Source: an uncultured Micavibrio sp. (lineage in GTDB: Bacteria; Pseudomonadota; Alphaproteobacteria; Micavibrionales; Micavibrionaceae). From it: a stretch of 64,000 nt of DNA. The notes under the pieces were generated by a model, which worked only from the letters and a program-made list of their open reading frames with translations, ran no database searches and was not told the origin of the DNA. Below are positions 1 to 64,000 of this stretch, piece by piece. The stretch spans positions 1,054,027-1,118,026 of the forward strand of contig CAYNRY010000001.1 of the NCBI GenBank assembly GCA_964399985.1, written 5' to 3'. A program made the position numbers and the translations under genes. The stretch's first letter is position 1. Every line of letters starts with the position of its first letter.

Positions 1-328
1 GATCGGAATTAATCGTTTCGATCACCGCATTCTTGGCTTCGCCTTCAGCTATATATAGAGCCGAAATCTGCCCGGTCAATTCATGGACCTTACGGCACGC
101 TTCCCAAATCTGCTTCTCGGCCTTCTCACGCAGTTCTTTGCGCAGCATCGCCTCGATATTCCCCCAGTCTTGAAATTCTTCCATATCGATGATCTGAAGA
201 AGCGCAACATGTCCGCGGCGGTTTTCTGCCATACGGGCGGCATAGCGCAAAGCCAGCTCAAATTCCGGCGTTTCGTCAATTACAACGAGATAAACCCCGC
301 CATCACCCTTACGAACTTTGTATTCCAT
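1..328 (-). CDS. Universal stress protein (UspA) family, partial; the 3' end lies beyond the window start
   Basis: Absent from the ORF track because it runs off the edge. Minus-strand ATG at 328 is preceded by GGAGAT and the frame is open to nt 1. Hand translation: MEYKVRKGDGGVYLVVIDETPEFELALRYAARMAENRRGHVALLQIID...GEAKNAVIETINSD, a Usp-like beta-alpha start. It begins 11 nt after the upstream gene's stop. Confidence 0.55.
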   Translation of the reverse strand, partial: MEYKVRKGDGGVYLVVIDETPEFELALRYAARMAENRRGHVALLQIIDMEEFQDWGNIEAMLRKELREKAEKQIWEACRKVHELTGQISALYIAEGEAKNAVIETINSD

Positions 329-339
329 TGAATATCTCC

Positions 340-1089
340 TTATGCACGCTGGCTTCTGGACATCCAGAAAGCCGTAAAGCCTGCCATCATGGCTAAAAAC
401 AAACCCAGTAACGCATAGGCAAAACTATGATCGGCCGCGAAGTTTAGAACTTCACCTGATAAACCCGTCTGCGCAACCTCCAGATTGATCGTACGGCTGT
501 CGACAAATGCACCATCCTTGAACAAGTAGCCAACAACAGAAAATTGTCCGACTGGAACATCCGATGGCAAATAGAAAGTTGCCTTAAATAAACGTTGGCC
601 TATAAAACGGATTGGCATTGGCGTTAACGGAAACAGCCCCTTCGCCTGCTGGGTACGAACCAAGGCTTCCTGAAACTCGGCAATTCCGGCCTTGTCATCA
701 TATTTGGCAGCATCGAATTCCAATGCATTCAAACCGATGCCATAATTTTTTAAAGTCTGCGCATCGGCAATCCCGCCCTCAGAACGAGTGACCGCATAGC
801 TATAAAATAATGGCACGTTCTTAAAATCCACCGACTCCCGGTTTAACCACATGCCCAAAGACGGCTCTTTCTTGCGCATGACGATACGGGTTTGTGGTCC
901 ACGCAATACAATCGCGATATCGCCGTCCTGATCGGCTGTACCGAATACCGTAACCTTCTCGCCGCTAAAACTACTCGTAATATCGATACGGTCATCTGCC
1001 AAATCGATTACAATATTACCTGCATTCTGGGCTTTTGCCACGGGCGGTAAAATCAGGAAAAAAAGGAATAGCAGGAAATATCTCATCAT
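340..1089 (-). CDS. Alphaproteobacterial membrane protein resembling the TIGR02186 family (signal peptide plus C-terminal TM helix), function unknown
   Basis: 249 aa. N-terminal signal peptide MMRYFLLFLFFLILPPVAKA, C-terminal TM YALLGLFLAMMAGFTAFW. ATGA overlap with the upstream TauE-like gene. Confidence 0.65.
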   Translation of the reverse strand: MMRYFLLFLFFLILPPVAKAQNAGNIVIDLADDRIDITSSFSGEKVTVFGTADQDGDIAIVLRGPQTRIVMRKKEPSLGMWLNRESVDFKNVPLFYSYAVTRSEGGIADAQTLKNYGIGLNALEFDAAKYDDKAGIAEFQEALVRTQQAKGLFPLTPMPIRFIGQRLFKATFYLPSDVPVGQFSVVGYLFKDGAFVDSRTINLEVAQTGLSGEVLNFAADHSFAYALLGLFLAMMAGFTAFWMSRSQRA

Positions 1090-1994
1090 CTCTCCTGCAT
1101 CGAAAAAAGTTCATAAGGTGGGATGAATAAATCAGACGACAGTTTTCCCGCAACAATAATCAACATAGCCGCCAGCATTAGCCGAGCAGGCGCACCGCGA
1201 ATATGCTTTGCTGCTCTCACCCCAATTTGCGATCCGATAATCCCGCCGACGATTAAAAGAACCGCAAGCACCAGATCAACCGTATGGTTGGCGACCGCAT
1301 GTAAAATCGTTGAAAAAATTGTCGTGAACATAATCTGAAATAAAGAAGTACCCGCCACCATGATGGTTGACATGCCCAGAATATAAATCATTGCAGGAAC
1401 CATAAAGAACCCGCCGCCAACCCCCATCAAGGATGTAATCAAACCGCCTAAAAATCCGATCCCCGCCGGCAGGCATGCACTGATATACATTTTAGATTTC
1501 GGGAAGTGCATTTTATACGGCAATCGTTCGCCAAGCATGACCCAGAATTTAGACCGCCCCTTCTCTGTTGGACTTTTCTTCAATAAGGCATAAACACTTT
1601 CTATCAGCATCATCGTGCCGATGCTGCCGAGCAAAATAATATAAAGAATATTAATCGCCGCATCGATCTGTCCCATATGCTGGAGAATTTTAAAGAGACC
1701 AATCCCGATCAGCGAGCCGACGACACTTCCGCCCAACATGGTAAGCCCCAGCTTGATATCGATATTCCCGCGGCTCCAATGGATCAATGATCCTGATACA
1801 GACGACGCCACCAATTGATTGGCCTGCGTTCCGACGGAAATCGATGGCGGCACGCCTAGGAAAATTAAAAAAGGAGTAGTCAAAAAACCACCCCCAACCC
1901 CAAAGACCGACGTAAAAAAGCCCGCAACCATACCGAGGACTAAAATAGCCTCAACAGGAACGGTCATTTCAGCGATGGGAAGGTAAATTTGCAT
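1086..1994 (-). CDS. TauE/SafE family sulfite/anion exporter-like permease
   Basis: 302 aa polytopic membrane protein with two Gly-rich repeats (GVGGGFLTTPFL and GVGGGFFMVPAM) typical of the TauE/SafE family. Confidence 0.8.
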   Translation of the reverse strand: MQIYLPIAEMTVPVEAILVLGMVAGFFTSVFGVGGGFLTTPFLIFLGVPPSISVGTQANQLVASSVSGSLIHWSRGNIDIKLGLTMLGGSVVGSLIGIGLFKILQHMGQIDAAINILYIILLGSIGTMMLIESVYALLKKSPTEKGRSKFWVMLGERLPYKMHFPKSKMYISACLPAGIGFLGGLITSLMGVGGGFFMVPAMIYILGMSTIMVAGTSLFQIMFTTIFSTILHAVANHTVDLVLAVLLIVGGIIGSQIGVRAAKHIRGAPARLMLAAMLIIVAGKLSSDLFIPPYELFSMQER

Positions 1995-2064
1995 GAATTA
2001 GTATACAGTTTTCAGTGAAGGATGCCTTATTCTAAACCGACCACTGATCAGTGTCTACTCCCCA

Positions 2065-2718
2065 CTAGTACCTACCGGTACTAACTCCGTTCTTGTCTTT
2101 AAACTCGAGCGTTCCGCCATTGATAAAGTTTCTGGGATGATTGCCTATCGTAAGCTCATGATAGGCTTTTTTCATGTCTATGGTTTTCATGAAGCTTAGA
2201 AACGCCGTTGCATATTTCTGATATGAATCCTGCTTTGCCGAACATTGCGCAACATAAGTCTTATCGTAATAATTTGATACCGACATAATCGCCGCGCGGT
2301 TTTCGAACGGCTCATCCGGCGGGGTTGTATAGGTAATCATCTGCGTCGAAGCATATCCCTTGCCGAGGCCCGTTTCATCGCCATAGCCTAATATCTGCAC
2401 ATTGTTATATGTTGCGTTATAATCTTTCCAGTAATCCTTGGAAAACGCCACGCGCTGCACTTCGTCGCGCAAATGCTGCGGATAGATGATAAATCTTTTA
2501 TCGAGATCGGCACGGATAAAACAACGAGCATTGTCGTCACCTGACGGCAGCGCGACACTCAAGACGTCATCCGGCTGCTTGTTGGAAATAATCTTCCAGC
2601 TATCGGGAAAAGATGCGCTCAATCCCGTTTTCTCATCCGCCCAGACGAAATAATCGGCATGCGCGATTTTTGTAAATGTCAGTAAAGATAAAACTGTTAG
2701 AAATAAAAATCTGCTCAT
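2065..2718 (-). CDS. Secreted hypothetical protein
   Basis: 217 aa, signal peptide MSRFLFLTVLSLLTFTKIAHA. No motif recognised. Confidence 0.65.
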   Translation of the reverse strand: MSRFLFLTVLSLLTFTKIAHADYFVWADEKTGLSASFPDSWKIISNKQPDDVLSVALPSGDDNARCFIRADLDKRFIIYPQHLRDEVQRVAFSKDYWKDYNATYNNVQILGYGDETGLGKGYASTQMITYTTPPDEPFENRAAIMSVSNYYDKTYVAQCSAKQDSYQKYATAFLSFMKTIDMKKAYHELTIGNHPRNFINGGTLEFKDKNGVSTGRY

Positions 2719-2721
2719 CGT

Positions 2722-2745
2722 GTCATTCCCGCATAGGCGGCAATC
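2722..2745. repeat. Solo half-copy of the double-hairpin palindromic element family
   Basis: GTCATTCCCGCATAGGCGGCAATC: GTCAT terminus plus an imperfect hairpin, as in the full copies listed below. Confidence 0.45.
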
Positions 2746-2846
2746 TCCCTAAATTCCGTCGGACTATATATAATCCATAATTAAGCTGGGCGAAAGTCCA
2801 TAAAAACTCTCTGTGAACACTATGTCCGCTGTGATAAATAAAATCC

Positions 2847-3968
2847 ATGACCAATCCCTTATCCCGCTATCTCGACAATCTTCAGGGCGAAATCGACGCC
2901 TCAGCCATGTATAAGGCTATGGCAGAGCAGGAAGAGACCCATGCCACCTCCTCCGTTTATCTGAAACTGGCAGCCATCGAAGACAAACACGCCGCTTTCT
3001 GGCGTGAACAGGTGATCAAGGCCGGCGGCAATCCCGATAAAATAAAAGTCTCTCCCCGTACCCGCTTTATGATCTGGCTGGGGCTAAAAATGGGTTCAAG
3101 CTTTATCCTACCGAGCCTTGCTACGATTGAATCAAAAGACAGCAATAAATATTTTGGGCAAAATGAAGTTTGCCGCAGCGCTATGCCGCGCGAGGAAAAA
3201 TCCCACGCCTTGATTTTGCGCGCTTTGTCCAAAAAAACCAAGTTCGGCATGCCTGGGGCAGATGTCGCCAAGCTCGAAAAACGCCATTTCCTTGGAGGAA
3301 ACGAGCTTCGCGCTGCCGTTCTCGGCGCAAATGACGGGCTTGTGTCCAATCTCTCCCTCGTTATGGGCGTGGCCGGCGCGGCTGTCGCTTCCCAGACAAT
3401 TCTTCTTACAGGCCTTGCCGGATTGGTCGCAGGGGCGTGCTCAATGGCAATGGGTGAATGGCTCTCGGTGAACTCTTCGCGCGAACTTCATCAGAAACAG
3501 ATCGATAAAGAAAAAAGCGAGCTGGAAGAAAATCCGGAAGAAGAAAAACAAGAATTGATTCTAATCTATCAGGCCAAGGGCCTTACGGAAGAGCATGCTA
3601 CCGAACTTGCCAACCGCCTGATGTCGGACCCTGATCGCGCTCTCGATACGCTGGTCCGAGAAGAACTTGGCATCGATCCGGACGAACTGGGCGGCTCTGC
3701 ATGGACTGCCGCGATCTCGTCTTTTTTCCTTTTTGCCATCGGCGCAATTTTTCCTGTTGCTCCCTTTATGTTTTTAGAAGGGCATGAAGCCGTTATTACA
3801 TCCTTGCTCGTCAGTGGCCTTGGGCTTTTAATTATCGGCATGGGAACGGCGCTGTTTACCGGACGCGGCTTTGGGTTCTCCGGTCTTCGTCAACTCTTGA
3901 TCGGCTATGCCGCAGCAGCGCTAACATTTACTGTCGGGCGCATTTTCGGCGTATCGATCACAGGTTAA
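2847..3968 (+). CDS. mbfA: Membrane-bound ferritin-like / VIT1 (CCC1) family iron exporter, MbfA-type
   Basis: 373 aa. N-terminal ferritin/erythrin-like region (EIDASAMYKAMAEQEE, IEDKHAAFW) is fused to a C-terminal VIT1 region (LRAAVLGANDGLVSNLSLVMGVAGA, 5 TM helices). Confidence 0.8.
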   Translation: MTNPLSRYLDNLQGEIDASAMYKAMAEQEETHATSSVYLKLAAIEDKHAAFWREQVIKAGGNPDKIKVSPRTRFMIWLGLKMGSSFILPSLATIESKDSNKYFGQNEVCRSAMPREEKSHALILRALSKKTKFGMPGADVAKLEKRHFLGGNELRAAVLGANDGLVSNLSLVMGVAGAAVASQTILLTGLAGLVAGACSMAMGEWLSVNSSRELHQKQIDKEKSELEENPEEEKQELILIYQAKGLTEEHATELANRLMSDPDRALDTLVREELGIDPDELGGSAWTAAISSFFLFAIGAIFPVAPFMFLEGHEAVITSLLVSGLGLLIIGMGTALFTGRGFGFSGLRQLLIGYAAAALTFTVGRIFGVSITG

Positions 3969-5243
3969 TTATTCAGGCATAGCGCTCTTCGGCGGTGGCG
4001 TGACACGCACCAGCGTGATCTGGTTTCTGTGCCTGCGCACCACATCGAATTTGAATTTATGAAACATGAAACTTTGCCCTACATCGGGCAGCTTTCTTGC
4101 CTCGTACAGGACTAGGCCGGCAATTGTTGAATAATCGGCATCGGGTAAATCCCATTCAAACTCCCGCTTGATATCGCGGATTGTGACTGTCCCGTTGACG
4201 AGATACGTCCCGTTCGGCTGCTTCTTCACGCCGGGCATGCTCATATCATGCTCGTCATCAATATCACCGACGATATCTTCCAGAATATCTTCGAGCGTGA
4301 CAACACCCATGAAGCTGCCATATTCGTCGATTACGAAAGCAAAATGCTCCCCGCGTTCGCGGAACGCCTGCAATTGATCGAACAACGTCGTCGTGTTCGG
4401 TACAAACCACGGCTCCGCCGCGATATCCTCGATTCTGATCTTTGAATAATCGTTATTGGCGGTTTTCAACTCTCGCAGCAGCCATTTCACATGGATCAAA
4501 CCAATAATGTTATCCGGCTTATCTTTCCAAACCGGCATGCGCGTATAGGGACTGTTTAGAACCTCGTCAATAATTTCTTCTGCGTCAGTTGCCGCATCAA
4601 TCATGGCAACATTTTTGCGATGAATCATGACTTCTTCAATCGTAACATCAGCCAAATCCATAACGGATTTTAACATCGCCCGCTGTTTCTGCGTTTCCTC
4701 TTCAGGCCCGCGATGCATCTCGATCGCGCCGCGCAAGACTTCCATCTGGGCTTCTTCATCGATCTGGCTTAAGTCGACACGAAAAAACTTCAGTGTCGTG
4801 TGTACGATAGATGAAATCAATTGCGTAATCGGGGAGAATAAGATGATGATCACGCGCATGACCGGCGCCATAAACATGGCCATATTATCCGGCCTGTGCA
4901 GCGCCAATGTCTTCGGCAAAACTTCCGCGAAGATCAGGATAAGTACTGTCATGACGCCCGTGGCATAGAAAACACCAGCTTCGCCGAACATGCCGATCAA
5001 TACATTCGTCATAATGGCCGAGGCCAGAATATTAATAAGGTTATTACCTAGCAGCATCGCCCCAATCATTCGGTCTTTGCGCATCAGGATTTTATTGACC
5101 ATCTTGGCAAGACGGTTGCCGTTCTTTTCCGCGGCCAGCATGCGCGGCTCGGATACGGCTGTCATCGATGTTTCCCCCGCCGAGAAGAATGCCGATAAGA
5201 ACAACAGGAATAAAACGATTAGAGTTGAAATCAGTAATGTCAT
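3969..5243 (-). CDS. HlyC/CorC family transporter (DUF21-CBS pair-CorC_HlyC; TlyC-like)
   Basis: 424 aa. N-terminal 4-TM DUF21 (FFSAGETSMTAVS), CBS pair, C-terminal transporter-associated domain. Start overlaps the aroB stop by 4 nt. Confidence 0.85.
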   Translation of the reverse strand: MTLLISTLIVLFLLFLSAFFSAGETSMTAVSEPRMLAAEKNGNRLAKMVNKILMRKDRMIGAMLLGNNLINILASAIMTNVLIGMFGEAGVFYATGVMTVLILIFAEVLPKTLALHRPDNMAMFMAPVMRVIIILFSPITQLISSIVHTTLKFFRVDLSQIDEEAQMEVLRGAIEMHRGPEEETQKQRAMLKSVMDLADVTIEEVMIHRKNVAMIDAATDAEEIIDEVLNSPYTRMPVWKDKPDNIIGLIHVKWLLRELKTANNDYSKIRIEDIAAEPWFVPNTTTLFDQLQAFRERGEHFAFVIDEYGSFMGVVTLEDILEDIVGDIDDEHDMSMPGVKKQPNGTYLVNGTVTIRDIKREFEWDLPDADYSTIAGLVLYEARKLPDVGQSFMFHKFKFDVVRRHRNQITLVRVTPPPKSAMPE

Positions 5244-6346
5244 GCGAGCGACTCTTTCAAAACTTCGAGAACTTTTTCTTCCGGCACTTCACTATCAAGC
5301 TTGGCGCGTCCCAGTTTATTTAACAGGACGAAAACAAGGCCAGCCGAGCTTGCCTTTTTATCCTTACGCATCAGTTCGAGTAATTGCTCCGCATTCGCGT
5401 CGATATCGGGAATATCTTTTATCTCGCTCATCATGTCGACAGAGATTAAATGAGACTTCACCCTTTTGGCATCGGCATCAGAAATATAACCGAGCTTTGC
5501 GGATAATCGCGCCGCGAGGACAAGGCCTATTCCGACCGCTTCGCCGTGTAATAACCTGCCGTCATATTGACAATAGGTTTCCAGCGCATGAGCAAATGTG
5601 TGACCAAGATTGAGAAGCGCTCGCAAACCCGTTTCCTCGAACTCGTCCTGCCGGACAATCTCGGCTTTCATCGAACAACTCGTTTCAATTGCATATACCA
5701 GCGCATCATCATCACCGGCGATAACTTTGGGACCATTTTTTTCTAGCCATTCGAAAAAGCGGCTATTACCTAAAAGTCCATATTTTACGATTTCAGCATA
5801 CCCGGCTTTCATTTCGCGAACAGGCAACGTCTTTAAAGTTGACGTGTCAATCACAACAACTTGCGGCTGGTAAAACGCGCCGATTAAATTTTTGCCTTGC
5901 TTGGAATTGATCCCTGTCTTACCGCCAACCGAACTATCAACTTGTGATAAAAGTGTTGTTGGCATCTGGATAAACTTGACGCCGCGCATGGCGGTGGCTG
6001 ATACAAAACCAGCCAGATCGCCTACAACGCCGCCGCCCAGCGCTATAACCAGAGAATGGCGGTTCAGACCGTTGCCGATCATCCATTCAAGAATGGTTTC
6101 GTATTCAGTAAATGATTTGCTTTTCTCTCCTGCCGGAACCTTACAGACGACGGATTCAATGGGTAGAATAACTTGCAAACGCTGCGCATATAAATCAGCG
6201 GTATTTTCGTCCGTAATAATGAAAGCCTTTTGCGCTTTCGTTTCTGGCCACCACATATCGCTTTTATGAAGGATGTTCGCGCCGATATAAATCGGGTAAG
6301 AGCGCTCGCTAAGCTTGACATCGAGCTTTTTAAAATCAAATTTCAT
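5240..6346 (-). CDS. aroB: 3-dehydroquinate synthase
   Basis: 368 aa. Motifs ALGGGVVGDLAGFVSATAMRGV, PTTLLSQVDSSVGGKTGIN, LNLGHTFAHALE. Confidence 0.92.
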   Translation of the reverse strand: MKFDFKKLDVKLSERSYPIYIGANILHKSDMWWPETKAQKAFIITDENTADLYAQRLQVILPIESVVCKVPAGEKSKSFTEYETILEWMIGNGLNRHSLVIALGGGVVGDLAGFVSATAMRGVKFIQMPTTLLSQVDSSVGGKTGINSKQGKNLIGAFYQPQVVVIDTSTLKTLPVREMKAGYAEIVKYGLLGNSRFFEWLEKNGPKVIAGDDDALVYAIETSCSMKAEIVRQDEFEETGLRALLNLGHTFAHALETYCQYDGRLLHGEAVGIGLVLAARLSAKLGYISDADAKRVKSHLISVDMMSEIKDIPDIDANAEQLLELMRKDKKASSAGLVFVLLNKLGRAKLDSEVPEEKVLEVLKESLA

Positions 6347-6905
6347 CGGGATTTTGTATCAGATAATCGTAAATCTGTCCTATGGCTTTATTCGCTACGA
6401 TATTGATATCCGCTGAACCGTCGAGATGCAAATCGGCGCGTTGATAAAGATGACGTCTTTGCTCCATGCGTTCTGATAACGCCTCTTCAACATCCCGCCC
6501 GGCCAACAAAGGTCGTGCGCCGTTTCCTACGGTTCTTTTAGCCAGCATTTTGATGGGCGCGTCGATCCAGATAGAGAGCGCCCGCGTAAATATGCTATCT
6601 GCCGTATCCGGTGCGGTAACCGCCCCGCCGCCAACAGACAGAATTTTGCGGCCTGAACCGAGAAGTACGGCGATCTTATCTTTTTCCAGCGCACGAAAAA
6701 CAGCCTCGCCTTTTAATTCGAAGATTTCCTTAACCGAAACCCCCTGCTCTTTTTCCACTTCCATGTCGGAATCAATGAAATCCCAGCCGAGTTTTTCAGC
6801 CAATTTTCGTCCGAGGGTGGTTTTACCGGCCCCCATCATGCCTATAATGACCACCGGCTTTGAAAGATGGTCGTTTATGTGTTGAATTTGATCGTTCATT
6901 TCCAT
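6336..6905 (-). CDS. aroK: Shikimate kinase
   Basis: 189 aa. Walker A IIGMMGAGKTTLGRKLA, DSD motif, GGGAV. 11-nt overlap with aroB. Confidence 0.9.
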   Translation of the reverse strand: MEMNDQIQHINDHLSKPVVIIGMMGAGKTTLGRKLAEKLGWDFIDSDMEVEKEQGVSVKEIFELKGEAVFRALEKDKIAVLLGSGRKILSVGGGAVTAPDTADSIFTRALSIWIDAPIKMLAKRTVGNGARPLLAGRDVEEALSERMEQRRHLYQRADLHLDGSADINIVANKAIGQIYDYLIQNPDEI

Positions 6906-7027
6906 GCTCGGCCTTCATACAACGTCTTAAATACCGGGGGAAGTTTTATGTATGCGTCCCATACCCTGTTGCATTTCCCTATTTCGTTTAATAGTTTCAT
7001 CGCAGTTATACGTTAAAGGACATAGCA

Positions 7028-7162
7028 ATGAAAATCTTTGGAATTCTGACCCTTATTCTAATCGCTCTCGTCGTCGGCAGCTTCGCCTATGTCGCCAGCA
7101 CGGATATACCCGTTACACAAACGACAGTGACCCGCGACCTTTCAGCAGACCAGTTGAAATAA
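7028..7162 (+). CDS. Small (44 aa) single-pass membrane protein, hypothetical
   Basis: Hand-found ORF MKIFGILTLILIALVVGSFAYVASTDIPVTQTTVTRDLSADQLK with AAGGA 7 nt upstream. It fits better than the track ORF 6952..7167, which is in another frame. Confidence 0.35.
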   Translation: MKIFGILTLILIALVVGSFAYVASTDIPVTQTTVTRDLSADQLK

Positions 7163-7163
7163 G

Positions 7164-8900
7164 ATGAATAGCAAGATTATCTCCTGCCTCCTGGCCAGCG
7201 CCTTTTTTATTCAGCCCGCTTTTGCAGAATCACAACCCGCGCCCACGCCATCTGCGCCGCCAGCCGTTGTCCATAGCCCGATACTGCCGGTTAAGATCAA
7301 ACCTCGCCAAAGCGGTGCGGATTCGATCTCCAAGGCCGCTGCGGATATCGAACAGGAAAATACCGTTAATCTTAATTCTCTAGGCCTTTATGCCAGGATA
7401 TCTGATGGTGGCCTCGGCTCCGATATCTGGAAAGATTATACAGGAAAGGCTTTGGCATCAGATTTAGGCATGCTGAATGTCAATATTTCATCGCCTACTA
7501 TGCGCGGCCTTTTATTGCGAGCTCTGTTGACCGCACCGGATGCAGAAAATCTTGCCGATGACAAAGCAAATGAAGCTTTTTCCTCGCGTATTACGACATT
7601 AGTCGATCTTGGCGCATTCGATGAAACCGTTGTTTTGTATAAAAAACTGGAAGGCAATATCCCATCGGGCAAAGCCGCTCTGGCAGGTACAGAGGCCATG
7701 GTCAGCATGGGGCAGATGGGCCTTGCCTGTCTGGAAGAAAAGGCCTTGTCCGATGATTTAAAACAGACTTCATCGACCAGCTTCTGGCCTGACCTGAACA
7801 AGTTCTGTAATATCTTGCTGACAACAGATAGTACCGGAAACGAATCTGAATCCTTTGCCAAGACATCGTCTTTGTTTACGAGCGCGAAACAGATTAAATC
7901 CCCTGCCAGCCTTTCCGAATTAAACGGTAAGTCGGTTATAGAAATTTTATCGGCAAACAAGGCTGGTTTAATTTCCAAAAGTCTATTTACGCCTGACAAT
8001 GTAAAACCGCTAAAACCACAGATTATTTCGTTGCTATTGAAGCAATCACCGACAGATCAGGCTGAAAAACTAAGCTTGCTGGCAGCGGCGGCTGAAAAGG
8101 GCATGGTTCCGGCAACCGATTTCATTAATGAGTTTGTTACCCAAAGCGCCTCTTCGCTTCCTAACCAAACTGGTTACTGGCCTGTAGTGCTTAATTTATA
8201 TAATAAGGTAAAAGCATCTCCGGCAGATAATACGGCATTAAAAGAAGTTTTGAAGATTATGCCTAATTCCGGCAATGCGGCTTTGCTTCCTTTTGCCGCC
8301 TCTTTCGGTTCTTTGAAAAATGTCGATGCTTTTTCGACCGAAGAAGCCCGCGAAGTTGTAAGCCTCCTTATAAGAGCGAGAATCAATGTCTCTGGACCAT
8401 GGTTTTCGAAGGCTTTTGACAAGCCAGAGGCACAATCTAAAGAATCAATGACCGATATGGATGTGATTTCAGCACTGGGAGCTTCTTCCAATACAGATCA
8501 GGATAAAAAGTCTTCAGAATCGGCCAAATTGAAGGAAAACCCTGAAAACGCTCAATTTTATGCTCTTTCTCTAATATTGAAGAATGAGGAAGCTGGGGGT
8601 AAAATTAACGAAAAGTCTTATGAAAATGTTTTTAGCTTGACAGGGTCTACCGATTATGTAATGCCTTCTAAGGAATTAATGAATAACCTTATTCAGGCCG
8701 TTGCAAAGCAAGATACTGGAAAAGTTATCATTTATTCGCTTCAGATACTGAATGGACAGAGGATTTCACAGATTCATCCTCTTGCCCTAATCAGAATCAG
8801 CGAAGGTCTACAGTCTGTGGGGTTGAGTGAAGAGAATAGAAGTCTAGCACATGAAGTGCTGGCGGATTTGATTGAAACTAAGAACGAGAAGAAAATATAG
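7164..8900 (+). CDS. Large secreted hypothetical protein
   Basis: 578 aa, signal peptide MNSKIISCLLASAFFIQPAFA followed by a Pro-rich stretch. No catalytic motif recognised. Confidence 0.7.
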   Translation: MNSKIISCLLASAFFIQPAFAESQPAPTPSAPPAVVHSPILPVKIKPRQSGADSISKAAADIEQENTVNLNSLGLYARISDGGLGSDIWKDYTGKALASDLGMLNVNISSPTMRGLLLRALLTAPDAENLADDKANEAFSSRITTLVDLGAFDETVVLYKKLEGNIPSGKAALAGTEAMVSMGQMGLACLEEKALSDDLKQTSSTSFWPDLNKFCNILLTTDSTGNESESFAKTSSLFTSAKQIKSPASLSELNGKSVIEILSANKAGLISKSLFTPDNVKPLKPQIISLLLKQSPTDQAEKLSLLAAAAEKGMVPATDFINEFVTQSASSLPNQTGYWPVVLNLYNKVKASPADNTALKEVLKIMPNSGNAALLPFAASFGSLKNVDAFSTEEAREVVSLLIRARINVSGPWFSKAFDKPEAQSKESMTDMDVISALGASSNTDQDKKSSESAKLKENPENAQFYALSLILKNEEAGGKINEKSYENVFSLTGSTDYVMPSKELMNNLIQAVAKQDTGKVIIYSLQILNGQRISQIHPLALIRISEGLQSVGLSEENRSLAHEVLADLIETKNEKKI

Positions 8901-8910
8901 GAGAATTATT

Positions 8911-9897
8911 ATGGCACGTCCAGGTCGTCCGGCAATGCCGAAGCCAACACTTTCTAAATGGGTAGATTCCTTTCTGGATATGCTCACCACAGAACGTGGC
9001 GCAGCATTGAACACACGTCATGCCTACTGGCGTGACCTTGCTGATGTCAGCCTCTTTATCCGCGGAACCCGCAAAAAAGAGATCGAGAACGCGACAGCGG
9101 ATGATCTGAAATCTTACTTGGCCGACCTCGCTGGTAAAATCCATGTAAAAGGCCAGAACAAGAACCAGATAGCCGTTCGCACAGTTGCGCGTCGTCTCTC
9201 TGCCCTTCGCCAGTTCTACCGTTACCTCGTTTCCGAAAACGTCCGTCAGGATGATCCGACATCTGCGATTGAATCACCGAAACAAACCCGCACTCTCCCA
9301 AAGACATTGGCTGAGAGCGAAGTCGACGCCTTGATCAAATCCGCAAGCGAACAAGGCGGAGCGGAAAGCGTACGTCTGGTATGTCTTCTCGAAATGCTAT
9401 ATGCGACAGGCCTTCGCGTTTCCGAACTCGTAGGTTTGCCAATGGCTGCAATTTCCGAAGGAAACCAATTCATTATGGTCGAAGGTAAAGGCGGACGTGA
9501 GCGTATGGTTCCCTTGTCCGACTCTGCTCAAAAGGCTGTGGCTCGTTATCTCGAGCTTCGCAATCAATTCGTATCCGGCGAAAACATGGCAAACCAGTCC
9601 AAATGGTTGTTCCCATCCCGTACATCGGATAGCGGTCACTTGACACGTCAACGTTTTGCCCAGCTCTTAAAAGATCTGGCACGCGCTGCAAAAATCGACG
9701 AAGAACGCGTATCTCCGCATATTCTGCGCCACGCTTTCGCAACTCACCTTCTTTCCAACGGTGCGGACCTTCGCGCTGTCCAGAAGATGCTGGGTCATGC
9801 CGATATCGCGACGACACAAATCTACACACATATTCTTGGCAAGAAGCTCAAGAAAACCGTCGAGGAAAAACATCCTCTCGGCAAGAAAACAGCTTAA
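8911..9897 (+). CDS. xerD: Site-specific tyrosine recombinase XerD
   Basis: C-terminal catalytic motifs LYATGLRVSEL, HILRHAFATHLLSNGADLRAVQKMLGHADIATTQIYTH. Start moved to ATG 8911 (AGGAG 7-8 nt upstream), which avoids overlap with the upstream gene. Confidence 0.9.
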   Translation: MARPGRPAMPKPTLSKWVDSFLDMLTTERGAALNTRHAYWRDLADVSLFIRGTRKKEIENATADDLKSYLADLAGKIHVKGQNKNQIAVRTVARRLSALRQFYRYLVSENVRQDDPTSAIESPKQTRTLPKTLAESEVDALIKSASEQGGAESVRLVCLLEMLYATGLRVSELVGLPMAAISEGNQFIMVEGKGGRERMVPLSDSAQKAVARYLELRNQFVSGENMANQSKWLFPSRTSDSGHLTRQRFAQLLKDLARAAKIDEERVSPHILRHAFATHLLSNGADLRAVQKMLGHADIATTQIYTHILGKKLKKTVEEKHPLGKKTA

Positions 9898-9921
9898 GGC
9901 TCATTTCTCATAAAATATTCA

Positions 9922-9966
9922 AATCAGGCAGGATCCCATTTGTCAGGACCTGCCTGATTTGTTATT
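9922..9966 (+). terminator. Hairpin terminator after xerD
   Basis: AATCAGGCAGG (9922-9932) pairs with CCTGCCTGATT (9949-9959), followed by TTGTTATT. Confidence 0.5.
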
Positions 9967-10004
9967 GTCCCCCACGTTTTCAAACTAACTAAAGGATACT
10001 GATC

Positions 10005-10952
10005 ATGGCTGCCATGGACTTCGAAAAACCGATATTGGAACTCGAAGGAAAAATTGCTGAATTGCGTCACATGACCAGCAGCAAGGATTTCAACATCGCG
10101 GAGGAACTGACCCGCCTTGAAACAAAGTCGGAGAAATTGCTGAAGACCACTTACAGCAAACTCACCCCTGCGCAAAAAGTACAGGTTGCGCGTAATGGCG
10201 ACCGTCCGCATTTTATCGACTATGTCGCAGCTTTAATCGAAGATTTTACACCGCTTGCCGGTGACCGCCAGTTTGCGGATGATCAAGCCTTGATTGGCGG
10301 TCTTGGCCGTTTCCGGGGGCGCTCCGTTGTCATCATGGGCCATGAAAAAGGTCACGACACAGAAACCCGCATCAAACATAATTTCGGTATGGCCAAACCC
10401 GAAGGTTACCGCAAGGCACAGCGCCTGATGGAAATGGCGTCTCAATTCCAATTACCTGTCGTAACCCTTGTTGATACGGCTGGCGCTTATCCGGGCGTCG
10501 AAGCCGAAGCACGCGGCCAGTCGGAAGCTATCGCCCAATCCATCGCGTCCTGCCTGCGCCTGCGTACACCTATGGTATCCGTCATTATCGGCGAAGGTGG
10601 TTCAGGCGGCGCGATTGCCATCGCGACAGCAGACCGCGTCTTTATGCTCGAGCATTCGATTTATTCTGTTATTTCGCCTGAAGGCTGCGCCTCTATCTTG
10701 TGGCGCTCCGCGGCCAATGCGGAAGAAGCCGCAACAGCGCTGAAGCTGACTGCTCAAGATCTAGTAGGCATGAAACTCGTGGACGGTATTATCGAGGAGC
10801 CGCTCGGCGGAGCGCATCGCGGTAAAGCTGCCACTATCGAAGCCGTCGGCAACCAGATCGAAAAGTCGCTCAATGAAATGTCACCTTGGGATCCTGAGCG
10901 CCTGATTAAGCGCCGTCAGCAAAAATATCTGGCGATGACGCGGGTTAATTAA
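10005..10952 (+). CDS. accA: Acetyl-CoA carboxylase carboxyltransferase subunit alpha
   Basis: 315 aa. LDFEKPILELEGKI-type N-terminus, motifs VTLVDTAGAYPG and IGEGGSGGA. Confidence 0.93.
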   Translation: MAAMDFEKPILELEGKIAELRHMTSSKDFNIAEELTRLETKSEKLLKTTYSKLTPAQKVQVARNGDRPHFIDYVAALIEDFTPLAGDRQFADDQALIGGLGRFRGRSVVIMGHEKGHDTETRIKHNFGMAKPEGYRKAQRLMEMASQFQLPVVTLVDTAGAYPGVEAEARGQSEAIAQSIASCLRLRTPMVSVIIGEGGSGGAIAIATADRVFMLEHSIYSVISPEGCASILWRSAANAEEAATALKLTAQDLVGMKLVDGIIEEPLGGAHRGKAATIEAVGNQIEKSLNEMSPWDPERLIKRRQQKYLAMTRVN

Positions 10953-11396
10953 TCAATAAACCCATTTATAATCGGATTGAGGCATATCGGATAGTCCCCT
11001 ATCCGGTGAAGGGTGCAGCGTTTTCAGATCAACCGTAATCCGAGCTCGTGCCTTCATATTCTCGAAATTGCCATGGCCTGCTTTGCTATGTCCTTCTTGC
11101 GTCGAAGCCGCGCGATAATACAGCATCAGGAAAACGCGGATTGCCGCAGTTAATGACGTTAGCGGATTCTTGCGAATATTGATCAGAGAGCAAATATCAT
11201 GGATTGAGCAATGTTCACGGCGTGAGATGTCTTTTAACGCATTCCACATTTCGGGTTCCAGCCGGACCGATGTCCGCCGTCCCAATATAGTGATGTTTTT
11301 ACTGACGAGCGTACTCTTCGGCGCGTCGTCATGTTCTTCGGATTTATAAGTATGATTATCAATTGAATGATAATTCATCGTTTGATTGAAGTTCAT
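10953..11396 (-). CDS. Ribbon-helix-helix (RHH_4-like) domain protein
   Basis: 147 aa. RRTSVRLEPEMWNALKDISRREHCSIHDICSLI...AIRVFLMLYY matches the alphaproteobacterial RHH family that is often misannotated as aryl-sulfate sulfotransferase. Confidence 0.6.
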   Translation of the reverse strand: MNFNQTMNYHSIDNHTYKSEEHDDAPKSTLVSKNITILGRRTSVRLEPEMWNALKDISRREHCSIHDICSLINIRKNPLTSLTAAIRVFLMLYYRAASTQEGHSKAGHGNFENMKARARITVDLKTLHPSPDRGLSDMPQSDYKWVY

Positions 11397-11514
11397 TTTA
11401 TCCTCCCATAAGACTATGTCCTAAGAGACTATATACCTAAAATTTCAACGATTACAACCTGTGCGGCAAGAATTATTATAAAATACACTCTGCAAGTGTA
11501 CTTAAATTCCATAT

Positions 11515-11787
11515 TTAGGCGGCATTTGCCTTTATTTGTAAAGCATGGACAGGCGGGATGAAGCCTTCCAAGACAGTATAAACCATCCGGTGTTTCTCTA
11601 CATGGGTTTTACCGGCAAACAACTTTGAAACAATATGGATCTTAAAATGGCTCTCGCCTTTGCCATTATGCCCGGCATGACCGATATGCTTGTGAGAATC
11701 GTCAATTACCTCAAGAACTTCTGGCGAGAAGCTTTCGGTTAATTTATTTATCATTTGCTCACGGATAGTCTGGAATTCTTCGGTCAT
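11515..11787 (-). CDS. bolA: BolA family protein
   Basis: 90 aa. DDSHKHIGHAGH...ESHFKIHIVS..F.GKTHVEKHRMVY...HALQIKA. Confidence 0.85.
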   Translation of the reverse strand: MTEEFQTIREQMINKLTESFSPEVLEVIDDSHKHIGHAGHNGKGESHFKIHIVSKLFAGKTHVEKHRMVYTVLEGFIPPVHALQIKANAA

Positions 11788-11808
11788 AATCCTTTATTAT
11801 AGAAGTTA

Positions 11809-12432
11809 ATGCCTAAAATACACCTGAAACCGAACTCTCCTGAATTTGCTGATAAGGCGGAAAAGCCCGAAGGGAATAATTCACCCAAATCCCGAGCCTG
11901 CGAAATGCCAGGCTGCGCGGAGCATGGAGAGCACCGGGCTCCCAAAAACCGTGAACTTTCGGATTATTACTGGTTCTGTAAGGATCATGTGCAGGAGTAC
12001 AATAAGGCCTGGAATTTCTTCGAGGGCATGAGTATCGCCGATATGGAAGAACATATCGCCCGTGCGACCGTTTGGGACCGCCCTACCCGCCGCTCTGACG
12101 CCGCCGGGAACGCGGAAGCCATCAAACGCAAGGCGTGGCAGACCTACCACTTTACCGATGACGAGCCGCCCAAAGACTACACGCAAGACCGCAGCCGTTA
12201 TGCCGGAAACCGCCAGACGCCGGAATTCGAAGCCTTGGCTATTATGGGGCTGGAGCCACCGGTTGATCTGGACAAGATTAAATCCCGGTATAAGGCTCTG
12301 GCGAAAAAACATCACCCTGATCTGAACAGGGACGATCCCAATGCCGAAGAACTTCTCAAAAAAATCAATATGGCCTATACAGTATTAAAGCTCGCCTACC
12401 AGAAATTCGGCGATATGACGCAGCCCGCATAA
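11809..12432 (+). CDS. J domain-containing protein (C-terminal DnaJ domain, N-terminal Cys/His cluster)
   Basis: 207 aa. C-terminal IKSRYKALAKKHHPDLNRDDPNAEELLKKINMAYTVL (HPD motif). N-terminal CEMPGCAEHGEH...FCKDH. Confidence 0.8.
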   Translation: MPKIHLKPNSPEFADKAEKPEGNNSPKSRACEMPGCAEHGEHRAPKNRELSDYYWFCKDHVQEYNKAWNFFEGMSIADMEEHIARATVWDRPTRRSDAAGNAEAIKRKAWQTYHFTDDEPPKDYTQDRSRYAGNRQTPEFEALAIMGLEPPVDLDKIKSRYKALAKKHHPDLNRDDPNAEELLKKINMAYTVLKLAYQKFGDMTQPA

Positions 12433-12442
12433 GGAAAATTAA

Positions 12443-13456
12443 GTGGCAGAATTAAAACAAGAACCTATGACGTTATCGTTTGATGTGACACAACTCGTTC
12501 CGAACGCCCCACGTTATAATTCCATCCCCGACAAGATGTTCAATGTAAAAGAAACATTCGGGTTGGAGATCGATTGGGAAGTCCCGGGCTTTGCGCATGA
12601 AATGCCGAACGTTCCGGCGATAGACCCTGCTTATCAGTTCGATCACGATACGACACTCGCGATCCTATCCGGCTTTCGCTTCAATCGCCGCGTGATGGTT
12701 CAGGGTTTCCACGGCACAGGTAAATCTACCCATATCGAACAAGTTGCCGCTCGCCTGAACTGGCCGTGCGTTCGTATCAATCTGGATTCTCACGTCTCCC
12801 GTATCGACCTGATCGGTAAAGACATGATCGTCTTGCGCGAAGGCAAACAAATCACTGAATACAAAGAGGGTTTGCTACCTTGGGCTTTGCAAAATCCTGT
12901 TGCTCTTGTTTTTGACGAATACGATGCCGGACGTCCGGATGTGATGTTCGTGATTCAGCGTGTTCTCGAAGCCGAAGGTCGATTGACGCTCCTGGACCAG
13001 AATGTGGTTATTCGCCCTCATCCAGCTTTCCGATTATTTGCGACCGCCAATACGGTCGGCCTTGGCGATACGACAGGGCTTTACCACGGAACCCAACAGC
13101 TTAATCAAGGCCAGATGGACCGCTGGAACATCGTCACTATTCTCAATTATCTGCCGCATGCAGACGAAGTCAAGATCGTGGCGGCCAAAGTTCCGGCGAT
13201 GGAGAATGACGCAGGCCTTAAAGATATTGATGGCATGGTTCGTATGGCAGCCCTCACCCGTGAAGGTTTCAAAAACGGCGATCTATCGACATTGATGTCG
13301 CCGCGCACCGTTATCGCATGGGCCGATAATTTCATGATCTTCCATGACAGAGAACTCGCCTTCAAACTCAGCTTCATGAATAAATGCGACGAGATGGAAC
13401 ACTCCATTCTGGCAGAATATTATCAGCGTTGTTTTGGCGTTGAATTACTGAAGTGA
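12443..13456 (+). CDS. cobS: CobS-like MoxR-type AAA+ ATPase (annotated cobaltochelatase subunit CobS in databases)
   Basis: 337 aa, GTG start with AAGGA upstream. Walker [16 protein letters not shown], Walker B LVFDEYD. Confidence 0.85.
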
Positions 13457-15321
13457 CCAGCGGACCGCAAGACAAACTCGAACGCTTTAAGGACGTCACC
13501 GCCGCCGCGCTCCGTGCCGTTGCCGGAAAGCCGCAGGTCGAGATTGCCTTTAGTGCGGTTGAAAGCGGTGATCGCCGCCTTGCCTTGACGCAGCCAGACA
13601 AGGTTCGCCTGCCCGTTCCCGATATCAAATTATCCGATACCGACAAAGCGATTATGCGCGGGGCCGCCGATGCCGAAGCATTGCGCATTCGTTATCACAA
13701 TGCGAAGCTTCATGCCAAAACGGCACCGAGCAATGACCGCGCCCGTGCCGTGTACGATGCGCTGGAACAGGCGCGAGTCGAAGCACTTGGCGCGATAGAA
13801 ATGAAAGGCGTCGAGCAAAACCTCAATGCCGTTTTAGAGAACAAAGCCAATCGCCTTGGCTATCATAACCAGACAGACCGCCATAACGATACCCTCCCCG
13901 ATGCGCTTCACGCTATTGTTCGCTCCGATTTAACAGGCGAAAAACTTCCCGCTGCCGCACAAAATCTGGCCGATCTGTGGCGACCATGGATTACCGAGAA
14001 ACTCGGTCTTGATAATTTCTCTGAGCTAAAATCAAAACTTGGTAGCCAAAAAGAGTTTTCTTCCTCCGTTAAAACGCTTTTGAAAAAACTTGAAATGGAC
14101 GCAAGCGATCCCTCCGTTTCACCGGATGAAGAACAGGAAAACGAGCAGAATCAGCAGGAACAGAAGCCGCAAGAGAAGCCTGATGAAAAGGATCCTCAAT
14201 CCGAAGAAAAAGAAGACGATAAATCTTCCGGCGGCGATATGGCGGAGGAAGATTTCGAGGAGGAGCAATCGGATTCCAGTGAAAACGGCGAGGTTGAAGA
14301 CCAGTCAATCCGCATGGATGATGACGAGGACAGCGATCAGGCTTCCGAAACCAGAGCGCAGCGTCCTGATTTTTCTGCCGGCCCCGGAACGACCTATGCA
14401 ATCTATACAACTCAATATGATGAAATCGTCAAAGCCGAAGACCTCGCCGATGATGAAGAGCTGATACGCCTGCGCGGTATTCTCGATAAACAACTTGTTC
14501 ATTTGCAAGCCGTCGTTGCAAAACTTGCCAATCGCCTGCAGAGAAAACTTCTCGCAAAGCAGCAGCGAAGCTGGCAATTCGATCTGGAAGAAGGTTATCT
14601 CGACAGCGCCCGCCTTGCCCGTATCGTTGCCAATCCAACAATTCCACTTTCCTTCAAACAGGAAAAGCAAACAGAGTTTAAAGACACGATTGTCACGATC
14701 CTGCTTGATAATTCCGGCTCTATGCGCGGACGTCCTATTACGATCGCAGCCATGTGTGCAGATATTCTCGCCCGCACTTTAGAACGCTGCGGCCTGAAAG
14801 TCGAAATTCTCGGTTTCACCACCCGCGCATGGAAAGGCGGCAAGGCTCGCGATTTATGGATTCAAAACGGCCGCTCGAATACGCCGGGCCGCCTGAACGA
14901 TCTGCGCCACATCATTTATAAAAGTGCAGATACGCCTTACCGCCGCGCCCGTAAAAATCTCGGCTTGATGTTGAAAGAAGGATTACTCAAAGAGAATATC
15001 GACGGCGAAGCACTCGCCTGGGCATATAATCGCCTTGCCCCGCGCCCCGAAGAACGCAAAATTTTACTGGTTATTTCCGACGGCGCGCCAGTTGACGATT
15101 CAACACTGTCTATCAATCCATCGAACATCTTAGAAAAAGATCTGCGCCATGTCATTGACTGGGTTGAACTGGTAGATAAAGTCGATCTGACCGCCATTGG
15201 TATTGGCCATGATGTAACACGCTACTACAAGAAAGCGATGACAATCGTCGATGCCGACGAACTTGCCAGCGCGCTGGTCGAACGGCTAGAAGGCTTGTTC
15301 GAACTCGACAAGCGCCGCTAA
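13453..15321 (+). CDS. cobT: CobT-like protein with an acidic linker and a C-terminal von Willebrand A domain
   Basis: 622 aa, GTGA overlap with cobS. Acidic low-complexity core ([31 protein letters not shown]...). vWA MIDAS-like motif [10 protein letters not shown]. Confidence 0.85.
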
Positions 15322-17273
15322 AAACCTTTTCTAAAATATTCGGTAAACATATCTTTCAGATAGACAGCACCGTAATTCGACAAATGCCCTTCGTTAAAAT
15401 AAAGGCTTTTGCCATTTGCCTCAAAATAACATTTACGCTCATCACACATCTTTGATTTCGGATCCATGAAAATAATATCGCTGCCTTTGTTGCCGTCAAT
15501 GAAGGCTCCAAACCGTTCATGCCGAACCCTTAGATAAGCTTCTTTATCGAGAGACGTCTTGTTCATGTCCTTGATATGATATTGAGCATTGATAGCGAAT
15601 TGTCGTGGCGGATTAAACGGCGCAAAAGGAACATCGAATAATATATAAACCTTAACACCCATTTTCTGCAATTCATCAACGGTGCGCTGCGTCGCAGCCA
15701 TCGCCATATCGTCATAGCGCTCTTTATATGCCGGATACCAGCTTTGATCACGGAACAAGGATATCGGATTTCGCATGCGGTCTGTCCAGTTGGCAGCAAG
15801 GAACACATGTTTGATTTTATTTTCTTTGATTAAATTGAAAACACGATCATTGAAGCCAACACAGTCGAAGCCAAGATCGGCATTTTGTTCATACTTTAAA
15901 ATCGGCGGGCAACCATGGGCAGTTACAACATAGCCGTTTGATTTATATTCTTTTGAAAGCTCATAAAAAGCCGGAGCTATGGCATCGGCAAAACTATCCC
16001 CCCATAAAACAAATCGAGGAGCAATATCCTGCCCGGCATTGGACTGGCATATCTCACCTTTTTCGAAACGATCGAATTTTGGTTTGTTACAGCTCTCGCG
16101 ATAAGGATTTATATCGTCTACTCCCTCGGCATAAGCCACAACTTCTGGAGGTAAGCGCTGCGGTACGCCTTGAGTGAGATAAATCGCAAGTCCTGCGCCT
16201 GCCATAAGCAAAAGCGAAGCAACAGCAGCCAGATAAATATTTTTTGTCGTTGCAAAAACCTGTTTCTTACGAAACGGCGCTTCGATAAATTCCCATGATA
16301 AAACAGCCAGAACGAATGAGGCCGACAGGCAGGCAAGAGCGACAGGCAGAGTAAACTCAATCAAGCCGCTATAGCGCGTAAAGGCTAAAATCGGCCAGTG
16401 CCATAGATAGAGTGAATAAGAAACTAGCCCGATAAATACAGGAATACGCATCGAAAGTATCTTGCCAACAATATTCAACCTATTCGTATTCGACGCGATA
16501 ATCGCCGCCGCACCGAAGCAAGGCAGTAAAGCGGTTACGCCAGGGAAAAGCGTTTTATCGTCATACAGAAAAACACCAATCGTAATACTGGCAACGCCCA
16601 GCCAGCCGAGAATTTCCTTTTTAATGCCGTTTATATTAAAGGGTCTTAAAACTAGCAAAGAGCCGATCAATAACTCCCAAGCCCGAAACGGGAGGAGATA
16701 AAAAGCCGAGGATGGAGAATTACGGACGATAAAAGCCGCTGCAATAAAGGATAGAATAGAAAAAATGACAAAATACTTGAATACCTTATCACGGCGATAT
16801 TTCCAGACGGCAAAAATGGCGATCGGAAAGAAAAGATAGAACTGCTCTTCTACGGCCAGCGACCATGTATGAAGAAGCGGCTTGATGATATTCGTTGTAT
16901 CGAAATATCCAGCCTGCGTCTTAAATAGAATATTCGAAGCAAAGATGGATTGTGCCGCGGACTGTTCTCCCAGCAGGCGGTAATCGCTCGGCAGGTATAA
17001 AAACCATCCAGCGGCCAGCGTGGAAACGACAACCACGAAGAGCGGCGGCAGGATACGGCGAATACGCCGCTCCCAGAAATTGATAAAACTGAAGCTTCCT
17101 GCCTCAAGGTCTTTCTTGATTAGTGATGTAATCAAAAAACCGGAAATCACGAAAAATATATCGACCCCGACATAGCCGCCGCTGAAAAGCGTGAAATTGG
17201 CATGGCAAAGCAGAACGGATAAAACGGCAACGGCTCTCAGACCGTCAATTTCGGGGCGATAGGCAATGGACAT
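15318..17273 (-). CDS. Acyltransferase-3 family O-acyltransferase with a C-terminal SGNH domain (OafA/YrhL-like)
   Basis: 651 aa. [17 protein letters not shown]-terminus, about 10 TM helices, soluble C-terminal domain (LWGDSFADA). Its stop overlaps the convergent cobT stop. Noticeably AT-richer than neighbours by hand counts. Confidence 0.85.
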
Positions 17274-17303
17274 GATGTCTTTATAAATACACCAAAGCTT
17301 TCT

Positions 17304-17377
17304 GTCATCCCTGCGAAAGCAGGGATCCCCCTTCTTATACCAAGAAAAAGACAGATTCCTGCTTTCGCAGGAATGAC
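17304..17377. repeat. Double-hairpin palindromic (MITE-like) element, full copy
   Basis: GTCATCCCTGCGAAAGCAGGGATCC-N24-GATTCCTGCTTTCGCAGGAATGAC, in the divergent acyltransferase/hisS intergenic region. Confidence 0.8.
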
Positions 17378-17397
17378 AATTCAGATAGAAAACTACT

Positions 17398-18768
17398 ATG
17401 AACGACAGAAAAATTTATAAACCAAAGCCTGTTAGCGGCTTTCCCGAATGGCTCCCCGAAGAACGTATTGTCGAACAACGCTGGTTCGATTCCATACGCC
17501 GCGTGTTTGAGAGCTATGGCTATTGCTCTATCGAAACGCCGAGCGTTGAGGAGATCGACGTCCTGACTGCCAAGGGCGAAGTCGATAAAGAAATCTATGT
17601 CATCGAGCGCCTGCATAAGGATGAGAAAGACAAGAACGAAGCCCGGCTTGCCTTGCACTTCGACCAGACTGTTCCCCTTGCTCGCTACGTTGCCCAGAGA
17701 TTTAACGACCTCGTCTTCCCGTTCAAACGCTACCAGATGCAGCGCGTCTGGCGCGGCGAGCGTCCGCAAATGGGCCGCATGCGCGAATTCTATCAATGCG
17801 ATATTGACGTTATCAATGTCGATAATCTCCCTATCTCTTTCGATGCCGAAGTCGCGGCTGTTTGTTATGAAGCCATTGAAAGCCTTGATATCGGGCGTGT
17901 TCAGTTGCGGATTAGTAACAGGAAGATAGTTACTGGCATGATTGATGAATTAGGCGTCTTTTCAGAAGAAGGAAAAGCTAGCTTACTTAGAATCATTGAT
18001 AAACGTGAAAAAATTTCAAACGACGAATTTGAAATTTTAATTTTTAAAGCAATTCAAAACTCCGGTGCAAAAGCACCACAAGCTTCCTTTGACGTTTTCA
18101 AGATGTTTTTTAAAGCGGCAGACAGTTTAAAAAAGGAAAATATCAAAGGTCAATTACAAGCTCTAAGGCAAAACCTTAAAACTGTTAATGATAATGCGAC
18201 ATTTCACGCAGGCCTTGATGAGTTAGCTTTTGTAATTGAAAACCTTTCTCATCTACCACAAGGCTCCGTCGTCGCCGATCTCTCTATCGTCCGTGGCCTT
18301 GATTATTATACCGGCACTGTCTACGAAACACAGCTTCTCGACGTGCCTGAATTTACGGGCTCCGTCTGCTCCGGTGGACGTTATGACGATCTGGCTTCTG
18401 GCTATATAAACAAGCATCTTCCGGGCGTCGGGATTTCCATTGGCTTTTCGCGTTTGTTCGACGTGATGCGCCAGACGCATAAGGAAAAGCTCGGTATCGG
18501 ACCGAAATCTCCGGCGGACATCATGATGGTTATTCCATCCGAAGCCGAACAGCCCCACGCCGCCGAAACAGCGCGCAGTTTACGCAAACGCGGCTATAAA
18601 GTTGAACTGTATCACGCCGCTCGCAAACTTGACGACCAATTGAAATATGCCATTAAAAAGCAAATTCCTTTTGTGTGGATGCCTTTTGCTGATGGCCATC
18701 AGGTTAAAAATCTTGCAACCCGCGAACAAACGCCGGCTGATGCCGCGACATGGAAAAAACCGGAATGA
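17398..18768 (+). CDS. hisS: Histidine--tRNA ligase
   Basis: 456 aa. Class II motifs (RYQMQRVWRGERPQMGRMREFYQCD; RGLDYYTGTVYE; GGRYD) and a C-terminal anticodon-binding domain. Confidence 0.9.
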   Translation: MNDRKIYKPKPVSGFPEWLPEERIVEQRWFDSIRRVFESYGYCSIETPSVEEIDVLTAKGEVDKEIYVIERLHKDEKDKNEARLALHFDQTVPLARYVAQRFNDLVFPFKRYQMQRVWRGERPQMGRMREFYQCDIDVINVDNLPISFDAEVAAVCYEAIESLDIGRVQLRISNRKIVTGMIDELGVFSEEGKASLLRIIDKREKISNDEFEILIFKAIQNSGAKAPQASFDVFKMFFKAADSLKKENIKGQLQALRQNLKTVNDNATFHAGLDELAFVIENLSHLPQGSVVADLSIVRGLDYYTGTVYETQLLDVPEFTGSVCSGGRYDDLASGYINKHLPGVGISIGFSRLFDVMRQTHKEKLGIGPKSPADIMMVIPSEAEQPHAAETARSLRKRGYKVELYHAARKLDDQLKYAIKKQIPFVWMPFADGHQVKNLATREQTPADAATWKKPE

Positions 18769-19355
18769 ACCCTTTTACGTCATACCGGCGAAAGCCGGTA
18801 TCCAGAAAAAGCAACTGGATTCCCGCCTTCGCGGGAATGACAGCATTGTTATTACTTTCAGTTCCTGCCCTCGCCGCTCCCTATACCTATAGCTCACCCG
18901 ATTGCGACTTCACCGTCACCTTCCCTGAGAAGCCTTTCATCGAGAGAAAATGCTCTCCCTCCGCTCCTGATAAATGTGAAGAAATCGCAACGTATACGCA
19001 GAGCATCGATCAGTCGGGTATCAATTTTCGTCTGTCCTGCAATAAAGCCGACCCTAAAGATCTAAGCATCCTGACGCCTGACGACCTGAAAAAACGTCTC
19101 GGGGCATTGGTCAAGGAAGAAAATTTGATGCCCTATGCCAATGACGCGGCTGTGGTAAAAAACGGCATGAAAACATCTATCGCCCTCGCCACCGGTCGCC
19201 GCGGCGAACAGGATGTCATTTACACAGGACAAATGTGGGTCGGCAAGCAATCCATTCTCACCCTTGAAGGCGAAATGACCGGGCCGGAGAACAAAGAGTT
19301 TAATGATGCTTATTCGGAAATTTTACGCGCTGTTCAGGTCAAGAAAACGCCCTGA
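18750..19355 (+). CDS. Secreted hypothetical protein (alternative start ATG 18837 inside the repeat terminus)
   Basis: The signal-peptide-like MTALLLLSVPALAAPY begins at the ATG of the element terminus GGAATGAC. The longer ORF from 18750 would translate the whole repeat (..RRKPVSRKSNWIPAFAGMT..). Confidence 0.6.
   Translation: MEKTGMNPFTSYRRKPVSRKSNWIPAFAGMTALLLLSVPALAAPYTYSSPDCDFTVTFPEKPFIERKCSPSAPDKCEEIATYTQSIDQSGINFRLSCNKADPKDLSILTPDDLKKRLGALVKEENLMPYANDAAVVKNGMKTSIALATGRRGEQDVIYTGQMWVGKQSILTLEGEMTGPENKEFNDAYSEILRAVQVKKTP
18779..18841. repeat. Double-hairpin palindromic (MITE-like) element, full copy with a short spacer
   Basis: GTCATACCGGCGAAAGCCGGTATCC-N13-GGATTCCCGCCTTCGCGGGAATGAC, 11 nt after the hisS stop. 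Confidence 0.8.
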
Positions 19356-19743
19356 TCTTTTCGACCATCGAGAAAAATCCGTTGCGGCGGTTGGGACTTA
19401 AATTCTGCTCGAGCCCCAGTTCACTGAAAATACCCTCGACATCGATTGATTTGATCTCCTCGACGGTCTTGCCCTGATAAATCGACATCAAAATCCCGAT
19501 CAGACCTTTGACGATCTGAGCATTGCTGTCGGCTTGAAAATGAAACGCCCCGTCTCGAATTTCAGGCACCATCCAGACTTTGGACGTACAGCCTTTTACT
19601 TCGGTTTCCGGCGTTTTGAGCGCCTCCGGCATATCCGGTACGGTTTTCCCTAAATCCAGAACATATTGAAAGCGGCCCTCCCAATCGTCCAGCAAGGCGA
19701 AAGTCTCGATAATCTGGTCCAATGGTTGCAATGCGGAAGTCAT
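19339..19743 (-). CDS. sufE: SufE-like cysteine desulfuration protein
   Basis: 134 aa. VKGCTSKVWMV active-site Cys context and FHFQADSNAQIVKGL. Confidence 0.85.
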   Translation of the reverse strand: MTSALQPLDQIIETFALLDDWEGRFQYVLDLGKTVPDMPEALKTPETEVKGCTSKVWMVPEIRDGAFHFQADSNAQIVKGLIGILMSIYQGKTVEEIKSIDVEGIFSELGLEQNLSPNRRNGFFSMVEKIRAFS

Positions 19744-19941
19744 GAAAGCTCTTTAGATATCATATATGCTCGGTTGCTTATCTAATATACAAGTTCTATA
19801 TTCATTGATAGCGTAATCCCTTTCATCTTTCCTTAAAGATTGATGAATAAGGTAGGTAAAAGAAGGGCTTGCGCGAGTCATCATCACTTGGCAAAGTGGT
19901 AATAATTATGAAGCACTTTAGGATTATAAGAAAGTTAGAGT

Positions 19942-21246
19942 ATGTCCAAAACCGGTTCTGAATCAAAGAACACCCTTTATTGCTCCTTCTGCGGCAAAAG
20001 CCAGCACGAAGTGAGAAAACTCATCGCAGGACCAAATGTTTTCATTTGTAATGAATGCGTTGAGCTTTGCATGGACATCATCCGTGAAGAAGATAAAAGC
20101 CAGCTTGTCCGCACAGGCAGCGAAGGCATCCCGACACCGAACGAAATCAAAACCGTTCTCGACGATTACATCATCGGCCAAGACCGCGCAAAACGCGTTT
20201 TGTCTGTCGCGGTTCACAACCACTACAAGCGCTTGGAAATCGGCGGTAAAGGCGCGGATGTCGAAATTAATAAATCGAACATCCTTCTCGTCGGTCCAAC
20301 AGGTTCGGGTAAAACGCTTCTTGCGCAAACCCTCGCCCGTATTCTCGACGTGCCATTCACTATGGCAGACGCAACGACATTGACCGAAGCCGGTTATGTC
20401 GGTGAAGACGTCGAAAATATCGTTCTGAAACTTTTGCAGAATTGCGATTACAACGTCGAACGCGCGCAACGCGGTATCGTCTATATCGATGAGATCGATA
20501 AAATCTCGCGCAAGTCTGATAACCCATCCATCACACGCGATGTTTCCGGTGAAGGCGTTCAACAAGCCCTGTTGAAATTGATGGAAGGCACGATTGCTTC
20601 CGTCCCTCCTCAAGGTGGACGCAAACACCCGCAACAAGAGTTTTTGCAAGTCGATACGACCAACATTCTCTTCATCTGCGGCGGTGCGTTCGCGGGTATT
20701 GATAAAATCATCGGTATGCGCTCCAAAGGCGGAACCGCGATTGGTTTCGGGGCAGAGATTAAAGACACCGAAGAAAAAGGCGTTGGCACGATGATGCGTC
20801 TTTTGGAAACGGAAGATCTTTTGAAATTCGGCCTTATCCCTGAATTCGTCGGCCGTCTGCCGGTTGTCGCTACACTCGACGATCTTGACGAATCCGCATT
20901 GATTTCTATTCTGACAGAACCGAAGAATGCGCTCATCAAGCAGTATGGCCGCCTCTTCGAAATGGAAAACACAAAACTTACTTTCACTCCGGAAGCGTTA
21001 AGCGAAATCGCCAAACGCGCTATCGTTCGCAAGACAGGTGCTCGTGGTCTTCGATCCATCATGGAAATCATGCTGCTCGACACCATGTACGAACTGCCTG
21101 ATCTGGAAGACGTTGAAGAAGTGGTCATTAACGAAGATACAGTGAAAAACGGCGCGAAACCTGTCTATGTCCATTCCGACAAGAAAAAGGCCAAAAAAGC
21201 CAAGGATAAAGAAGACAAAGATAAAGAGACTGTTACAGCCAGCTAG
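19942..21246 (+). CDS. clpX: ATP-dependent Clp protease ATP-binding subunit ClpX
   Basis: 434 aa. N-terminal zinc finger [18 protein letters not shown], Walker [27 protein letters not shown]-like loop. Confidence 0.97.
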
Positions 21247-21255
21247 GATTTTTAA

Positions 21256-21281
21256 GACCCGCCAATCGGCGGGTTTTTTCT
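21256..21281 (+). terminator. Rho-independent terminator after clpX
   Basis: ACCCGCC-AATC-GGCGGGT followed by TTTTTC. Confidence 0.7.
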
Positions 21282-21320
21282 TTCTTCCATAACCTTACAA
21301 ATTTAAGGCTCAGCCCCGGC

Positions 21321-22079
21321 CTATCTCCGCTTGAAACCCAGAACATATAAAATGGTACAGTTCTGTCCTGCGGCATTCGCGTACTCTGCCGATCCCGCAA
21401 CCGCAGCCGCCGGGCTGACATTGGGGGCCGTGCATGGTAATGCTCCGCCACCTGAAGCCGCGATTAAACGTCCAGATGTCGGATTTCCGTCATCTATTTT
21501 CTGATCGAGCTTTCTTGTTTCAATACCACTCAATAAAGGTCCTGTTGGATAGCGACCCTGTGGCTTGCCATATACAAAACTATGGCCGCTTTGGCCGTAC
21601 CAGGTGGTCGGATTTGGCGCAGCCCCGATCCAGCCAAGGGAAAAGCTTCCTTGACCCATATCGAAGCCAGGCCCTGTCTGCCCGCCGACCCAAAGGCCGT
21701 TATCATCAAGTTTCCCCGTATATCCTCCTGATATCAGATCGGCTTTGGAAAGATGCTGAAACACGATTCCTTCTTCGATAAGGACAGGATCATTAAAGCT
21801 TTCATCATCGATAAAACCATCACCATTGCCGTCATCGGCTCCGGGCCAGACGGTGGAAGCATTTGGCATATCTCCCGGGTTCCGCTTATACATGTCATAA
21901 AAAGTCTCTACTGCCGCTTCAGAGTTTGTGAAGGCCGTTGCCACCTTGGAAATCACGGCATTATTATAAAGCTCTTGCCCTTTTAGAACCCCTCCGATCA
22001 ATAATCCGATAATGATCATGACTATCGATAGCTCGACGAGCGTAAAACCCAACTCTTTAGAATGTGATCGGAGAAACAA
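21321..22079 (-). CDS. Type IV pilin-like protein (prepilin-type N-terminal cleavage/methylation domain)
   Basis: 252 aa, TTG start with GGAAGG 7 nt upstream. Leader MFLRSHSKELG then FTLVELSIVMIIIGLLIGGVLKG (Gly-1, Phe+1, Glu+5). C-terminal Cys-X24-Cys loop. Confidence 0.85.
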   Translation of the reverse strand: MFLRSHSKELGFTLVELSIVMIIIGLLIGGVLKGQELYNNAVISKVATAFTNSEAAVETFYDMYKRNPGDMPNASTVWPGADDGNGDGFIDDESFNDPVLIEEGIVFQHLSKADLISGGYTGKLDDNGLWVGGQTGPGFDMGQGSFSLGWIGAAPNPTTWYGQSGHSFVYGKPQGRYPTGPLLSGIETRKLDQKIDDGNPTSGRLIAASGGGALPCTAPNVSPAAAVAGSAEYANAAGQNCTILYVLGFKRR

Positions 22080-22210
22080 CGTTTAACCTTCCCTTAAATT
22101 TGTCATTACAGACTATCAGTTTTAGGTTAAAGTTTCTTTTCTATTTTAAGATTGCGTTATATTTTTCCTCATAAGCTAGATGATACTTCAATTCATTGGG
22201 AGAACCTCAA

Positions 22211-23170
22211 ATGCTGCAGCCCGCCAAAATCATGCCGGAACCGAATAAACGCTATCGCCTGATTACAAGGAGCGATATGGACGGCCTTGTATGCGGAATT
22301 TTGCTTAAAGAGCTCGACCTGATCGACGATATTATGTTCGCGCACCCGAAAGATATGCAGGACGGACTTATCGAAGTTACATCCAACGATATCACGACGA
22401 ATTTGCCGTTCGTTCCCGGCGCTTATCTCGCTTTCGACCACCACGCAAGTGAAGTTTCTCGCTCTACAGGCTCTAAAGCCAATCACGTTATTGATGCGAA
22501 AGCCCCTTCTGCGGCGCGCGTCGTCTATGATTATTTCGGCGGCAAGGCGCGTTTCCCGAAAGTGTCGGATGCGATGATGGAAGCCGTTGATAAAGCCGAT
22601 GCCGCGCAGTTTTCAAAGGAAGATATCCTCGATCCGAAAGGCTGGGAGCTTCTGTCTTTTATCATGGATGCCAGAACCGGCCTTGGCCGTTTTCAGGATT
22701 TCAATATTTCCAACTATCAATTGATGATGAAGCTGATCGATACCTGCCGCGATCATCATATTGACGATATCCTTAAATTACCGGACGTTAAAGAACGCGT
22801 CGATCTCTATATGGAGCATCATGCAAAACATAAGGAACAACTGGAGCGCTGCGCGAAAATTCATGACAATCTGATCGTGCTTGATCTGCGCGAAGAAGAG
22901 AAAATATGGGCTGGTAACCGCTTCTTTATCTACGCCCTCTTTCCTGACTGTAATATCTCCATTCACGAAATGTGGGGCAAGGGAAAACAAAATACGGTTT
23001 TCGCCATCGGTAAATCGATTATCAATCGCTCCAGCAATACCAATGTCGGAGAGCTTTGCCTGAAATACGGTGGCGGCGGCCACAACGCGGCAGGCACTTG
23101 CCAAGTCGCCAATGAAAAAGCCGATGACGTTTTAAAAGAACTGATCGGCCAGATCACGAAGGACGGTTGA
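22211..23170 (+). CDS. DHH-family phosphoesterase (NrnB/COG2404-like)
   Basis: SDMDGLVCG, AFDHH and GGGGHNAAG motifs. Start placed at ATG 22211 (GGGAGA 7 nt upstream); the track ORF begins at TTG 22196. Confidence 0.75.
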   Translation: MLQPAKIMPEPNKRYRLITRSDMDGLVCGILLKELDLIDDIMFAHPKDMQDGLIEVTSNDITTNLPFVPGAYLAFDHHASEVSRSTGSKANHVIDAKAPSAARVVYDYFGGKARFPKVSDAMMEAVDKADAAQFSKEDILDPKGWELLSFIMDARTGLGRFQDFNISNYQLMMKLIDTCRDHHIDDILKLPDVKERVDLYMEHHAKHKEQLERCAKIHDNLIVLDLREEEKIWAGNRFFIYALFPDCNISIHEMWGKGKQNTVFAIGKSIINRSSNTNVGELCLKYGGGGHNAAGTCQVANEKADDVLKELIGQITKDG

Positions 23171-23246
23171 TTTACGAGTTGCAAGTTTCAAGTACATAGT
23201 TGAAAGATATTTTTCTTGTAACTTGTAACTATGTACTCGTAACCAC

Positions 23247-24656
23247 ATGACCTCGATCCTTCTCTTCCGCCGCGATTTGCGCCTATCCGATAATCCTGCC
23301 TTGATCGCCGCCGCGAAAGCCGGACCAATTATCCCTGTTTATATCTACGAAGAGAAAGAAGCGCCGAACTGGAATACGGGAGCCGCGAGCAAATTCTGGC
23401 TGCACCACTCTCTTCATGCCTTGAATAAAAGTCTCGATGGCCATCTGGTTATTTTGAAGGACAAGAAGTCCCTGAAAGAGATTATCGAAGAAACAAATGC
23501 GACACATGTTTTCTGGAACCGCCGTTATGAACCGTACCTCGCAGCAATTGATGATACGCTTCAGAAATCTTTAGAGAAAGGCGGCCTCACGGTCGAAACC
23601 TTTCAGGCCAATCTTCTCTGGGAGCCGTGGCAGGTGACAAAAGCCGATGGTACGCCCTATAAGGTCTTTACGCCCTTCTATCGCAAAGGTTGCCTGAAAC
23701 AGGACGAGCCGCGCGCACCACATAAAAAACCCTCCCATCTCAAATTTAAAAAAGCCAAATCACTTTCCATCGAAGATTTAAATTTTCTACCCACAAAACC
23801 TCGCTGGGATAAAAAGATGGAAGCTCATTGGGACATTGGCGAAGACGGTGCGCATAAAACGCTCAATCACTTTCTAAAAAAAGGTTTCAAAAATTATAAG
23901 GAAGGACGCAACTTTCCCGGCCTTGATGTTCTGTCTCATTTATCCCCGCATACCCATTTTGGTGAAGTCTCCCCAAACCAAGTCTGGCATGCGGCAAAGC
24001 ATGCGGGCCATGAACATCATAATGAGAACGATCTAGATACCTTTCATTCGGAAATGGGCTGGCGCGAATTCTCTTACTATCTCATGCATTATTTCCCCGA
24101 ACTTCCCGATCAACCCTGGGATAAAAAATTCGCCCGCATGAGTTGGTCTAATTCGACTAAAAACCTCAAAGCATGGCAACAAGGCCAGACAGGATATCCT
24201 ATCGTCGATGCGGGTATGCGGGAACTCTGGGAAACCGGCTACATGCATAACCGCATCCGCATGGTCGTTGCTTCTTTCCTTATCAAACATTTGCAAATCG
24301 ACTGGGTTAAAGGCGAAGAGTGGTTCTGGGACACTCTGGTCGATGGCGACTTGGCGGTTAACGCCTTTAACTGGCAATGGGTCGCGGGCTGTGGCGCCGA
24401 TGCTGCGCCCTACTTCCGCATATTCAATCCGGTATTGCAGGGTGAGAAATTCGATACCGACGGCGCCTACGTTCGCAAATGGGTTCCTGAGCTTAAAGAT
24501 ATGCCTGACAAATACATCCATCATCCATGGGACGCATCCGAAGAGATTTTACAAAAAGCCAAAGTCACTTTAGGCAAAACCTATCCGCATCCTTTGGTAG
24601 AGCACAACGACGCGCGAGAAAATGCGCTGTCGGCTTATAAGAATTTGAAGAAATAG
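23247..24656 (+). CDS. phrB: Deoxyribodipyrimidine photolyase (class I CPD photolyase/cryptochrome family)
   Basis: 469 aa. LFRRDLRLSDNPAL N-terminus. FAD-binding region TGYPIVDAGMRELWETGYMHNRIRMVVASFL, NWQWVAGCGADAAPYFRIFNP. Confidence 0.92.
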   Translation: MTSILLFRRDLRLSDNPALIAAAKAGPIIPVYIYEEKEAPNWNTGAASKFWLHHSLHALNKSLDGHLVILKDKKSLKEIIEETNATHVFWNRRYEPYLAAIDDTLQKSLEKGGLTVETFQANLLWEPWQVTKADGTPYKVFTPFYRKGCLKQDEPRAPHKKPSHLKFKKAKSLSIEDLNFLPTKPRWDKKMEAHWDIGEDGAHKTLNHFLKKGFKNYKEGRNFPGLDVLSHLSPHTHFGEVSPNQVWHAAKHAGHEHHNENDLDTFHSEMGWREFSYYLMHYFPELPDQPWDKKFARMSWSNSTKNLKAWQQGQTGYPIVDAGMRELWETGYMHNRIRMVVASFLIKHLQIDWVKGEEWFWDTLVDGDLAVNAFNWQWVAGCGADAAPYFRIFNPVLQGEKFDTDGAYVRKWVPELKDMPDKYIHHPWDASEEILQKAKVTLGKTYPHPLVEHNDARENALSAYKNLKK

Positions 24657-24670
24657 AACTCAACCAAAAC

Positions 24671-24745
24671 GTCATTCCGGCGAAAGCCGGAATCCATGGG
24701 ATGGATTGAGGAAACCGTATGGATTCCGGCTTTCGCCGGAATGAC
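24671..24745. repeat. Double-hairpin palindromic (MITE-like) element, near-consensus full copy
   Basis: GTCATTCCGGCGAAAGCCGGAATCC-N25-GGATTCCGGCTTTCGCCGGAATGAC. It fills almost the whole phr-ldcA spacer. Confidence 0.85.
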
Positions 24746-24750
24746 GATAA

Positions 24751-25656
24751 ATGTACAATCAAAAAATGACCATCACCCCACTCCCGCTCCTACCCGGCGA
24801 CACGATCGGCATCATGGCCCCTTCCAGCCGTGCCAATAAAGACAACATCGAAAAGCTTGAAGCCTTACTGGTAAAGCGGAGCTATAAAGTTTTCATTCAC
24901 CCGCAGACTTTCCTGACCCAGCATCAATCCGCCGGAACTGGCATGGAAAAAGCCGCCGCTTTCCACGATCTTATTCGCCGTAAGGATATCAAGGCGATCT
25001 TCTTCTCCAATGGCGGTAACCGTGCTTGCACCATGCTCGAGCATATAAATTCTGACCGCATCGCCGCCAATCCTAAAATCATTATGGGCTACAGCGATGT
25101 AACGGCGCTGCTCAACGCCATTCATGTAAAAACCGGACTGGTCACTTATCATGGCCCAATGGCGCGCAGCTTTCTTTCGCTACCGAAAAAACAAATCGAT
25201 CAATGTTTCGATCTGCTCGAAGGTAAAGCCAAGACCCTCGACATGCCAAAAGCCAAAATTCTCAAAGCTGGCAATGCAAAGGGCCAGCTCATCGGCGGCA
25301 ATCTGGCAGTTCTCTGCTCCTTGCTCGGCACGCCATATCAACCCGACTTCAAAAATGCCATCCTCTTCCTGGAAGATATCGCGGAGGAAACCTCTCATAT
25401 AGACCGCTATCTCTGGCAACTACGCAATGCCGGAGCCCTGCATCAGATCAAAGCCCTCATCCTCGGCTCCTTCACCGATCTCAAAGATACAGGTAAAACC
25501 AAATATGGCTTCAGCTTAAAAGATTGCGTCGAAGCCGTCACCGCCGACCTGAAAATCCCCGTCCTGCTGAACGCCCCGTTCAGCCATGGGAAGGATTTAT
25601 ATACGCTGCCTGTGGGAGCGACAGCTAAACTGTCAGACAAGACACTTAAATTCTAA
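24751..25656 (+). CDS. ldcA: LD-carboxypeptidase (peptidase S66, muramoyltetrapeptide carboxypeptidase-like)
   Basis: 301 aa. GDTIGIMAPSS, GYSDVTALL (nucleophile Ser) and a C-terminal FSHG motif. ATG 24766 is an alternative start. Confidence 0.85.
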   Translation: MYNQKMTITPLPLLPGDTIGIMAPSSRANKDNIEKLEALLVKRSYKVFIHPQTFLTQHQSAGTGMEKAAAFHDLIRRKDIKAIFFSNGGNRACTMLEHINSDRIAANPKIIMGYSDVTALLNAIHVKTGLVTYHGPMARSFLSLPKKQIDQCFDLLEGKAKTLDMPKAKILKAGNAKGQLIGGNLAVLCSLLGTPYQPDFKNAILFLEDIAEETSHIDRYLWQLRNAGALHQIKALILGSFTDLKDTGKTKYGFSLKDCVEAVTADLKIPVLLNAPFSHGKDLYTLPVGATAKLSDKTLKF

Positions 25657-25661
25657 ATATC

Positions 25662-25748
25662 GTCATTGCGAGGAGTGCAACGACGAAGCAATCAAGATGC
25701 TGAAACTTCTGGATTGCCGCGCCCAAAGAAGAATGGGCTCGCAATGAC
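25662..25748. repeat. Palindromic element, GTCATTGC variant subfamily
   Basis: GTCATTGCGAGGAGTGCAACGACGAAGCAATC...GGATTGCCGCGCCCAAAGAAGAATGGGCTCGCAATGAC. Same GTCAT/ATGAC termini but different hairpins. Confidence 0.7.
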
Positions 25749-25755
25749 CCCACCC

Positions 25756-25827
25756 GTCATTCCGGCGAAAGCCGGAATCCAGATATTCTAGCCACACCAT
25801 CTGGATGCCGTTTTTCAACGGGATGAC
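25756..25827. repeat. Double-hairpin palindromic (MITE-like) element, full copy
   Basis: GTCATTCCGGCGAAAGCCGGAATCC-N22-GGATGCCGTTTTTCAACGGGATGAC. Confidence 0.8.
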
Positions 25828-25876
25828 GATTGAAAGAACTCTGTGTCCTCTGTGGTTTAAATTCTTTCTTAGGCAT

Positions 25877-25901
25877 GGATTCCGGCCTTCGCCGGAATGA
25901 C
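25877..25901. repeat. Solo right-half copy of the palindromic element
   Basis: GGATTCCGGCCTTCGCCGGAATGAC, identical to the right half at 46031-46055. Confidence 0.7.
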
Positions 25902-25969
25902 AATTAGAAAAAATGTTCAACTCTTTAAACCTTCTTGATTTCCTCTCGCATCCTCATTAAACCCTCCCC

Positions 25970-26308
25970 ATGACCTTTGTCGTTACCGATGTCTGCATAC
26001 TATGTAAATACACCGACTGCGTGGAAGTCTGTCCGGTGGATTGCTTCTATGAGGGCGAGAACATGCTTGTCATCAATCCGGACGAATGTATCGATTGCGG
26101 CGTCTGCGAACCTGAATGCCCGATCGAGGCCATTTTGCCCGATACGGATGCCAAGGCCGAGGCGTGGCTGGAGCTGAACCGCGAATACTCGACCGGGCCG
26201 TGGCCGAATCTGACAAAGAAAAAAGATGCCCTCCCTGGCGCCGACGACTTGAAAGACACACCCAACAAGATGCAAAGCTTTTCCGCAAACCCCGGAGAAG
26301 GTGATTGA
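25970..26308 (+). CDS. fdxA: 7Fe ferredoxin (3Fe-4S/4Fe-4S), FdxA type
   Basis: 112 aa. [29 protein letters not shown]...[12 protein letters not shown]. Confidence 0.93.
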
Positions 26309-26363
26309 AATCAATCACATAATCACGTTTTTCAGAACCAAATTAAATAATTTTAAAGAAAAG

Positions 26364-26391
26364 TTGAAATTTTCCTAATTTCTGCTATATT
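26364..26391 (+). promoter_or_regulatory. Candidate sigma70-type promoter for carD
   Basis: TTGAAA-16 nt-TATATT, read by eye. It would give a leader of about 200 nt. Confidence 0.3.
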
Positions 26392-26600
26392 CTCTCGACT
26401 TGCTTCAACGATGTACGCAAACTCTAGGACGATTAACCCTCTGATTTTGCTTTCTTTTTTGCTTGGTAATTTTCTTACCCAGCTTAATCATCAACGTTAT
26501 GGCAATAAAAACATAGCGAATTCCAGATGAATTCGATACGCAGAGACTAGAAACTAACGGACTACCTTAAAGTTAAACATCAGGCACAAGGACTATAGGC

Positions 26601-27680
26601 ATGGCGATAAAGAAAAAAACAGCTCCAGCTAAATCAACTGCTAAAACAAAAACAGTGGCAAAAGCCGCTCCGAAAGCTGTTAAAAAGCCTGTCTCCAAAG
26701 TAACTCCGAAAGCTGTTGTTAAGCCGGTTGCCAAGAAAGTCGATGCAATTAAGAAAATTGCGACCAAGCAAGTGGTAAAACCAGTTGCTAAAAAAGCAGC
26801 GCCTGCTCCGGTTAAAGCTCAAGTGAAAGCCCAGCCTAAAACGGCTCCGAAAGCGGTAAAAGCTGCTCCGGCTCCAAAGGCACCGGTCAAGGCTAAAGAA
26901 ATCGTCGTAAAAGCCCCGACCAACCAAAATGCTGAAGTCAAAAAATCTCCCGTTGTTATGCAAAAAACAACGGAAGGCTATAAGCCAGTTTCCACAACAT
27001 CTTCTTCATTGATGATGCGCCCTGCTTATCGCCCAATTCAGGTAACCAATAAGTCTTTGGCACCGATGACACCGGTTCGCCAGATGGCTCCTGCTCCGGC
27101 AAATGAGAAAATCGAATACAAAAAAGGCGACTATGTCGTTTATCCTGCCCATGGCGTTGGCCAGATCGAAGCTATTGAAACAGCCGTGATTAGCGGTATG
27201 GAAATTAAGCTTTATGCCATCGTCTTTGAAAAAGACCGTATGCGTCTGAAAGTTCCGGTATTCAAAGCTCATGCCTCCGGCCTGCGTCGCTTGTCGACAA
27301 CCAACCGTATGCAGGATGCGCTGAAAACCTTACAAGGCCGTGCGCAAATCCGCCGCGCCATGTGGTCCCGCCGCGCTCAGGAATACGAAACCAAGATTAA
27401 CTCCGGCGACCCGGTATCTATTGCCGAAGTTCTTCGTGATCTGAAACGCTCGAACGATGAATCCGAGCAATCTTATTCAGAGCGCCAGATCTATCAATCA
27501 GCCATGGAGCGTCTAGCACGCGAAGTTGCTGCAGTGGATCGCATTACGGAAATCGAGGCAACCGAGCGTCTGGAAAAACTTATCCGTGGTGGCCGCAAGT
27601 CCAAAGCCGAAGAGAAGGCGATTGAAGACAAAGCCATTGAGGCCAAAGCTATCGAAGATAAAGCAGCTCAAGCCGCCTAA
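26601..27680 (+). CDS. carD: CarD/CdnL family RNA polymerase-binding regulator with a long Lys/Ala/Pro-rich N-terminal extension
   Basis: 359 aa. The CarD_CdnL_TRCF core starts near residue 173 (YKKGDYVVYPAHGVGQIEAIE..). Residues 1-100 are KKPV/AKKA-type repeats. The C-terminus carries KAIED/KAIEA/KAIED 15-nt repeats. Confidence 0.85.
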   Translation: MAIKKKTAPAKSTAKTKTVAKAAPKAVKKPVSKVTPKAVVKPVAKKVDAIKKIATKQVVKPVAKKAAPAPVKAQVKAQPKTAPKAVKAAPAPKAPVKAKEIVVKAPTNQNAEVKKSPVVMQKTTEGYKPVSTTSSSLMMRPAYRPIQVTNKSLAPMTPVRQMAPAPANEKIEYKKGDYVVYPAHGVGQIEAIETAVISGMEIKLYAIVFEKDRMRLKVPVFKAHASGLRRLSTTNRMQDALKTLQGRAQIRRAMWSRRAQEYETKINSGDPVSIAEVLRDLKRSNDESEQSYSERQIYQSAMERLAREVAAVDRITEIEATERLEKLIRGGRKSKAEEKAIEDKAIEAKAIEDKAAQAA

Positions 27681-27711
27681 TCTCCGAAACGAACTATTAT
27701 GAACATGATTA

Positions 27712-27744
27712 AAGCCGCCCTCACCGGGCGGTTTTTTTTATTTT
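27712..27744 (+). terminator. Rho-independent terminator after carD
   Basis: GCCGCCC-TCACC-GGGCGG followed by a T8 tract. Confidence 0.75.
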
Positions 27745-28008
27745 CCAAATAACACTACTCCGTAAATAGGAATAAATGCTTCACATGAAGCATTTCGTAG
27801 GAACTTTTCACGCGCTCAAACATTGGTTTTTATTAGCCAATTTCGCATATCGGATATGTGGGGGAATAATCGGAAATTTTTCGTTAACAAGATAACTTTT
27901 TTCGATTTTTGACGAATACAAAATCGAATGCCAGACGTTGGCAATGCAGCAGAAGAACATTAACAAATCAAACTAGACCGGTTTGAAAAAAAGAAAAGGG
28001 GTCCCACC

Positions 28009-28908
28009 ATGGCGTATATAGACGATCAACAAACCCAAAAAGCCAATTTATCCTACATTCGTTCCTCCATGAGCGAGCCGATGTTAGAGCGCGACCACGA
28101 GCAGGATTTGGCACGCAGATGGCGCGATCAAAAGGACGAACGCGCCCTGCATGAACTTGTAAAATCATACACACGTCTGGTAATTGCCGCGGCTTCCCGC
28201 TTCCGCCATTACGGTCTTCCTATGGGCGACCTGATACAGGAAGGTAATATGGGCTTGATGCAAGCAGCCAATCGTTTCGAACCTGAACGCGATGTCCGGT
28301 TTTCTACCTATGCAGCGTGGTGGATACGCTCCGCCATGCAGGACTATGTATTACGGAACTGGTCGATCGTTCGGACAGGTACAACGGCGGCTCAAAAGTC
28401 CCTCTTCTTCAACTTGCGTCGCTTACGCGCAAAAATTGAAGGCGGTCAAAGCATGAATAATCAGGGCGGGCTAACCAATGAATCGCGGGATAAAATCTCC
28501 AGCCTTCTCGGTGTATCCACTAAGGAAGTCGAGCAGATGGAAGGCCGTATGAATGGCGGAGATCAATCATTGAACGCGACAATTTCAATGGACGGTGAAG
28601 ACGAGTATCAATCTTTTCTTGCCGATACGCGTCCTAATCCGGAAGAAATTGTCATCGGAATGAAAGATTCGCAAACCCGTTCAAAATGGCTGGCTTCTGC
28701 CCTGTCTGAACTGAGCGACCGCGAGCAGGAAATTATCAAACAGCGTCATTTGAAATATGAAACAGTTACATTGGAAGAGCTTGGTAAACAACTTGGCGTC
28801 AGCAAAGAACGTGTTCGCCAACTTGAAGCTCGTGCGATTGAGAAACTGAAAACGTCGCTGAATAAAAATGTAAAAAATCCGCGTGATCTCTTGACGGCGG
28901 CAGCATAA
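28009..28908 (+). CDS. rpoH: RNA polymerase sigma-32 (heat-shock) factor RpoH
   Basis: 299 aa. Region 2 (YGLPMGDLIQEGNMGLMQAANRFEP), RpoH box AAQKSLFFNLRRLRAKI, region 4 HTH LEELGKQLGVSKERVRQLE. Confidence 0.92.
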   Translation: MAYIDDQQTQKANLSYIRSSMSEPMLERDHEQDLARRWRDQKDERALHELVKSYTRLVIAAASRFRHYGLPMGDLIQEGNMGLMQAANRFEPERDVRFSTYAAWWIRSAMQDYVLRNWSIVRTGTTAAQKSLFFNLRRLRAKIEGGQSMNNQGGLTNESRDKISSLLGVSTKEVEQMEGRMNGGDQSLNATISMDGEDEYQSFLADTRPNPEEIVIGMKDSQTRSKWLASALSELSDREQEIIKQRHLKYETVTLEELGKQLGVSKERVRQLEARAIEKLKTSLNKNVKNPRDLLTAAA

Positions 28909-28950
28909 GAACTATCTGTTATATTCAAAGGACGGCGCTTGCGTCGTTCG

Positions 28951-28990
28951 GGCCAGGTTGGTACTTCCCCCTCCAACCTGGCCTTTTTAT
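28951..28990. terminator. Hairpin between the convergent rpoH and M48 protease genes
   Basis: GGCCAGGTTGG (28951-61) pairs with CCAACCTGGCC (28974-84), followed by TTTTT. Confidence 0.7.
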
Positions 28991-30409
28991 TTATTCAACG
29001 ACAATTTTATACTTACGTCCCGCGACAACATTCTCATTCGCTTTGAGATTGTTCAATGCGCGAATCAATGCTGTCGTTTGTCCGATTTGAGCACCATCGA
29101 CAACACGGATTTTCTCCGTTTTCAAACCTGAAATTTCACTAGCCGATAAACTACGCAAACTATAGGTCGTGGCTTTAAGCGCTTCGATTTCGGTTGATGG
29201 CAGGTTTTGCGGAATTGCAAATTGCATGCGGAAAACGCTGCCATTGCCCCAATTAATCGCCACTAGTCGCAATGTAATCGGCGCGCCGTTTAATGTCGTA
29301 TCAAACGACGCCGTTGCTGCATCATGCCCGTTGATATTGACTTTTTCCGGAGTCAATTGGCGCTTGCCCTGCAACCAGTCATACATGATATAACTTGCCG
29401 GGTCGGCTGTATTCGCTTTCACTTGATCGACAACGATTAATGCGCCGCCGGACTTGGAGGCGACGATTTGCTCGGGCGAATTCTGGATTTTATAACCTTG
29501 TGGCACAGAGAACGTAAAACCCATTACCGGATGATAAAAATTTGTCCCGCGCACAAAACCTTGCTCGGGTGAATCTCCATAGGTCATACCGTCGATTGCG
29601 GCCAGATAAGCCACTGCTCCGCGCTCTTTTGCATTGCCTTGATATCTTGCTGCATCGGCAGATGCTGCGGCAACGCGTCCCGCTGTTTGCGGGTGGGTTG
29701 AAAAGAAATTAGGCGTTTCAGCTTTTTCTTCCTTGCCCGATTGCGATACCTGATACTGATCCATGGCGGCAAGAAAATCGGAAACTGCTTTCGGATCATA
29801 GCCTGAACGGTCAAGATAACGAATGCCAAGCGTATCAGCTTCGGTTTCCTGCTCTCGGGAATAGGAACTGATATACAAATTACTACCTACATCGAGCATC
29901 TGGGTTACGGCAGAGTTACCAAGATAAGCGCCGAGTAAGGTTGTTCCCAATCCCGTTACCACGCTTTGGGAATAACGGGCGGCACTATGGCGTCCTGTCA
30001 CGTGACCGATTTCATGTCCCAAGACGCCCGCTAATTCGGCTTCGTCATTGGCCACGGCCAAAAGTCCGCGCGTTACATAAACATAGCCGCCCGGCAGCGC
30101 GAAAGCGTTGACGACCGGAGAGTCGAGAACGAAGAACTGGTACGTCACATCCGCACGTTCTGTATTTTTGGCGACTTTAGAGCCGACCGAGGACACATAG
30201 TTTTGTAATTTTTGATCTTTATACAGCCCGCCATATTGCTTGACGATTTCCTCATGCTGGCTGGCACCGACTTGCGCTTCGCTTTCGGCTGGCATCAAAC
30301 CGGTAAACTGGTTGCGACCCGTAGCAGGATTGACGCTGCAGGCGCTTAAAACAAGGGATGAAATAAGACCGCAGACCTGTAAAGACTTGCAAAACTTTCG
30401 ATAATCCAT
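28991..30409 (-). CDS. M48 family zinc metalloprotease, probable lipoprotein
   Basis: 472 aa. Lipobox LVLSAC, HEIGHVTGRH zinc motif. Confidence 0.85.
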   Translation of the reverse strand: MDYRKFCKSLQVCGLISSLVLSACSVNPATGRNQFTGLMPAESEAQVGASQHEEIVKQYGGLYKDQKLQNYVSSVGSKVAKNTERADVTYQFFVLDSPVVNAFALPGGYVYVTRGLLAVANDEAELAGVLGHEIGHVTGRHSAARYSQSVVTGLGTTLLGAYLGNSAVTQMLDVGSNLYISSYSREQETEADTLGIRYLDRSGYDPKAVSDFLAAMDQYQVSQSGKEEKAETPNFFSTHPQTAGRVAAASADAARYQGNAKERGAVAYLAAIDGMTYGDSPEQGFVRGTNFYHPVMGFTFSVPQGYKIQNSPEQIVASKSGGALIVVDQVKANTADPASYIMYDWLQGKRQLTPEKVNINGHDAATASFDTTLNGAPITLRLVAINWGNGSVFRMQFAIPQNLPSTEIEALKATTYSLRSLSASEISGLKTEKIRVVDGAQIGQTTALIRALNNLKANENVVAGRKYKIVVE

Positions 30410-30420
30410 AAATCTTCCTC

Positions 30421-31410
30421 ATGCTCAAAAATTGTTTATTGGCTTGCCTCGCAACGCTCCTGTTTTTACCACAGGCACCTTCTGTTTCAAGAGCGGAAAC
30501 AAGATATGTTTCAGAGATAGTGCCTGCCGGCTTTTTCCGCGAACTAGCCCAGTCGCCCGTTAGCGTCAAAGTGACCAAGGTTATCGATCCCCTCACCTTT
30601 ATGGGCGAAGACAAGAATATCTATTCCCTGTCAGGTATCGAAATTCCAAACCTACAGACCGGCAAGAAAGACTTTACGCTCGAAGCCAGCAAGACTTTAG
30701 CCCTTCTCATCGAAGACAAGGATTTAAAACTCTATACGACCAAGACAAGGGATAAAGGCCGTATCAACCGGATGAACCAGATGCTGGTTCAGGCCGAATT
30801 GAAACAGGCCCGGATATGGATCCAAGGAGAATTGCTGGCGGCAGGTCTGGCACGCGTTAAAACAACAGCCGGCAATCCTGAAATGCGCGACGCCATGCTG
30901 GCTATCGAAGCGAAAGCCCGCGATGCAAAGAAAGGCCTATGGGTGGATAATGCCTTGCAGGTTTTGACCCCGGAGACAGCGATCGGTCATGAAAATTCTT
31001 TTGCCATTATTGAAGGTACGCCTAAAGCCGCCGCGATCACGCGCAACATGATCTTCCTGAATTACGGCGACGATTATAAAAAGGATTTTACCGTCGGCAT
31101 CCCGACCAGTCTGCGTGTCGCTTTTTCAAAAAAGAAAATCAATCCGCTGCAAATGGCCAATACAAAAATCCGCGTGCGCGGCTGGGTGCAATCTTATAAC
31201 GGTCCGTTTATCGAGATCGATCATCCGGAGCAAATTGAAATTCTTGGCCGTCTAAGCCCTTTTAATGAGACGAAAACTCAAACGGAACCGTCACCAAATT
31301 CCGCCGGCATGCGCACGATACAAATGCCTAAAACGCCAGAAATAGAGAAACCGATCGAACCTGAAATCATCGCTCCAAAGAAAAACAATGCCGCATACCC
31401 AAACCCATAA
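30421..31410 (+). CDS. Secreted thermonuclease (staphylococcal nuclease, SNase-like) domain protein
   Basis: 329 aa. Signal peptide. SNase-like segment ...QMLVQAELKQARIWIQGELLAAGLARV...AIEAKARDAKKGLW. Confidence 0.75.
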   Translation: MLKNCLLACLATLLFLPQAPSVSRAETRYVSEIVPAGFFRELAQSPVSVKVTKVIDPLTFMGEDKNIYSLSGIEIPNLQTGKKDFTLEASKTLALLIEDKDLKLYTTKTRDKGRINRMNQMLVQAELKQARIWIQGELLAAGLARVKTTAGNPEMRDAMLAIEAKARDAKKGLWVDNALQVLTPETAIGHENSFAIIEGTPKAAAITRNMIFLNYGDDYKKDFTVGIPTSLRVAFSKKKINPLQMANTKIRVRGWVQSYNGPFIEIDHPEQIEILGRLSPFNETKTQTEPSPNSAGMRTIQMPKTPEIEKPIEPEIIAPKKNNAAYPNP

Positions 31411-32386
31411 GAATTATGCATCTGCATTGCACCCGCGACCTTTGCGCGAATTATATCCGCCGATCATGCCCTATTCGCAAGGCTTTATGGCGGTCGATGT
31501 GGAGCATACGCTCTACTGGGAACAAAGCGGTAATCCTGACGGCATTCCGATTCTTGTTTTACATGGCGGTCCCGGCGCAGGCGCTACAGCTACCCATCGC
31601 CGCTTTTTCGATCCAGAAGTATACCGTATTATTATTTTCGACCAACGCGGCGCAGGACGATCACAGGCGCTTGGTAATCTGGAGAATAATACGACTGCTC
31701 ATTTGATCGCCGATATGGAAGCCTTGCGACGACAGTTGAATATCGAGCGCTGGCATTTATTCGGCGGATCATGGGGCAGCACGCTCGCCCTTGCATACGC
31801 CATCGAACATCCCAAAAGATGTATCAGCATGATACTCCGCAGCATTTTTCTAATGGAAGAAAGCGAAGTGCAGTGGTTCATGTATGGCATGCGCACCATC
31901 TTCCCTGAAGCTTGGGAAGAATTTGCGAATTTTATTCCTGAAAACGAGCGTAGCGATTTACTGGCGGCTTATTACAAACGCCTGAACAGCGAAGACGTAA
32001 AAATTTCCATCGAGGCCGCCCTGTCGTGGAATGCCTATGAAAGCGCCTGCGCGTCTTTCTTCCCAGCCAGTCAGACGATCAATACGGATGAGCAACGATA
32101 TTACGCGCTCGCCATGGCCAAAATCGAAGCGCATTACTTTTCGACCCAGCAAATGACCGGCGACAATGCTTTGCTTAAAAAAATCGACCGTATCCGCTCC
32201 ATTCCGGCAACAATCGTCCATGCCCGCTATGATATTGTCTGCCCGATCGACAGCGCTCACCGCCTGCATCTGGCATGGCCGGAAGCCGACTATGTAATTG
32301 TTCCGGATTCAGGTCATTCTTTCCTTGATCCGACGATGAGATCGCGCTTAATTGAAGCGGCTGAAACGGCCAAAAGCCTAACTTAA
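31388..32386 (+). CDS. pip: Prolyl aminopeptidase (proline iminopeptidase)
   Basis: 332 aa. LYPPIMPY, LHGGPGAG, FDQRGAGRS, nucleophile elbow GGSWGS. 23-nt overlap with the upstream gene. Confidence 0.88.
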   Translation: MPHTQTHKNYASALHPRPLRELYPPIMPYSQGFMAVDVEHTLYWEQSGNPDGIPILVLHGGPGAGATATHRRFFDPEVYRIIIFDQRGAGRSQALGNLENNTTAHLIADMEALRRQLNIERWHLFGGSWGSTLALAYAIEHPKRCISMILRSIFLMEESEVQWFMYGMRTIFPEAWEEFANFIPENERSDLLAAYYKRLNSEDVKISIEAALSWNAYESACASFFPASQTINTDEQRYYALAMAKIEAHYFSTQQMTGDNALLKKIDRIRSIPATIVHARYDIVCPIDSAHRLHLAWPEADYVIVPDSGHSFLDPTMRSRLIEAAETAKSLT

Positions 32387-32398
32387 TGAGGACTTGAT

Positions 32399-33601
32399 AT
32401 GGATTTCCAAAGCCTGAAAACCGCCGATGTTAAAAATAAATTCGTTCTGCTGCGTGCAGATTTGAATGTTCCGGCAGAAAATGGCGAAGTGACCGATACA
32501 ACTCGCATCGACCGTTTGAAACCCACAATTGAGTTTCTGGCGCAGATGGGTGCGAAGACGATTATCCTTTCCCATTTCGGTCGCCCCAAAGGTGTCACGC
32601 CGGAATTTTCTCAGGAGTTTTTGCTACCTGCTTTAGAGGAAAGCTGGGAACGCACGGTAAAATTCGCTCATGACAGCATTGGCGAAGACGCGACTGCCGA
32701 GCGCAATACTCTCAACCCGGGCGAAATCCTTCTTCTCGAAAATATCCGTTTTCATCCGGAAGAAGAAAAGAACGATCCGGAGTTTGCGAAAGAATTGGCC
32801 AAGCTCGGGGATATCTATGTAAACGACGCTTTTTCCGCCGCTCACCGCGCTCATGCCTCGACAGAAGGCATTGCGAATTACTTGCCGACCTATGCCGGTT
32901 TTCTGATGGAAGAAGAGCTAACCGCATTGAATAAGGCGCTTGGCAAACCGGAACGTCCTTTGGCGGCTATTGTCGGCGGTTCCAAAATTTCTACCAAGCT
33001 CGACCTTCTCAACAATCTGGTAACCAAAGCCGACTATTTGATATTGGGCGGCGGTATGGCGACAACATTTGCGTTTGCCATGGGTGCCGAAGTCGGCAAA
33101 TCCTTATGCGAACAGGATATGAAAGATCAGGCGCTTGCGATCATCGAAAAAGCCAAGGCCAATAAATGCGAAATCATTCTTCCCGTCGACCGCATCGCCG
33201 TAAAAGAATTCGGCAAAGACACGCCGTTTGAAGTCGTGAATTCAAACGCAATTCCCTCTGATATGGAAGGCGTCGATATAGGCCCTGAAGCCGTCAAAAA
33301 TGCTGGCGAGAAACTGGCAAAATGCAAAACCGTCATCTGGAACGGACCAATGGGCGTCTTTGAAGTCAAACCGTTCGATAACGGCACAAACGGCATCGCG
33401 CAAATCGTCGCCGATCTGACAGAGTCAGGTAAAATCGTCAGCGTGGCTGGCGGCGGCGACACAGTATCGGCGCTTGAAAATGCAGGCGTTGCCGATAAGG
33501 TGACATATATGTCATCCGCTGGCGGTGCCTTCCTTGAATGGATGGAAGGAAAAACTCTTCCGGGCGTCGCGGCTTTGTCACAGAAGAAAAAAGCGGCTTG
33601 A
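32399..33601 (+). CDS. pgk: Phosphoglycerate kinase
   Basis: 400 aa. RADLNVP, ILSHFGRPKG, NDAFSAAHRAHAST, WNGPMGVFE, GGGDT. Confidence 0.97.
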   Translation: MDFQSLKTADVKNKFVLLRADLNVPAENGEVTDTTRIDRLKPTIEFLAQMGAKTIILSHFGRPKGVTPEFSQEFLLPALEESWERTVKFAHDSIGEDATAERNTLNPGEILLLENIRFHPEEEKNDPEFAKELAKLGDIYVNDAFSAAHRAHASTEGIANYLPTYAGFLMEEELTALNKALGKPERPLAAIVGGSKISTKLDLLNNLVTKADYLILGGGMATTFAFAMGAEVGKSLCEQDMKDQALAIIEKAKANKCEIILPVDRIAVKEFGKDTPFEVVNSNAIPSDMEGVDIGPEAVKNAGEKLAKCKTVIWNGPMGVFEVKPFDNGTNGIAQIVADLTESGKIVSVAGGGDTVSALENAGVADKVTYMSSAGGAFLEWMEGKTLPGVAALSQKKKAA

Positions 33602-34324
33602 TTAACGTTCTGATAAAATCTGTACAAATATATAGTAAGTACCTGTCGTATTTTGTCGACAATACGCCCCGACAGATGGAACGTCAGGATTGGCGTATTC
33701 TTCTATATATGTTGAAGCCAATGTGCCGTCATAAGCAATAAGGGAGCCGCTTACTACAGGCACTGGCGGCTCTCCTCCCGGGTTTGTCACCTTGAGGATG
33801 TCATTAATAGCCAGACATGTTTCTCTCGTTAAAAACGGCTGGTTATAAAATAAGTCGTTGGCTGATTCAGTGCCTGATGCAGCATCAGTGCCAATACCCT
33901 TTATTTGCCCGACCTGAATCCTTACATGTCCTGATTTTATGCTGGTCAATGTTGGTGCTAAACTATTTGCAATGGGAATAGTTGGCACTACAGCCCCACC
34001 TTTTGCATCGAAAATATGACATATCATTGTCGCCGGGGCATTGGAATTGGCGGCATTTAAATCAGCGTTACTCGTTGTTTGAAAAATTGCACTGGTAAAA
34101 TCAAGCGTATAATCAGTGCACCCATTGGAGATCTTGACGCGCATTACTGCATTTCTTACAGCCGCACCGAATTGGATTATTTGTGCCGCATTGGCGCGCA
34201 CTTTATCCTTAGAAATTGAAGTGCTTCCATTCCGTGTGAATGAAGTTACCGCATAAGAAAGAGCCGCAAAGAGCGCAACGGCAATTAGAATTAGAAAAAG
34301 AACATTTCCAGATTGTCGTCGCAT
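33602..34324 (-). CDS. Hypothetical protein with a pilin-like hydrophobic N-terminus (non-canonical)
   Basis: 240 aa. MRRQSG then NVLFLILIAVALFAALSYAV resembles a class III signal but lacks Phe+1 and Glu+5. Four Cys residues. Lower G+C than pgk. Its stop abuts the pgk stop. Confidence 0.55.
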   Translation of the reverse strand: MRRQSGNVLFLILIAVALFAALSYAVTSFTRNGSTSISKDKVRANAAQIIQFGAAVRNAVMRVKISNGCTDYTLDFTSAIFQTTSNADLNAANSNAPATMICHIFDAKGGAVVPTIPIANSLAPTLTSIKSGHVRIQVGQIKGIGTDAASGTESANDLFYNQPFLTRETCLAINDILKVTNPGGEPPVPVVSGSLIAYDGTLASTYIEEYANPDVPSVGAYCRQNTTGTYYIFVQILSER

Positions 34325-34451
34325 AATTTCCTAAATAAGAAAACAGAAGAAAATTATACAAGGATACGGAAATGGTGCAAGGAGAAACCCTTTATCAAAG
34401 GGAAAAGGTTTTAAATACGAATATCCAAAGTCCTGAAGATTTTTAGGGTTT

Positions 34452-34539
34452 ATCATTCCCCGAATTGCATAGCAATTCTAGGGGAATCCAGAAGTGTCCA
34501 TGGATCGCCTTAGAATTGCTTTACAATTCAGAAGATGAC
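34452..34539. repeat. Divergent member of the palindromic element family
   Basis: ATCATTCCCCGAATTGCATAGCAATTCTAGGGGAATCC...GGATCGCC..GAATTGCTTTACAATTC..GATGAC. Same architecture with longer hairpins. Confidence 0.5.
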
Positions 34540-34566
34540 AGTAAGTTTTTTAGAACATCCATTGCG

Positions 34567-34632
34567 TTTTCCCCGCGCAAGCGGAGATCTCGGCTAGGCC
34601 GTTTCTCTGGATCACCGCTTTCGCGGGGAAAG
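34567..34632. repeat. Inverted-repeat element related to the palindromic family
   Basis: TTTTCCCCGCGCAAGCGGAGATC-N21-GATCACCGCTTTCGCGGGGAAAG. Confidence 0.5.
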
Positions 34633-34665
34633 CAAATTTTTTCTTATTTTTGGAATCAAAAACAA

Positions 34666-35871
34666 CTAAGCCTTATACTGCGCCATGAGTTTTAAAGCTT
34701 GCTCGTAACCAAGACCTTCGAAATAAGCGACAGCCATATTGAATGAAACCGGATCGGTTCTTTCCGCGCTGCCACGGATTTTAGCCGTCATCAGATAGAC
34801 AGATATGAAATCATCGCGAGTCATACGCTGGCTGCGAAGCAATGCCGCCAGACTATGTCCGCTTTCAGGCTTTAACAGTTCGATGATTTTCGTCGCGCGT
34901 ATGGTGGACACGCTCGACATCTGGGCAACAAAGGATGAAATCTGGCCACGTTTGAGCGTTTTGATCATCAGCTCGGATGTCAACAACCCCTTCTCTTTAA
35001 AGAGATTGGCCGCCTTGATCATGGCCGGTGTCGGTTCGAAATCGTTCTTAGGCTCTGCGGCGAATTCCTGCAGGATGTCTTTAACGGATTCAAGAACGCT
35101 CATCTCGTTTTGCAGCGATGAAGAAATAGCTTTTTCCATTTCTTGACCGACTAGCGCATAGATCTTGCGCGTGATCGCATCCGGAATATCCTGTCTGGTT
35201 AATAGTGGACGAGCGACGTCTTTGGATTTCTCCGCCAGCTCGGTCAGAACTTCCAGAGCGAAATTGCTAAAATGAACCGTCTCATTTTGCGCCAGCATCG
35301 TTGCCGTTGCGATATCGCGTGTATCGGCAAGCGCATCGACAACAGGCTCGTTCAGATTATGGCGCGCGGCAATCGCTTGCCAGTAATTGGAATCTTTGGA
35401 CTGAATTAAATATAAAAGATCGAGATCGTTCAAAACAGGCGAGCTGCGAAGGATGGTTTCCGCAACGCCAATCTCGTCTTGCGCCATAAACAGGACAAGG
35501 CGCAGCGGCGCATTTTCGAGAACGGATAGACGCTCGGCCACGGCCTGACGCAGATCTTTCTCCGCCTGACGCATCAGGTTGATCAAGATATCGGCGATCA
35601 GTTCTTTTTCGGTTTGCTTTAAATCCATGGCCAGAAGGCCGGATACGATATGCGACAACTCGGAACGTGCTTCCGGTTGCTTGTCTTCTGCCAATTGATA
35701 AATACGGTGACTGTCATAAAGACGAACCAGTAACGGTTCGACGTCTTTTGTGTGTCCCAGCGTGCCCCAAGCCATAAGTGCTTCCCTAATGCTCAACTCT
35801 AGCTTCCTCACACCGCCCGTGGGATTGATGAAATTTAAAAATAACTGCCCCTGTTGCAGCCATTTCCACAC
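34666..35871 (-). CDS. Helical-repeat protein resembling the alphaproteobacterial DUF2336 family
   Basis: 401 aa, all-helical and Leu/Ala-rich (…ELIADILINLMRQAEKDLRQAVAERLS…). Family assignment is from memory of DUF2336-like sequences and is not verified. Confidence 0.5.
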   Translation of the reverse strand: MWKWLQQGQLFLNFINPTGGVRKLELSIREALMAWGTLGHTKDVEPLLVRLYDSHRIYQLAEDKQPEARSELSHIVSGLLAMDLKQTEKELIADILINLMRQAEKDLRQAVAERLSVLENAPLRLVLFMAQDEIGVAETILRSSPVLNDLDLLYLIQSKDSNYWQAIAARHNLNEPVVDALADTRDIATATMLAQNETVHFSNFALEVLTELAEKSKDVARPLLTRQDIPDAITRKIYALVGQEMEKAISSSLQNEMSVLESVKDILQEFAAEPKNDFEPTPAMIKAANLFKEKGLLTSELMIKTLKRGQISSFVAQMSSVSTIRATKIIELLKPESGHSLAALLRSQRMTRDDFISVYLMTAKIRGSAERTDPVSFNMAVAYFEGLGYEQALKLMAQYKA

Positions 35872-36060
35872 ACTCTATTCGTTAGAATTTCTATGAATTC
35901 TTTTATTAGTCTTACCTATTATGCTCCCGAAAGATTTACAGAGAATTAATATCGAAAATGTCTAAAATTAAAAATATGGGGATGAGGTGAAACGAATTCT
36001 TAAGATGTTTTGTAATAAACTGGGAATCATCATAAACATCTAGGGAACTTCTCGGGGCAC

Positions 36061-36318
36061 ATGGTTACTCTTTCTCCAGTTACCACTTCTACAGTGAATG
36101 TGAATTTTAATCGCGAACAGGCACCTGTTCGTGACGAAGCTGCTGTAAAAGAGCGCCTTCAAACCACTCAAGCCTCCGGCTCGAACGTGGCAAAAACCGA
36201 AAATAGCACGCAGAAAAACTATCGCCAGCAGCAGGATTTTGCCGATGCCCGCCTGCCCGACCCGACATCCAACGTCAACGGCAACCGTCGCGGCAGCTTG
36301 CTGGATTTATCCGTTTAA
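36061..36318 (+). CDS. Small hypothetical protein (85 aa, predicted disordered)
   Basis: Gln/Asn/Thr-rich, no TM helix or signal peptide. Weak RBS. Confidence 0.35.
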   Translation: MVTLSPVTTSTVNVNFNREQAPVRDEAAVKERLQTTQASGSNVAKTENSTQKNYRQQQDFADARLPDPTSNVNGNRRGSLLDLSV

Positions 36319-36332
36319 TCATTGAAATTAAA

Positions 36333-37832
36333 TTACTGAAACGCCACTTCGTTGAAACTGCGCAGCTTACGGCTATGCAGTTTTTCCGGACCTATTTCAC
36401 GCAATAGCGCCATGGTCAAAAGCCCGATTTGCAAATGCTGTTCTACCCTCTGGCGGTAGAAACTCTCAGCCATCCCGGGCAATTTTAGCTGTCCGTGCAA
36501 GGGCTTATCCGAAACACATAACAAAGTGCCGTAAGGAACGCGGAAGCGGAACCCGTTGGCGGCAATCGTGCCGGATTCCATATCAAGCGCTATCGCCCGG
36601 CTCTGGCTCAATTTCGTATTTTGGCGAATGGCCGGACGCAGCTCCCAGTTGCGGTCATCGACCGTAGCGACCGTACCGGTACGCATGATTTTCTTTAAAT
36701 CATAACCGTTTAGCCCCGTTACCTGAGAAACTGCTTGCTCAAGCGCAATTTGGATTTCCGACAAGGCCGGAACCGGAATACTTGGATGAAGATCGCGGAA
36801 CAAGACATTGTCTTCCCTTAGATATCCGTGCGCCAATACATAGTCGCCGATGCTTTGAGAATTACGAAGCCCCGCACAGTGGCCGAGCATTAGCCAGGCA
36901 TGAGGACGCAAGACCGCGACGTGATCGGTAATGGTTTTGGCATTGGACGGCCCGACGCCGATATTGATCATCGTGATACCGGAACCGTCTTTACGTTTCA
37001 GGTGATAGGCCGGCATTTGCGGCATGCGACGCAGTGCCTCGCCCGGCGCATCCGCCGGAAGTCCGGTTACGTTTTTGTTATAAGTGATCTTATTGCCCGG
37101 CTCGACAAAGGCTTCATATTCGCTATCGATCCCGGACGGGTCGCCATGCGCCATGATATTGTTACAGATGCGTGAAAACTCATCGATATAGAATTGATAG
37201 TTCGTCAGGATCACATAATTCTGGAAGTGCGCGGCGCTTGTCGCCGTATAATGGCGAAGGCGCATCAGGCTTAAATCGACGCGCGGCGCTGTAAACAAAG
37301 CCAGCGGAGCGGCCTGCCCTTCTTTAACATGGTAAGTACCGTTGGCGATTTCGTCATCCATCAGGGTTAGATCGGGAATGTCGAACACATTCGGGAGCAT
37401 CTCCATATGTTCACGGGTCAGGTCTTTCTCGATATGAAAGCCTTCGCCGAGCGCGAAATGGATAGGAATTCTGACATCGCTGACACCGATTTCGATTTCA
37501 TCGTTATGGGTCGCAAGGAGCAATTTCATCTGCTCGAGATAATAGCGGTCGTAAATATCAGGCTGCGTTAATGTCGTTTCATAAACGCCCGGGTGGGACA
37601 CAAAACCGTAAGCGAGGCGTGTATCGAGGCGGCGAGAGTCATCGACTTTCAATCGCATATAAGGATAGCATGCCGAGATGCGTTCTTTTTCAATCTTCGC
37701 GGACAGGCCGAATTCGCGGAAACTTTCGCGCAGGAAAGTGGAATTCGTATCGTAAATTTCTTTTATATAGGAATAAGCGTCTTCGGCTTTGGTGAATTTT
37801 TTGGCTCTGAAGGCCTTAGGTGTCTTGATCAT
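36333..37832 (-). CDS. amn: AMP nucleosidase
   Basis: 499 aa. N-terminal Amn regulatory domain plus PNP_UDP_1 catalytic domain (INIGVGPSNAKTITDHVAVLRPHAWLMLGHCAGLR). Confidence 0.88.
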   Translation of the reverse strand: MIKTPKAFRAKKFTKAEDAYSYIKEIYDTNSTFLRESFREFGLSAKIEKERISACYPYMRLKVDDSRRLDTRLAYGFVSHPGVYETTLTQPDIYDRYYLEQMKLLLATHNDEIEIGVSDVRIPIHFALGEGFHIEKDLTREHMEMLPNVFDIPDLTLMDDEIANGTYHVKEGQAAPLALFTAPRVDLSLMRLRHYTATSAAHFQNYVILTNYQFYIDEFSRICNNIMAHGDPSGIDSEYEAFVEPGNKITYNKNVTGLPADAPGEALRRMPQMPAYHLKRKDGSGITMINIGVGPSNAKTITDHVAVLRPHAWLMLGHCAGLRNSQSIGDYVLAHGYLREDNVLFRDLHPSIPVPALSEIQIALEQAVSQVTGLNGYDLKKIMRTGTVATVDDRNWELRPAIRQNTKLSQSRAIALDMESGTIAANGFRFRVPYGTLLCVSDKPLHGQLKLPGMAESFYRQRVEQHLQIGLLTMALLREIGPEKLHSRKLRSFNEVAFQ

Positions 37833-37870
37833 AAATGTCCTTTATTTTCAGTATACTAAAAATAAAGGTT

Positions 37871-39031
37871 TTAAGAAAGTCCTACCAGCGCCTTGGCAAA
37901 GGCTTCCGGCCTGAAGGGTTGAAGGTCTTCAATCCCCTCGCCGACGCCGACGGCGTAGACAGGAATGCCGAATTGATCGGCCAGAGCGACAACGACGCCG
38001 CCTTTGGCAGAGCCATCAAGCTTGGTCACGACAAGCCCCGTGATCTGAACCATACTCATAAATATCTCGACCTGAGAAATCGCGTTCTGTCCGGTCGTGG
38101 CATCGAGCACCAGAATGACTTCATGCGGCACGGTTTCGTTCTTTTTCTTGATGACGCGAACGACTTTTTGCAACTCTTCCATCAAATTAGTTTTGTTCTG
38201 CAAACGTCCTGCTGTATCGATCATTAATATATCCATGTTATCGGCAATGGCTTTCTCATAGGCTTCGAAAGAAACCGCCGCTGCGTCCGCGCCGATATCC
38301 TTGGCAATAAGCGGCGACATCGTACGATCCGCCCAGACTTTGAGTTGCTCGATCGCCGCCGCGCGGAATGTATCCGCCGCCGCGATAATGACTTTTTTCT
38401 TAAGCTTGAAATGCAGCAGATGCGCGAGCTTGCCGATAGTGGTGGTTTTACCGGCTCCATTGACGCCGCAGATAAGATAAACGCGCGGACCGTCTTCCGG
38501 TTTTTTGGTTTCAAGTGCATAGGCCGATTTCTTGAGAATTTCGGCGATGTCCTGCGCAAGGATGGATTTTACTTCATCCGCGCTCACGTCTTTTTCAAAT
38601 TTTCGTGCGCGGAATTGATCGACCAGCATCGCGGCTGTTTTCGGACCCAAATCAGCTTCGATAAGAATGTCTTCAAGCGTTTCGTAACTTGCGGCATCTA
38701 ATTTACGTTTAAACAGATCGCTCAAGCCCAGATCGAGTTTATTGGAGGATTTGGAAAGACCTTTGGTTAGCTGCGAAAACCAGCCGCCACCATTATCATC
38801 TATTTCACGCGGCTCACGGGATGGAGACATATTATCAGGTATCGGCGTTACTTCGACGCTATCTATAATCTCGGTTTCCGTTTGTTCGAGATCATGCTTC
38901 AGCTCCGGGCTGATATCGCTTTCGTCTTCGACTGGCTCCAGATCGGGCTCGCGCGGATGATGCAGGATCTTGTCATCCCGTTCATCCTGCTCTTGTGCTG
39001 CCGCATTATTTTTCTTGCGCCAGAAAACCAT
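37871..39031 (-). CDS. ftsY: Signal recognition particle receptor FtsY
   Basis: 386 aa. Acidic N-terminal region. NG domain GVNGAGKTTTIGKLA, DTAGRLQNK, TKLDGSAKGG. Confidence 0.95.
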   Translation of the reverse strand: MVFWRKKNNAAAQEQDERDDKILHHPREPDLEPVEDESDISPELKHDLEQTETEIIDSVEVTPIPDNMSPSREPREIDDNGGGWFSQLTKGLSKSSNKLDLGLSDLFKRKLDAASYETLEDILIEADLGPKTAAMLVDQFRARKFEKDVSADEVKSILAQDIAEILKKSAYALETKKPEDGPRVYLICGVNGAGKTTTIGKLAHLLHFKLKKKVIIAAADTFRAAAIEQLKVWADRTMSPLIAKDIGADAAAVSFEAYEKAIADNMDILMIDTAGRLQNKTNLMEELQKVVRVIKKKNETVPHEVILVLDATTGQNAISQVEIFMSMVQITGLVVTKLDGSAKGGVVVALADQFGIPVYAVGVGEGIEDLQPFRPEAFAKALVGLS

Positions 39032-39086
39032 AAAATCCTCAATTCAAATGCTGATAAGTATATTTTGAGCCTGTGAACGGCAAAGG

Positions 39087-40367
39087 TCAAGCGGCAAGTT
39101 TACCAATAAGATGAGCGTTTTCCACGCCTGTAATTTCAATATCAAATAATGCACCAACGGCAAGATTTTGTTCCAGTTTAACCGCCGCGAAATGCTCAGT
39201 GCGACCAATGCTGTCATTTTCGACAATAATCTGGCGTTTAAAGCCAACATGCTTATTCAAGAAACTTTGCATTTGTGTTTCGCCGAGCGAACGAAGTTTG
39301 GCCGCGCGTTCTTTTCGCAATGCGATATCGACCTGCGGCATTTTCGCCGCCGGTGTCATCGGGCGCGGTGAATACGGGAAAATATGCAGGAAAGTTAAAT
39401 CGCATTCCTTGACGAGATTATAGGTATTTTCAAACATATCGTCGGTTTCTGTCGGGAAGCCCGCAATAATGTCGCAACCGAACACCATATCGGGACGATA
39501 TGAACGCGCACGGTCACACATAGCAATCGCATCATGGCGCAGATGGCGACGTTTCATACGCTTTAAAATCATATCATCGCCCGCCTGCAAACTCATATGC
39601 AGATGCGGCATCAAACGCGGCTCTTCGGCGATCAGTCGCCAGAGATCATCATCGATTTCAACTGGGTCAAGCGAGGACAAGCGCAGTCGTGGCAGTTCGG
39701 GGACAGACGCGAGGACTCGCCTGATCATCTGGCCTAATGTTGGTTCGCCGGGTAAATCATTACCGTAGGATGTAACGTCCACTCCGGTCATAACGATTTC
39801 ATTAAATCCGGCGGCGACAAGTTTACGGACCTGCTGAGTAATTTCTTCAACTGTTACCGAGCGCGAATTTCCGCGGCCATAGGGAATGATGCAAAACGTG
39901 CAGCGGTGGTCGCAGCCGTTTTGCACTTGTATAAACGCGCGGGCGTGGCCTTCAAAACCTTCGATCAGATGGGACGCGGTTTCGCGTACCGACATGATAT
40001 CGTTGACGATAACTTTTTCGTCTTTTTTCAGGCCCCAAGTTTCGGCCTTCAGTTTCATGTCGTTGCCGATGACCTGATCGACTTCCGGCATATCGGTAAA
40101 CATCTTCGGATTGATCTGCGCCGCGCATCCAGTGACGATAATTTTCATGTCCGGATTTTCTTTGCGGGCTTTCCGGATCGCTTGACGCGCCTGACGCTCG
40201 GCTTCTAACGTCACCGCACAGGTATTGAAGATCATCGAATTTTCCAAACCTGCATCTTTCGCATGGGTTTTCATCACCTCGCTTTCATAAGCATTAAGGC
40301 GGCAACCAAAGGTCTGGATTTTAGGCTCAGTGGACATGGGAGGTTTATGGACTAAAATGGCCCTCAT
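39087..40367 (-). CDS. mtaB: tRNA (t6A37) methylthiotransferase MtaB (radical SAM, MiaB family)
   Basis: 426 aa. FGCRLNAYESE N-terminal UPF0004 Cys, radical SAM CDHRCTFCIIP, TRAM-like C-terminus. ATG 40337 (MSTEPK..) is an alternative start. Confidence 0.85.
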   Translation of the reverse strand: MRAILVHKPPMSTEPKIQTFGCRLNAYESEVMKTHAKDAGLENSMIFNTCAVTLEAERQARQAIRKARKENPDMKIIVTGCAAQINPKMFTDMPEVDQVIGNDMKLKAETWGLKKDEKVIVNDIMSVRETASHLIEGFEGHARAFIQVQNGCDHRCTFCIIPYGRGNSRSVTVEEITQQVRKLVAAGFNEIVMTGVDVTSYGNDLPGEPTLGQMIRRVLASVPELPRLRLSSLDPVEIDDDLWRLIAEEPRLMPHLHMSLQAGDDMILKRMKRRHLRHDAIAMCDRARSYRPDMVFGCDIIAGFPTETDDMFENTYNLVKECDLTFLHIFPYSPRPMTPAAKMPQVDIALRKERAAKLRSLGETQMQSFLNKHVGFKRQIIVENDSIGRTEHFAAVKLEQNLAVGALFDIEITGVENAHLIGKLAA

Positions 40368-40394
40368 TTCATTATAAAAATAAGATTAAGCTGT

Positions 40395-40952
40395 TTAATA
40401 AGGAACAGGCTCCATATCGTCAAAACTAGTTTTTGGGACACAGCGATTTAAAAGATGTTGCGCGTTATTGTAATCTTCATCGAAACCGTCTTCGCAAGGC
40501 TTGCTAATAAGCATCACATTTTCAATTAAAGCTTTAGCTTCTTCATAATTTGAAATCTCATTCCTGTAGTTTTTATCAAGAAGTATTTCCGCTAATTTCA
40601 ACTGAATAGATAGATTTTGCGGAAAGAGTTTTAAACCCTTCCGCAAAGTTTCCTCAGTTTTTACAAATAGCTGGGCTACGAAAGAAGGTCCGGCCAAATA
40701 TTTAACATTTCTCGAGTGAGCAAGCTGATCCAAATGTCGTGCACAACATTCATAATCTTCTGCCTTTCTTTCAAGCGGCAAAACTGTATTTAAATAGAAT
40801 CCCGCGACAAAAATATCATTGATATCACTGCTTGTATGGGCAAGATCATCTCGCAAATATAAGTTATCAAGTAATTGAATAAGACGTAATTCAAGTGGTT
40901 CATTCGAACCTGCCGCCCTATCAAAATCATCTTCAAAGCTATCCATTATCAA
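40395..40952 (-). CDS. Orphan hypothetical protein (185 aa, helical), AT-rich
   Basis: No recognisable motif. Hand counts give about 27-33% G+C in 60-nt samples, against about 65% in a dapF sample. It sits inside the otherwise conserved dapF-mtaB-ftsY block. Confidence 0.6.
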   Translation of the reverse strand: MIMDSFEDDFDRAAGSNEPLELRLIQLLDNLYLRDDLAHTSSDINDIFVAGFYLNTVLPLERKAEDYECCARHLDQLAHSRNVKYLAGPSFVAQLFVKTEETLRKGLKLFPQNLSIQLKLAEILLDKNYRNEISNYEEAKALIENVMLISKPCEDGFDEDYNNAQHLLNRCVPKTSFDDMEPVPY

Positions 40953-40986
40953 CCTCTGATAACGTCAATACTTAATTTTCCAGAAT

Positions 40987-41808
40987 TCAGTCAAGAAAAT
41001 ACTGCCCTGAAAAGACGTACTCATAGCCGCCGGTCATGAGAACATGGCCGTCAGTTTCGCGCCATTCGATGCCTAAAGGGCCGCCGTCCATGATGATTGT
41101 TACTTTTCGCTCAGTTAGGCCACGGCGGATGGCAGCAACCGCCGTGGCGCAGGCGCCTGAACCACAAGCCAATGTAATCCCTGCCCCGCGTTCCCAAACG
41201 CGCATACGAATTGTTAGCCGATCCATGACTTCAGCGAATTCGATATTCGCCCGCTCCGGAAATAGTGGATGAGTTTCCAGAGAGGGGCCGTAGTTTTCGA
41301 TCTTCTGTTTTTCAACATCAGAAATAAAAAATACCGCATGGGGATTGCCCATATTGACCGCCACGGGATCGGAAAAAGGCCCTGCCCCGATTTTTAGGTG
41401 AAGCGTGTCGCGCTCATGCGCCAGAGGGATTTGATCCCAGCCGAGTTTGGCTTCACCCATATCAACGGTAATAGTTTTATCATCGACGCGGACGCATTCC
41501 AGCAAACCTGAAATGGTTTCAAGAACGATTTTACCCTTGCCAGCTTCTTTTAAAATAATATCGGCGATACAACGCGTAGCATTCCCGCAAGCGCCAGCTT
41601 CAGAACCGTCAGGGTTGTAAATCCGCATAAAAGCATCTGCTTTCGATGAGGCTTCAATCACGATAAACTGGTCACAACCGATTCCAAAACGGCGGTTTGC
41701 CATTTGCTTTATAAGCTTCGGATTCAGATTAAGGAGCGCTTTGCGCCCATCCAGCACGATAAAATCGTTGCCAAGAGCCTGCATTTTAAGGAAATCGAGC
41801 GTTTTCAT
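40987..41808 (-). CDS. dapF: Diaminopimelate epimerase
   Basis: 273 aa. MQALGNDFIV, NPDGSEAGACGNATRC, ACGSGACA (two catalytic Cys). Confidence 0.93.
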   Translation of the reverse strand: MKTLDFLKMQALGNDFIVLDGRKALLNLNPKLIKQMANRRFGIGCDQFIVIEASSKADAFMRIYNPDGSEAGACGNATRCIADIILKEAGKGKIVLETISGLLECVRVDDKTITVDMGEAKLGWDQIPLAHERDTLHLKIGAGPFSDPVAVNMGNPHAVFFISDVEKQKIENYGPSLETHPLFPERANIEFAEVMDRLTIRMRVWERGAGITLACGSGACATAVAAIRRGLTERKVTIIMDGGPLGIEWRETDGHVLMTGGYEYVFSGQYFLD

Positions 41809-41830
41809 GGCTTTACCTGACTGAAATTAA

Positions 41831-41859
41831 TTGACCTATGTCTACTCTTAAGGCATATA
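41831..41859 (+). promoter_or_regulatory. Candidate sigma70-type promoter for the ffh operon
   Basis: TTGACC-17 nt-CATATA, read by eye. The roughly 100-nt leader that follows contains the hairpin CCCCAAT..ATTGGGG (41910-41939). Confidence 0.3.
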
Positions 41860-41961
41860 AGCATCAACAAAAATCCCGTTACGTCCCGACCGACGTGCCT
41901 GAGGGTACCCCCCAATCTGCGAGGTTTCGCTCATTGGGGTCAATTGCTATTGAGGTTTTGA

Positions 41962-43467
41962 ATGTTTCAGTCACTAAGTGACAAGTTAGGTAACGTTTTC
42001 GACAAGCTTCGCGGACGCGGCGCTTTGACCGAAGAGGACGTCAATCTGGCGTTGCGCGAAATTCGCGTGGCCTTGCTGGAAGCCGATGTAGCCTTGCCTG
42101 TCGTCAAAGAATTCGTCGAACAGGTTCGTGAAGCTGCCGTCGGACAGGACATTATCAAGTCCGTCTCCCCTGCCCAGCAAGTCGTCAAAATCGTCAATGA
42201 CGAGATCGTCAAGTTATTGGGTTCGGACAATGTCGAGTTGTCTTTTACCGGCGTTCCGCCTGTCGCCTATTTAATGGTAGGTTTGCAGGGTTCGGGTAAA
42301 ACGACCTCTACTGCCAAGATCGCAAAATTCCTGACGGATAAGAACCGTAAGAAAGTTCTGATGGCGTCGCTGGATACACAGCGCCCTGCCGCGCAAGACC
42401 AGTTGGAGCAGCTTGGCAAACAAACCAATATCGCTACTCTGCCGATCATCAAAGGCCAGACACCGATTGAAATTGCGCAGCGCGCAATGGAAACCGGACG
42501 CCTTGAAGGTTATGACATCGTCATCCTCGATACCGCCGGACGCCTCTCTATAGACGAAGTGTTGATGGATGAAGTCGTTAAAATCCGTGACCTGACCAAG
42601 CCTGTCGAAACCCTTCTGGTTGTTGACGCCATGACGGGTCAGGATGCCGTAAACACCGCACGCATATTCAATGAGCGCGTCGATGTTTCCGGTATCGTCA
42701 TGACGCGTATCGACGGTGATGCGCGCGGCGGTGCGGCTATGTCCATGCGTGCCGTAACGGGCAAGCCGATTAAACTTCTAGGTACTGGTGAGAAATGGGA
42801 CGCGATTGAGCCGTTCCATCCTGACCGTATTGCGTCACGCATCCTTGGAATGGGTGACGTTGTATCCCTCGTCGAACGCGCTGTAGAGACGATCAATCAG
42901 GAAGACGCGGCAGCCATGGCCGCGAAATTCGAAAAAGGCAAATTCGATTTCAACGATATGCTGGCCCAGTTCAACCAGTTGAAACGCATGGGCGGCATGG
43001 GTAGCATTATGAAGATGCTGCCGGGCCTTGGTAAAATGGCCGACCAGATCGATGGTGCCAATATCGATAGTTCGATCATGAAACGTCAGGAAGCTATTAT
43101 CCTGTCGATGACCAAGCAAGAACGCGCAAAACCTGTTTTGCTCAACGCGTCCCGCCGCAAACGTATTGCAGCAGGCTCCGGTGTTACGGTTCAGGATGTT
43201 AACAAACTCGTTAAACAATACGAGCAGATGGAAACCGTTATGAAGAAAATGCGCAAAATGGGCATGGGCGGAATGATGTCGGCGATGAAAGGTTTCATGG
43301 GCAAGGACGATCAGGACAAGCTCGAACTGATGCGCGAAGAACAAGGCCTGCCACCGATGCCGGGCATGCCAGGCGCGATGAAAGGAATGCCGGGGATGCC
43401 CGGGATGGGAATGCCGGGACTAGGCGGTTTCCAGCGTGGCGGAACCAAGAAGAATCGCCGGAAATAA
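41962..43467 (+). CDS. ffh: Signal recognition particle protein Ffh
   Basis: 501 aa. GLQGSGKTTSTAKIA, DTAGRL, TRIDGDARGG. Met-rich M domain and PGMPGMG tail. Confidence 0.97.
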   Translation: MFQSLSDKLGNVFDKLRGRGALTEEDVNLALREIRVALLEADVALPVVKEFVEQVREAAVGQDIIKSVSPAQQVVKIVNDEIVKLLGSDNVELSFTGVPPVAYLMVGLQGSGKTTSTAKIAKFLTDKNRKKVLMASLDTQRPAAQDQLEQLGKQTNIATLPIIKGQTPIEIAQRAMETGRLEGYDIVILDTAGRLSIDEVLMDEVVKIRDLTKPVETLLVVDAMTGQDAVNTARIFNERVDVSGIVMTRIDGDARGGAAMSMRAVTGKPIKLLGTGEKWDAIEPFHPDRIASRILGMGDVVSLVERAVETINQEDAAAMAAKFEKGKFDFNDMLAQFNQLKRMGGMGSIMKMLPGLGKMADQIDGANIDSSIMKRQEAIILSMTKQERAKPVLLNASRRKRIAAGSGVTVQDVNKLVKQYEQMETVMKKMRKMGMGGMMSAMKGFMGKDDQDKLELMREEQGLPPMPGMPGAMKGMPGMPGMGMPGLGGFQRGGTKKNRRK

Positions 43468-43520
43468 GAATTACCAATTAAAACACAAACCAAAAACTAA
43501 ACTCGAAAGGACTAAAAACT

Positions 43521-43964
43521 ATGGCTATCAAAATCAGACTATCCCGTCAGGGTCGTAAAAAACTTCCATACTACGCCATCGTCGTAGCGGACAGCCGCAA
43601 CCCACGCGACGGCCGCTTCATCGAAAAAGTTGGAAGCTACAACCCGCTTTTGAACAAAACAGATGAGAAGCGCGTTGTATTGAACACAGAGCGCGTACAA
43701 CACTGGTTGTCACAAGGCGCACAAGCAACAGACCGCGTTGCCATTTTCCTCGGCAAAGCCGGCTTGATCGCCATGCCTGCCCAAAAACAAAGCATTGCCA
43801 AAGCTCAGCCAAAAGCAAAAGCTGTTGAGCGCGCAAAAGAGCGTGCAGAAAAGCAAGAAGCGCGTGAAGAAGCCGCTCGTGAAGCTGCTAACAAGCCAGC
43901 TCCTGAGCCAGAAGTCGAAGCAGAAGCCGCTCCTGAAGCTGCTGCTGAAGAAACAGCTGCTTAA
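43521..43964 (+). CDS. rpsP: 30S ribosomal protein S16 with an Ala/Glu/Lys-rich C-terminal extension
   Basis: 147 aa. [42 protein letters not shown] core, then a low-complexity tail of about 60 aa. Confidence 0.95.
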
Positions 43965-43975
43965 GTAAATCCTCT

Positions 43976-44001
43976 TTCCCTCTCCCTTCGGGAGAGGGAA
44001 A
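43976..44001 (+). terminator. Stable hairpin after rpsP (no T-tract; attenuator or processing site rather than a full terminator)
   Basis: TTCCCTCTCCC-TTCG-GGGAGAGGGAA. Confidence 0.35.
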
Positions 44002-44014
44002 CTATTAAATTTGT

Positions 44015-44087
44015 GTCATCCCCGCGCAGGCGGGGATCTCCCTTTGGGAGAACAAGAAAGAGAGATTCCTGCTTTCGCAGGAATGAC
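44015..44087. repeat. Double-hairpin palindromic (MITE-like) element inside the rpsP-rimM spacer
   Basis: GTCATCCCCGCGCAGGCGGGGATCT-N24-GATTCCTGCTTTCGCAGGAATGAC. It ends 7 nt before the rimM ATG. Confidence 0.8.
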
Positions 44088-44093
44088 AAATGG

Positions 44094-44594
44094 ATGACTG
44101 ATAATAAAATCTGCATTGCTAAAATCAGAACTGCTCATGGTGTACGCGGTCTTGTGAAGGTCGATTGCTTTCTTGAAGACCCGACCGAACTTGCCAGTTA
44201 CAATCCGCTAATGACCGACGATGGCAAGTCAATTACCCTTACTTTAAAGAATTCCCTCAAAGGCCAGTTTATAGCTGAAATCAAAGGTATTTCAGACCGT
44301 ACCGACGCTGAAAAATTCCGCAACATCGAATTGTTTATCGAGCGCGATCAGTTGCCGGAAGCGAAAGAAGGTTTCTATCACGAAGATTTGGTTGGCCTTG
44401 ATGTACAGAACAAACAAGGCGAAGTTATCGGCAAAGTTTTAGCCGTTGAAAATTTCGGCGCGTCCGATCTTTTAGAAATCCAACCTTTATCCGGCAAGCC
44501 TTATTACCTTCCGTTCATGGAGCCTTATGTCGGTGACATCGATCCCGACCAGAAATTCGTCATTGTTGACCAGATAGAAGAATTTCTCGCATGA
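44094..44594 (+). CDS. rimM: 16S rRNA processing protein RimM
   Basis: Start set at ATG 44094 (MTDNKICIAKIRTAHGVRGLVKV..). The track ORF from 44013 would translate the repeat element. PRC-barrel C-terminus. Confidence 0.88.
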   Translation: MTDNKICIAKIRTAHGVRGLVKVDCFLEDPTELASYNPLMTDDGKSITLTLKNSLKGQFIAEIKGISDRTDAEKFRNIELFIERDQLPEAKEGFYHEDLVGLDVQNKQGEVIGKVLAVENFGASDLLEIQPLSGKPYYLPFMEPYVGDIDPDQKFVIVDQIEEFLA

Positions 44595-45295
44595 CGTGGA
44601 AAGTGCATATACTCACCCTCTTCCCGGATATGTTTCCCGGCTTTCTGGGCGTATCGGTCACAGGCCGAGCGCATAAAGAAAATATCTGGGATTATACAGC
44701 CATCAATATCCGCGATTTCGCGCATGACAAGCACAAGACTGTCGATGACGTGCCTTTTGGCGGCGGCGCAGGCATGGTGATGAAACCGGATATTGTCGAG
44801 GCGGCTATTCTCTCAATTCCCAATTCGGGCCGCAAAATTTATATGAGCCCGCGGGGCGTACCACTGACGCAAAATCTGGCGCAGGAATTATCGCGTGAAG
44901 AAAACCTGACTATCCTGTGCGGACGGTATGAAGGTATCGACCAGCGGGTTTTGGATGCGCATGATTTTGAAGAGGTTAGTATCGGGGATTACGTTTTAAC
45001 GGGCGGCGAACAGGCGGCGATGATCTTGATGGATTCGGTGATCCGCCTCCTCCCCGGCGCGGTCGGTAATGCCGAAACGCCCGATGATGAGAGTTTCAGT
45101 GAAGGATTGCTCGAATACCCGCATTATACACGGCCTGCGAGCTGGACGGATTCTTCGGGGGAAACCCGGGATGTGCCCGCCGTTTTGACCTCAGGGCATC
45201 ACGGAAATGTCGATAAATGGCGTAAAACTCAGGCTGAAGAGCTGACAAAGGCCAAAAGGCCCGATTTATGGTCCAAATATACGAAAAAGCCTTGA
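44591..45295 (+). CDS. trmD: tRNA (guanine37-N1)-methyltransferase TrmD
   Basis: 234 aa. LTLFPDMF, DDVPFGGGAGMVMKP, CGRYEGIDQRV, GDYVLTGGE. ATGA overlap with rimM. Confidence 0.95.
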   Translation: MTWKVHILTLFPDMFPGFLGVSVTGRAHKENIWDYTAINIRDFAHDKHKTVDDVPFGGGAGMVMKPDIVEAAILSIPNSGRKIYMSPRGVPLTQNLAQELSREENLTILCGRYEGIDQRVLDAHDFEEVSIGDYVLTGGEQAAMILMDSVIRLLPGAVGNAETPDDESFSEGLLEYPHYTRPASWTDSSGETRDVPAVLTSGHHGNVDKWRKTQAEELTKAKRPDLWSKYTKKP

Positions 45296-45385
45296 TAGTT
45301 CGGCCCTAATAACGTTATAACCGCCCTGCTTTATAAATCACCAATGGCATCGTCAATTAAGGCGGTCCTCTAATAGGAGCATGAC

Positions 45386-45922
45386 ATGAATACAGTACAA
45401 AAATTTGAAGCCGATCAGCTGGCGAAACTCACAGAAGGCAAAGCGCCTATTCCTGAGTTCGGTCCAGGTGACACTCTTAAAGTTTCCATCAAAATTGTTG
45501 AAGGTGAGCGCGAGCGTATCCAGGCGTATGAAGGCGTCTGCATTTCCCGCATGGGCACAAACATCAACGCGAAATTCACCGTTCGTAAGATCTCTTACGG
45601 CGAAGGCGTAGAACGCGTATTCCCTCTTTTCTCACCGCGTATCGAGAAAATCGAAGTCGTCCGCAAAGGTAAAGTCCGTCGTGCGAAACTTTACTACCTT
45701 CGTGGCCTGCGTGGTAAGTCTGCCCGTATTACCGAGAAAACAGAAGCTCGCGTAATGGATGAGAAACAACTGACAGCGACACAAAAATCAGCCGCTAAGA
45801 AAGCAGAAAAAGCCGCTAAAAAAGCAGCTCCTAAAGTTGAAAAAACTTCAAAAGCTTCCAAAGTGAAAGCCGCAGCAGCTGCTGAAGCTGCCGCTGCCGA
45901 AGCTGCAAAAACAGCTGAATAA
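45386..45922 (+). CDS. rplS: 50S ribosomal protein L19 with an Ala/Lys-rich C-terminal extension
   Basis: 178 aa. [47 protein letters not shown] core, then an AKKA/AAEA tail of about 60 aa. Confidence 0.95.
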
Positions 45923-45942
45923 GATTAGCTTTACGGAATAAG

Positions 45943-45971
45943 AAAAACCGCCCAATCGGGCGGTTTTTTTA
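45943..45971 (+). terminator. Rho-independent terminator after rplS
   Basis: CCGCCC-AATC-GGGCGG followed by a T7 tract. Confidence 0.8.
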
Positions 45972-45980
45972 TTCTCTATT

Positions 45981-46055
45981 GTCATCCCGTTGAAGAACGG
46001 GATCCATGCAGTGTTGCGGATATATCGTATGGATTCCGGCCTTCGCCGGAATGAC
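45981..46055. repeat. Double-hairpin palindromic (MITE-like) element, full copy
   Basis: GTCATCCCGTTGAAGAACGGGATCC-N25-GGATTCCGGCCTTCGCCGGAATGAC. Confidence 0.8.
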
Positions 46056-46061
46056 GACAAG

Positions 46062-46334
46062 TTAGTGAACTACAACCAATCGCGCTTCCAAATCCAGCAT
46101 GGAACCGTCACTGCGCTGGCTCGTTAACATCACGCTGTTTTGATTGCTGAACGCCTTGATCATATGGCCACTGATATGGCCGATCAGCATCTGGGCGTTG
46201 TTGAGAAGCGCGTGCACATTGCCTGTCGCCTCTTCGAAAATGATCGTGTCTGACCGCACGAAATTCGGATCGTCGAACAAAATCCCGACCGCGCCTTTAT
46301 CGTTGCATAGAAAACTAGAATTGACTGAAAGCAT
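46062..46334 (-). CDS. Small hypothetical protein (90 aa)
   Basis: ORF only. No motif, signal peptide or TM helix recognised. Confidence 0.4.
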   Translation of the reverse strand: MLSVNSSFLCNDKGAVGILFDDPNFVRSDTIIFEEATGNVHALLNNAQMLIGHISGHMIKAFSNQNSVMLTSQRSDGSMLDLEARLVVVH

Positions 46335-46422
46335 ATAAACAAAATCCCTGTAAAGTTACCCTTACAAGGATTGTGCATATGCGAGATTAAGATGGTCTAA
46401 GGAATAGATAAAATTTTATTTA

Positions 46423-46812
46423 TTATAATGGACCGGATTCACGCTTAAATTCAAAACGCGTGGCAGATATCCAACCCAAAGTATTATCTTTTCCGTCTGT
46501 AATTACCGTACAGCTATCGTCATCAACGATAAAACCGCCTTTGACATCTTCACTAAAGCGATTTTCCGGATTGAAAATTGCATTGCCTTTTACAGGACCG
46601 TTCTCACCGATTTCTGTAGCTTCCATGGAAGCAAACTCCCTGCCGTAGTAATCGTAGTTTGGATCGACGATCTTGGCGCCATCACTTTCAACGCGACATA
46701 TCTGCCCCGTATCATCTTTGACAGTTGAAACACTACGTACGATCGGAGTCATCGCTGCGGTTACACCGAATACTCCAGCGATAGTGATTGCGACTTTTGA
46801 AATTTTGTTCAT
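46423..46812 (-). CDS. Small secreted hypothetical protein (129 aa)
   Basis: Signal peptide MNKISKVAITIAGVFGVTAAMT. Two Cys residues. Confidence 0.55.
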   Translation of the reverse strand: MNKISKVAITIAGVFGVTAAMTPIVRSVSTVKDDTGQICRVESDGAKIVDPNYDYYGREFASMEATEIGENGPVKGNAIFNPENRFSEDVKGGFIVDDDSCTVITDGKDNTLGWISATRFEFKRESGPL

Positions 46813-46951
46813 TTAGAGCACCTTTACGCATTAAATTTTGATTAACATAATCATTTGCCACCTTAGCGTCAACTAAAATTATGCTGTTGCCGTTGAATTA
46901 TTCCAGTTTCATGCTTTATACAATAAGTATCAGTTATTTAAGGAGCTTTCT

Positions 46952-48370
46952 TTGCTAGCCAAACCGCGCACTTTGTTCGAAAAAATCTGGGACGACCATG
47001 TGGTCCATAAGGGTCAGGACGGCACCTGCCTGATCTATATCGACCGCCATCTGGTCCACGAAGTCACCTCCCCGCAGGCCTTTGAAGGGCTGAAATTGGC
47101 CAAACGCAAGCTGCGCCGGACGGATGCCACCCTCGCTGTCGCCGACCATAATGTCCCTACCAGCCCGGACAGGACCAATGTCGCCTCTATCCGCGATCCG
47201 GACAGCCGTTTGCAAATCCAGACCTTGGAAGAAAACACGAAAGAATTCGGCGTCACTTATTTCGGCATGAATGATAAGCGACAAGGCATCGTGCATATTA
47301 TCGGGCCAGAGCAAGGTATGACCCAGCCGGGCATGACCATTGTCTGCGGCGATAGCCATACATCGACGCACGGCGCGTTCGGAGCGCTGGCCTTCGGTAT
47401 CGGCACGTCGGAAGTCGAACATGTCATGGCAACACAAACACTCATTCAAAAGCCCGCCAAGACGATGCGCATTACAGTTGAAGGTGAGTTGGGTTTAGGC
47501 GTAACCGCCAAGGATGTTATTCTCGCTATCATTGGCAAGATCGGCACAGCTGGTGGGACAGGTTACGTCATAGAATATGCAGGCAGCGTGATCCGCAATC
47601 TAACGATGGAAAACCGGATGACGATTTGCAATATGTCGATCGAAGCCGGAGCGCGTGCAGGCATCATTGCCCCGGACGCTAAAACCTTCGCCTATATCAA
47701 AGGCCGCCCGATGGCCCCGAAAGAGGAACATTGGGAACAGGCTGTTGGTTATTGGTCGTCCCTGCCCTCTGATGCTGGTGCGACTTACGACGAAGAAGTT
47801 TTTCTCGATGCGAAAGATATCGCGCCGCTGATTACATGGGGCACGTCACCGCAAGATGTTCTGGCGATTACCGATGTCGTTCCCGATCCGGCACAGATTA
47901 CCGACGCCGAGAAAAAAACGGCAATGGAACGAGCGCTCGATTATATGGGATTGATACCGGGGACGAAATTCGAAGATGTTCCAGTCGATCATGTGTTTAT
48001 CGGCTCCTGTACTAATGCGCGGATTGAAGATTTGCGTGAAGTCGCGAAAGTGGTTGAAGGCAAAAAAGTTTCCTCCACGGTCCAAGCCATGATCGTTCCC
48101 GGCTCGGGCCTCGTCAAAGAACAGGCGGAGCTTGAAGGACTTGATAAAATATTTATCGAAGCCGGATTTGATTGGCGCGAAGCCGGATGTTCGATGTGCC
48201 TGGGCATGAATGAAGATCGTTTAAAGCCCGGTGAGCGCTGCGCCTCAACATCAAATAGAAACTTCGAAGGCCGTCAGGGACGCGGAGCCCGTACGCATTT
48301 GATGTCTCCGGTCATGGCCGCCGCCGCCGCGATTACCGGCAAGTTGACAGATATAAGGAAATTTTCATGA
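46952..48370 (+). CDS. leuC: 3-isopropylmalate dehydratase large subunit
   Basis: 472 aa, TTG start with AAGGAG 6 nt upstream. [45 protein letters not shown]. Confidence 0.95.
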
Positions 48371-48972
48371 AACCGTTTACCACCCTCACCGGCACAGCCG
48401 CGCCTTTGCCTATTCCCAATGTCGATACCGACATGATTATTCCGAAGCAATTCCTACGCACGATTAAGCGTACAGGATTGGCGGAAGGATTATTCTACGA
48501 AATGCGGTTTGATATGGAAGGCAAGCCCAATCCGGATTTCGTGTTGAACAAGGAGCCATTTAATCACGCGCAGATTTTAATCGCAGGAGAAAACTTCGGT
48601 TGCGGGTCTTCCCGTGAACATGCGCCATGGTCCCTGCTCGATTTCGGCTTGCGTTGTATCATTGCGCCGAGCTTTGGCGATATTTTCTACAATAACTGTT
48701 TCAAGAACGGCATCCTGCCACTTCAATTGAAACAGGAAGAAGTGGATGAATTGATGTCGGCGGCGTCGAACGCGCAGTCGATCTCGATCAATCTGGCCGA
48801 GCAAAAAGTCGTATGCGGCAATAGCGTGTTCGAATTTGAAATCGATCCTTTTCGTAAACATTGTCTTATCAATGGCCTCGATGATATTGGCCTGACACTT
48901 GAGAAAGAGAGCTTTATCTCTTCTTATGAAGCTAAAAATAAAACTGACAAACCATGGCTTTGGAATAATTAG
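48367..48972 (+). CDS. leuD: 3-isopropylmalate dehydratase small subunit
   Basis: 201 aa. [32 protein letters not shown] overlap with leuC. Confidence 0.93.
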
Positions 48973-49041
48973 ACACGAAGGACACGAAGAAAATATAAAA
49001 ACTTTATGTCTTCGCCTGCGTGGTAATAAAAAAGGAAAAAC

Positions 49042-50124
49042 ATGCAAAAAAATATTATTTTACTTGCCGGAGACGGTATCGGCCCCGAAGTCATGGGCGA
49101 AGTTAAGAAGTTGATTACATGGATCAATGAAAATTCAGACCATAAGATTTCTTACGAAGAGCGTCTGGTTGGCGGCGCTTCCATTGATGCCGATGGCGTT
49201 CCGATGACAGATGAAACCATCGCCGCATGCAAAGCGGCGGATGCCGTTATTCTGGGCGCCGTCGGCGGTCCTAAATGGGACCAAGTCGATTACAATATCC
49301 GCCCTGAAGCCGGACTTTTGAAATTGCGCAAAGACCTTGAGTTATTTGCCAATCTACGCCCTGCCATCGTCTTCGACGCTTTGGCAGAAGCTTCTACATT
49401 GAAAACTGAAATCGTATCCGGGCTTGATATCCTGATTGTCCGCGAGCTTACAGGTGGTGTTTATTTTGGTGAGCCGCGCGGGATATTCGATCTGCCGGAC
49501 GGCCAGCGGCAGGGGATCAACACGCAGGTTTACACGACCAACGAAATCATCCGCGTTGGGCGCGTGGCTTTTGAAACGGCGCGTAAGCGTAATAACAAGG
49601 TCACGTCTTGCGAAAAAGCCAATGTCATGGAAAGCGGCAAATTATGGCGGGAGGAAATGACCAAGCTACACGCCGCCGAATATCCGGATGTCGAACTAAA
49701 CCATATGTATGCCGATAACTGCGCCATGCAGCTTTTGAAAAACCCGAAGCAGTTTGACGTGATCGTCACTGATAATCTTTTCGGCGATATCCTGTCGGAT
49801 GAGGCCGCTATGTTGACGGGCTCTTTGGGTATGCTGCCTTCGGCTTCGCTTGGCGCCAAAGGGGCTACGGCCGTGTACGAGCCTGTCCATGGCTCGGCCC
49901 CTGATATTGCCGGTCAAGGCAAGGCTAACCCTCTGGCGACCGTTTTGAGCTTTGCTATGGCGTTAAAACACTCACTGGAAATGCCTGAAATCGCTCAAAA
50001 AATTGAAGATTCGGTCAAATCGGTTCTTGCATCCGGCATCAGAACAGGCGATATCATGTCGCAGGGCAGCAAAATCGTTTCCACTGCGGAAATGGGTGCC
50101 GCCGTTATCAGCAACCTTAAGTAA
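49042..50124 (+). CDS. leuB: 3-isopropylmalate dehydrogenase
   Basis: 360 aa. [52 protein letters not shown]. Confidence 0.95.
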
Positions 50125-50144
50125 AAGAAGATCCCGGACTTAAC

Positions 50145-50678
50145 ATGGATATATCAAAAATCTCAATCGGCGAAAACGCCCCTGAAGACGTGAACGTTAT
50201 CATCGAAAATCCGATGGGTGGCGAACCGATCAAGTATGAACTGGATAAAGAATCTGGCGCAATGTTCGTTGACCGCTTTCTTCATACGGCCATGTACTAT
50301 CCGGGCAATTACGGTTTTATTCCTCACACCCTCTCCGGCGATGGAGACCCTGTCGATGTTCTGGTTATCAGCCGCATGGCGGTTATGCCCGGCTCTGTCA
50401 TGCGATCTCGCCCAATCGGCGTTCTTTTGATGGAAGACGATAAAGGCCAGGATGAAAAAATCATCGCCGTGCCTCACCACAAGCTTTACCCTTATCACGA
50501 CAATATCGAGGATATCGATCAATTGCGCCCGATCCTGAAAGACAAGATCGGTCATTTCTTTACGCATTACAAAGATCTGGAACCCGGCAAGTGGTCTAAA
50601 GTTCTTGGCTGGGGCGATGCCGCCAAAGCGCAAGAAATGATCCGTGAAGGTATCGAACGGTATAAGAATATAAAATAG
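50145..50678 (+). CDS. ppa: Inorganic pyrophosphatase (family I)
   Basis: 177 aa. NYGFIPHTLSGDGDPVDVLV, DEKIIAV. Confidence 0.95.
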   Translation: MDISKISIGENAPEDVNVIIENPMGGEPIKYELDKESGAMFVDRFLHTAMYYPGNYGFIPHTLSGDGDPVDVLVISRMAVMPGSVMRSRPIGVLLMEDDKGQDEKIIAVPHHKLYPYHDNIEDIDQLRPILKDKIGHFFTHYKDLEPGKWSKVLGWGDAAKAQEMIREGIERYKNIK

Positions 50679-50702
50679 TTTTTTTCTTTTAAATTCAGAC
50701 AA

Positions 50703-50733
50703 GAAAAAACCCCGCCATTTGGCGGGGTTTTTG
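50703..50733. terminator. Bidirectional rho-independent terminator between ppa and the pilin gene
   Basis: AAAAAACCCCGCC-ATTT-GGCGGGGTTTTT, with A- and T-tracts on both sides. Confidence 0.8.
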
Positions 50734-50752
50734 TATTCGTTATACTAGCCGA

Positions 50753-51589
50753 TTATTGCTGAACGCGGATGTAAACACCACATGAAGTTGCTGTGACCGC
50801 TGTAGCATAGGTCGCAGCATCAGTGTTAGCTGAAACACAGCCAATTGGCGGAGTACCTGTAGAAACGGAACCCATAGCAATAACGGAACCAACGTTTGGC
50901 GCACCATCATCAAGTTTCGCATCGATACGGGAGGCTTGACCCGGGGTCAAGCTACCTGTACCCGCAGCAGCACCAGTAGTTGCAGTAGCAATAGTAGAAG
51001 TAGCACCTGCCGCAGCAATACCGTTATGGATCAACAAATAGTGACCGCCTCTTGGAACTGTACCCGTGCCTGGTGTGGCCGTTGGCCTTACAACACCGTT
51101 TTGATAGCCGATAAAGATTTGCCCGGGGACTTCCGCGGAAGGAACGGTTGCTCCGGATTCAACAGGCGAACCAGACGCAGGGTTACGAATTCCACCCAGA
51201 AGGTCCGTAGCGGCAAGTTGTGTCCAGGCTGCAATATTTTCGGATGTATTAGCCTGAGCAGCACCCGCACTATTCAATGGACCAATTTGGTTGTTACCTA
51301 GAGCGGCGGCAGTGACAGCTGCACACATTGTTCCAGCAAGGCAATTTGGCAAACGCGTTTGTGGCGATGTAATATCACCCGGCAATGCCGCGTAAGAATC
51401 GCGGAACGTGTTCATCGCCGCGTCGATCGCTTTGATTTTAGAAACTGTCGAAGCCAGACGCGCGTTGGCGATCAGTTCCTGGCCCTTCAAAATACCGCCG
51501 ATCAAAAGACCGATAATAATCATAACAATGGAAAGTTCGACAAGCGTAAAACCCTTTTCACCCTGTCTCGAGTTTGTAGTTGCAGTCAT
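50753..51589 (-). CDS. Type IV prepilin (278 aa), candidate major subunit of the adjacent pilus locus
   Basis: Start set at ATG 51589 (AGGAGG 7 nt upstream). Leader MTATTNSRQGEKG then FTLVELSIVMIIIGLLIGGILKGQ. Ala/Thr/Gly-rich globular part. C-terminal Cys-X18-Cys loop. Confidence 0.85.
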   Translation of the reverse strand: MTATTNSRQGEKGFTLVELSIVMIIIGLLIGGILKGQELIANARLASTVSKIKAIDAAMNTFRDSYAALPGDITSPQTRLPNCLAGTMCAAVTAAALGNNQIGPLNSAGAAQANTSENIAAWTQLAATDLLGGIRNPASGSPVESGATVPSAEVPGQIFIGYQNGVVRPTATPGTGTVPRGGHYLLIHNGIAAAGATSTIATATTGAAAGTGSLTPGQASRIDAKLDDGAPNVGSVIAMGSVSTGTPPIGCVSANTDAATYATAVTATSCGVYIRVQQ

Positions 51590-51731
51590 TCTAGTTCCTC
51601 CTAAAAATTTTCCCCGAAATGGGTAGCTCACAGTATACATGGAAATCGGGATAAATCTATCCCGGGCAATCTATATTCTCATGAAAAACTTAACAAAGTC
51701 CTAGCTTCATAAAAATTTCATAAAATGTGAT

Positions 51732-52466
51732 CTATTTCTTAGGGACCTTCTGGCAAAGCGGGCTTTTGGCCGCGTCTTCCTTGCCTAATATGACTTCGCA
51801 GGTAAGATTGATATTGGCATTATATTCGGAGACGCTCATTCTCTCCCCGTCCGTTTTAAGGATTTCGAGCATAAGCAAATATGCCGCCTGTTTGTCGCCC
51901 AAATCGGCTTTTAACATAGGCTCCATATTGCGGGTCCAGATCGGCATTGGCGGCTTATAGATTGAGCCGAGCTTGCGGGCAATCCTCAAGGCTTCGTCCA
52001 TATCCTTCATTCTGTGGCGCGCCAGATAGGCTGCCTGTGCCAGCCATCGCCAGTTTTGCGGACCCGGCTTCATCCCGGCTTTTTCCAGATAGGCAATGAC
52101 AGGCTTTAACTGTTTCTCGTCGGGCGTCGCCCCGAAATAATAGGCAGCCATGTAGGGCATAAAATGGGATTTTGAATCGAGAGCATCCATCAAAACAAAC
52201 CATCTACCCAAATTATCGTAGTTATAAGCCTTTAGATTTTGCGTCTGGCCTATGCTGCCAAAATTCTGCAGGGCCAGCCCATACACCCTGTAACCTAAAG
52301 ATATATCGTCTAAAAAAGATATCTTGGCAGATGACATCTTAGGTGCCGGCGGCACGTTGGTCCATTTCGTATATATATTACTCGAATAGAACCATAAGCC
52401 GATATTCAATACCGTGATGATGAATAACGCTAGGTATAGTTTCAGATTTCGATGCTGAAAGGCCAT
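51732..52466 (-). CDS. N-terminally anchored hypothetical protein of the pilus locus
   Basis: 244 aa. One TM helix (LKLYLALFIITVLNIGLWFY) then a helical soluble domain. Separated by 1 nt from the ABC-2 permease gene. Confidence 0.6.
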   Translation of the reverse strand: MAFQHRNLKLYLALFIITVLNIGLWFYSSNIYTKWTNVPPAPKMSSAKISFLDDISLGYRVYGLALQNFGSIGQTQNLKAYNYDNLGRWFVLMDALDSKSHFMPYMAAYYFGATPDEKQLKPVIAYLEKAGMKPGPQNWRWLAQAAYLARHRMKDMDEALRIARKLGSIYKPPMPIWTRNMEPMLKADLGDKQAAYLLMLEILKTDGERMSVSEYNANINLTCEVILGKEDAAKSPLCQKVPKK

Positions 52467-52467
52467 T

Positions 52468-53235
52468 CTAGAATTGCCGTTTTCTTAAATCCACGAGTGT
52501 TGCAACCAGTATTAAAACAACGAATAAGGCTGTTTGTACCAGAATGAAAACATAATCCTTCATTCCATCGACGCCATATAAAAGCCAGGATGTTTGAGTC
52601 ATCAGATCCAGTCTTGGAAATAAAGTCGAAACCGCCTGAAAAATATATGTCATGAGCTGATAGCCGATAAAACTTTCCGAAGGGGTTTTCGCAACGAACA
52701 ATAACTGCCCCATCAGGCGCCCGAGAATATAAAAGCCGAGCGTCGCAAGTGACGCGGCGACAGGGCTCGACAAAACCATCGAGAAAAATAAGGCGACATT
52801 TACAATTAGTAAATATTCGCAAATAACACCCGTCGACCAGTAGATAACACCTTCGGCATTGCCTATTTTATTGGCGACAAACCCGAGCCCCAGACAAAGC
52901 GCAGCGGACACAATAAATGCAAGAATGGAAAATCCGGCAGCATGAGACAGGACAAAACTATTGCGACTGACGGGCCGCGTTAATAAATATTCGACATCGC
53001 GAGAGTCAAAAGATCTTCGAATGAAGAACACGACGAATAGAACCAATCCTGTCAAACCGAGAAGACGCAGGCTGCCCGCCAGATAAACGACAGAGAACAA
53101 TTCTTTTTCAACAACCGCCGAGGACGACAGGAAAAGAGAAATAAAGCCCCCCAGAACCATGATACCTACCAAGGACAGGAATAGCTTATCTCTGCGCGCT
53201 GCGGTCAGGACATATTTAACAAGTGTCGAATTCAT
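52468..53235 (-). CDS. ABC-2 type transporter permease-like protein (6 TM)
   Basis: 255 aa, six predicted TM helices, with the first TM followed by a long loop as in ABC-2 permeases. No NBD is fused; the candidate partner ATPase is at 59711-60457. Confidence 0.65.
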   Translation of the reverse strand: MNSTLVKYVLTAARRDKLFLSLVGIMVLGGFISLFLSSSAVVEKELFSVVYLAGSLRLLGLTGLVLFVVFFIRRSFDSRDVEYLLTRPVSRNSFVLSHAAGFSILAFIVSAALCLGLGFVANKIGNAEGVIYWSTGVICEYLLIVNVALFFSMVLSSPVAASLATLGFYILGRLMGQLLFVAKTPSESFIGYQLMTYIFQAVSTLFPRLDLMTQTSWLLYGVDGMKDYVFILVQTALFVVLILVATLVDLRKRQF

Positions 53236-53240
53236 TTCTA

Positions 53241-55241
53241 TTAAAGCTTAAATGGTCTGCGATCTTGGGAATAAACCCTGTACAGTTCTTTATCCGTATT
53301 ATGAATTGAATCCTGACCGCTTTGAAGGATTGTTGCCTTGATCAAGATGATAACTTCGTTTTTTGTAACCTGATCATCTTGTCCACGGAAGGCCGCACCC
53401 AAAACAGGAACTTCTCCCAAAATAGGAACAGCACGTTGTCCTGATTCCGTTCTGTCTTCCAAAAGACCGCCCATAACAAGCGTTTCACCAGAACGCATGT
53501 TCAGCATGGTATCAACTTCTTTGGTGCTTACGATAGGGATGGATGAGGCAATACCTGAATCTCCCATTCCAACAGAGGCAAGAATTACCTGAACTGCCGG
53601 ATCGTCAACAAATCCTGTAATCCGCGAAATAGTCGGACGAACCTGCATCGACACCATGTTTCTTTCCAGATCGATCGACGGCATGACATTGATCAACACA
53701 CCTTCAGGGACGTTTTTGATTTCAGAGTCAATTGTGAGGTCGGTATTCCCTGTTTCTTCGTCTTCTTCTCTGGTTGCGTCAAGCTCGAAATAAACCTGAT
53801 TTTCAGCCACGTTTAGAATTGCCGATTGGTTATTCAATACTGTCAGGCGCGGGCTGGCAAGCGCATGCACGGTGCCGAAACGCTGGATAGCCGAAACGAG
53901 GTTTTCAAGGCCGTTACTGCCATTTTGAATGACAAACGTGGCCGGCTCGCCAGGCGTGAGAGCGCCTCTTGCAATATTTAAAGAAGCACCAAACGTATCG
54001 CTATCGTTTAAGATGGACCAGTCAATACCATAGGTAAATTCATCACTTAGCTCGACTTCAAGAACTTTGGCTTCGATGAGAACCTGAGATGTTACCGACT
54101 TGCGCATCAGATCCAGATAAGTCGATATCTGGTCGTGCGCACGTTGCGTAGCATAAATAGAAATAAGACCCGCCTGCTTGTTAAGCGAATAGCTTGGTTG
54201 ATAAGTCGTGCCGCCTTCTTCCGAAGAGCTGACAGACGGCAAGGAATTGACATTCAATTGAACTTGTTGCGGGACAGCCGTGGTCGGAGCCGCAGTCTGG
54301 TTAGCCGATTGATCGTCCGGCGGGGACGTCGTCGGTGGAACCGAAGACCCTGTCGGATTATTCGCCGCAGATGTAGGGTCAGACGTATTCAAAGGAACCG
54401 CAGGGACGCTCTGACCCGCGCTGTAGTTAGAAACCAGCGAGCTTCTTTCTTCTCCAGCCTGTGGCGCCTCTTCATTCAAACTACCTTCATCCAAAGGAGG
54501 CACTGGAGGCGGAGCCGAAGACATCATGTTCAATTCAGGATCGGAAGACGTTATCTGATAATTCAACTGAGAATTTGAAGTCAAAATTTGTTGAATATTC
54601 GTGTTTAACTCACCCCAGAAATCTGATTTAGCTTCTCCGCTAATTGAATAGGATGAGCCGGTTGTCGCGCCGCCCCCCTCGCCCCCAGCAACCTCGGTAG
54701 ACGTCGTGACCGAGCTTGAGCTTTCTCTGGTCATCGCCAGATATTCAACTTTATAGTTTTTTGTATATGGCGTATCGAGCTCGATCTTTACCGTATCGTC
54801 CTCAAACTTGTAACGGAGCCCTGAAATTTCGCTTATCTGGCTCAAAACCATATCGAAGGGTTTATTTCTAGCCGTATAAATAATCGAACCTTTGATGCGC
54901 GGGTCCAATTGAATATCGTAATCCGCTTGCTTGGAGAGTTCAAAGAGAGCATCCCGAAGAGGAATGCTTTGATTGATGGCGATAGAAACCAGAGGCATCG
55001 GCTTCAAATTTGCAGAAGTATCGGCAACGTAAGGCTTTAAATCAGGAACGCCGTTGGCAGATGAATCTTCAAGAGGCACTTCCCTTGGCGCCAGCATATC
55101 TCGATAATCCTGAACTTCCTGATTGGTTGTTCGATCCGCTTTCAGCGTATTTTCTGTGAGCTGGCAAGCCGCCATACTTAGAATAACCGAGGCGCAGGCT
55201 GATGTGATCAGAACGGTACGGAAGGAAAATGCACTCTTCAT
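53241..55241 (-). CDS. pilQ: Secretin (PilQ/MshL/GspD family), probable lipoprotein, with a Ser/Thr/Pro-rich insert
   Basis: 666 aa. Signal plus lipobox-like LSMAAC. N0-like domain. Low-complexity region of about 150 aa. Secretin core ...IEAKVLEVELSDEFTYGIDWS... VPILGEVPVLGAAFRG...VIILIKATIL. Confidence 0.88.
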   Translation of the reverse strand: MKSAFSFRTVLITSACASVILSMAACQLTENTLKADRTTNQEVQDYRDMLAPREVPLEDSSANGVPDLKPYVADTSANLKPMPLVSIAINQSIPLRDALFELSKQADYDIQLDPRIKGSIIYTARNKPFDMVLSQISEISGLRYKFEDDTVKIELDTPYTKNYKVEYLAMTRESSSSVTTSTEVAGGEGGGATTGSSYSISGEAKSDFWGELNTNIQQILTSNSQLNYQITSSDPELNMMSSAPPPVPPLDEGSLNEEAPQAGEERSSLVSNYSAGQSVPAVPLNTSDPTSAANNPTGSSVPPTTSPPDDQSANQTAAPTTAVPQQVQLNVNSLPSVSSSEEGGTTYQPSYSLNKQAGLISIYATQRAHDQISTYLDLMRKSVTSQVLIEAKVLEVELSDEFTYGIDWSILNDSDTFGASLNIARGALTPGEPATFVIQNGSNGLENLVSAIQRFGTVHALASPRLTVLNNQSAILNVAENQVYFELDATREEDEETGNTDLTIDSEIKNVPEGVLINVMPSIDLERNMVSMQVRPTISRITGFVDDPAVQVILASVGMGDSGIASSIPIVSTKEVDTMLNMRSGETLVMGGLLEDRTESGQRAVPILGEVPVLGAAFRGQDDQVTKNEVIILIKATILQSGQDSIHNTDKELYRVYSQDRRPFKL

Positions 55242-55354
55242 ATAAAAACCTGTATTTAAAAGGTACGAGACGAATCGGAAACCGCAAGAATCACGGCGAA
55301 GTTGTCAAAAGATAGCCTATTTTCTGTATCTTTGCCAGAGCATAGTCTTTTACA

Positions 55355-56482
55355 TTAGTCGGAGATTTTCATGCCCGCGATATCAAGCCTTGTTAACACA
55401 TCGACTTTAGCGCCCATTTTAACTTGCTTGATTTTGATCATGAGATCACCCGGCAAATCTGATTGGGACAAGGCAGTCTCTTCTGAAATCAATCCTTGTT
55501 CAAAAAGGACTAAAAGAGACTGATCGAAACTGCACATGCCGGCTGACTGATTAGCTTCGATTATATCCTTGATTTTACTGAATTTCCCGTCATGGATAAG
55601 TTCCCGCACATGGCCCTCATTCAAGAGTATTTCCAAGGCTATCGTCTGACCGGGAATGATCGTCGGGATTAGTCTCTGGGATATAATCGCCTTTAGGTTT
55701 GACGCGATGCTAAAACAAATCTGGTGGCGCTGCTCTTCGGGGAACAGATTAACAACTCGCTGAATTGCCTGATAAGAGTTGTTTGTATGAATGGTCGCAA
55801 GGCATAAATGTCCCGTTTCAGAAGCCGTTAAAGCCTGCTCCATAACCTCGCGATCGCGTATCTCACCCACCAGAATAACATCTGGCCTTTGCCTTAAAGC
55901 GTTCTTGAGAGCGATGGAATAATTTTCCGTATCAACACCGACTTCACGCTGGGAAATAATGCTTTTCTGATGTTCGTGGTGATATTCAATGGGGTCTTCA
56001 ATGGTGATGATATGGCCTTGGCTATTCCTATTCCGATAGTCGATCATGGAAGCAAGCGTTGTCGACTTGCCTGACCCGGTCATGCCGGTAACAAGTATCA
56101 AACCTCTTTTTTGCATGGCCAGTTGCTCGAAAAGGGGAGGAAGATTTAGCTCTACAAAGTCGGGTATCTTCGAGACAATTCGCCTGATAACCAAAGCAGG
56201 ATTTTGGCGCTGTTTCATAACATTGACACGGAAGCGTCCATAGGCGCCCATATCAAGCGCGGAATTAAGCTCCATATTGGTTTCAAACTCCCGTTTTTGG
56301 CGAAGAGTTAGAATGTTATTTAATATTTCATCGAGATCGGCAGATTGAAGAGCCTGGTCGCCCAACTTCTCCATCCTGTCTTCAATTCTCAATGCCGGAG
56401 GATGGCCGACCGTCAGATAAAGATCCGTCGCCCTTTTTTCGTTCATCATCGTCAAATAGCCAAAGACTAGCGGTGAACTCAA
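55355..56482 (-). CDS. pilU: PilT-family retraction ATPase, PilU-like
   Basis: 375 aa. Walker A GMTGSGKSTTLASMI, IITIEDPIEY, ILVGEIRDREVM, ETGHLCLATIHTNN. ATGA-type overlap with pilT. Confidence 0.85.
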   Translation of the reverse strand: MSSPLVFGYLTMMNEKRATDLYLTVGHPPALRIEDRMEKLGDQALQSADLDEILNNILTLRQKREFETNMELNSALDMGAYGRFRVNVMKQRQNPALVIRRIVSKIPDFVELNLPPLFEQLAMQKRGLILVTGMTGSGKSTTLASMIDYRNRNSQGHIITIEDPIEYHHEHQKSIISQREVGVDTENYSIALKNALRQRPDVILVGEIRDREVMEQALTASETGHLCLATIHTNNSYQAIQRVVNLFPEEQRHQICFSIASNLKAIISQRLIPTIIPGQTIALEILLNEGHVRELIHDGKFSKIKDIIEANQSAGMCSFDQSLLVLFEQGLISEETALSQSDLPGDLMIKIKQVKMGAKVDVLTRLDIAGMKISD

Positions 56483-57627
56483 AACGAATACCCCTCTTCT
56501 TCAGCCGCGGCAACAGGAGCCGCCGGTTGACCTGGTTTGACTTGTCCGCCGCCTAAAGTCGCACTGGCTCTATTCGTCGCCGTGCTCTCATCTTCATCTG
56601 TTGTTTTCAAGAGCGCAAGACGCGCAGATTCTGGATCGACCAGCCCTTGCTCTAACAAGTTCTTAACAGCATCTTCCATTGTGATCATGCCGTAGCGAGA
56701 TCCTGTTTGCAGCATAGAATAAAGCTGCGGGATTTGGTTTTCACGGATCAGGTTTCTTACTGCGCCTGTCCCGACTAGAATTTCAAAAGCGCCTACTCTG
56801 CCCGTGCCGCCCGGCTTCTTCAAAAGTATCTGGGCGATAACTCCCTGTAGAGAACTGGAAAGCATCGCACGGATCATTTCTTTTTCCGCAGCCGGAAATA
56901 CATCGATGATACGATCGATTGTTTTAGCAGCAGTATTGGCGTGCAACGTGCCAAGAACCAAGTGTCCCGTTTCCGCAGCCGTCAAGGCAAGCGCAATAGT
57001 TTCATGGTCGCGCATCTCTCCAACCAGAATAACGTCAGGATCTTCCCGCAAGGCGCTTTTCAGAGCTCTTGCAAAAGATTTAGTATCAGCACCAAGCTCA
57101 CGGTGATTGATGAGGGATTTTTTCGATGTGTGGAAAAATTCAACCGGATCCTCGATGGTCAGAATATGCTTGGCCGTATGTTCATTGATATGATTGATGA
57201 TAGCCGCAAGCGTTGTTGATTTACCTGAACCCGTGGCTCCGGTCACAAGAATAAGCCCCTTTTCCAATTCGGCAAAACGGCGAATAACTGCCGGTAATTC
57301 CAGCTCTTGCATTGTCGGAATAACAGAAGGAATGGTCCGCAAAACTGCGGCAGTACCATTACGGTTCATAAATGCATTGACGCGGAAACGTGCCTTCTCA
57401 CCGAAAGCTACGGCAAAATCCATTTCAAAATTCTTTTCATACTCACCGCGCTGCTCATCCGTCATAATGGAATAAAGCATGGCGCGAATATTATCAGATG
57501 TCAGAACATCCGCTTTCAAACGCTTCAGAGTTCCGTGCACGCGTATTATAGGGGGATTACCCGAACTAAGATGCAAATCGGACGCGTTGTTTTGCATAAC
57601 GAACGCAAGTAATTGGGTTATATCCAT
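56479..57627 (-). CDS. pilT: Twitching motility ATPase PilT with a C-terminal extension
   Basis: 382 aa. MDITQLLAFVMQNNASDLHLSSGNPP, GATGSGKSTTLAAII, ILTIEDPVEF, ILVGEMRD, ETGHLVLGTLHANT. A tail of about 40 extra residues ends EEEGYSF. Confidence 0.92.
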   Translation of the reverse strand: MDITQLLAFVMQNNASDLHLSSGNPPIIRVHGTLKRLKADVLTSDNIRAMLYSIMTDEQRGEYEKNFEMDFAVAFGEKARFRVNAFMNRNGTAAVLRTIPSVIPTMQELELPAVIRRFAELEKGLILVTGATGSGKSTTLAAIINHINEHTAKHILTIEDPVEFFHTSKKSLINHRELGADTKSFARALKSALREDPDVILVGEMRDHETIALALTAAETGHLVLGTLHANTAAKTIDRIIDVFPAAEKEMIRAMLSSSLQGVIAQILLKKPGGTGRVGAFEILVGTGAVRNLIRENQIPQLYSMLQTGSRYGMITMEDAVKNLLEQGLVDPESARLALLKTTDEDESTATNRASATLGGGQVKPGQPAAPVAAAEEEGYSF

Positions 57628-57691
57628 GGCCTTCTCCCTGTTAGCCTAACTTTAAACTTATAAAAACAAAGATATAGTAAACAAATCTAAT

Positions 57692-58168
57692 TTAATTAAA
57701 ACCAAGCTGTAATCCGAATGCCAACAGCCCTATCACGCCGACTATTATTACAAGTCTGAACGAAAACCGTCTCTGGAATACCCCTAGGTAAATAATTGAT
57801 ACCAAAAAGGGCAGACAAAAGAGAAATGTCACGGATACTATGCTGATACCAGACCACAGAAAAACCATGATAGCGCAAAAAGCACATATTAATTCAATTA
57901 AAGGATAGAAAGCCGGTATGGCCCCTGTACAATGCCTGCATCTGCCCTTTGTCGAAAGCCACGAAATAACCGGAACGAGATCACGAAGACCTAATGTCGT
58001 TCCACAAGACGGGCACGCAGATCTTGAGGATGGCCCGCCTAATTTAAACCATGGAAGATTGCTTTTTTCGCGATAAATAATTGCAGATGCAAAACTGCCT
58101 GCGCAGAGTCCGGACAAGCCATAAACAATAATGAATATGATTTGAAAAATAAGGGTGTCGTCATTCAC
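57692..58168 (-). CDS. Prepilin peptidase homologue retaining only the N-terminal Cys-rich (DiS_P_DiS-like) domain; no A24 aspartyl protease domain
   Basis: 158 aa. GSFASAII...CPSCGTTLGLRDLVPVISWLSTKGRCRHCTGAIPAFYPLIEL is the PilD N-domain signature. The remaining 85 residues are 3 TM helices with no Asp at all. Confidence 0.7.
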   Translation of the reverse strand: MNDDTLIFQIIFIIVYGLSGLCAGSFASAIIYREKSNLPWFKLGGPSSRSACPSCGTTLGLRDLVPVISWLSTKGRCRHCTGAIPAFYPLIELICAFCAIMVFLWSGISIVSVTFLFCLPFLVSIIYLGVFQRRFSFRLVIIVGVIGLLAFGLQLGFN

Positions 58169-58170
58169 GA

Positions 58171-59634
58171 CTAATTCCCCCGAAGCGCAGCCAACCTGTC
58201 ATAAACCTGTTCACGCGAAAATCCACCAGATGAAGGCTCTCCATTTACCGAATAAACATCAAGCGCCTGCTCATAGAACTTTATCGCATTTGCTCTATCT
58301 TTAAGACGGTCGTAAATAACGGCCATGTTAAAATAATGAAGAGGATTTTCCGGCTGAAGCGTAACCGCCGCGTTCAAATGCTTTAATCCATCCTGAGGAT
58401 TGCCGGATTCGGCAAAGGCAAGTCCAAGTTGAGCTGCCACGGCAGCGCTCCGTGGATATCTTTCCTTCAGATCAAGCAAATTCTGCAATGCAACCGCTGG
58501 CTGCGTTTTACCGACGAGTCCCATCAGATTGGTGAGCGCCTCCGGATTATCAGGTTCGATATCAAGTATATGCCTGTAACCTTCGATCGCCTTTTGTGTT
58601 TCTCCGAGCTTCTGCAATGTAACGGAACGTCCCATCAAGATACGCAAATCATTGGGGTTCTTTTTATAAACTTCATTATAAAAAGCCAGAGCCGCCTCGT
58701 TATTGCCGAGACTCGCTGCCCTGCTTGCATTCACAAGTCGAGATTCGATTATCTCATTATCCTTCCCTCTCTCGACAATCATTTCATTACCATCGGCATT
58801 ACCTTTATGGACGATGATAATGCTTTGTCCCGGCTCCAATTCTGGATTGATGCTCGGCGGCGGAATATCTCTTAAAGCTTTCCCTTTAGGGGCGTCAAAA
58901 TAAACAGTCGCGGGGACGTTATCTTTTTTCTCAACCTTCTTGGGAAGGTTTATCGTTTCTCTTGCCGCCTCAAGTTCATTTTTTGGTTTTGGTTCAGGCT
59001 TCGTGGATGTTACCGGAGCGAGATTATCTTGCGCAGGGGGTGTCTGGGATTCTTCTGCCTCGGTAATCTTTATTTCTTCTGTCGGAGCGGGCTCTGACTT
59101 CGCTTCTTCAGCTTTTATCGCAGCGACAGCATCCTCTTTCTCCGAGATCGTCGGCGCTGTGTTTTCAGAAATCGGCATTACCGGAGAAGCAGAAATATTT
59201 TCACGGATAGCGGGAACATCCTGCCCTGCAATTTCACTTAAAGGAGCATCTTGATTTAAAACCATAGCTTCAGAATCACCGGAAACCGCAGGTTGCTCAA
59301 AATCACTGGCAGGCGTGGGTATAACTCCTTGGGCATTCTCAATGGGCGCGCTTTCAGAAACAGGCGTCGGTGCAACCGCGGAAACCGTAGGCTGAGGTAA
59401 AATTGCATTTTCTTTATTGTAAAAGTAAAAGGAAGCCCCTGCCAGAAGGGATAGTATAATTATTCCGCCCCCTAAAATTCCCGAAGTTTTTTTCCGCTTC
59501 TCGGGATGCGTAAAAATATTGTCATCATCATCATCATCGAAATCATTTTCATCTGCCAAATCGCTTGCTGACAGATCGTCTGCTGTATCCAGCTGGTCAT
59601 CGTCTAGGTGAAGGTCTTTATCGGAATCGATCAT
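58171..59634 (-). CDS. Bitopic TPR-repeat protein with a poly-acidic N-terminal tail
   Basis: 487 aa. Asp-rich N-terminus (…NDFDDDDDDN…), one TM helix (GILGGGIIILSLLAGASFYFY), Pro/Ala/Glu-rich linker, about 5 C-terminal TPRs. Confidence 0.8.
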   Translation of the reverse strand: MIDSDKDLHLDDDQLDTADDLSASDLADENDFDDDDDDNIFTHPEKRKKTSGILGGGIIILSLLAGASFYFYNKENAILPQPTVSAVAPTPVSESAPIENAQGVIPTPASDFEQPAVSGDSEAMVLNQDAPLSEIAGQDVPAIRENISASPVMPISENTAPTISEKEDAVAAIKAEEAKSEPAPTEEIKITEAEESQTPPAQDNLAPVTSTKPEPKPKNELEAARETINLPKKVEKKDNVPATVYFDAPKGKALRDIPPPSINPELEPGQSIIIVHKGNADGNEMIVERGKDNEIIESRLVNASRAASLGNNEAALAFYNEVYKKNPNDLRILMGRSVTLQKLGETQKAIEGYRHILDIEPDNPEALTNLMGLVGKTQPAVALQNLLDLKERYPRSAAVAAQLGLAFAESGNPQDGLKHLNAAVTLQPENPLHYFNMAVIYDRLKDRANAIKFYEQALDVYSVNGEPSSGGFSREQVYDRLAALRGN

Positions 59635-59710
59635 GGTATAATTTTTTCTGGGAAATGGAATCGTCCTGTAACTTTATACGCGAACGCTTTTTTTGCAAAG
59701 CGGGATCTAA

Positions 59711-60457
59711 TCATGCAGCCCCCCGGACAGCGTCATTGGCATTATTGACAATATGCAGAAATGCTCGTTCAAGGCTATTTTCATTCATTTGAGTTTTAAA
59801 GCCCGACGGGGTTCCACTGTAATGAATCACTCCATCATGAATAACCGAAATATTATCACAAATCTCATCCATATCAGCCAGAATATGGCTCGATAGAATA
59901 ACAGTCCGCCCCTCGCCTTTTACTTTCAATAAAAGATTTTTAACTAAGGCTCTTGCTAAGGGATCCAGACCGCTCATCGGCTCGTCCAGAATAAGAACGG
60001 AACAACCGGTGAGAATGGTGGCAATAAGCCCTAATTTTTGACGCATGCCCTTGGAATATGTTTGAACTTTGCGGGATAAAACAGACGGATCAAGCGCCAA
60101 GCCTGAAGCATATTCTTCCATCAAAGTTTTTTCGACTTTACGGTTATATAATTCGGCAGAAAACTTTATAAATTCGCCTCCCGTCAAAAACCATGGCGGA
60201 TCGAATCTTTCCGGTAGATAGGATATTTGCGACTTAACCGATTTATTATTTCTATCCGCATCCAGAATGCTTATATTTCCAGAAATTTCACCTTTAAGAC
60301 CGAGTAATATCTTGATCAATGTCGTTTTACCCGCGCCATTCAAACCGATAAGCCCGTAAGTTTCGGCTTTTTGAATCCCCATACTGACGCCATGAAGGAC
60401 CTGCCGCTTATCATATGCAGCCTTAAGGTTTTCAACATTTACAACGATATTACTCAT
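59711..60457 (-). CDS. ABC transporter ATP-binding protein (ABC-2 subfamily type)
   Basis: 248 aa. Walker A GLNGAGKTT, signature YSKGMRQKLGL, Walker B VLILDEP, H-loop SSH. Confidence 0.9.
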   Translation of the reverse strand: MSNIVVNVENLKAAYDKRQVLHGVSMGIQKAETYGLIGLNGAGKTTLIKILLGLKGEISGNISILDADRNNKSVKSQISYLPERFDPPWFLTGGEFIKFSAELYNRKVEKTLMEEYASGLALDPSVLSRKVQTYSKGMRQKLGLIATILTGCSVLILDEPMSGLDPLARALVKNLLLKVKGEGRTVILSSHILADMDEICDNISVIHDGVIHYSGTPSGFKTQMNENSLERAFLHIVNNANDAVRGAA

Positions 60458-60460
60458 GAT

Positions 60461-61087
60461 TTAGCCTGGCATGAAAGTTTGAGCATCAAGATTGAATGTT
60501 TGGTTAGGGCGCAATCTGATCGGAAAAATTTTATTACTTTTTATATCAAACCATTTTAGTTCGATAAAATCTTTATACACCCGAAGATCTATTGCCTCTT
60601 TCGGCAGATTTGCCGCTGTAATCCGGCGATTATTAAGCCAGATTGTCCAATCGTCTGGGGTAATAAATACGATGCCGCCAAGAGACAAGGCTCTGGCAGT
60701 GATGCTTGCCTCAGCAGCAACCGGCTCATCCCTTTGTAAACTTAGTCTTTCGCCAATATCCTCTGCCGGACTTCCATCATCCATCACGTTGGTGTTAAAA
60801 CCACTGCGCGCCTCGCGAAGCAATGCCTGTTCATTCGGATTGAAAAACAAGGATTGTATCGCCGGCGGCGTATATATTTCTTTTTTATACTTTTCTTTTA
60901 GTTCTTGCTCGATGTGCTTTAAAATAAGGACTTCAGGCGCAAGCGTATTTGCCAGGACTCCCAATTGCGATGGCTGAATCTGCGATTGCTTTAATTGCTG
61001 CGGAAGATCCTGCGCATAGGATATATGCCCTATGCCTAGCGAGGCACATATCACTACATATGAGAGAAAACTTCTTTTCTTAATCAT
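60461..61087 (-). CDS. Secreted hypothetical protein in the PilP/MshK position
   Basis: 208 aa. Signal peptide, Gln-rich linker, beta-rich C-terminal domain. Assignment rests on position and architecture only. Confidence 0.45.
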   Translation of the reverse strand: MIKKRSFLSYVVICASLGIGHISYAQDLPQQLKQSQIQPSQLGVLANTLAPEVLILKHIEQELKEKYKKEIYTPPAIQSLFFNPNEQALLREARSGFNTNVMDDGSPAEDIGERLSLQRDEPVAAEASITARALSLGGIVFITPDDWTIWLNNRRITAANLPKEAIDLRVYKDFIELKWFDIKSNKIFPIRLRPNQTFNLDAQTFMPG

Positions 61088-61761
61088 TGCGCAGCCCCCT
61101 CAGGTGAGCTTGACTGACTAGCCGCGGTTGTCTCCGGAGAGACGGAAGATCTCGCCGCCATTGTCTTCCATTCAAGCTCAATCGATGTCTTGATAAGATT
61201 AACGGCTTTTCCCCGGTTAATATTGCGCAGAGTATCTGACGTAAGCTTTTCAGCTTTGGACATTCCAAGCCGCGTAAGATCGATCTTTCCCGGATATCTT
61301 TCCTGTATCAATTTTATAAAACTGTAAACATCCGTATCTTCAAGGCTGTCCAGTTCGACTTTGATCGGGCTTGTCAAAATAACATATCCGGCTTCACTGG
61401 CACGGGGATCTTCAATTAATTGTCCGGTGGCGATACTGTATTTTGCGATGATAACACCAGATGCGGCGCGAATTTTTTCAAAATTCGTCTGCGCTTCAAC
61501 CCTGCCCTGATCGTTAAAAAAGCCTCTCGCTTCTATATCCTTGAAATCTCTCAATTGCGTTTGCAATAAGGCATATTCCTCTTTTAACTTCTGGATTTCG
61601 ACCCGCTTTTGTTGCAAGGCTGATTTTGCCGTGCTTAAAACGCCTTCAGCCTCAATTTTTTGAGGAATGAGATATTCATATAATGAATATGCCGAGCCAC
61701 CGCAGAGCAATACCAGCCCTGCCAAGACGATAAGTCTATTTCGCCCCAGTATTTCCAGCAT
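61084..61761 (-). CDS. Bitopic coiled-coil protein, PilO/MshJ/GspM-like
   Basis: 225 aa. N-terminal TM helix (LIVLAGLVLLCGGSAY), coiled coil (QQKRVEIQKLKEEYALLQTQL), alpha/beta C-terminus. 4-nt overlap downstream. Confidence 0.5.
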   Translation of the reverse strand: MLEILGRNRLIVLAGLVLLCGGSAYSLYEYLIPQKIEAEGVLSTAKSALQQKRVEIQKLKEEYALLQTQLRDFKDIEARGFFNDQGRVEAQTNFEKIRAASGVIIAKYSIATGQLIEDPRASEAGYVILTSPIKVELDSLEDTDVYSFIKLIQERYPGKIDLTRLGMSKAEKLTSDTLRNINRGKAVNLIKTSIELEWKTMAARSSVSPETTAASQSSSPEGAAQ

Positions 61762-63370
61762 TTACAATTTCCTTTTTGATTTCAATTTCCCCGGTATAGA
61801 CATCAGAAGCTTTTCTGCGTTCAGCACTAATACCCGTTTCGCTTATAACGGTTCCGGTATAGGTCAAATCTGCCAATTGTTTTAAGACCGTGACACTATA
61901 TCCGTTTAGTTTCTGCGTAAGCCTGTTGCTAAAATTCTCCAATTGCTTGTTGCCATCCTGAGGCTTTGTCGTGCCCGGGAATGTAAACTTTAGAATAATT
62001 CTGATAGCCTTATTATTAGCGGCACTTCCGTCGGCATTGACCGCGCCCGTCGTATTAGGCGCCTCGCTTTGATCAATTAAAATCTCGTCGATGCGCAAAT
62101 CTTTTAATTGCGCGCCTATTATTTCGAGAGCCGGAAGAGGATCGAACGTCATCTGATCGAAATTCTTATATATGGATATAGAGCTTTGAATAAGCTTGAT
62201 ATCTATACCGAGCGACTCTTTGCGCTTGATCTCTTCCTGATAAATCTGATCGGCAAGGACCTGCATTCTTTGTACTTCAGCAACATTCTGCTTTGCTGCG
62301 TTTATTGCCTGATATTCGGTCGACAGGTTGAATAGGAAATAACCCATTGCAGCTGTCAATATTAGTGCAGCCAAAAACGCAGCTTTGCGCGGCTTGGAAA
62401 TACTCTCGATTTCCCGGGACTTCATCGGCATAGATGGACGAAGTTTTTTCGCAAACCAAGCGACATGTAAGGCCTCGGCATAATGAGGATCCAAATCCCG
62501 TCCGACATTCAATCCAGCGAGCTCAGCGGCTCTTTGTAATGTCAGCAGATGAAATTGGCAGCGGATATTGAGCATACCCTCAACCAGCGCGCCATAATCC
62601 GGTTTCGCCACCATCATAATGTCAAGCCCGTCATTCTGAGTGTAGCCAAAACGCGCCAGATAGCTGATGGTCGACTGTATCTCCTGAACGACATCGGATG
62701 CCCATTGAGCACCGTTACCCTCTACTGGTTGAGATACGGGGGTAATACGAGTCAGGGCAATCTGGTCGCCTTTAATAACAACCTGACGTAATCCACCACC
62801 ATGATGCTGACCGATCAGGATCGACCATACCGATCTTTCCGTTTGCCGGTTTTCCTTGGCCAATTTGGAAGATAATTTTTCAACCAGTTCAACCGATTCC
62901 ATCGGAAGCAAACAATAGCTTGAGACAGTGCAGTCGGATCGCTTGATAGCATCAAGTAACTTTCTCAGCGCGTCCGTCGAAGGCACCGCTGAAAATAAAT
63001 ACAAAGTTTCCTGATCGCCTGATTTTTTCTTTTTACTTTTGTCTTTTATTTCCACAAAAGCGCGTGTCGGATAGCTCGGAAACGCCATATTAAGACGACG
63101 GGCTATGATATTCTTTTTATCGACTATATTGAGTTTGCCCACCTTTTCCTTACGGTAATGCTGCTCAACGGTGTCATTAAGGATATATATAGAGCCTGTT
63201 CCGGCCTCGCGGTTGAGGACATCGGCCACATTCACTTCAAAGTCGGGCGTTCGCCAACCAAAATTATGGACAAGATTCGCGCTTCTGGAGCTGACTTTGT
63301 AGATACAAAGCGAGTCGTCCGTAAGTAGTAAAACGCATTTTGCAGCTGAAATAAACGACAAGAGAACCAC
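61736..63370 (-). CDS. Fused PilM-like (cytoplasmic) / PilN-like (TM plus periplasmic) protein, MshI/GspL-type architecture
   Basis: 544 aa. Cytoplasmic domain of about 335 aa, one TM helix (AAFLAALILTAAMGYFLF), coiled coil, periplasmic domain of about 130 aa. 26-nt overlap with the next gene. Confidence 0.5.
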   Translation of the reverse strand: MVLLSFISAAKCVLLLTDDSLCIYKVSSRSANLVHNFGWRTPDFEVNVADVLNREAGTGSIYILNDTVEQHYRKEKVGKLNIVDKKNIIARRLNMAFPSYPTRAFVEIKDKSKKKKSGDQETLYLFSAVPSTDALRKLLDAIKRSDCTVSSYCLLPMESVELVEKLSSKLAKENRQTERSVWSILIGQHHGGGLRQVVIKGDQIALTRITPVSQPVEGNGAQWASDVVQEIQSTISYLARFGYTQNDGLDIMMVAKPDYGALVEGMLNIRCQFHLLTLQRAAELAGLNVGRDLDPHYAEALHVAWFAKKLRPSMPMKSREIESISKPRKAAFLAALILTAAMGYFLFNLSTEYQAINAAKQNVAEVQRMQVLADQIYQEEIKRKESLGIDIKLIQSSISIYKNFDQMTFDPLPALEIIGAQLKDLRIDEILIDQSEAPNTTGAVNADGSAANNKAIRIILKFTFPGTTKPQDGNKQLENFSNRLTQKLNGYSVTVLKQLADLTYTGTVISETGISAERRKASDVYTGEIEIKKEIVNAGNTGAK

Positions 63371-63377
63371 TTACCTG

Positions 63378-64000
63378 TTAGAAATTCATATTTTCAAAGC
63401 TACCATAAATCGGGCCGAACACCCCAGCAGCGATCCATAGGATCATACCTCCAAGCAGTAAAGTCAATGCCGGTTCGATCATCGCGATCATACCTTGAAC
63501 AGCTTCATCGACATCTTTTGTGTAAAACTCGGAAACCTGGTCGAAAACGGGAGACAGATTACCCGACTCCTCTCCAATCCGCACCATCCTGACAACCAGA
63601 GTTGGGAATTCACCTGAAGCATTAAAACCTTCGGAGAGAGTGGACCCAGTCTGAACTTTGTTGAGCGTCAATTCCAGCGCCTCATTCAAACCAAGATTCG
63701 AAATAGTATCCTGTGCCGCCTTCAGGCAATTTACAACTGGAATACCACTTGAATACAGCGCCGCAAAGGTCTGAGAATAACGCGCAATATTAATTTTCTT
63801 GATTAGATTTCCGGCTACCGGCAATCTTAGAAAAGCAATATCGGCGCGATAAGCAAAATCCGCAGACATCCTTCTCAGGATTTTATATGCAATTACAATA
63901 ATGACCGGAGCAAACAGAATAACCCACCAATACTGCTGGAAAAACGTCGATGTTGCGACAAGCGCAATGGTATAAAATGGTAAATCCTGCCCCAGATTGG
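63378..64000 (-). CDS. pilC: Type IV pilus platform protein PilC/GspF family, C-terminal part (5' end beyond the window)
   Basis: The frame is open from 63378 to the window edge. Hand translation upstream of the track's Met gives ..YWWVILFAPVIIVIAYKILRRM... Motifs FPTLVVRMVRIGEESGNL and IEPALTLLLGGMILWIAAGVFGPIY. Confidence 0.9.
   Translation of the reverse strand, partial: NLGQDLPFYTIALVATSTFFQQYWWVILFAPVIIVIAYKILRRMSADFAYRADIAFLRLPVAGNLIKKINIARYSQTFAALYSSGIPVVNCLKAAQDTISNLGLNEALELTLNKVQTGSTLSEGFNASGEFPTLVVRMVRIGEESGNLSPVFDQVSEFYTKDVDEAVQGMIAMIEPALTLLLGGMILWIAAGVFGPIYGSFENMNF

Follow-up and report, generated by a model that had tools for sequence, protein, structure and literature searches.

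A cluster of minus-strand genes in an uncultured Micavibrio genome probably encodes the chromosomal, retractile type IV pilus of predatory Alphaproteobacteria of the Micavibrio type, with nearly all of its parts in one operon-like locus. The parts list is a mosaic: a PilB-like ATPase with an MshEN motif, a GspF-like platform, an MshL-like liposecretin, PilT, PilU and a T4a-like pilin. The locus departs from textbook pili in three ways: an ABC transporter is embedded in it, its scaffold proteins are very divergent, and its prepilin peptidase homologue is reduced to the N-domain. The genes of Micavibrio aeruginosavorus ARL-13 were known before, under generic annotation.

The window, the whole 64,000-nt stretch of DNA that was analysed, belongs to a Micavibrio MAG, in agreement with the alphaproteobacterial backbone first proposed. 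Each of the 13 minus-strand genes of the original prediction was recovered at the same coordinates in the window's ORF list (Table 1). The tiny gaps and overlaps described for them hold for most junctions (spacing mostly -26 to +16 nt), but four intervals are larger (142, 113, 76 and 64 nt). A hairpin with a 12-bp stem (7 GC pairs) and a loop of 4 nt, with T-runs on either strand, provides the expected bidirectional terminator. Contig L001 has the same sequence as the window across 14,000 nt. Gene calls on this public contig were used to correct two starts, placing that of the PilM/N gene at 63361 (541 aa) and that of the pilin gene at 51589, which yields the 278-aa prepilin already predicted. 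The cluster genes are real genes, being syntenic in about 80 genomes with dN/dS of 0.01-0.21 for every one tested. Sequence libraries fail on five genes, the number originally left without a firm family; the PilM-PilN fusion and the 225-, 208- and 244-aa proteins have no real Pfam or NCBIfam family match.

Table 1. Features of the pilus locus and an unlinked prepilin gene (window coordinates)
Feature	Position	Strand	Basis or remark
Second prepilin paralogue, 252 aa, unlinked	21321..22079	-	Motif scan; N_methyl match
Terminator	50705..50732	.	Bidirectional, intrinsic; between pilin gene and convergent pyrophosphatase gene
Prepilin, 278 aa	50753..51589	-	Pfam N_methyl and TIGR02532; ORF list span 50753-51640
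244-aa protein, N-terminal TM helix and all-alpha TPR-like solenoid (predicted)	51732..52466	-	AF2 model
ABC-2 type permease, 255 aa, six predicted TM helices	52468..53235	-	Pfam ABC2_membrane_4, E 1.4e-3, sub-threshold
Outer-membrane liposecretin, 666 aa	53241..55241	-	Pfam Secretin, E 1e-31, and Secretin_N_2
PilU-like second retraction-family ATPase, 375 aa	55355..56482	-	TIGR01420, 427 bits (cutoff 319)
PilT retraction ATPase, 382 aa	56479..57627	-	TIGR01420, 476 bits (cutoff 319)
PilD homologue, N-terminal 'DiS-P-DiS' zinc-finger membrane domain only, 158 aa	57692..58168	-	A24_N_bact, E 1.2e-22
Bitopic TPR protein, 487 aa, MshN/TadD/PilW-like position	58171..59634	-	Several TPR Pfam matches, residues 300-460
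ABC transporter ATPase, 248 aa, ABC-2/ABCA (type V exporter) class	59711..60457	-	Pfam ABC_tran, E 1e-22
Secreted 208-aa protein (P208), PilP/GspC/MshK position	60461..61087	-	Signal peptide, gene position
Bitopic 225-aa protein, PilO/GspM/MshJ position	61084..61761	-	Topology and position only
PilM-PilN fusion, 541 aa (predicted)	61736..63361	-	AF2 and Foldseek; ORF list span 61736-63370
GspF/PilC-like platform protein	63378..64000	-	Pfam T2SSF, E 2.8e-25; truncated by window edge

In about 80 genomes of related species the genes stand in the same order. The locus, with 194 matching stretches in a one-genome-per-species collection, is standard equipment in Micavibrio and its relatives and no rare hybrid. 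The distant relatives L082 and L083 are rearranged, with an AAA_22 (MshM/GspA-like) ATPase adjoining the system. The cultured type strain M. aeruginosavorus ARL-13 has the order beside leuBDC (GMV_1530-1544); its genome and RNA-seq appeared in 2011, with the locus annotated piecemeal. The proposal of an undescribed variant thus stands in part: the order is common, but the ARL-13 annotation is generic and the system uncharacterised. The ARL-13 genome paper partly took the locus as a T2SS. Within the locus GMV_1530, at the pilin position, has the highest expression. The two RNA-seq columns, which we read as attack phase and then attachment phase, give 34.5 then 196.5 for the pilin and 0.1 then 18.5 for the secretin; since a second-column rise is common to housekeeping genes, this is weak evidence for a specific role of the locus.

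An extension ATPase had been predicted just past nt 64000, and on contig L001 a 605-aa ATPase gene indeed lies there, immediately preceding pilC. Its nearest solved relatives are T4aP PilF/PilB (434-413 bits, versus 342 bits for GspE), and its N-terminal MshEN c-di-GMP motif scores 65.9 bits (cutoff 38) and is visible in the sequence too. In characterised homologues this motif binds c-di-GMP. The full platform gene (L001 3039-4250) encodes 403 aa, with GspF as its best NCBIfam model (322 bits, cutoff 424) and PilC at 254 bits. The two retraction-type genes are locked together: pilU directly follows pilT in 57/57 loci, overlapping it by 4 nt in the window, and a PilD-like gene precedes pilT in 59 of 60. 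Among NCBIfam models the secretin fits MshL best, with 208 bits (cutoff 250) versus 105 for GspD and 80 for PilQ, and the best matches among PDB sequences are GspD at about 50 bits. Its N-terminal lipobox Cys is kept in 54/57 orthologues, which bears out its description as lipoprotein-type. The 487-aa TPR protein runs from an acidic cytoplasmic N-tail through one TM helix and a long linker rich in Pro, Glu and Ala to its C-terminal TPRs; its NCBIfam matches to PilW and Tgl are weak and under cutoff, and its orthologues range from 248 to 551 aa. That platform and secretin both score higher on T2SS/MSH models than on T4aP models counts against a pilus.

The cluster pilin is T4a-like. Its leader, MTATTNSRQGEKG, is followed by FTLVELS with G-1, F+1 and E+5 present, and the mature protein has 265 aa with Cys pairs, one of them C-terminal. 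GspG is the best match to the N-terminus, though a weak one (27.8 bits, cutoff 88.9). The second prepilin of the window shares 30% identity with the cluster pilin (E 1e-22), and its N-terminal helix is nearly identical. Neither minor pilins nor a PilY1-like adhesin were found within 10 kb of the locus; this too counts against the pilus reading, as does the lack of an active prepilin peptidase in locus or window.

The scaffold proteins are the most divergent part of the locus. The PilM-PilN fusion found no sequence match in Pfam, NCBIfam or PDB, even with 29 homologues included. Its AF2 model (pLDDT 83) consists of a cytoplasmic actin-like domain, a TM helix with a coiled coil, and a periplasmic domain built from two alpha-beta-beta units, which is the architecture of GspL/MshI. 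Foldseek places PilM structures on top (5eou, 2ych, 3jc8_Ma; E about 1e-11, prob 1.0), ahead of FtsA, with the cytoplasmic domain of EpsL/GspL (E 1e-6) next. By predicted structure only, then, the 541-aa protein is a PilM-PilN fusion; the original call is borne out by AlphaFold and Foldseek but not by sequence. The 225-aa protein, whose gene overlaps the upstream fusion gene by 26 nt and adjoins it in 76/76 loci, has an N-terminal TM helix leading into a coiled coil and a periplasmic domain. With 35 homologues included it matches nothing in Pfam or PDB, and its hhalign alignment to the fusion protein covers no more than the TM and coiled-coil stretch (prob 16%). P208, whose gene adjoins that of the 225-aa protein in 75/75 loci, carries a signal peptide and, at its C-terminus, a conserved domain of about 80 aa, seen as a block in the alignment; it has no match in Pfam, NCBIfam or PDB with 35 homologues included. 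From topology and position only, the 225-aa protein would take the PilO/GspM/MshJ role and P208 the PilP/GspC/MshK role; no model or profile ties either to PilO or PilP.

Could the locus be a T2SS or T4P-like secretion device, which uses a short pseudopilus to export hydrolytic enzymes onto prey, with no adhesive retractile pilus? Set against the T2SS (GspL/GspM/GspC with GspDEF), several likenesses are clear: the fusion's actin-like, TM and periplasmic ferredoxin-like build is that of GspL, with EpsL/GspL among its Foldseek matches; the platform's best NCBIfam model is GspF; GspD is the secretin's nearest solved relative; and the pilin N-terminus fits GspG best, if weakly. An incomplete T2SS has moreover been described in ARL-13, as a 'T2SS lacking GspCGHK' (Wang et al. 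2011). However, every T2SS equivalog model stays under its cutoff on the locus proteins, the ATPase is nearer PilB/PilF than GspE, and genes for GspC/H/I/J/K were not found in the locus. The 265-aa pilin with its C-terminal Cys pair is far larger than GspG, at roughly 140 aa. PilT and PilU are fixed in the locus and, to our knowledge, T2SS are without retraction ATPases. A secretion device is therefore quite unlikely, and a retractile pilus remains the preferred reading.

The PilD homologue had been described as N-domain-only, and it has the A24_N_bact match alone. Like bifunctional PilD (MEROPS A24A), it carries the N-terminal membrane domain, in which the CxxC...P...CxxC pattern is invariant, and a G-[KR]-C motif. 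Unlike it, the window's clade has no aspartic peptidase domain: Pfam finds no Peptidase_A24 in the protein, and both catalytic Asp motifs are absent from it and its whole clade. Clade-B orthologues of 250-280 aa have Peptidase_A24 with the motifs D...LPN and GxGDVKFF, and related long forms are of that length but lack the Pfam peptidase domain. The peptidase domain was lost at least twice, in a gene still under purifying selection (dN/dS 0.11-0.21). With only the N-domain present, leader cleavage would have to come from an A24 peptidase encoded elsewhere; none that is active was found in the locus or the 64-kb window. The idea of a self-contained machine fails accordingly, for want of minor pilins nearby and, in the window's clade, of an active peptidase in the locus. 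The N-terminal region of PilD is reportedly tied to zinc binding and N-methyltransferase activity, and the remnant may have kept a function in N-methylation or a structural one.

An ABC transporter had been claimed as a part of the system, and this holds. Best NCBIfam models for the ATPase are DrrA, lantibiotic-protection ABC and GldA, and in the PDB it best matches the nucleotide-binding domains of ABCA1/ABCA4, along with Rv1218c and NosF. The permease's own Pfam match is sub-threshold, but the call is backed by homologues that carry PF12679 (one annotated as the permease of an 'ABC-type transport system involved in multi-copper enzyme maturation') and by a family profile that matches the ABC-2 permease PmtD at E 0.004. 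The 244-aa protein, with no match in sequence libraries, is by its AF2 model (pLDDT 88) a membrane-anchored TPR-like solenoid, for which Foldseek returns generic TPR/helical-repeat matches only (best E 0.09). Its gene begins 1 nt past the permease gene and follows it in all 14 loci long enough to show it, as well as in L082 and L085. Could the two ABC genes belong to an unrelated transporter, a passenger with no pilus role? Six pilus genes separate ATPase from permease, which is unusual for one transporter, and neither substrate nor partner can be named. Yet adjacency is near-absolute over deep divergence (marker protein about 35% identical): the ATPase follows P208 in 72/73 loci and the permease follows the secretin in 48/48. 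In reshuffled relatives the ATPase still comes after a P208-like gene (L082, L083), and the permease after the secretin (L082). Gaps in the window are 3, 5 and 1 nt, and purifying selection is strong (dN/dS 0.02-0.14). A passenger is very improbable; as judged from gene order and conservation, ATPase and permease are fixed parts of the pilus system, rearranged distant loci included.

In the pilus model, the PilB-like hexameric ATPase would dock on the GspF/PilC-like platform and the fusion's actin-like domain and polymerise the 265-aa pilin. The fusion, 225-aa and 208-aa proteins would act as PilMNOP, GspLMC or MshIJK do, linking the motor to the liposecretin, and the bitopic TPR protein and the TM-anchored TPR-like 244-aa protein may aid secretin or envelope assembly. 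PilT and PilU would retract the fibre, pulling the predator onto its prey. The ABC-2 exporter (ATPase and permease, probably with the 244-aa protein) is a fixed accessory module, probably analogous in function to Myxococcus PilGHI; our best guess is that it helps to assemble the part that spans the envelope, for example by handling the liposecretin or another membrane-embedded component.

Among known systems, the MSHA pilus of V. cholerae (mshHIJKLMNEGF and mshBACDOPQ) invites the reading of a divergent MSH-family pilus (sensu Denise et al. 2019) in which ABC genes and PilT/PilU are lineage-specific add-ons of little consequence. The MSHA-like arrangement noted at the outset is real: one locus, an MshEN-bearing ATPase, MshL as best secretin model, a fused PilM-N alignment protein, a TPR protein at the MshN position and no active peptidase in the locus. 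MSH loci encode no active peptidase and borrow that of another system (Denise et al. 2019), and the distant relatives L082 and L083 have the MshM/GspA-like ATPase beside the system. However, the MshL score is under its cutoff (208 vs 250), and mshM, which TXSScan makes mandatory for MSH, is missing both in the window locus and in the roughly 80 Micavibrio-type loci. A minor pilin block of the mshBCDOPQ type is not present. The Micavibrio locus holds a gene for a TM-anchored TPR-like protein and, unlike known MSH loci, pilT, pilU, a PilD-derived gene, and the ABC-2 ATPase and permease; its MshI/J/K-position proteins are matched by none of the sequence libraries tested. The ABC genes do not behave as add-ons, the ATPase being kept in both rearranged relatives and the permease and 244-aa genes in L082. 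The host is alphaproteobacterial, whereas MSH is reported from Gamma- and Epsilonproteobacteria and Chrysiogenetes (Denise et al. 2019). A mere MSH variant is thus unlikely.

The T4aP of Myxococcus xanthus differs from the Micavibrio pilus in having separate, recognisable PilM, PilN, PilO and PilP, a PilQ secretin and a full PilD. Its pilG, pilH and pilI are contiguous, whereas the Micavibrio ATPase and permease genes lie six genes apart, each with its own neighbour. PilGHI has been described as ABC-transporter-like, and S motility is lost on pilGHI deletion. The two share a near-complete one-locus pilus machine that includes an ABC ATPase and a permease of ABC-2 type, a large pilin, PilT and a predatory host.

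All thirteen minus-strand genes of the type IV pilus-like cluster lie where the original prediction had placed them, the ORF list giving the same set, and the bidirectional terminator proposed to close the cluster is a clean hairpin. Intergenic gaps run mostly from -26 to +16 nt, with four wider ones: 142 nt in front of the pilin, 113 nt ahead of the secretin, 76 nt, and the 64 nt that separate the PilD-like gene from pilT. Pfam and NCBIfam recognise the T2SSF fragment at the window edge, the ABC ATPase, the TPR protein, a 158-aa protein with A24_N_bact only, two PilT/PilU-family ATPases (above the curated cutoff), the secretin and the prepilin. The 541-, 225-, 208- and 244-aa genes have zero matches in the same two collections, the permease shows a sub-threshold ABC-2 match alone, and an Rfam scan of the window gave zero matches. 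A public contig, found via an exact match to the PilT protein, equals the window sequence over 14,000 nt and carries upstream a complete 403-aa platform gene and a 605-aa ATPase gene, the latter being the extension ATPase (pilB) that had been predicted just past nt 64000. Upstream of this ATPase gene, outside the window, lies a divergently transcribed 151-aa ORF that neither Pfam nor NCBIfam recognises; by tblastn, its presence at that position is confined to loci of the window's clade.

Positions of the features discussed, numbered on the window or on the named contig
Feature	Sequence	Positions	Strand
Pilus-like cluster, 13 genes	window	50753-64000	-
Terminator hairpin	window	50705-50732	
541-aa gene (predicted PilM-PilN fusion)	window	61736-63361 (61736-63370 in the domain scans)	-
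225-aa gene	window	61084-61761	-
208-aa gene	window	60461-61087	-
Permease gene	window	52468-53235	-
244-aa gene	window	51732-52466	-
Second prepilin gene, 252 aa	window	21321-22079	-
clpX	window	19942-21246	+
324-aa ORF	window	22196-23170	+
151-aa ORF	L001 (public contig overlapping the window)	596-1051	-
AAA_16/AAA_22 ATPase	L082 (distant relative)	1-957	
AAA_16/AAA_22 ATPase with TPR protein	L083 (distant relative)	7004-9341	
PAS-GAF-GGDEF gene	L082	14839-16545	
TPR-secretin interval without PilD-like gene, pilT and pilU	L038 (related locus)	13663-17811	
AraC-type regulator gene	L085 (related locus)	10787-11875	
AraC-type regulator gene	L086 (related locus)	5499-6587	

The claim that this arrangement is a unique hybrid does not survive comparison with related genomes, as the order is standard for the whole lineage. 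Homologues of the 541-aa protein come from Micavibrio MAGs and from unclassified alphaproteobacterial MAGs. A scan of a one-genome-per-species collection returned 194 matching stretches, the best of them in a 99% identical 'uncultured Micavibrio sp.' MAG; a few of the matching records are labelled Pseudobdellovibrionaceae or Bdellovibrionales, which we take to reflect an older NCBI placement of Micavibrio. Searched against 1.84 billion proteins, the 541-aa family profile retrieves 1,463 cluster representatives at E up to 1e-3, 487 of which reach E up to 1e-30. Synteny was assessed by tblastn of all locus proteins against 80 fetched loci, order being read where the contig was long enough, and the shared order is ATPase, platform, 541-aa, 225-aa, 208-aa, ABC ATPase, TPR, PilD-like, pilT, pilU, secretin, permease, 244-aa. 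Adjacency is close to invariant: 541-aa to 225-aa in 76/76 loci, 225-aa to 208-aa in 75/75, 208-aa to ABC ATPase in 72/73, pilT to pilU in 57/57, secretin to permease in 48/48 and permease to 244-aa in 14/14. For the ATPases pairwise dN/dS lies at 0.01-0.04, for the orphans and ABC genes at 0.02-0.14.

Distant members of the 541-aa family were also examined. The L082 locus (GC 62%) is reshuffled, running AAA_22 ATPase, full PilD, secretin, permease, 244-aa homologue and pilin, then ATPase, platform, fusion, 218-aa, 162-aa and ABC ATPase, with neither pilT nor pilU. L083, also reshuffled, retains platform, fusion, O-like, P-like, ABC ATPase and PilT, and has an AAA_22 and TPR pair on the opposite strand; L084 and L085 follow the order of the window. 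The AAA_16/AAA_22 ATPase of L082 and L083 is MshM/GspA-like and in L083 is paired with a TPR protein; Micavibrio-type loci keep the TPR protein and lack this ATPase. In L038 the PilD-like gene, pilT and pilU are missing between the TPR gene and the secretin and the remaining order is intact, so the retraction block can be relocated or deleted as a whole. In L085, in L086 and in Micavibrio aeruginosavorus ARL-13 the 244-aa gene is followed by an AraC-type regulator gene, which in ARL-13 sits between the 244-aa gene and the pilin; the window has none.

The cultured type strain ARL-13 carries the locus as well, as can be seen in supplementary file 4 of Wang et al. 2011 (PMC3189940), an expression table. 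It lies beside leuB, leuD and leuC, the same neighbours as in the window, and comprises GMV_1530 (prepilin), GMV_1531 (AraC regulator), GMV_1532 (hypothetical, 765 nt), GMV_1534 (secretin), GMV_1536 (PilT), GMV_1538 (TPR), GMV_1539 (ABC transporter), GMV_1540-1542 (hypotheticals of 693, 645 and 1767 nt), GMV_1543 (T2SS F) and GMV_1544 (ATPase). The accompanying paper (PMC3189940) mentions 'multiple dispersed pil genes' together with a T2SS without GspCGHK, and names GMV1530 as a highly expressed pilin. In its two expression columns, read here as attack phase and then attachment phase, the pilin has values of 34.5 and 196.5 and the secretin 0.1 and 18.5; ribosomal genes in the same table go from ~1 up to ~45, in agreement with the statement of Wang et al. 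2011 (PMC3189940) that housekeeping genes go up on attachment. A 2025 review says only of M. aeruginosavorus that it 'also possesses T4P genes'. The gene order is thus common and has been annotated in loose terms, yet the locus is uncharacterised; it is already present in the published ARL-13 genome, though unrecognised there. Since this cultured strain carries the whole of GMV_1530-1544, genetics is feasible.

What, then, are the proteins that sequence databases miss? The 541-aa protein escapes Pfam, NCBIfam and PDB sequence profiles, with 29 homologues scanned, and had been guessed to be a fusion of PilM and PilN. An AlphaFold2 model of the family (mean pLDDT 83) begins with an actin-like domain of ~310 residues, continues through a 68-residue helix (TM and coiled coil) and ends in two alpha-beta-beta units that make up the C-terminal domain. 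When the model is compared with the PDB by Foldseek, PilM of P. aeruginosa, T. thermophilus and M. xanthus comes first (E ~1e-11, probability 1.0), followed by FtsA and then the EpsL/GspL cytoplasmic domain (E ~1e-6). This ranking and the modelled architecture bear out the guess, pointing to PilM and PilN-like parts in one chain, a predicted fusion of GspL/MshI-like architecture.

The other orphan proteins are more elusive. Pfam families for PilM/N/O/P have no match in 29 homologues of the 541-aa protein nor in 35 each of the 225-aa and 208-aa proteins, and profiles of the 541-, 225-, 208- and 244-aa families find nothing meaningful among PDB sequences. Scans of all members of the first three families with Pfam give scattered chance matches only, among them LAL_C2, which appears in 2/35 members of the 225-aa family and was dismissed. 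The 225-aa protein is bitopic with a coiled coil, and hhalign of its family to the fusion protein aligns the TM and coiled-coil region alone (prob 16%); the 208-aa protein carries a signal peptide and is conserved over a C-terminal stretch of ~80 residues. From topology and position only, we infer a PilO/GspM-like and a PilP/GspC-like protein, respectively, roles for which profile searches found no support. The 244-aa model (pLDDT 88) consists of one TM helix and an all-alpha TPR-like solenoid, for which Foldseek returns generic TPR/repeat matches only.

The motors, platform and secretin pull in different directions. The two retraction ATPases score 476 and 427 bits with the PilT-family model TIGR01420 (cutoff 319). 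The extension ATPase falls below the cutoffs of both PilB (TIGR02538, 512 bits against 676) and GspE (491 against 630), and among solved structures it is closest to T4aP PilF/PilB (434-413 bits), with GspE behind at 342. Its N-terminus matches the MshE-related c-di-GMP-binding motif NF053729 (65.9 bits, cutoff 38), visible at residues ~50-101 as RIGDRLVGQGIITPDQLNVAL...MLGQVLVDLGFINEGMLSKFLAEA; this motif is not exclusive to MSH, since some PilB proteins carry it too. In L082, the pilus locus has a PAS-GAF-GGDEF diguanylate cyclase gene 2 kb away, an arrangement that fits c-di-GMP control of an MshEN-bearing ATPase. For the platform protein GspF is the best model (322 bits, cutoff 424), and for the secretin it is MshL (TIGR02519, 208 bits, cutoff 250), well ahead of GspD (105, cutoff 351) and PilQ (TIGR02515, 80, cutoff 284); among solved structures GspD-type secretins alone match it, weakly. 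The secretin is a lipoprotein whose lipobox Cys is kept in 54/57 orthologues. Orthologues from L003 to L078 share a post-lipobox motif, C-DLAxNYxKxDRxxNxExQD[FY]RD, and position +2 after the Cys is Asp in most of them and Gln in the window protein. Asp at +2 is an inner-membrane retention signal of lipoproteins in enterobacteria.

Compared with the textbook classes, the set of parts is a genuine mosaic. It shares PilT-family ATPases and a prepilin with T4aP, and lacks recognisable separate PilM/N/O/P, a PilQ-type secretin, an active PilD and, within the locus, minor pilins and a PilY1-type tip complex. The TXSScan definition of MSH makes mshA, E, G, L and M mandatory; an MshEN-bearing ATPase is present, the MshL score stays below cutoff, and the window locus has no AAA_22/GspA-like gene that could stand for MshM, such a gene being present only in the distant L082 and L083. 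Every Gsp model is below cutoff, including GspG (28, cutoff 89), GspC/H/I/J/K are not found in the locus, and the presence of PilT and PilU excludes a plain T2SS. The locus thus fails at least one tested defining feature of each of T4aP, MSH and T2SS. Of the original prediction of an undescribed variant system, a real, unusual and uncharacterised type IV pilus variant stands, as the standard locus of a lineage and not as a one-off.

The pilin has the leader MTATTNSRQGEKG followed by FTLVELS and a mature part of 265 aa, shows G-1, F+1, E+5 and an N_methyl match as expected of a type IV prepilin, and bears a Cys pair within the last 30 residues, a C-terminal disulfide-loop feature; the 13-residue leader is slightly long for T4a. 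In 80 related loci no further prepilin motif was found within ~10 kb, save the pilin after the 244-aa gene where the contig reaches it, which speaks against the description of the machine as self-contained. A second prepilin gene, unlinked to the cluster, stands alone in the window between clpX and a 324-aa ORF. Its N-terminal helix, GFTLVELSIVMIIIGLLIGG, matches that of the cluster pilin almost throughout, with ~21 residues identical, and overall identity is 30%; the protein may serve as another major pilin or as a minor one. Away from its pilus locus, ARL-13 has the further prepilin genes GMV_212 and GMV_742-744.

The least expected feature of the locus is its PilD remnant. An alignment of 23 orthologues separates two forms. 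In distant relatives PilD is 250-280 aa long, with the motifs IDLxxxxLPN and LGxGDVKFF and both Pfam domains; in the window and its clade it is 152-198 aa long and ends before any catalytic aspartate. The window protein ends at residue 158 with an N-terminal DiS-P-DiS domain (PF06750, E 1.2e-22) and no match to PF01478 (Peptidase_A24). Within the CxxC...P...CxxC pattern C52, C55, P66 and C77 never vary and C80 almost never does. GxGDxK is absent from the whole window clade, as delimited by a neighbour-joining tree of the 541-aa marker, including L005, L006, L007 and L064, in which the protein is still long and Pfam finds A24_N alone. L072 and L081, a separate pair in the other clade, are also truncated, so the peptidase domain was lost at least twice. 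Could the short form be a frameshifted pseudogene? The short distance to pilT and a size conserved across the clade argue against decay, as does a dN/dS of 0.11-0.21 (a full-length pair has 0.06), which shows purifying selection on the remnant.

What remains of PilD might have a function of its own. The Cys-rich N-domain of PilD is reportedly tied to zinc binding and N-methyltransferase activity (Pepe and Lory 1998; Aly et al. 2013), which makes a putative stand-alone N-methyltransferase an attractive reading of the remnant. Cleavage of the leader would then fall to another protein. A separate peptidase close by was ruled out by scans for the A24 catalytic motif (GxGDxK), which is found neither elsewhere in the 64-kb window nor, in scans of 23 loci with a short or degenerate form, within 10 kb. 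In ARL-13 a Tad locus, distinct from the pilus locus, includes a 552-nt peptidase gene (GMV_531), and with such a gene in the genome, cleavage in trans by the peptidase of another system would be plausible. MSH loci are also without a peptidase and presumably borrow one (Denise et al.).

The ABC ATPase is of the ABC-2/ABCA class. Among NCBIfam models it scores best with DrrA, lantibiotic-protection ABC and GldA, and among solved structures with the nucleotide-binding domains of ABCA1/ABCA4, with Rv1218c and with NosF. The permease family profile matches the ABC-2 permease PmtD weakly (E 0.004), PF12679 is present in some homologues, and in one source a homologue is listed as the permease of an ABC system for multi-copper enzyme maturation. 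Together the pair has a type V exporter fold. Exporters of this type act on lipids, lipid-linked polymers or amphipathic peptides, or serve as mechanotransducers (NosDFY). In both reshuffled loci the ABC ATPase still follows the P208-like gene, and in L082 the permease and 244-aa homologue still follow the secretin; these retained positions are strong evidence that all three proteins are parts of the pilus machine. Export of a pilin glycan by the ABC pair was not adopted, as the locus holds no glycosyltransferase or oligosaccharyltransferase. Because the adjacency of secretin, permease and 244-aa gene is fixed, liposecretin or envelope assembly is the leading guess for the module, and a speculative one.

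Together, these observations could be joined in a single reading, which we offer tentatively and, taken whole, consider rather unlikely. The locus would represent a distinct, unnamed branch of type IV filaments at the superfamily level, widespread in predatory and related Alphaproteobacteria, with an obligatory ABC-2 module and a stand-alone PilD N-domain protein. The ABC-2 exporter and its TM-anchored, TPR-like partner would form an energised module, for example in liposecretin or envelope assembly; the PilD N-domain, split naturally from its peptidase, would serve the pilin as a dedicated N-methyltransferase or as an assembly factor; and the peptidase of another system would cut the leader.

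Bdellovibrio cannot prey without type IV pili, and Micavibrio is a candidate 'living antibiotic', whose pilus machine is here defined as one conserved locus in which two 'hypothetical' genes receive predicted structural identities. Two features deserve follow-up, the obligatory ABC-2 module and the stand-alone PilD N-domain. Repeated loss of the peptidase domain, with the N-domain kept under purifying selection, amounts to a natural experiment on the purpose of this domain and of pilin N-methylation. As to the ABC module, to our knowledge the sole pilus-linked precedent is pilGHI of Myxococcus, whose deletion abolishes S motility and whose function has stayed unexplained since 1998. Micavibrio adds a second, unrelated predator lineage in which an ABC transporter tied to the pilus is a constant part of ancient standing, and so offers a comparative handle on that role: as with PilGHI, an ABC ATPase and an ABC-2 permease lie inside the type IV pilus locus and are inherited together with it.

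Follow-up and report, generated by a model that had tools for sequence, protein, structure and literature searches.

Prepilin peptidases are textbook bifunctional enzymes. What, then, does a pilus cluster gain from a homologue that retains the N-terminal part of such an enzyme and lacks its protease? We address this question for pilD-N, a gene in a stretch of 64,000 nucleotides from an uncultured Micavibrio sp. (hereafter the window, from whose first letter positions are counted), the closest named records to the locus being Micavibrio metagenome-assembled genomes. Where reviews of type IV filaments deal with this domain or with methylation, the peptidases they present are either bimodular or, like TadV, limited to the peptidase, and a form made of the methylase domain only is not described there (PMC10191384, PMC4471445). 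In the Micavibrio genome paper, pil genes and prepilin-type proteins do come up, and its passages on pili, pilins and peptidases do not mention the pilD-N gene (PMC3189940). To what could be read from the letters of the window, the present analysis adds that the loss recurs across the family, that the gene was shortened where it stands, and that the loss goes with the presence of one particular stand-alone peptidase.

The pilD-N Gene and Its Pilus Cluster

The frame of pilD-N (table 1) opens with GTG, preceded by GGGGGA, and encodes 158 aa; the stop codon of the upstream TPR gene lies only 2 nt before this start. A preliminary description, made from the letters of the window, had taken the product for a prepilin peptidase homologue without a peptidase domain, and the Pfam search agrees. 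The protein matches PF06750 (A24_N_bact) with E=1.2e-22 and 80.2 bits, the cut-off being 23 bits, over residues 19–104 and profile positions 2–82 of 84; PF01478 (Peptidase_A24) is absent from it even at E<=0.1, and an NCBIfam search of the protein returned nothing relevant. Genome-wide, the profile search places PF06750 at pilD-N only. The PilD N-terminal signature recognized in that description (the Cys pairs and the GSF, P..S and YP..E positions) coincides with the invariant columns of the family alignments, namely the CxxC pairs, G24-S25-F26, P66..S69 and Y88-P89..E92, all of which are present in PilD-N. Residues C52, C55, C77 and C80 make up the CxxC-Xn-CxxC zinc motif that follows TM1, a predicted metal site. 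The AlphaFold2 model, built on 32 homologues (mean pLDDT 89.7, pTM 0.81), has a long TM1 (2–35), then helices 87–106, 110–131 and 137–157, and a small zinc-ribbon-like domain between. A sequence search of the PDB and a Foldseek comparison of the model with the PDB gave no meaningful match (best E=0.77, to small multidrug transporters), and no SAM-binding fold was recognizable in these searches; with no match in the PDB, the model permits no structural inference on a SAM site.

Synteny places pilD-N within a type IVa pilus (T4aP) cluster that has canonical pilins and with which it is co-inherited. The order PilM/N-like, PilO-like, 208-aa protein, ABC ATPase, TPR, pilD, pilT, pilU, secretin is conserved in at least 30 relatives, and the pairing of TPR and pilD is conserved across the order. 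An ABC ATPase (59711–60457) and an ABC-2-like permease (52468–53235) are found inside the cluster of the window, the position of the ATPase being conserved across the order. In family f5, a near-overlapping pair of TPR and PilD(-N) genes persists in a different neighborhood (L029:4571–6019, L030:4619–6034, L031:3883–6012); there, pilT, pilU and the secretin gene are not adjacent to the pair, and a close PilT orthologue was not found in the genome.

Table 1. Features of the pilD-N Locus, Its Neighbors, the Presumed Substrates and the Candidate Peptidase (window positions unless stated otherwise)
Feature	Position	Strand	Basis
pilD-N (PilD homologue: TM1, Cys4 zinc domain, three further TM helices; without peptidase domain)	57692..58168	-	ORF, PF06750
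TM1, residues 2–35, with invariant G24-S25-F26 and R33	58064..58165	-	model helix H2–35, family alignments
Cytoplasmic zinc-ribbon-like "methylase" domain (IPR010627), residues 36–86	57911..58063	-	PF06750 match, conservation
First Cys pair, C52-P-S-C55	58004..58015	-	sequence; 100% conserved in 74 dead and 122 intact homologues
Second Cys pair, C77-R-H-C80, with G75 and R76 just before	57929..57940	-	sequence, conservation
TM2, TM3, short cytoplasmic loop, TM4 (residues 87–158, protein end)	57695..57910	-	model helices, colinear with intact PilD
Remnant of the dead first catalytic loop, residues 127–138 (YLGVFQRRFSFR)	57755..57790	-	alignments with intact relatives
AT-rich spacer between pilD-N and pilT, 64 nt	57628..57691	.	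ORF coordinates; without remnant of the peptidase half (tblastn)
TPR partner: acidic N-terminal tail, one TM segment, C-terminal TPR repeats	58171..59634	-	TPR families; upstream of pilD-N
pilT, retraction ATPase	56479..57627	-	PF00437, E=5.5e-51
pilU-like second retraction ATPase	55355..56482	-	PF00437, E=1.9e-48
Cluster secretin	53241..55241	-	PF00263 (E=1.2e-31), PF07655
Type IVa-like cluster pilin, ...EKG|FTLVELSIV, presumed substrate	50753..51640	-	sequence
Unlinked paralogous pilin, ...KELG|FTLVELSIV	21321..22079	-	sequence
168-aa stand-alone A24 peptidase	C1:230440-230946 (outside the window)		PF01478, both catalytic motifs

Loss of the Protease Half

Alignment with intact relatives reveals that PilD-N is colinear with full-length PilD through TM4, covers the first two helices of the peptidase domain, and ends there. 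The three TM helices that the preliminary description had placed before the end of the protein are recovered in the AlphaFold2 model, with the refinement that PilD-N reaches two helices into the peptidase domain. Activity of PilD requires both catalytic Asp residues (bioRxiv 10.1101/2025.07.10.664072). The position of the first is occupied by Gly129, with F-S-F instead of L-P-D/N: intact ...PFLVS-LLVID-LxxxILP(D/N)-QLV... becomes ...PFLVS-IIYLG-VFQRRFSFR-LV... in PilD-N, a reading of the tail that rests on smaller gap-free alignments and on the congener G001, as the 222-sequence MAFFT alignment misplaces the C-terminal tails of short forms. The region of the second (GxGD) is absent, the end of the protein being reached before the motif. 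The only aspartates are D3, D4 and D63; the earlier remark that the last 85 residues hold none, from which the absence of both catalytic residues had been deduced, can be extended to the last 95.

The missing half is not hidden nearby. When the C-terminal halves of PilD from 22 relatives (20 intact proteins and two degenerate full-length forms) were compared by tblastn with positions 56400–58300, only noise was obtained (best E=0.03), and the initial observations that 64 nt separate the frame from the pilT start at 57627 and that the other frames carry no A24 remnant both stand. As there is no A24 sequence downstream, a frameshift restoring an A24 domain is impossible here. From the start of pilD to the start of pilT the distance is 541 nt in this genome versus ~950 nt in relatives with an intact PilD; given that intact PilD occupies the equivalent position in these relatives, the gene was shortened in place. 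The replacement of Asp by Gly at the first catalytic position is also seen in the full-length degenerate form of G001, and inactivation thus came before truncation. By alignment and gene order, pilD-N is the pilD that the type IVa pilus cluster had ancestrally; its protease function was lost as the first catalytic Asp became Gly and everything after TM4, with the GxGD motif, was deleted in place.

Distribution in Relatives

An intact PilD of 251–291 aa, with both Asp residues, occupies the pilD position in 21 of 37 related genomes, and a peptidase-dead gene does so in the other 16. Dead forms of this genus measure 158–164 aa (G000, G002–G006). Elsewhere we find 159 aa in G011, 197–198 aa in G009 and G015, and a shortest class of 98–105 aa, consisting of TM1, zinc domain and TM2 only, in G022, G025 and all three f5 genomes; full-length degenerate forms with a PF06750 match only occur in G001 (259 aa) and G010 (260 aa). 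A lack of PF06750 in G023 was considered as a complete loss and rejected as a contig-end artefact. In an order-wide sample, open frames shorter than 225 aa are present in at least 29 of 190 PF06750-positive genomes. The wider family tells a similar story: an exhaustive HMMER search retrieved 12,135 homologues of PilD-N, and among the best 150 cluster representatives about one-third are short, with length peaks near 100 and 150–165 aa. Among the nearest homologues, a set selected by similarity to the PilD-N query and scored by alignment columns for the catalytic Asp residues, 122 of 222 have both and 74 have neither.

In a tree of cluster proteins, this genus, G009 and G010 form one clade, a grouping that calls for a single inactivation and, after it, at least three truncations, and G011, G015, G022, f2 and f5 fall elsewhere. 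Because deep nodes are weak and other families are nested in f1, the tree leaves the count of independent losses loose: it calls for one inactivation or more and several truncations, and the losses probably number four or more. The genomes nested within f1 belong to f3, f6, f7 and f8, and G022 joins f6 on long branches; lateral transfer of the cluster or long-branch attraction may account for this nesting. A further peculiarity is seen in the dead PilDs of two different genera (L017:5961–6740 of G001 and L026:5983–6591 of G015), where the second Cys pair reads C-A-C-G-K, that is, CxC and not CxxC.

Selection and Conservation of the N-domain

The short form is not peculiar to this assembly. In the same TPR-pilD-pilT-pilU-secretin position it occurs in five other species and on one metagenome contig, with lengths of 158–160 aa in G002, G003, G005, G006 and P0003; the last lies on an independent contig, whose 158-aa orthologue is 58% identical and part of an equivalent cluster. 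An alignment of orthologues, proposed at the outset as a check on the short form, finds it conserved in relatives of the genus. Protein identity among short forms is 49–65% despite saturated synonymous sites: in comparisons between species of the genus pS is 0.69–0.85 and pN 0.21–0.33, and in the two comparisons that are not saturated dN/dS is 0.13 (versus G005) and 0.21 (versus G006). Constraint extends to TM1, the zinc domain and TM2–4 individually, the segment TM2–TM4 having pN 0.20–0.35 and pS 0.62–0.85. Among cluster genes pilD-N nonetheless has the highest dN, 0.25 versus G005, compared with 0.016 for pilT, and the closest relative carries P53L and S54L within the first Cys motif. The genome itself (2.26 Mb) is 99.9% complete in 4 contigs. 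Recovery of the short form from independent assemblies, together with a constrained protein at saturated synonymous sites, excludes an assembly error or a recent pseudogenization, in keeping with the initial view that a simple frameshift was not involved: six further species-level genomes or contigs have it. PilD-N is a conserved, selected and peptidase-less derivative of PilD.

What selection has preserved is the N-domain. Eighteen positions (G24, S25, F26, R33, S50, C52, C55, L59, D63, P66, S69, W70, G75, C77, R78, C80, Y88, and E92) are 86–100% conserved, equally in the dead (n=74) and intact (n=122) sets, and the four Cys residues reach 99–100% in both. In Pseudomonas aeruginosa PilD, the Cys4 site binds zinc, and the zinc is required for SAM-dependent methylation and dispensable for cleavage (PMC3584216); methylation also depends in part on a Gly and a basic residue beside the third Cys (PMC3584216, citing Pepe & Lory 1998). 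Their counterparts in PilD-N are G75 and R76, so that G75-R76-C77 and the four Cys are all there. Purifying selection and the unchanged methylation-linked residues argue against one of the three roles initially envisaged (stand-alone methyltransferase, zinc-binding module, or degenerate scaffold), namely that of a degenerate protein, and for a retained N-domain function. Two cautions come from the literature. P. aeruginosa can assemble its pili without methylation (PMC3584216), and selection for a dedicated methylase is thus not self-evident. Moreover, reviews state in their passages on the domain that the N-domain alone has never been formally demonstrated to be the methyltransferase (PMC4471445), regarding its methylase role as undemonstrated and the purpose of methylation as unexplained (PMC10191384, PMC4471445).

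Stand-Alone Peptidases and Pilin Substrates

Which enzyme, then, cleaves the pilins? Both pilins of the window read ...G|FTLVELSIVMIIIGLL, with the canonical G/FTLVE site noted at the outset, and the genome has about 13 pilin genes with G|FTLVE or G|FTLLE, eleven of them, including the two in the window, with an identical GFTLVELSIVMIIIGLLIGG N-terminus. From these sites a functional peptidase encoded elsewhere had been anticipated, and two stand-alone PF01478 proteins with both catalytic motifs do exist in the genome, pilD-N not being among the matches; a full-length pilD was not found, no other PF06750 gene being detected genome-wide. One of the two is a 188-aa CpaA in a Tad locus, adjoining CpaB and CpaC. 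The other, of 168 aa, is encoded ~880 kb from pilD-N, next to and divergent from a second cluster that resembles those of pili or type II secretion systems. By tblastn the C-terminal halves of intact PilD match only the 168-aa enzyme in this genome; it is 30–38% identical to PilD protease domains (E about 1e-12), as against E values of about 1e-4 to 1e-6 for CpaA.

The second cluster (C1:230440–241237) comprises the A24 peptidase, a response regulator, a secretin (652 aa, the N-terminal half without a Pfam match), an ASH/DUF1573 Ig-like protein of 509 aa, a T2SSE ATPase, a T2SSF platform protein and several unannotatable genes; an overlap of 4 nt joins the peptidase gene to a gene for a CaiB-type CoA-transferase. 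As to the pilins, the eleven genes of ~240–270 aa are dispersed over C1, C2 and C3 of the genome and share the mature N-terminus FTLVELSIVMIIIGLLIGG(I/V)LKGQ, and three large pilin-like genes (432–698 aa) lie at C3:278–282 kb. A distinct pilin-like family of ~240–260 aa has 22 paralogues genome-wide (33602–34324 in the window; others, for example, at C1:239728–240438 and C1:730604–733671), with a noncanonical N-terminus, ...RG|N(V/I)LFLILIAVALFAALSYAV, that lacks both Phe+1 and Glu+5. Two copies of this family belong to the second pilus-like cluster beside the 168-aa A24 peptidase, and in the relative G025 two copies directly adjoin the gene of a 105-aa PilD-N.

The distribution of the 168-aa peptidase is informative. 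An orthologue is present in all 16 genomes with a dead PilD, and the 9 genomes without one all have an intact PilD, most of them with a CpaA-type enzyme; a naive one-sided Fisher test on these genome counts, which ignores shared ancestry, gives p ~0.002. The orthologues form an old clade of their own in the tree and stand beside an intact PilD in 12 genomes, on which grounds we rejected the idea that the 168-aa peptidase had arisen by gene fission from the C-terminal half of the local PilD. Occurrence in genomes with an intact PilD also implies that this peptidase has a job of its own, probably in the adjacent second system. Some A24 enzymes are substrate-specific, a point against taking cleavage of G|F pilins by this one for granted. 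Overall, the evidence suggests that loss of the protease half of PilD became possible where the 168-aa peptidase made it redundant.

Possible Roles of PilD-N

We suggest that PilD-N keeps the job of the N-domain, acting as a separate polypeptide: it would N-methylate the Phe that cleavage exposes at the N-terminus of pilins, in a reaction dependent on zinc and SAM, or would at the minimum bind and present that N-terminus. Leader cleavage of the ~13 prepilins with G|FTLVE or G|FTLLE would be carried out in trans by a stand-alone A24 peptidase, for which the 168-aa enzyme is the likeliest candidate, and the presence of this second peptidase would have let the protease half of PilD decay. Pilin N-methylation is, on the available alignments, the most probable function of PilD-N, with a probability that we put at roughly 0.55. 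The broader proposition is more tentative, and we rate it slightly below even odds: that the N-domain of PilD is autonomous, that cleavage and N-methylation are divided between two proteins in the predatory Micavibrionales, and that pilin N-methyltransferases occurring naturally on their own would be represented for the first time by the ~100- and 158-aa PilD-N forms, which might dock on a stand-alone A24 peptidase as a two-chain PilD.

A different role, unlikely in our judgment though deserving serious consideration, would be that of a non-catalytic pseudo-enzyme, a structural or regulatory membrane subunit without methyltransferase chemistry that serves as a docking or adaptor partner of the co-translated TPR protein or as a prepilin-binding "receptor" supplying the pilus machine with pilins. 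The coupling of the TPR gene to pilD-N is tight (the 2-nt gap) and is kept in f5 away from pilT, pilU and the secretin, and the full-length, catalytically dead forms of G001 and G010 are typical of pseudo-enzymes that have retained binding. The zinc site may be purely structural, as discussed in PMC3584216, and TM2–4 are conserved though useless for catalysis. However, a structural role alone would be expected to relax some of the conserved residues, whereas the dead forms keep exactly those of the bifunctional enzymes, among them the Gly and the basic residue linked specifically to methylation; and the ~100-aa class dispenses with TM3–4 entirely.

A further rival would be an obligate two-chain PilD, in which PilD-N docks on the 168-aa A24 peptidase so that two polypeptides together restore a bifunctional enzyme, a fission in function and not in origin. 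The topology is suggestive, as the ~100-aa class (TM1, zinc domain, and TM2) and the 168-aa peptidase, whose sequence starts with the helix just before the first catalytic Asp, partition that of PilD exactly, and every genome with a dead or mini form has the peptidase. Yet the 158-aa form overlaps the first two helices of the peptidase and does not complement them, the genes are ~880 kb apart, and the peptidase is an old separate lineage that stands beside intact PilD in 12 genomes and is not a piece of the local PilD; we regard an obligate complex as improbable. Least credible of all, and only barely conceivable, is the reading of the gene as a relic decaying toward loss, or of its short form as an error of assembly or sequencing. 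Its appeal lies in the dN of pilD-N, the highest in the cluster, in tails that leave proteins of 98 to 260 aa in different lineages, and in P53L and S54L in the first Cys motif of the closest relative. A relic would hardly stay open at identical length across synonymously saturated species with dN/dS of 0.13–0.21, nor retain its Cys residues at 100% in 74 dead forms, and an artefact is at odds with recovery of the short form from many independent assemblies and with a 99.9% complete genome in 4 contigs.

Significance and Comparison with Known Systems

PilD-N would represent a natural separation of the two activities of PilD. The isolated N-domain, available in two minimal sizes, is a ready test object for two questions, whether this domain suffices for methylation and whether methylation can be taken away with cleavage left intact. 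If the N-domain is indeed autonomous, it would let genetics address cleanly what pilin N-methylation is for, a puzzle 40 years old, in bacteria that have dozens of pilin genes and whose pili are thought to be used in predation. The case also documents that a fused enzyme, once accompanied by a redundant protease, has decayed repeatedly and always in the same direction.

The reference system is PilD/XcpA of P. aeruginosa (also GspO, OutO; MEROPS A24A), a bifunctional type IV prepilin leader peptidase and N-methyltransferase. PilD-N shares with it the first four TM helices and a homologous N-terminal module, in which TM1 is followed by the cytoplasmic CxxC...CxxC zinc domain with the Gly and the basic residue that precede the third Cys; both are encoded among type IVa pilus genes, together with pilins of the G|F kind. 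Unlike PilD/XcpA, it has Gly at the equivalent of D149, and the equivalent of D213 (GxGD) is deleted together with the last four or so helices, leaving 158 aa versus about 250–290 aa; its gene lies between a TPR gene and pilT, in place of the pilB-pilC-pilD operon of PilD/XcpA. Inactive rhomboids, the iRhoms and derlins, are polytopic homologues of intramembrane proteases that lost their catalytic residues and are maintained for a role other than proteolysis. The full-length dead forms of G001 and G010 resemble them, although fold and family are unrelated, and, unlike iRhoms and derlins, PilD-N retains a second, potentially catalytic domain, the methylase. That the modules of PilD can work apart is apparent from TadV, CpaA and FppA, stand-alone A24 peptidases without the methylase domain: these are proteases without an N-domain, and PilD-N is the converse, an N-domain without the protease.
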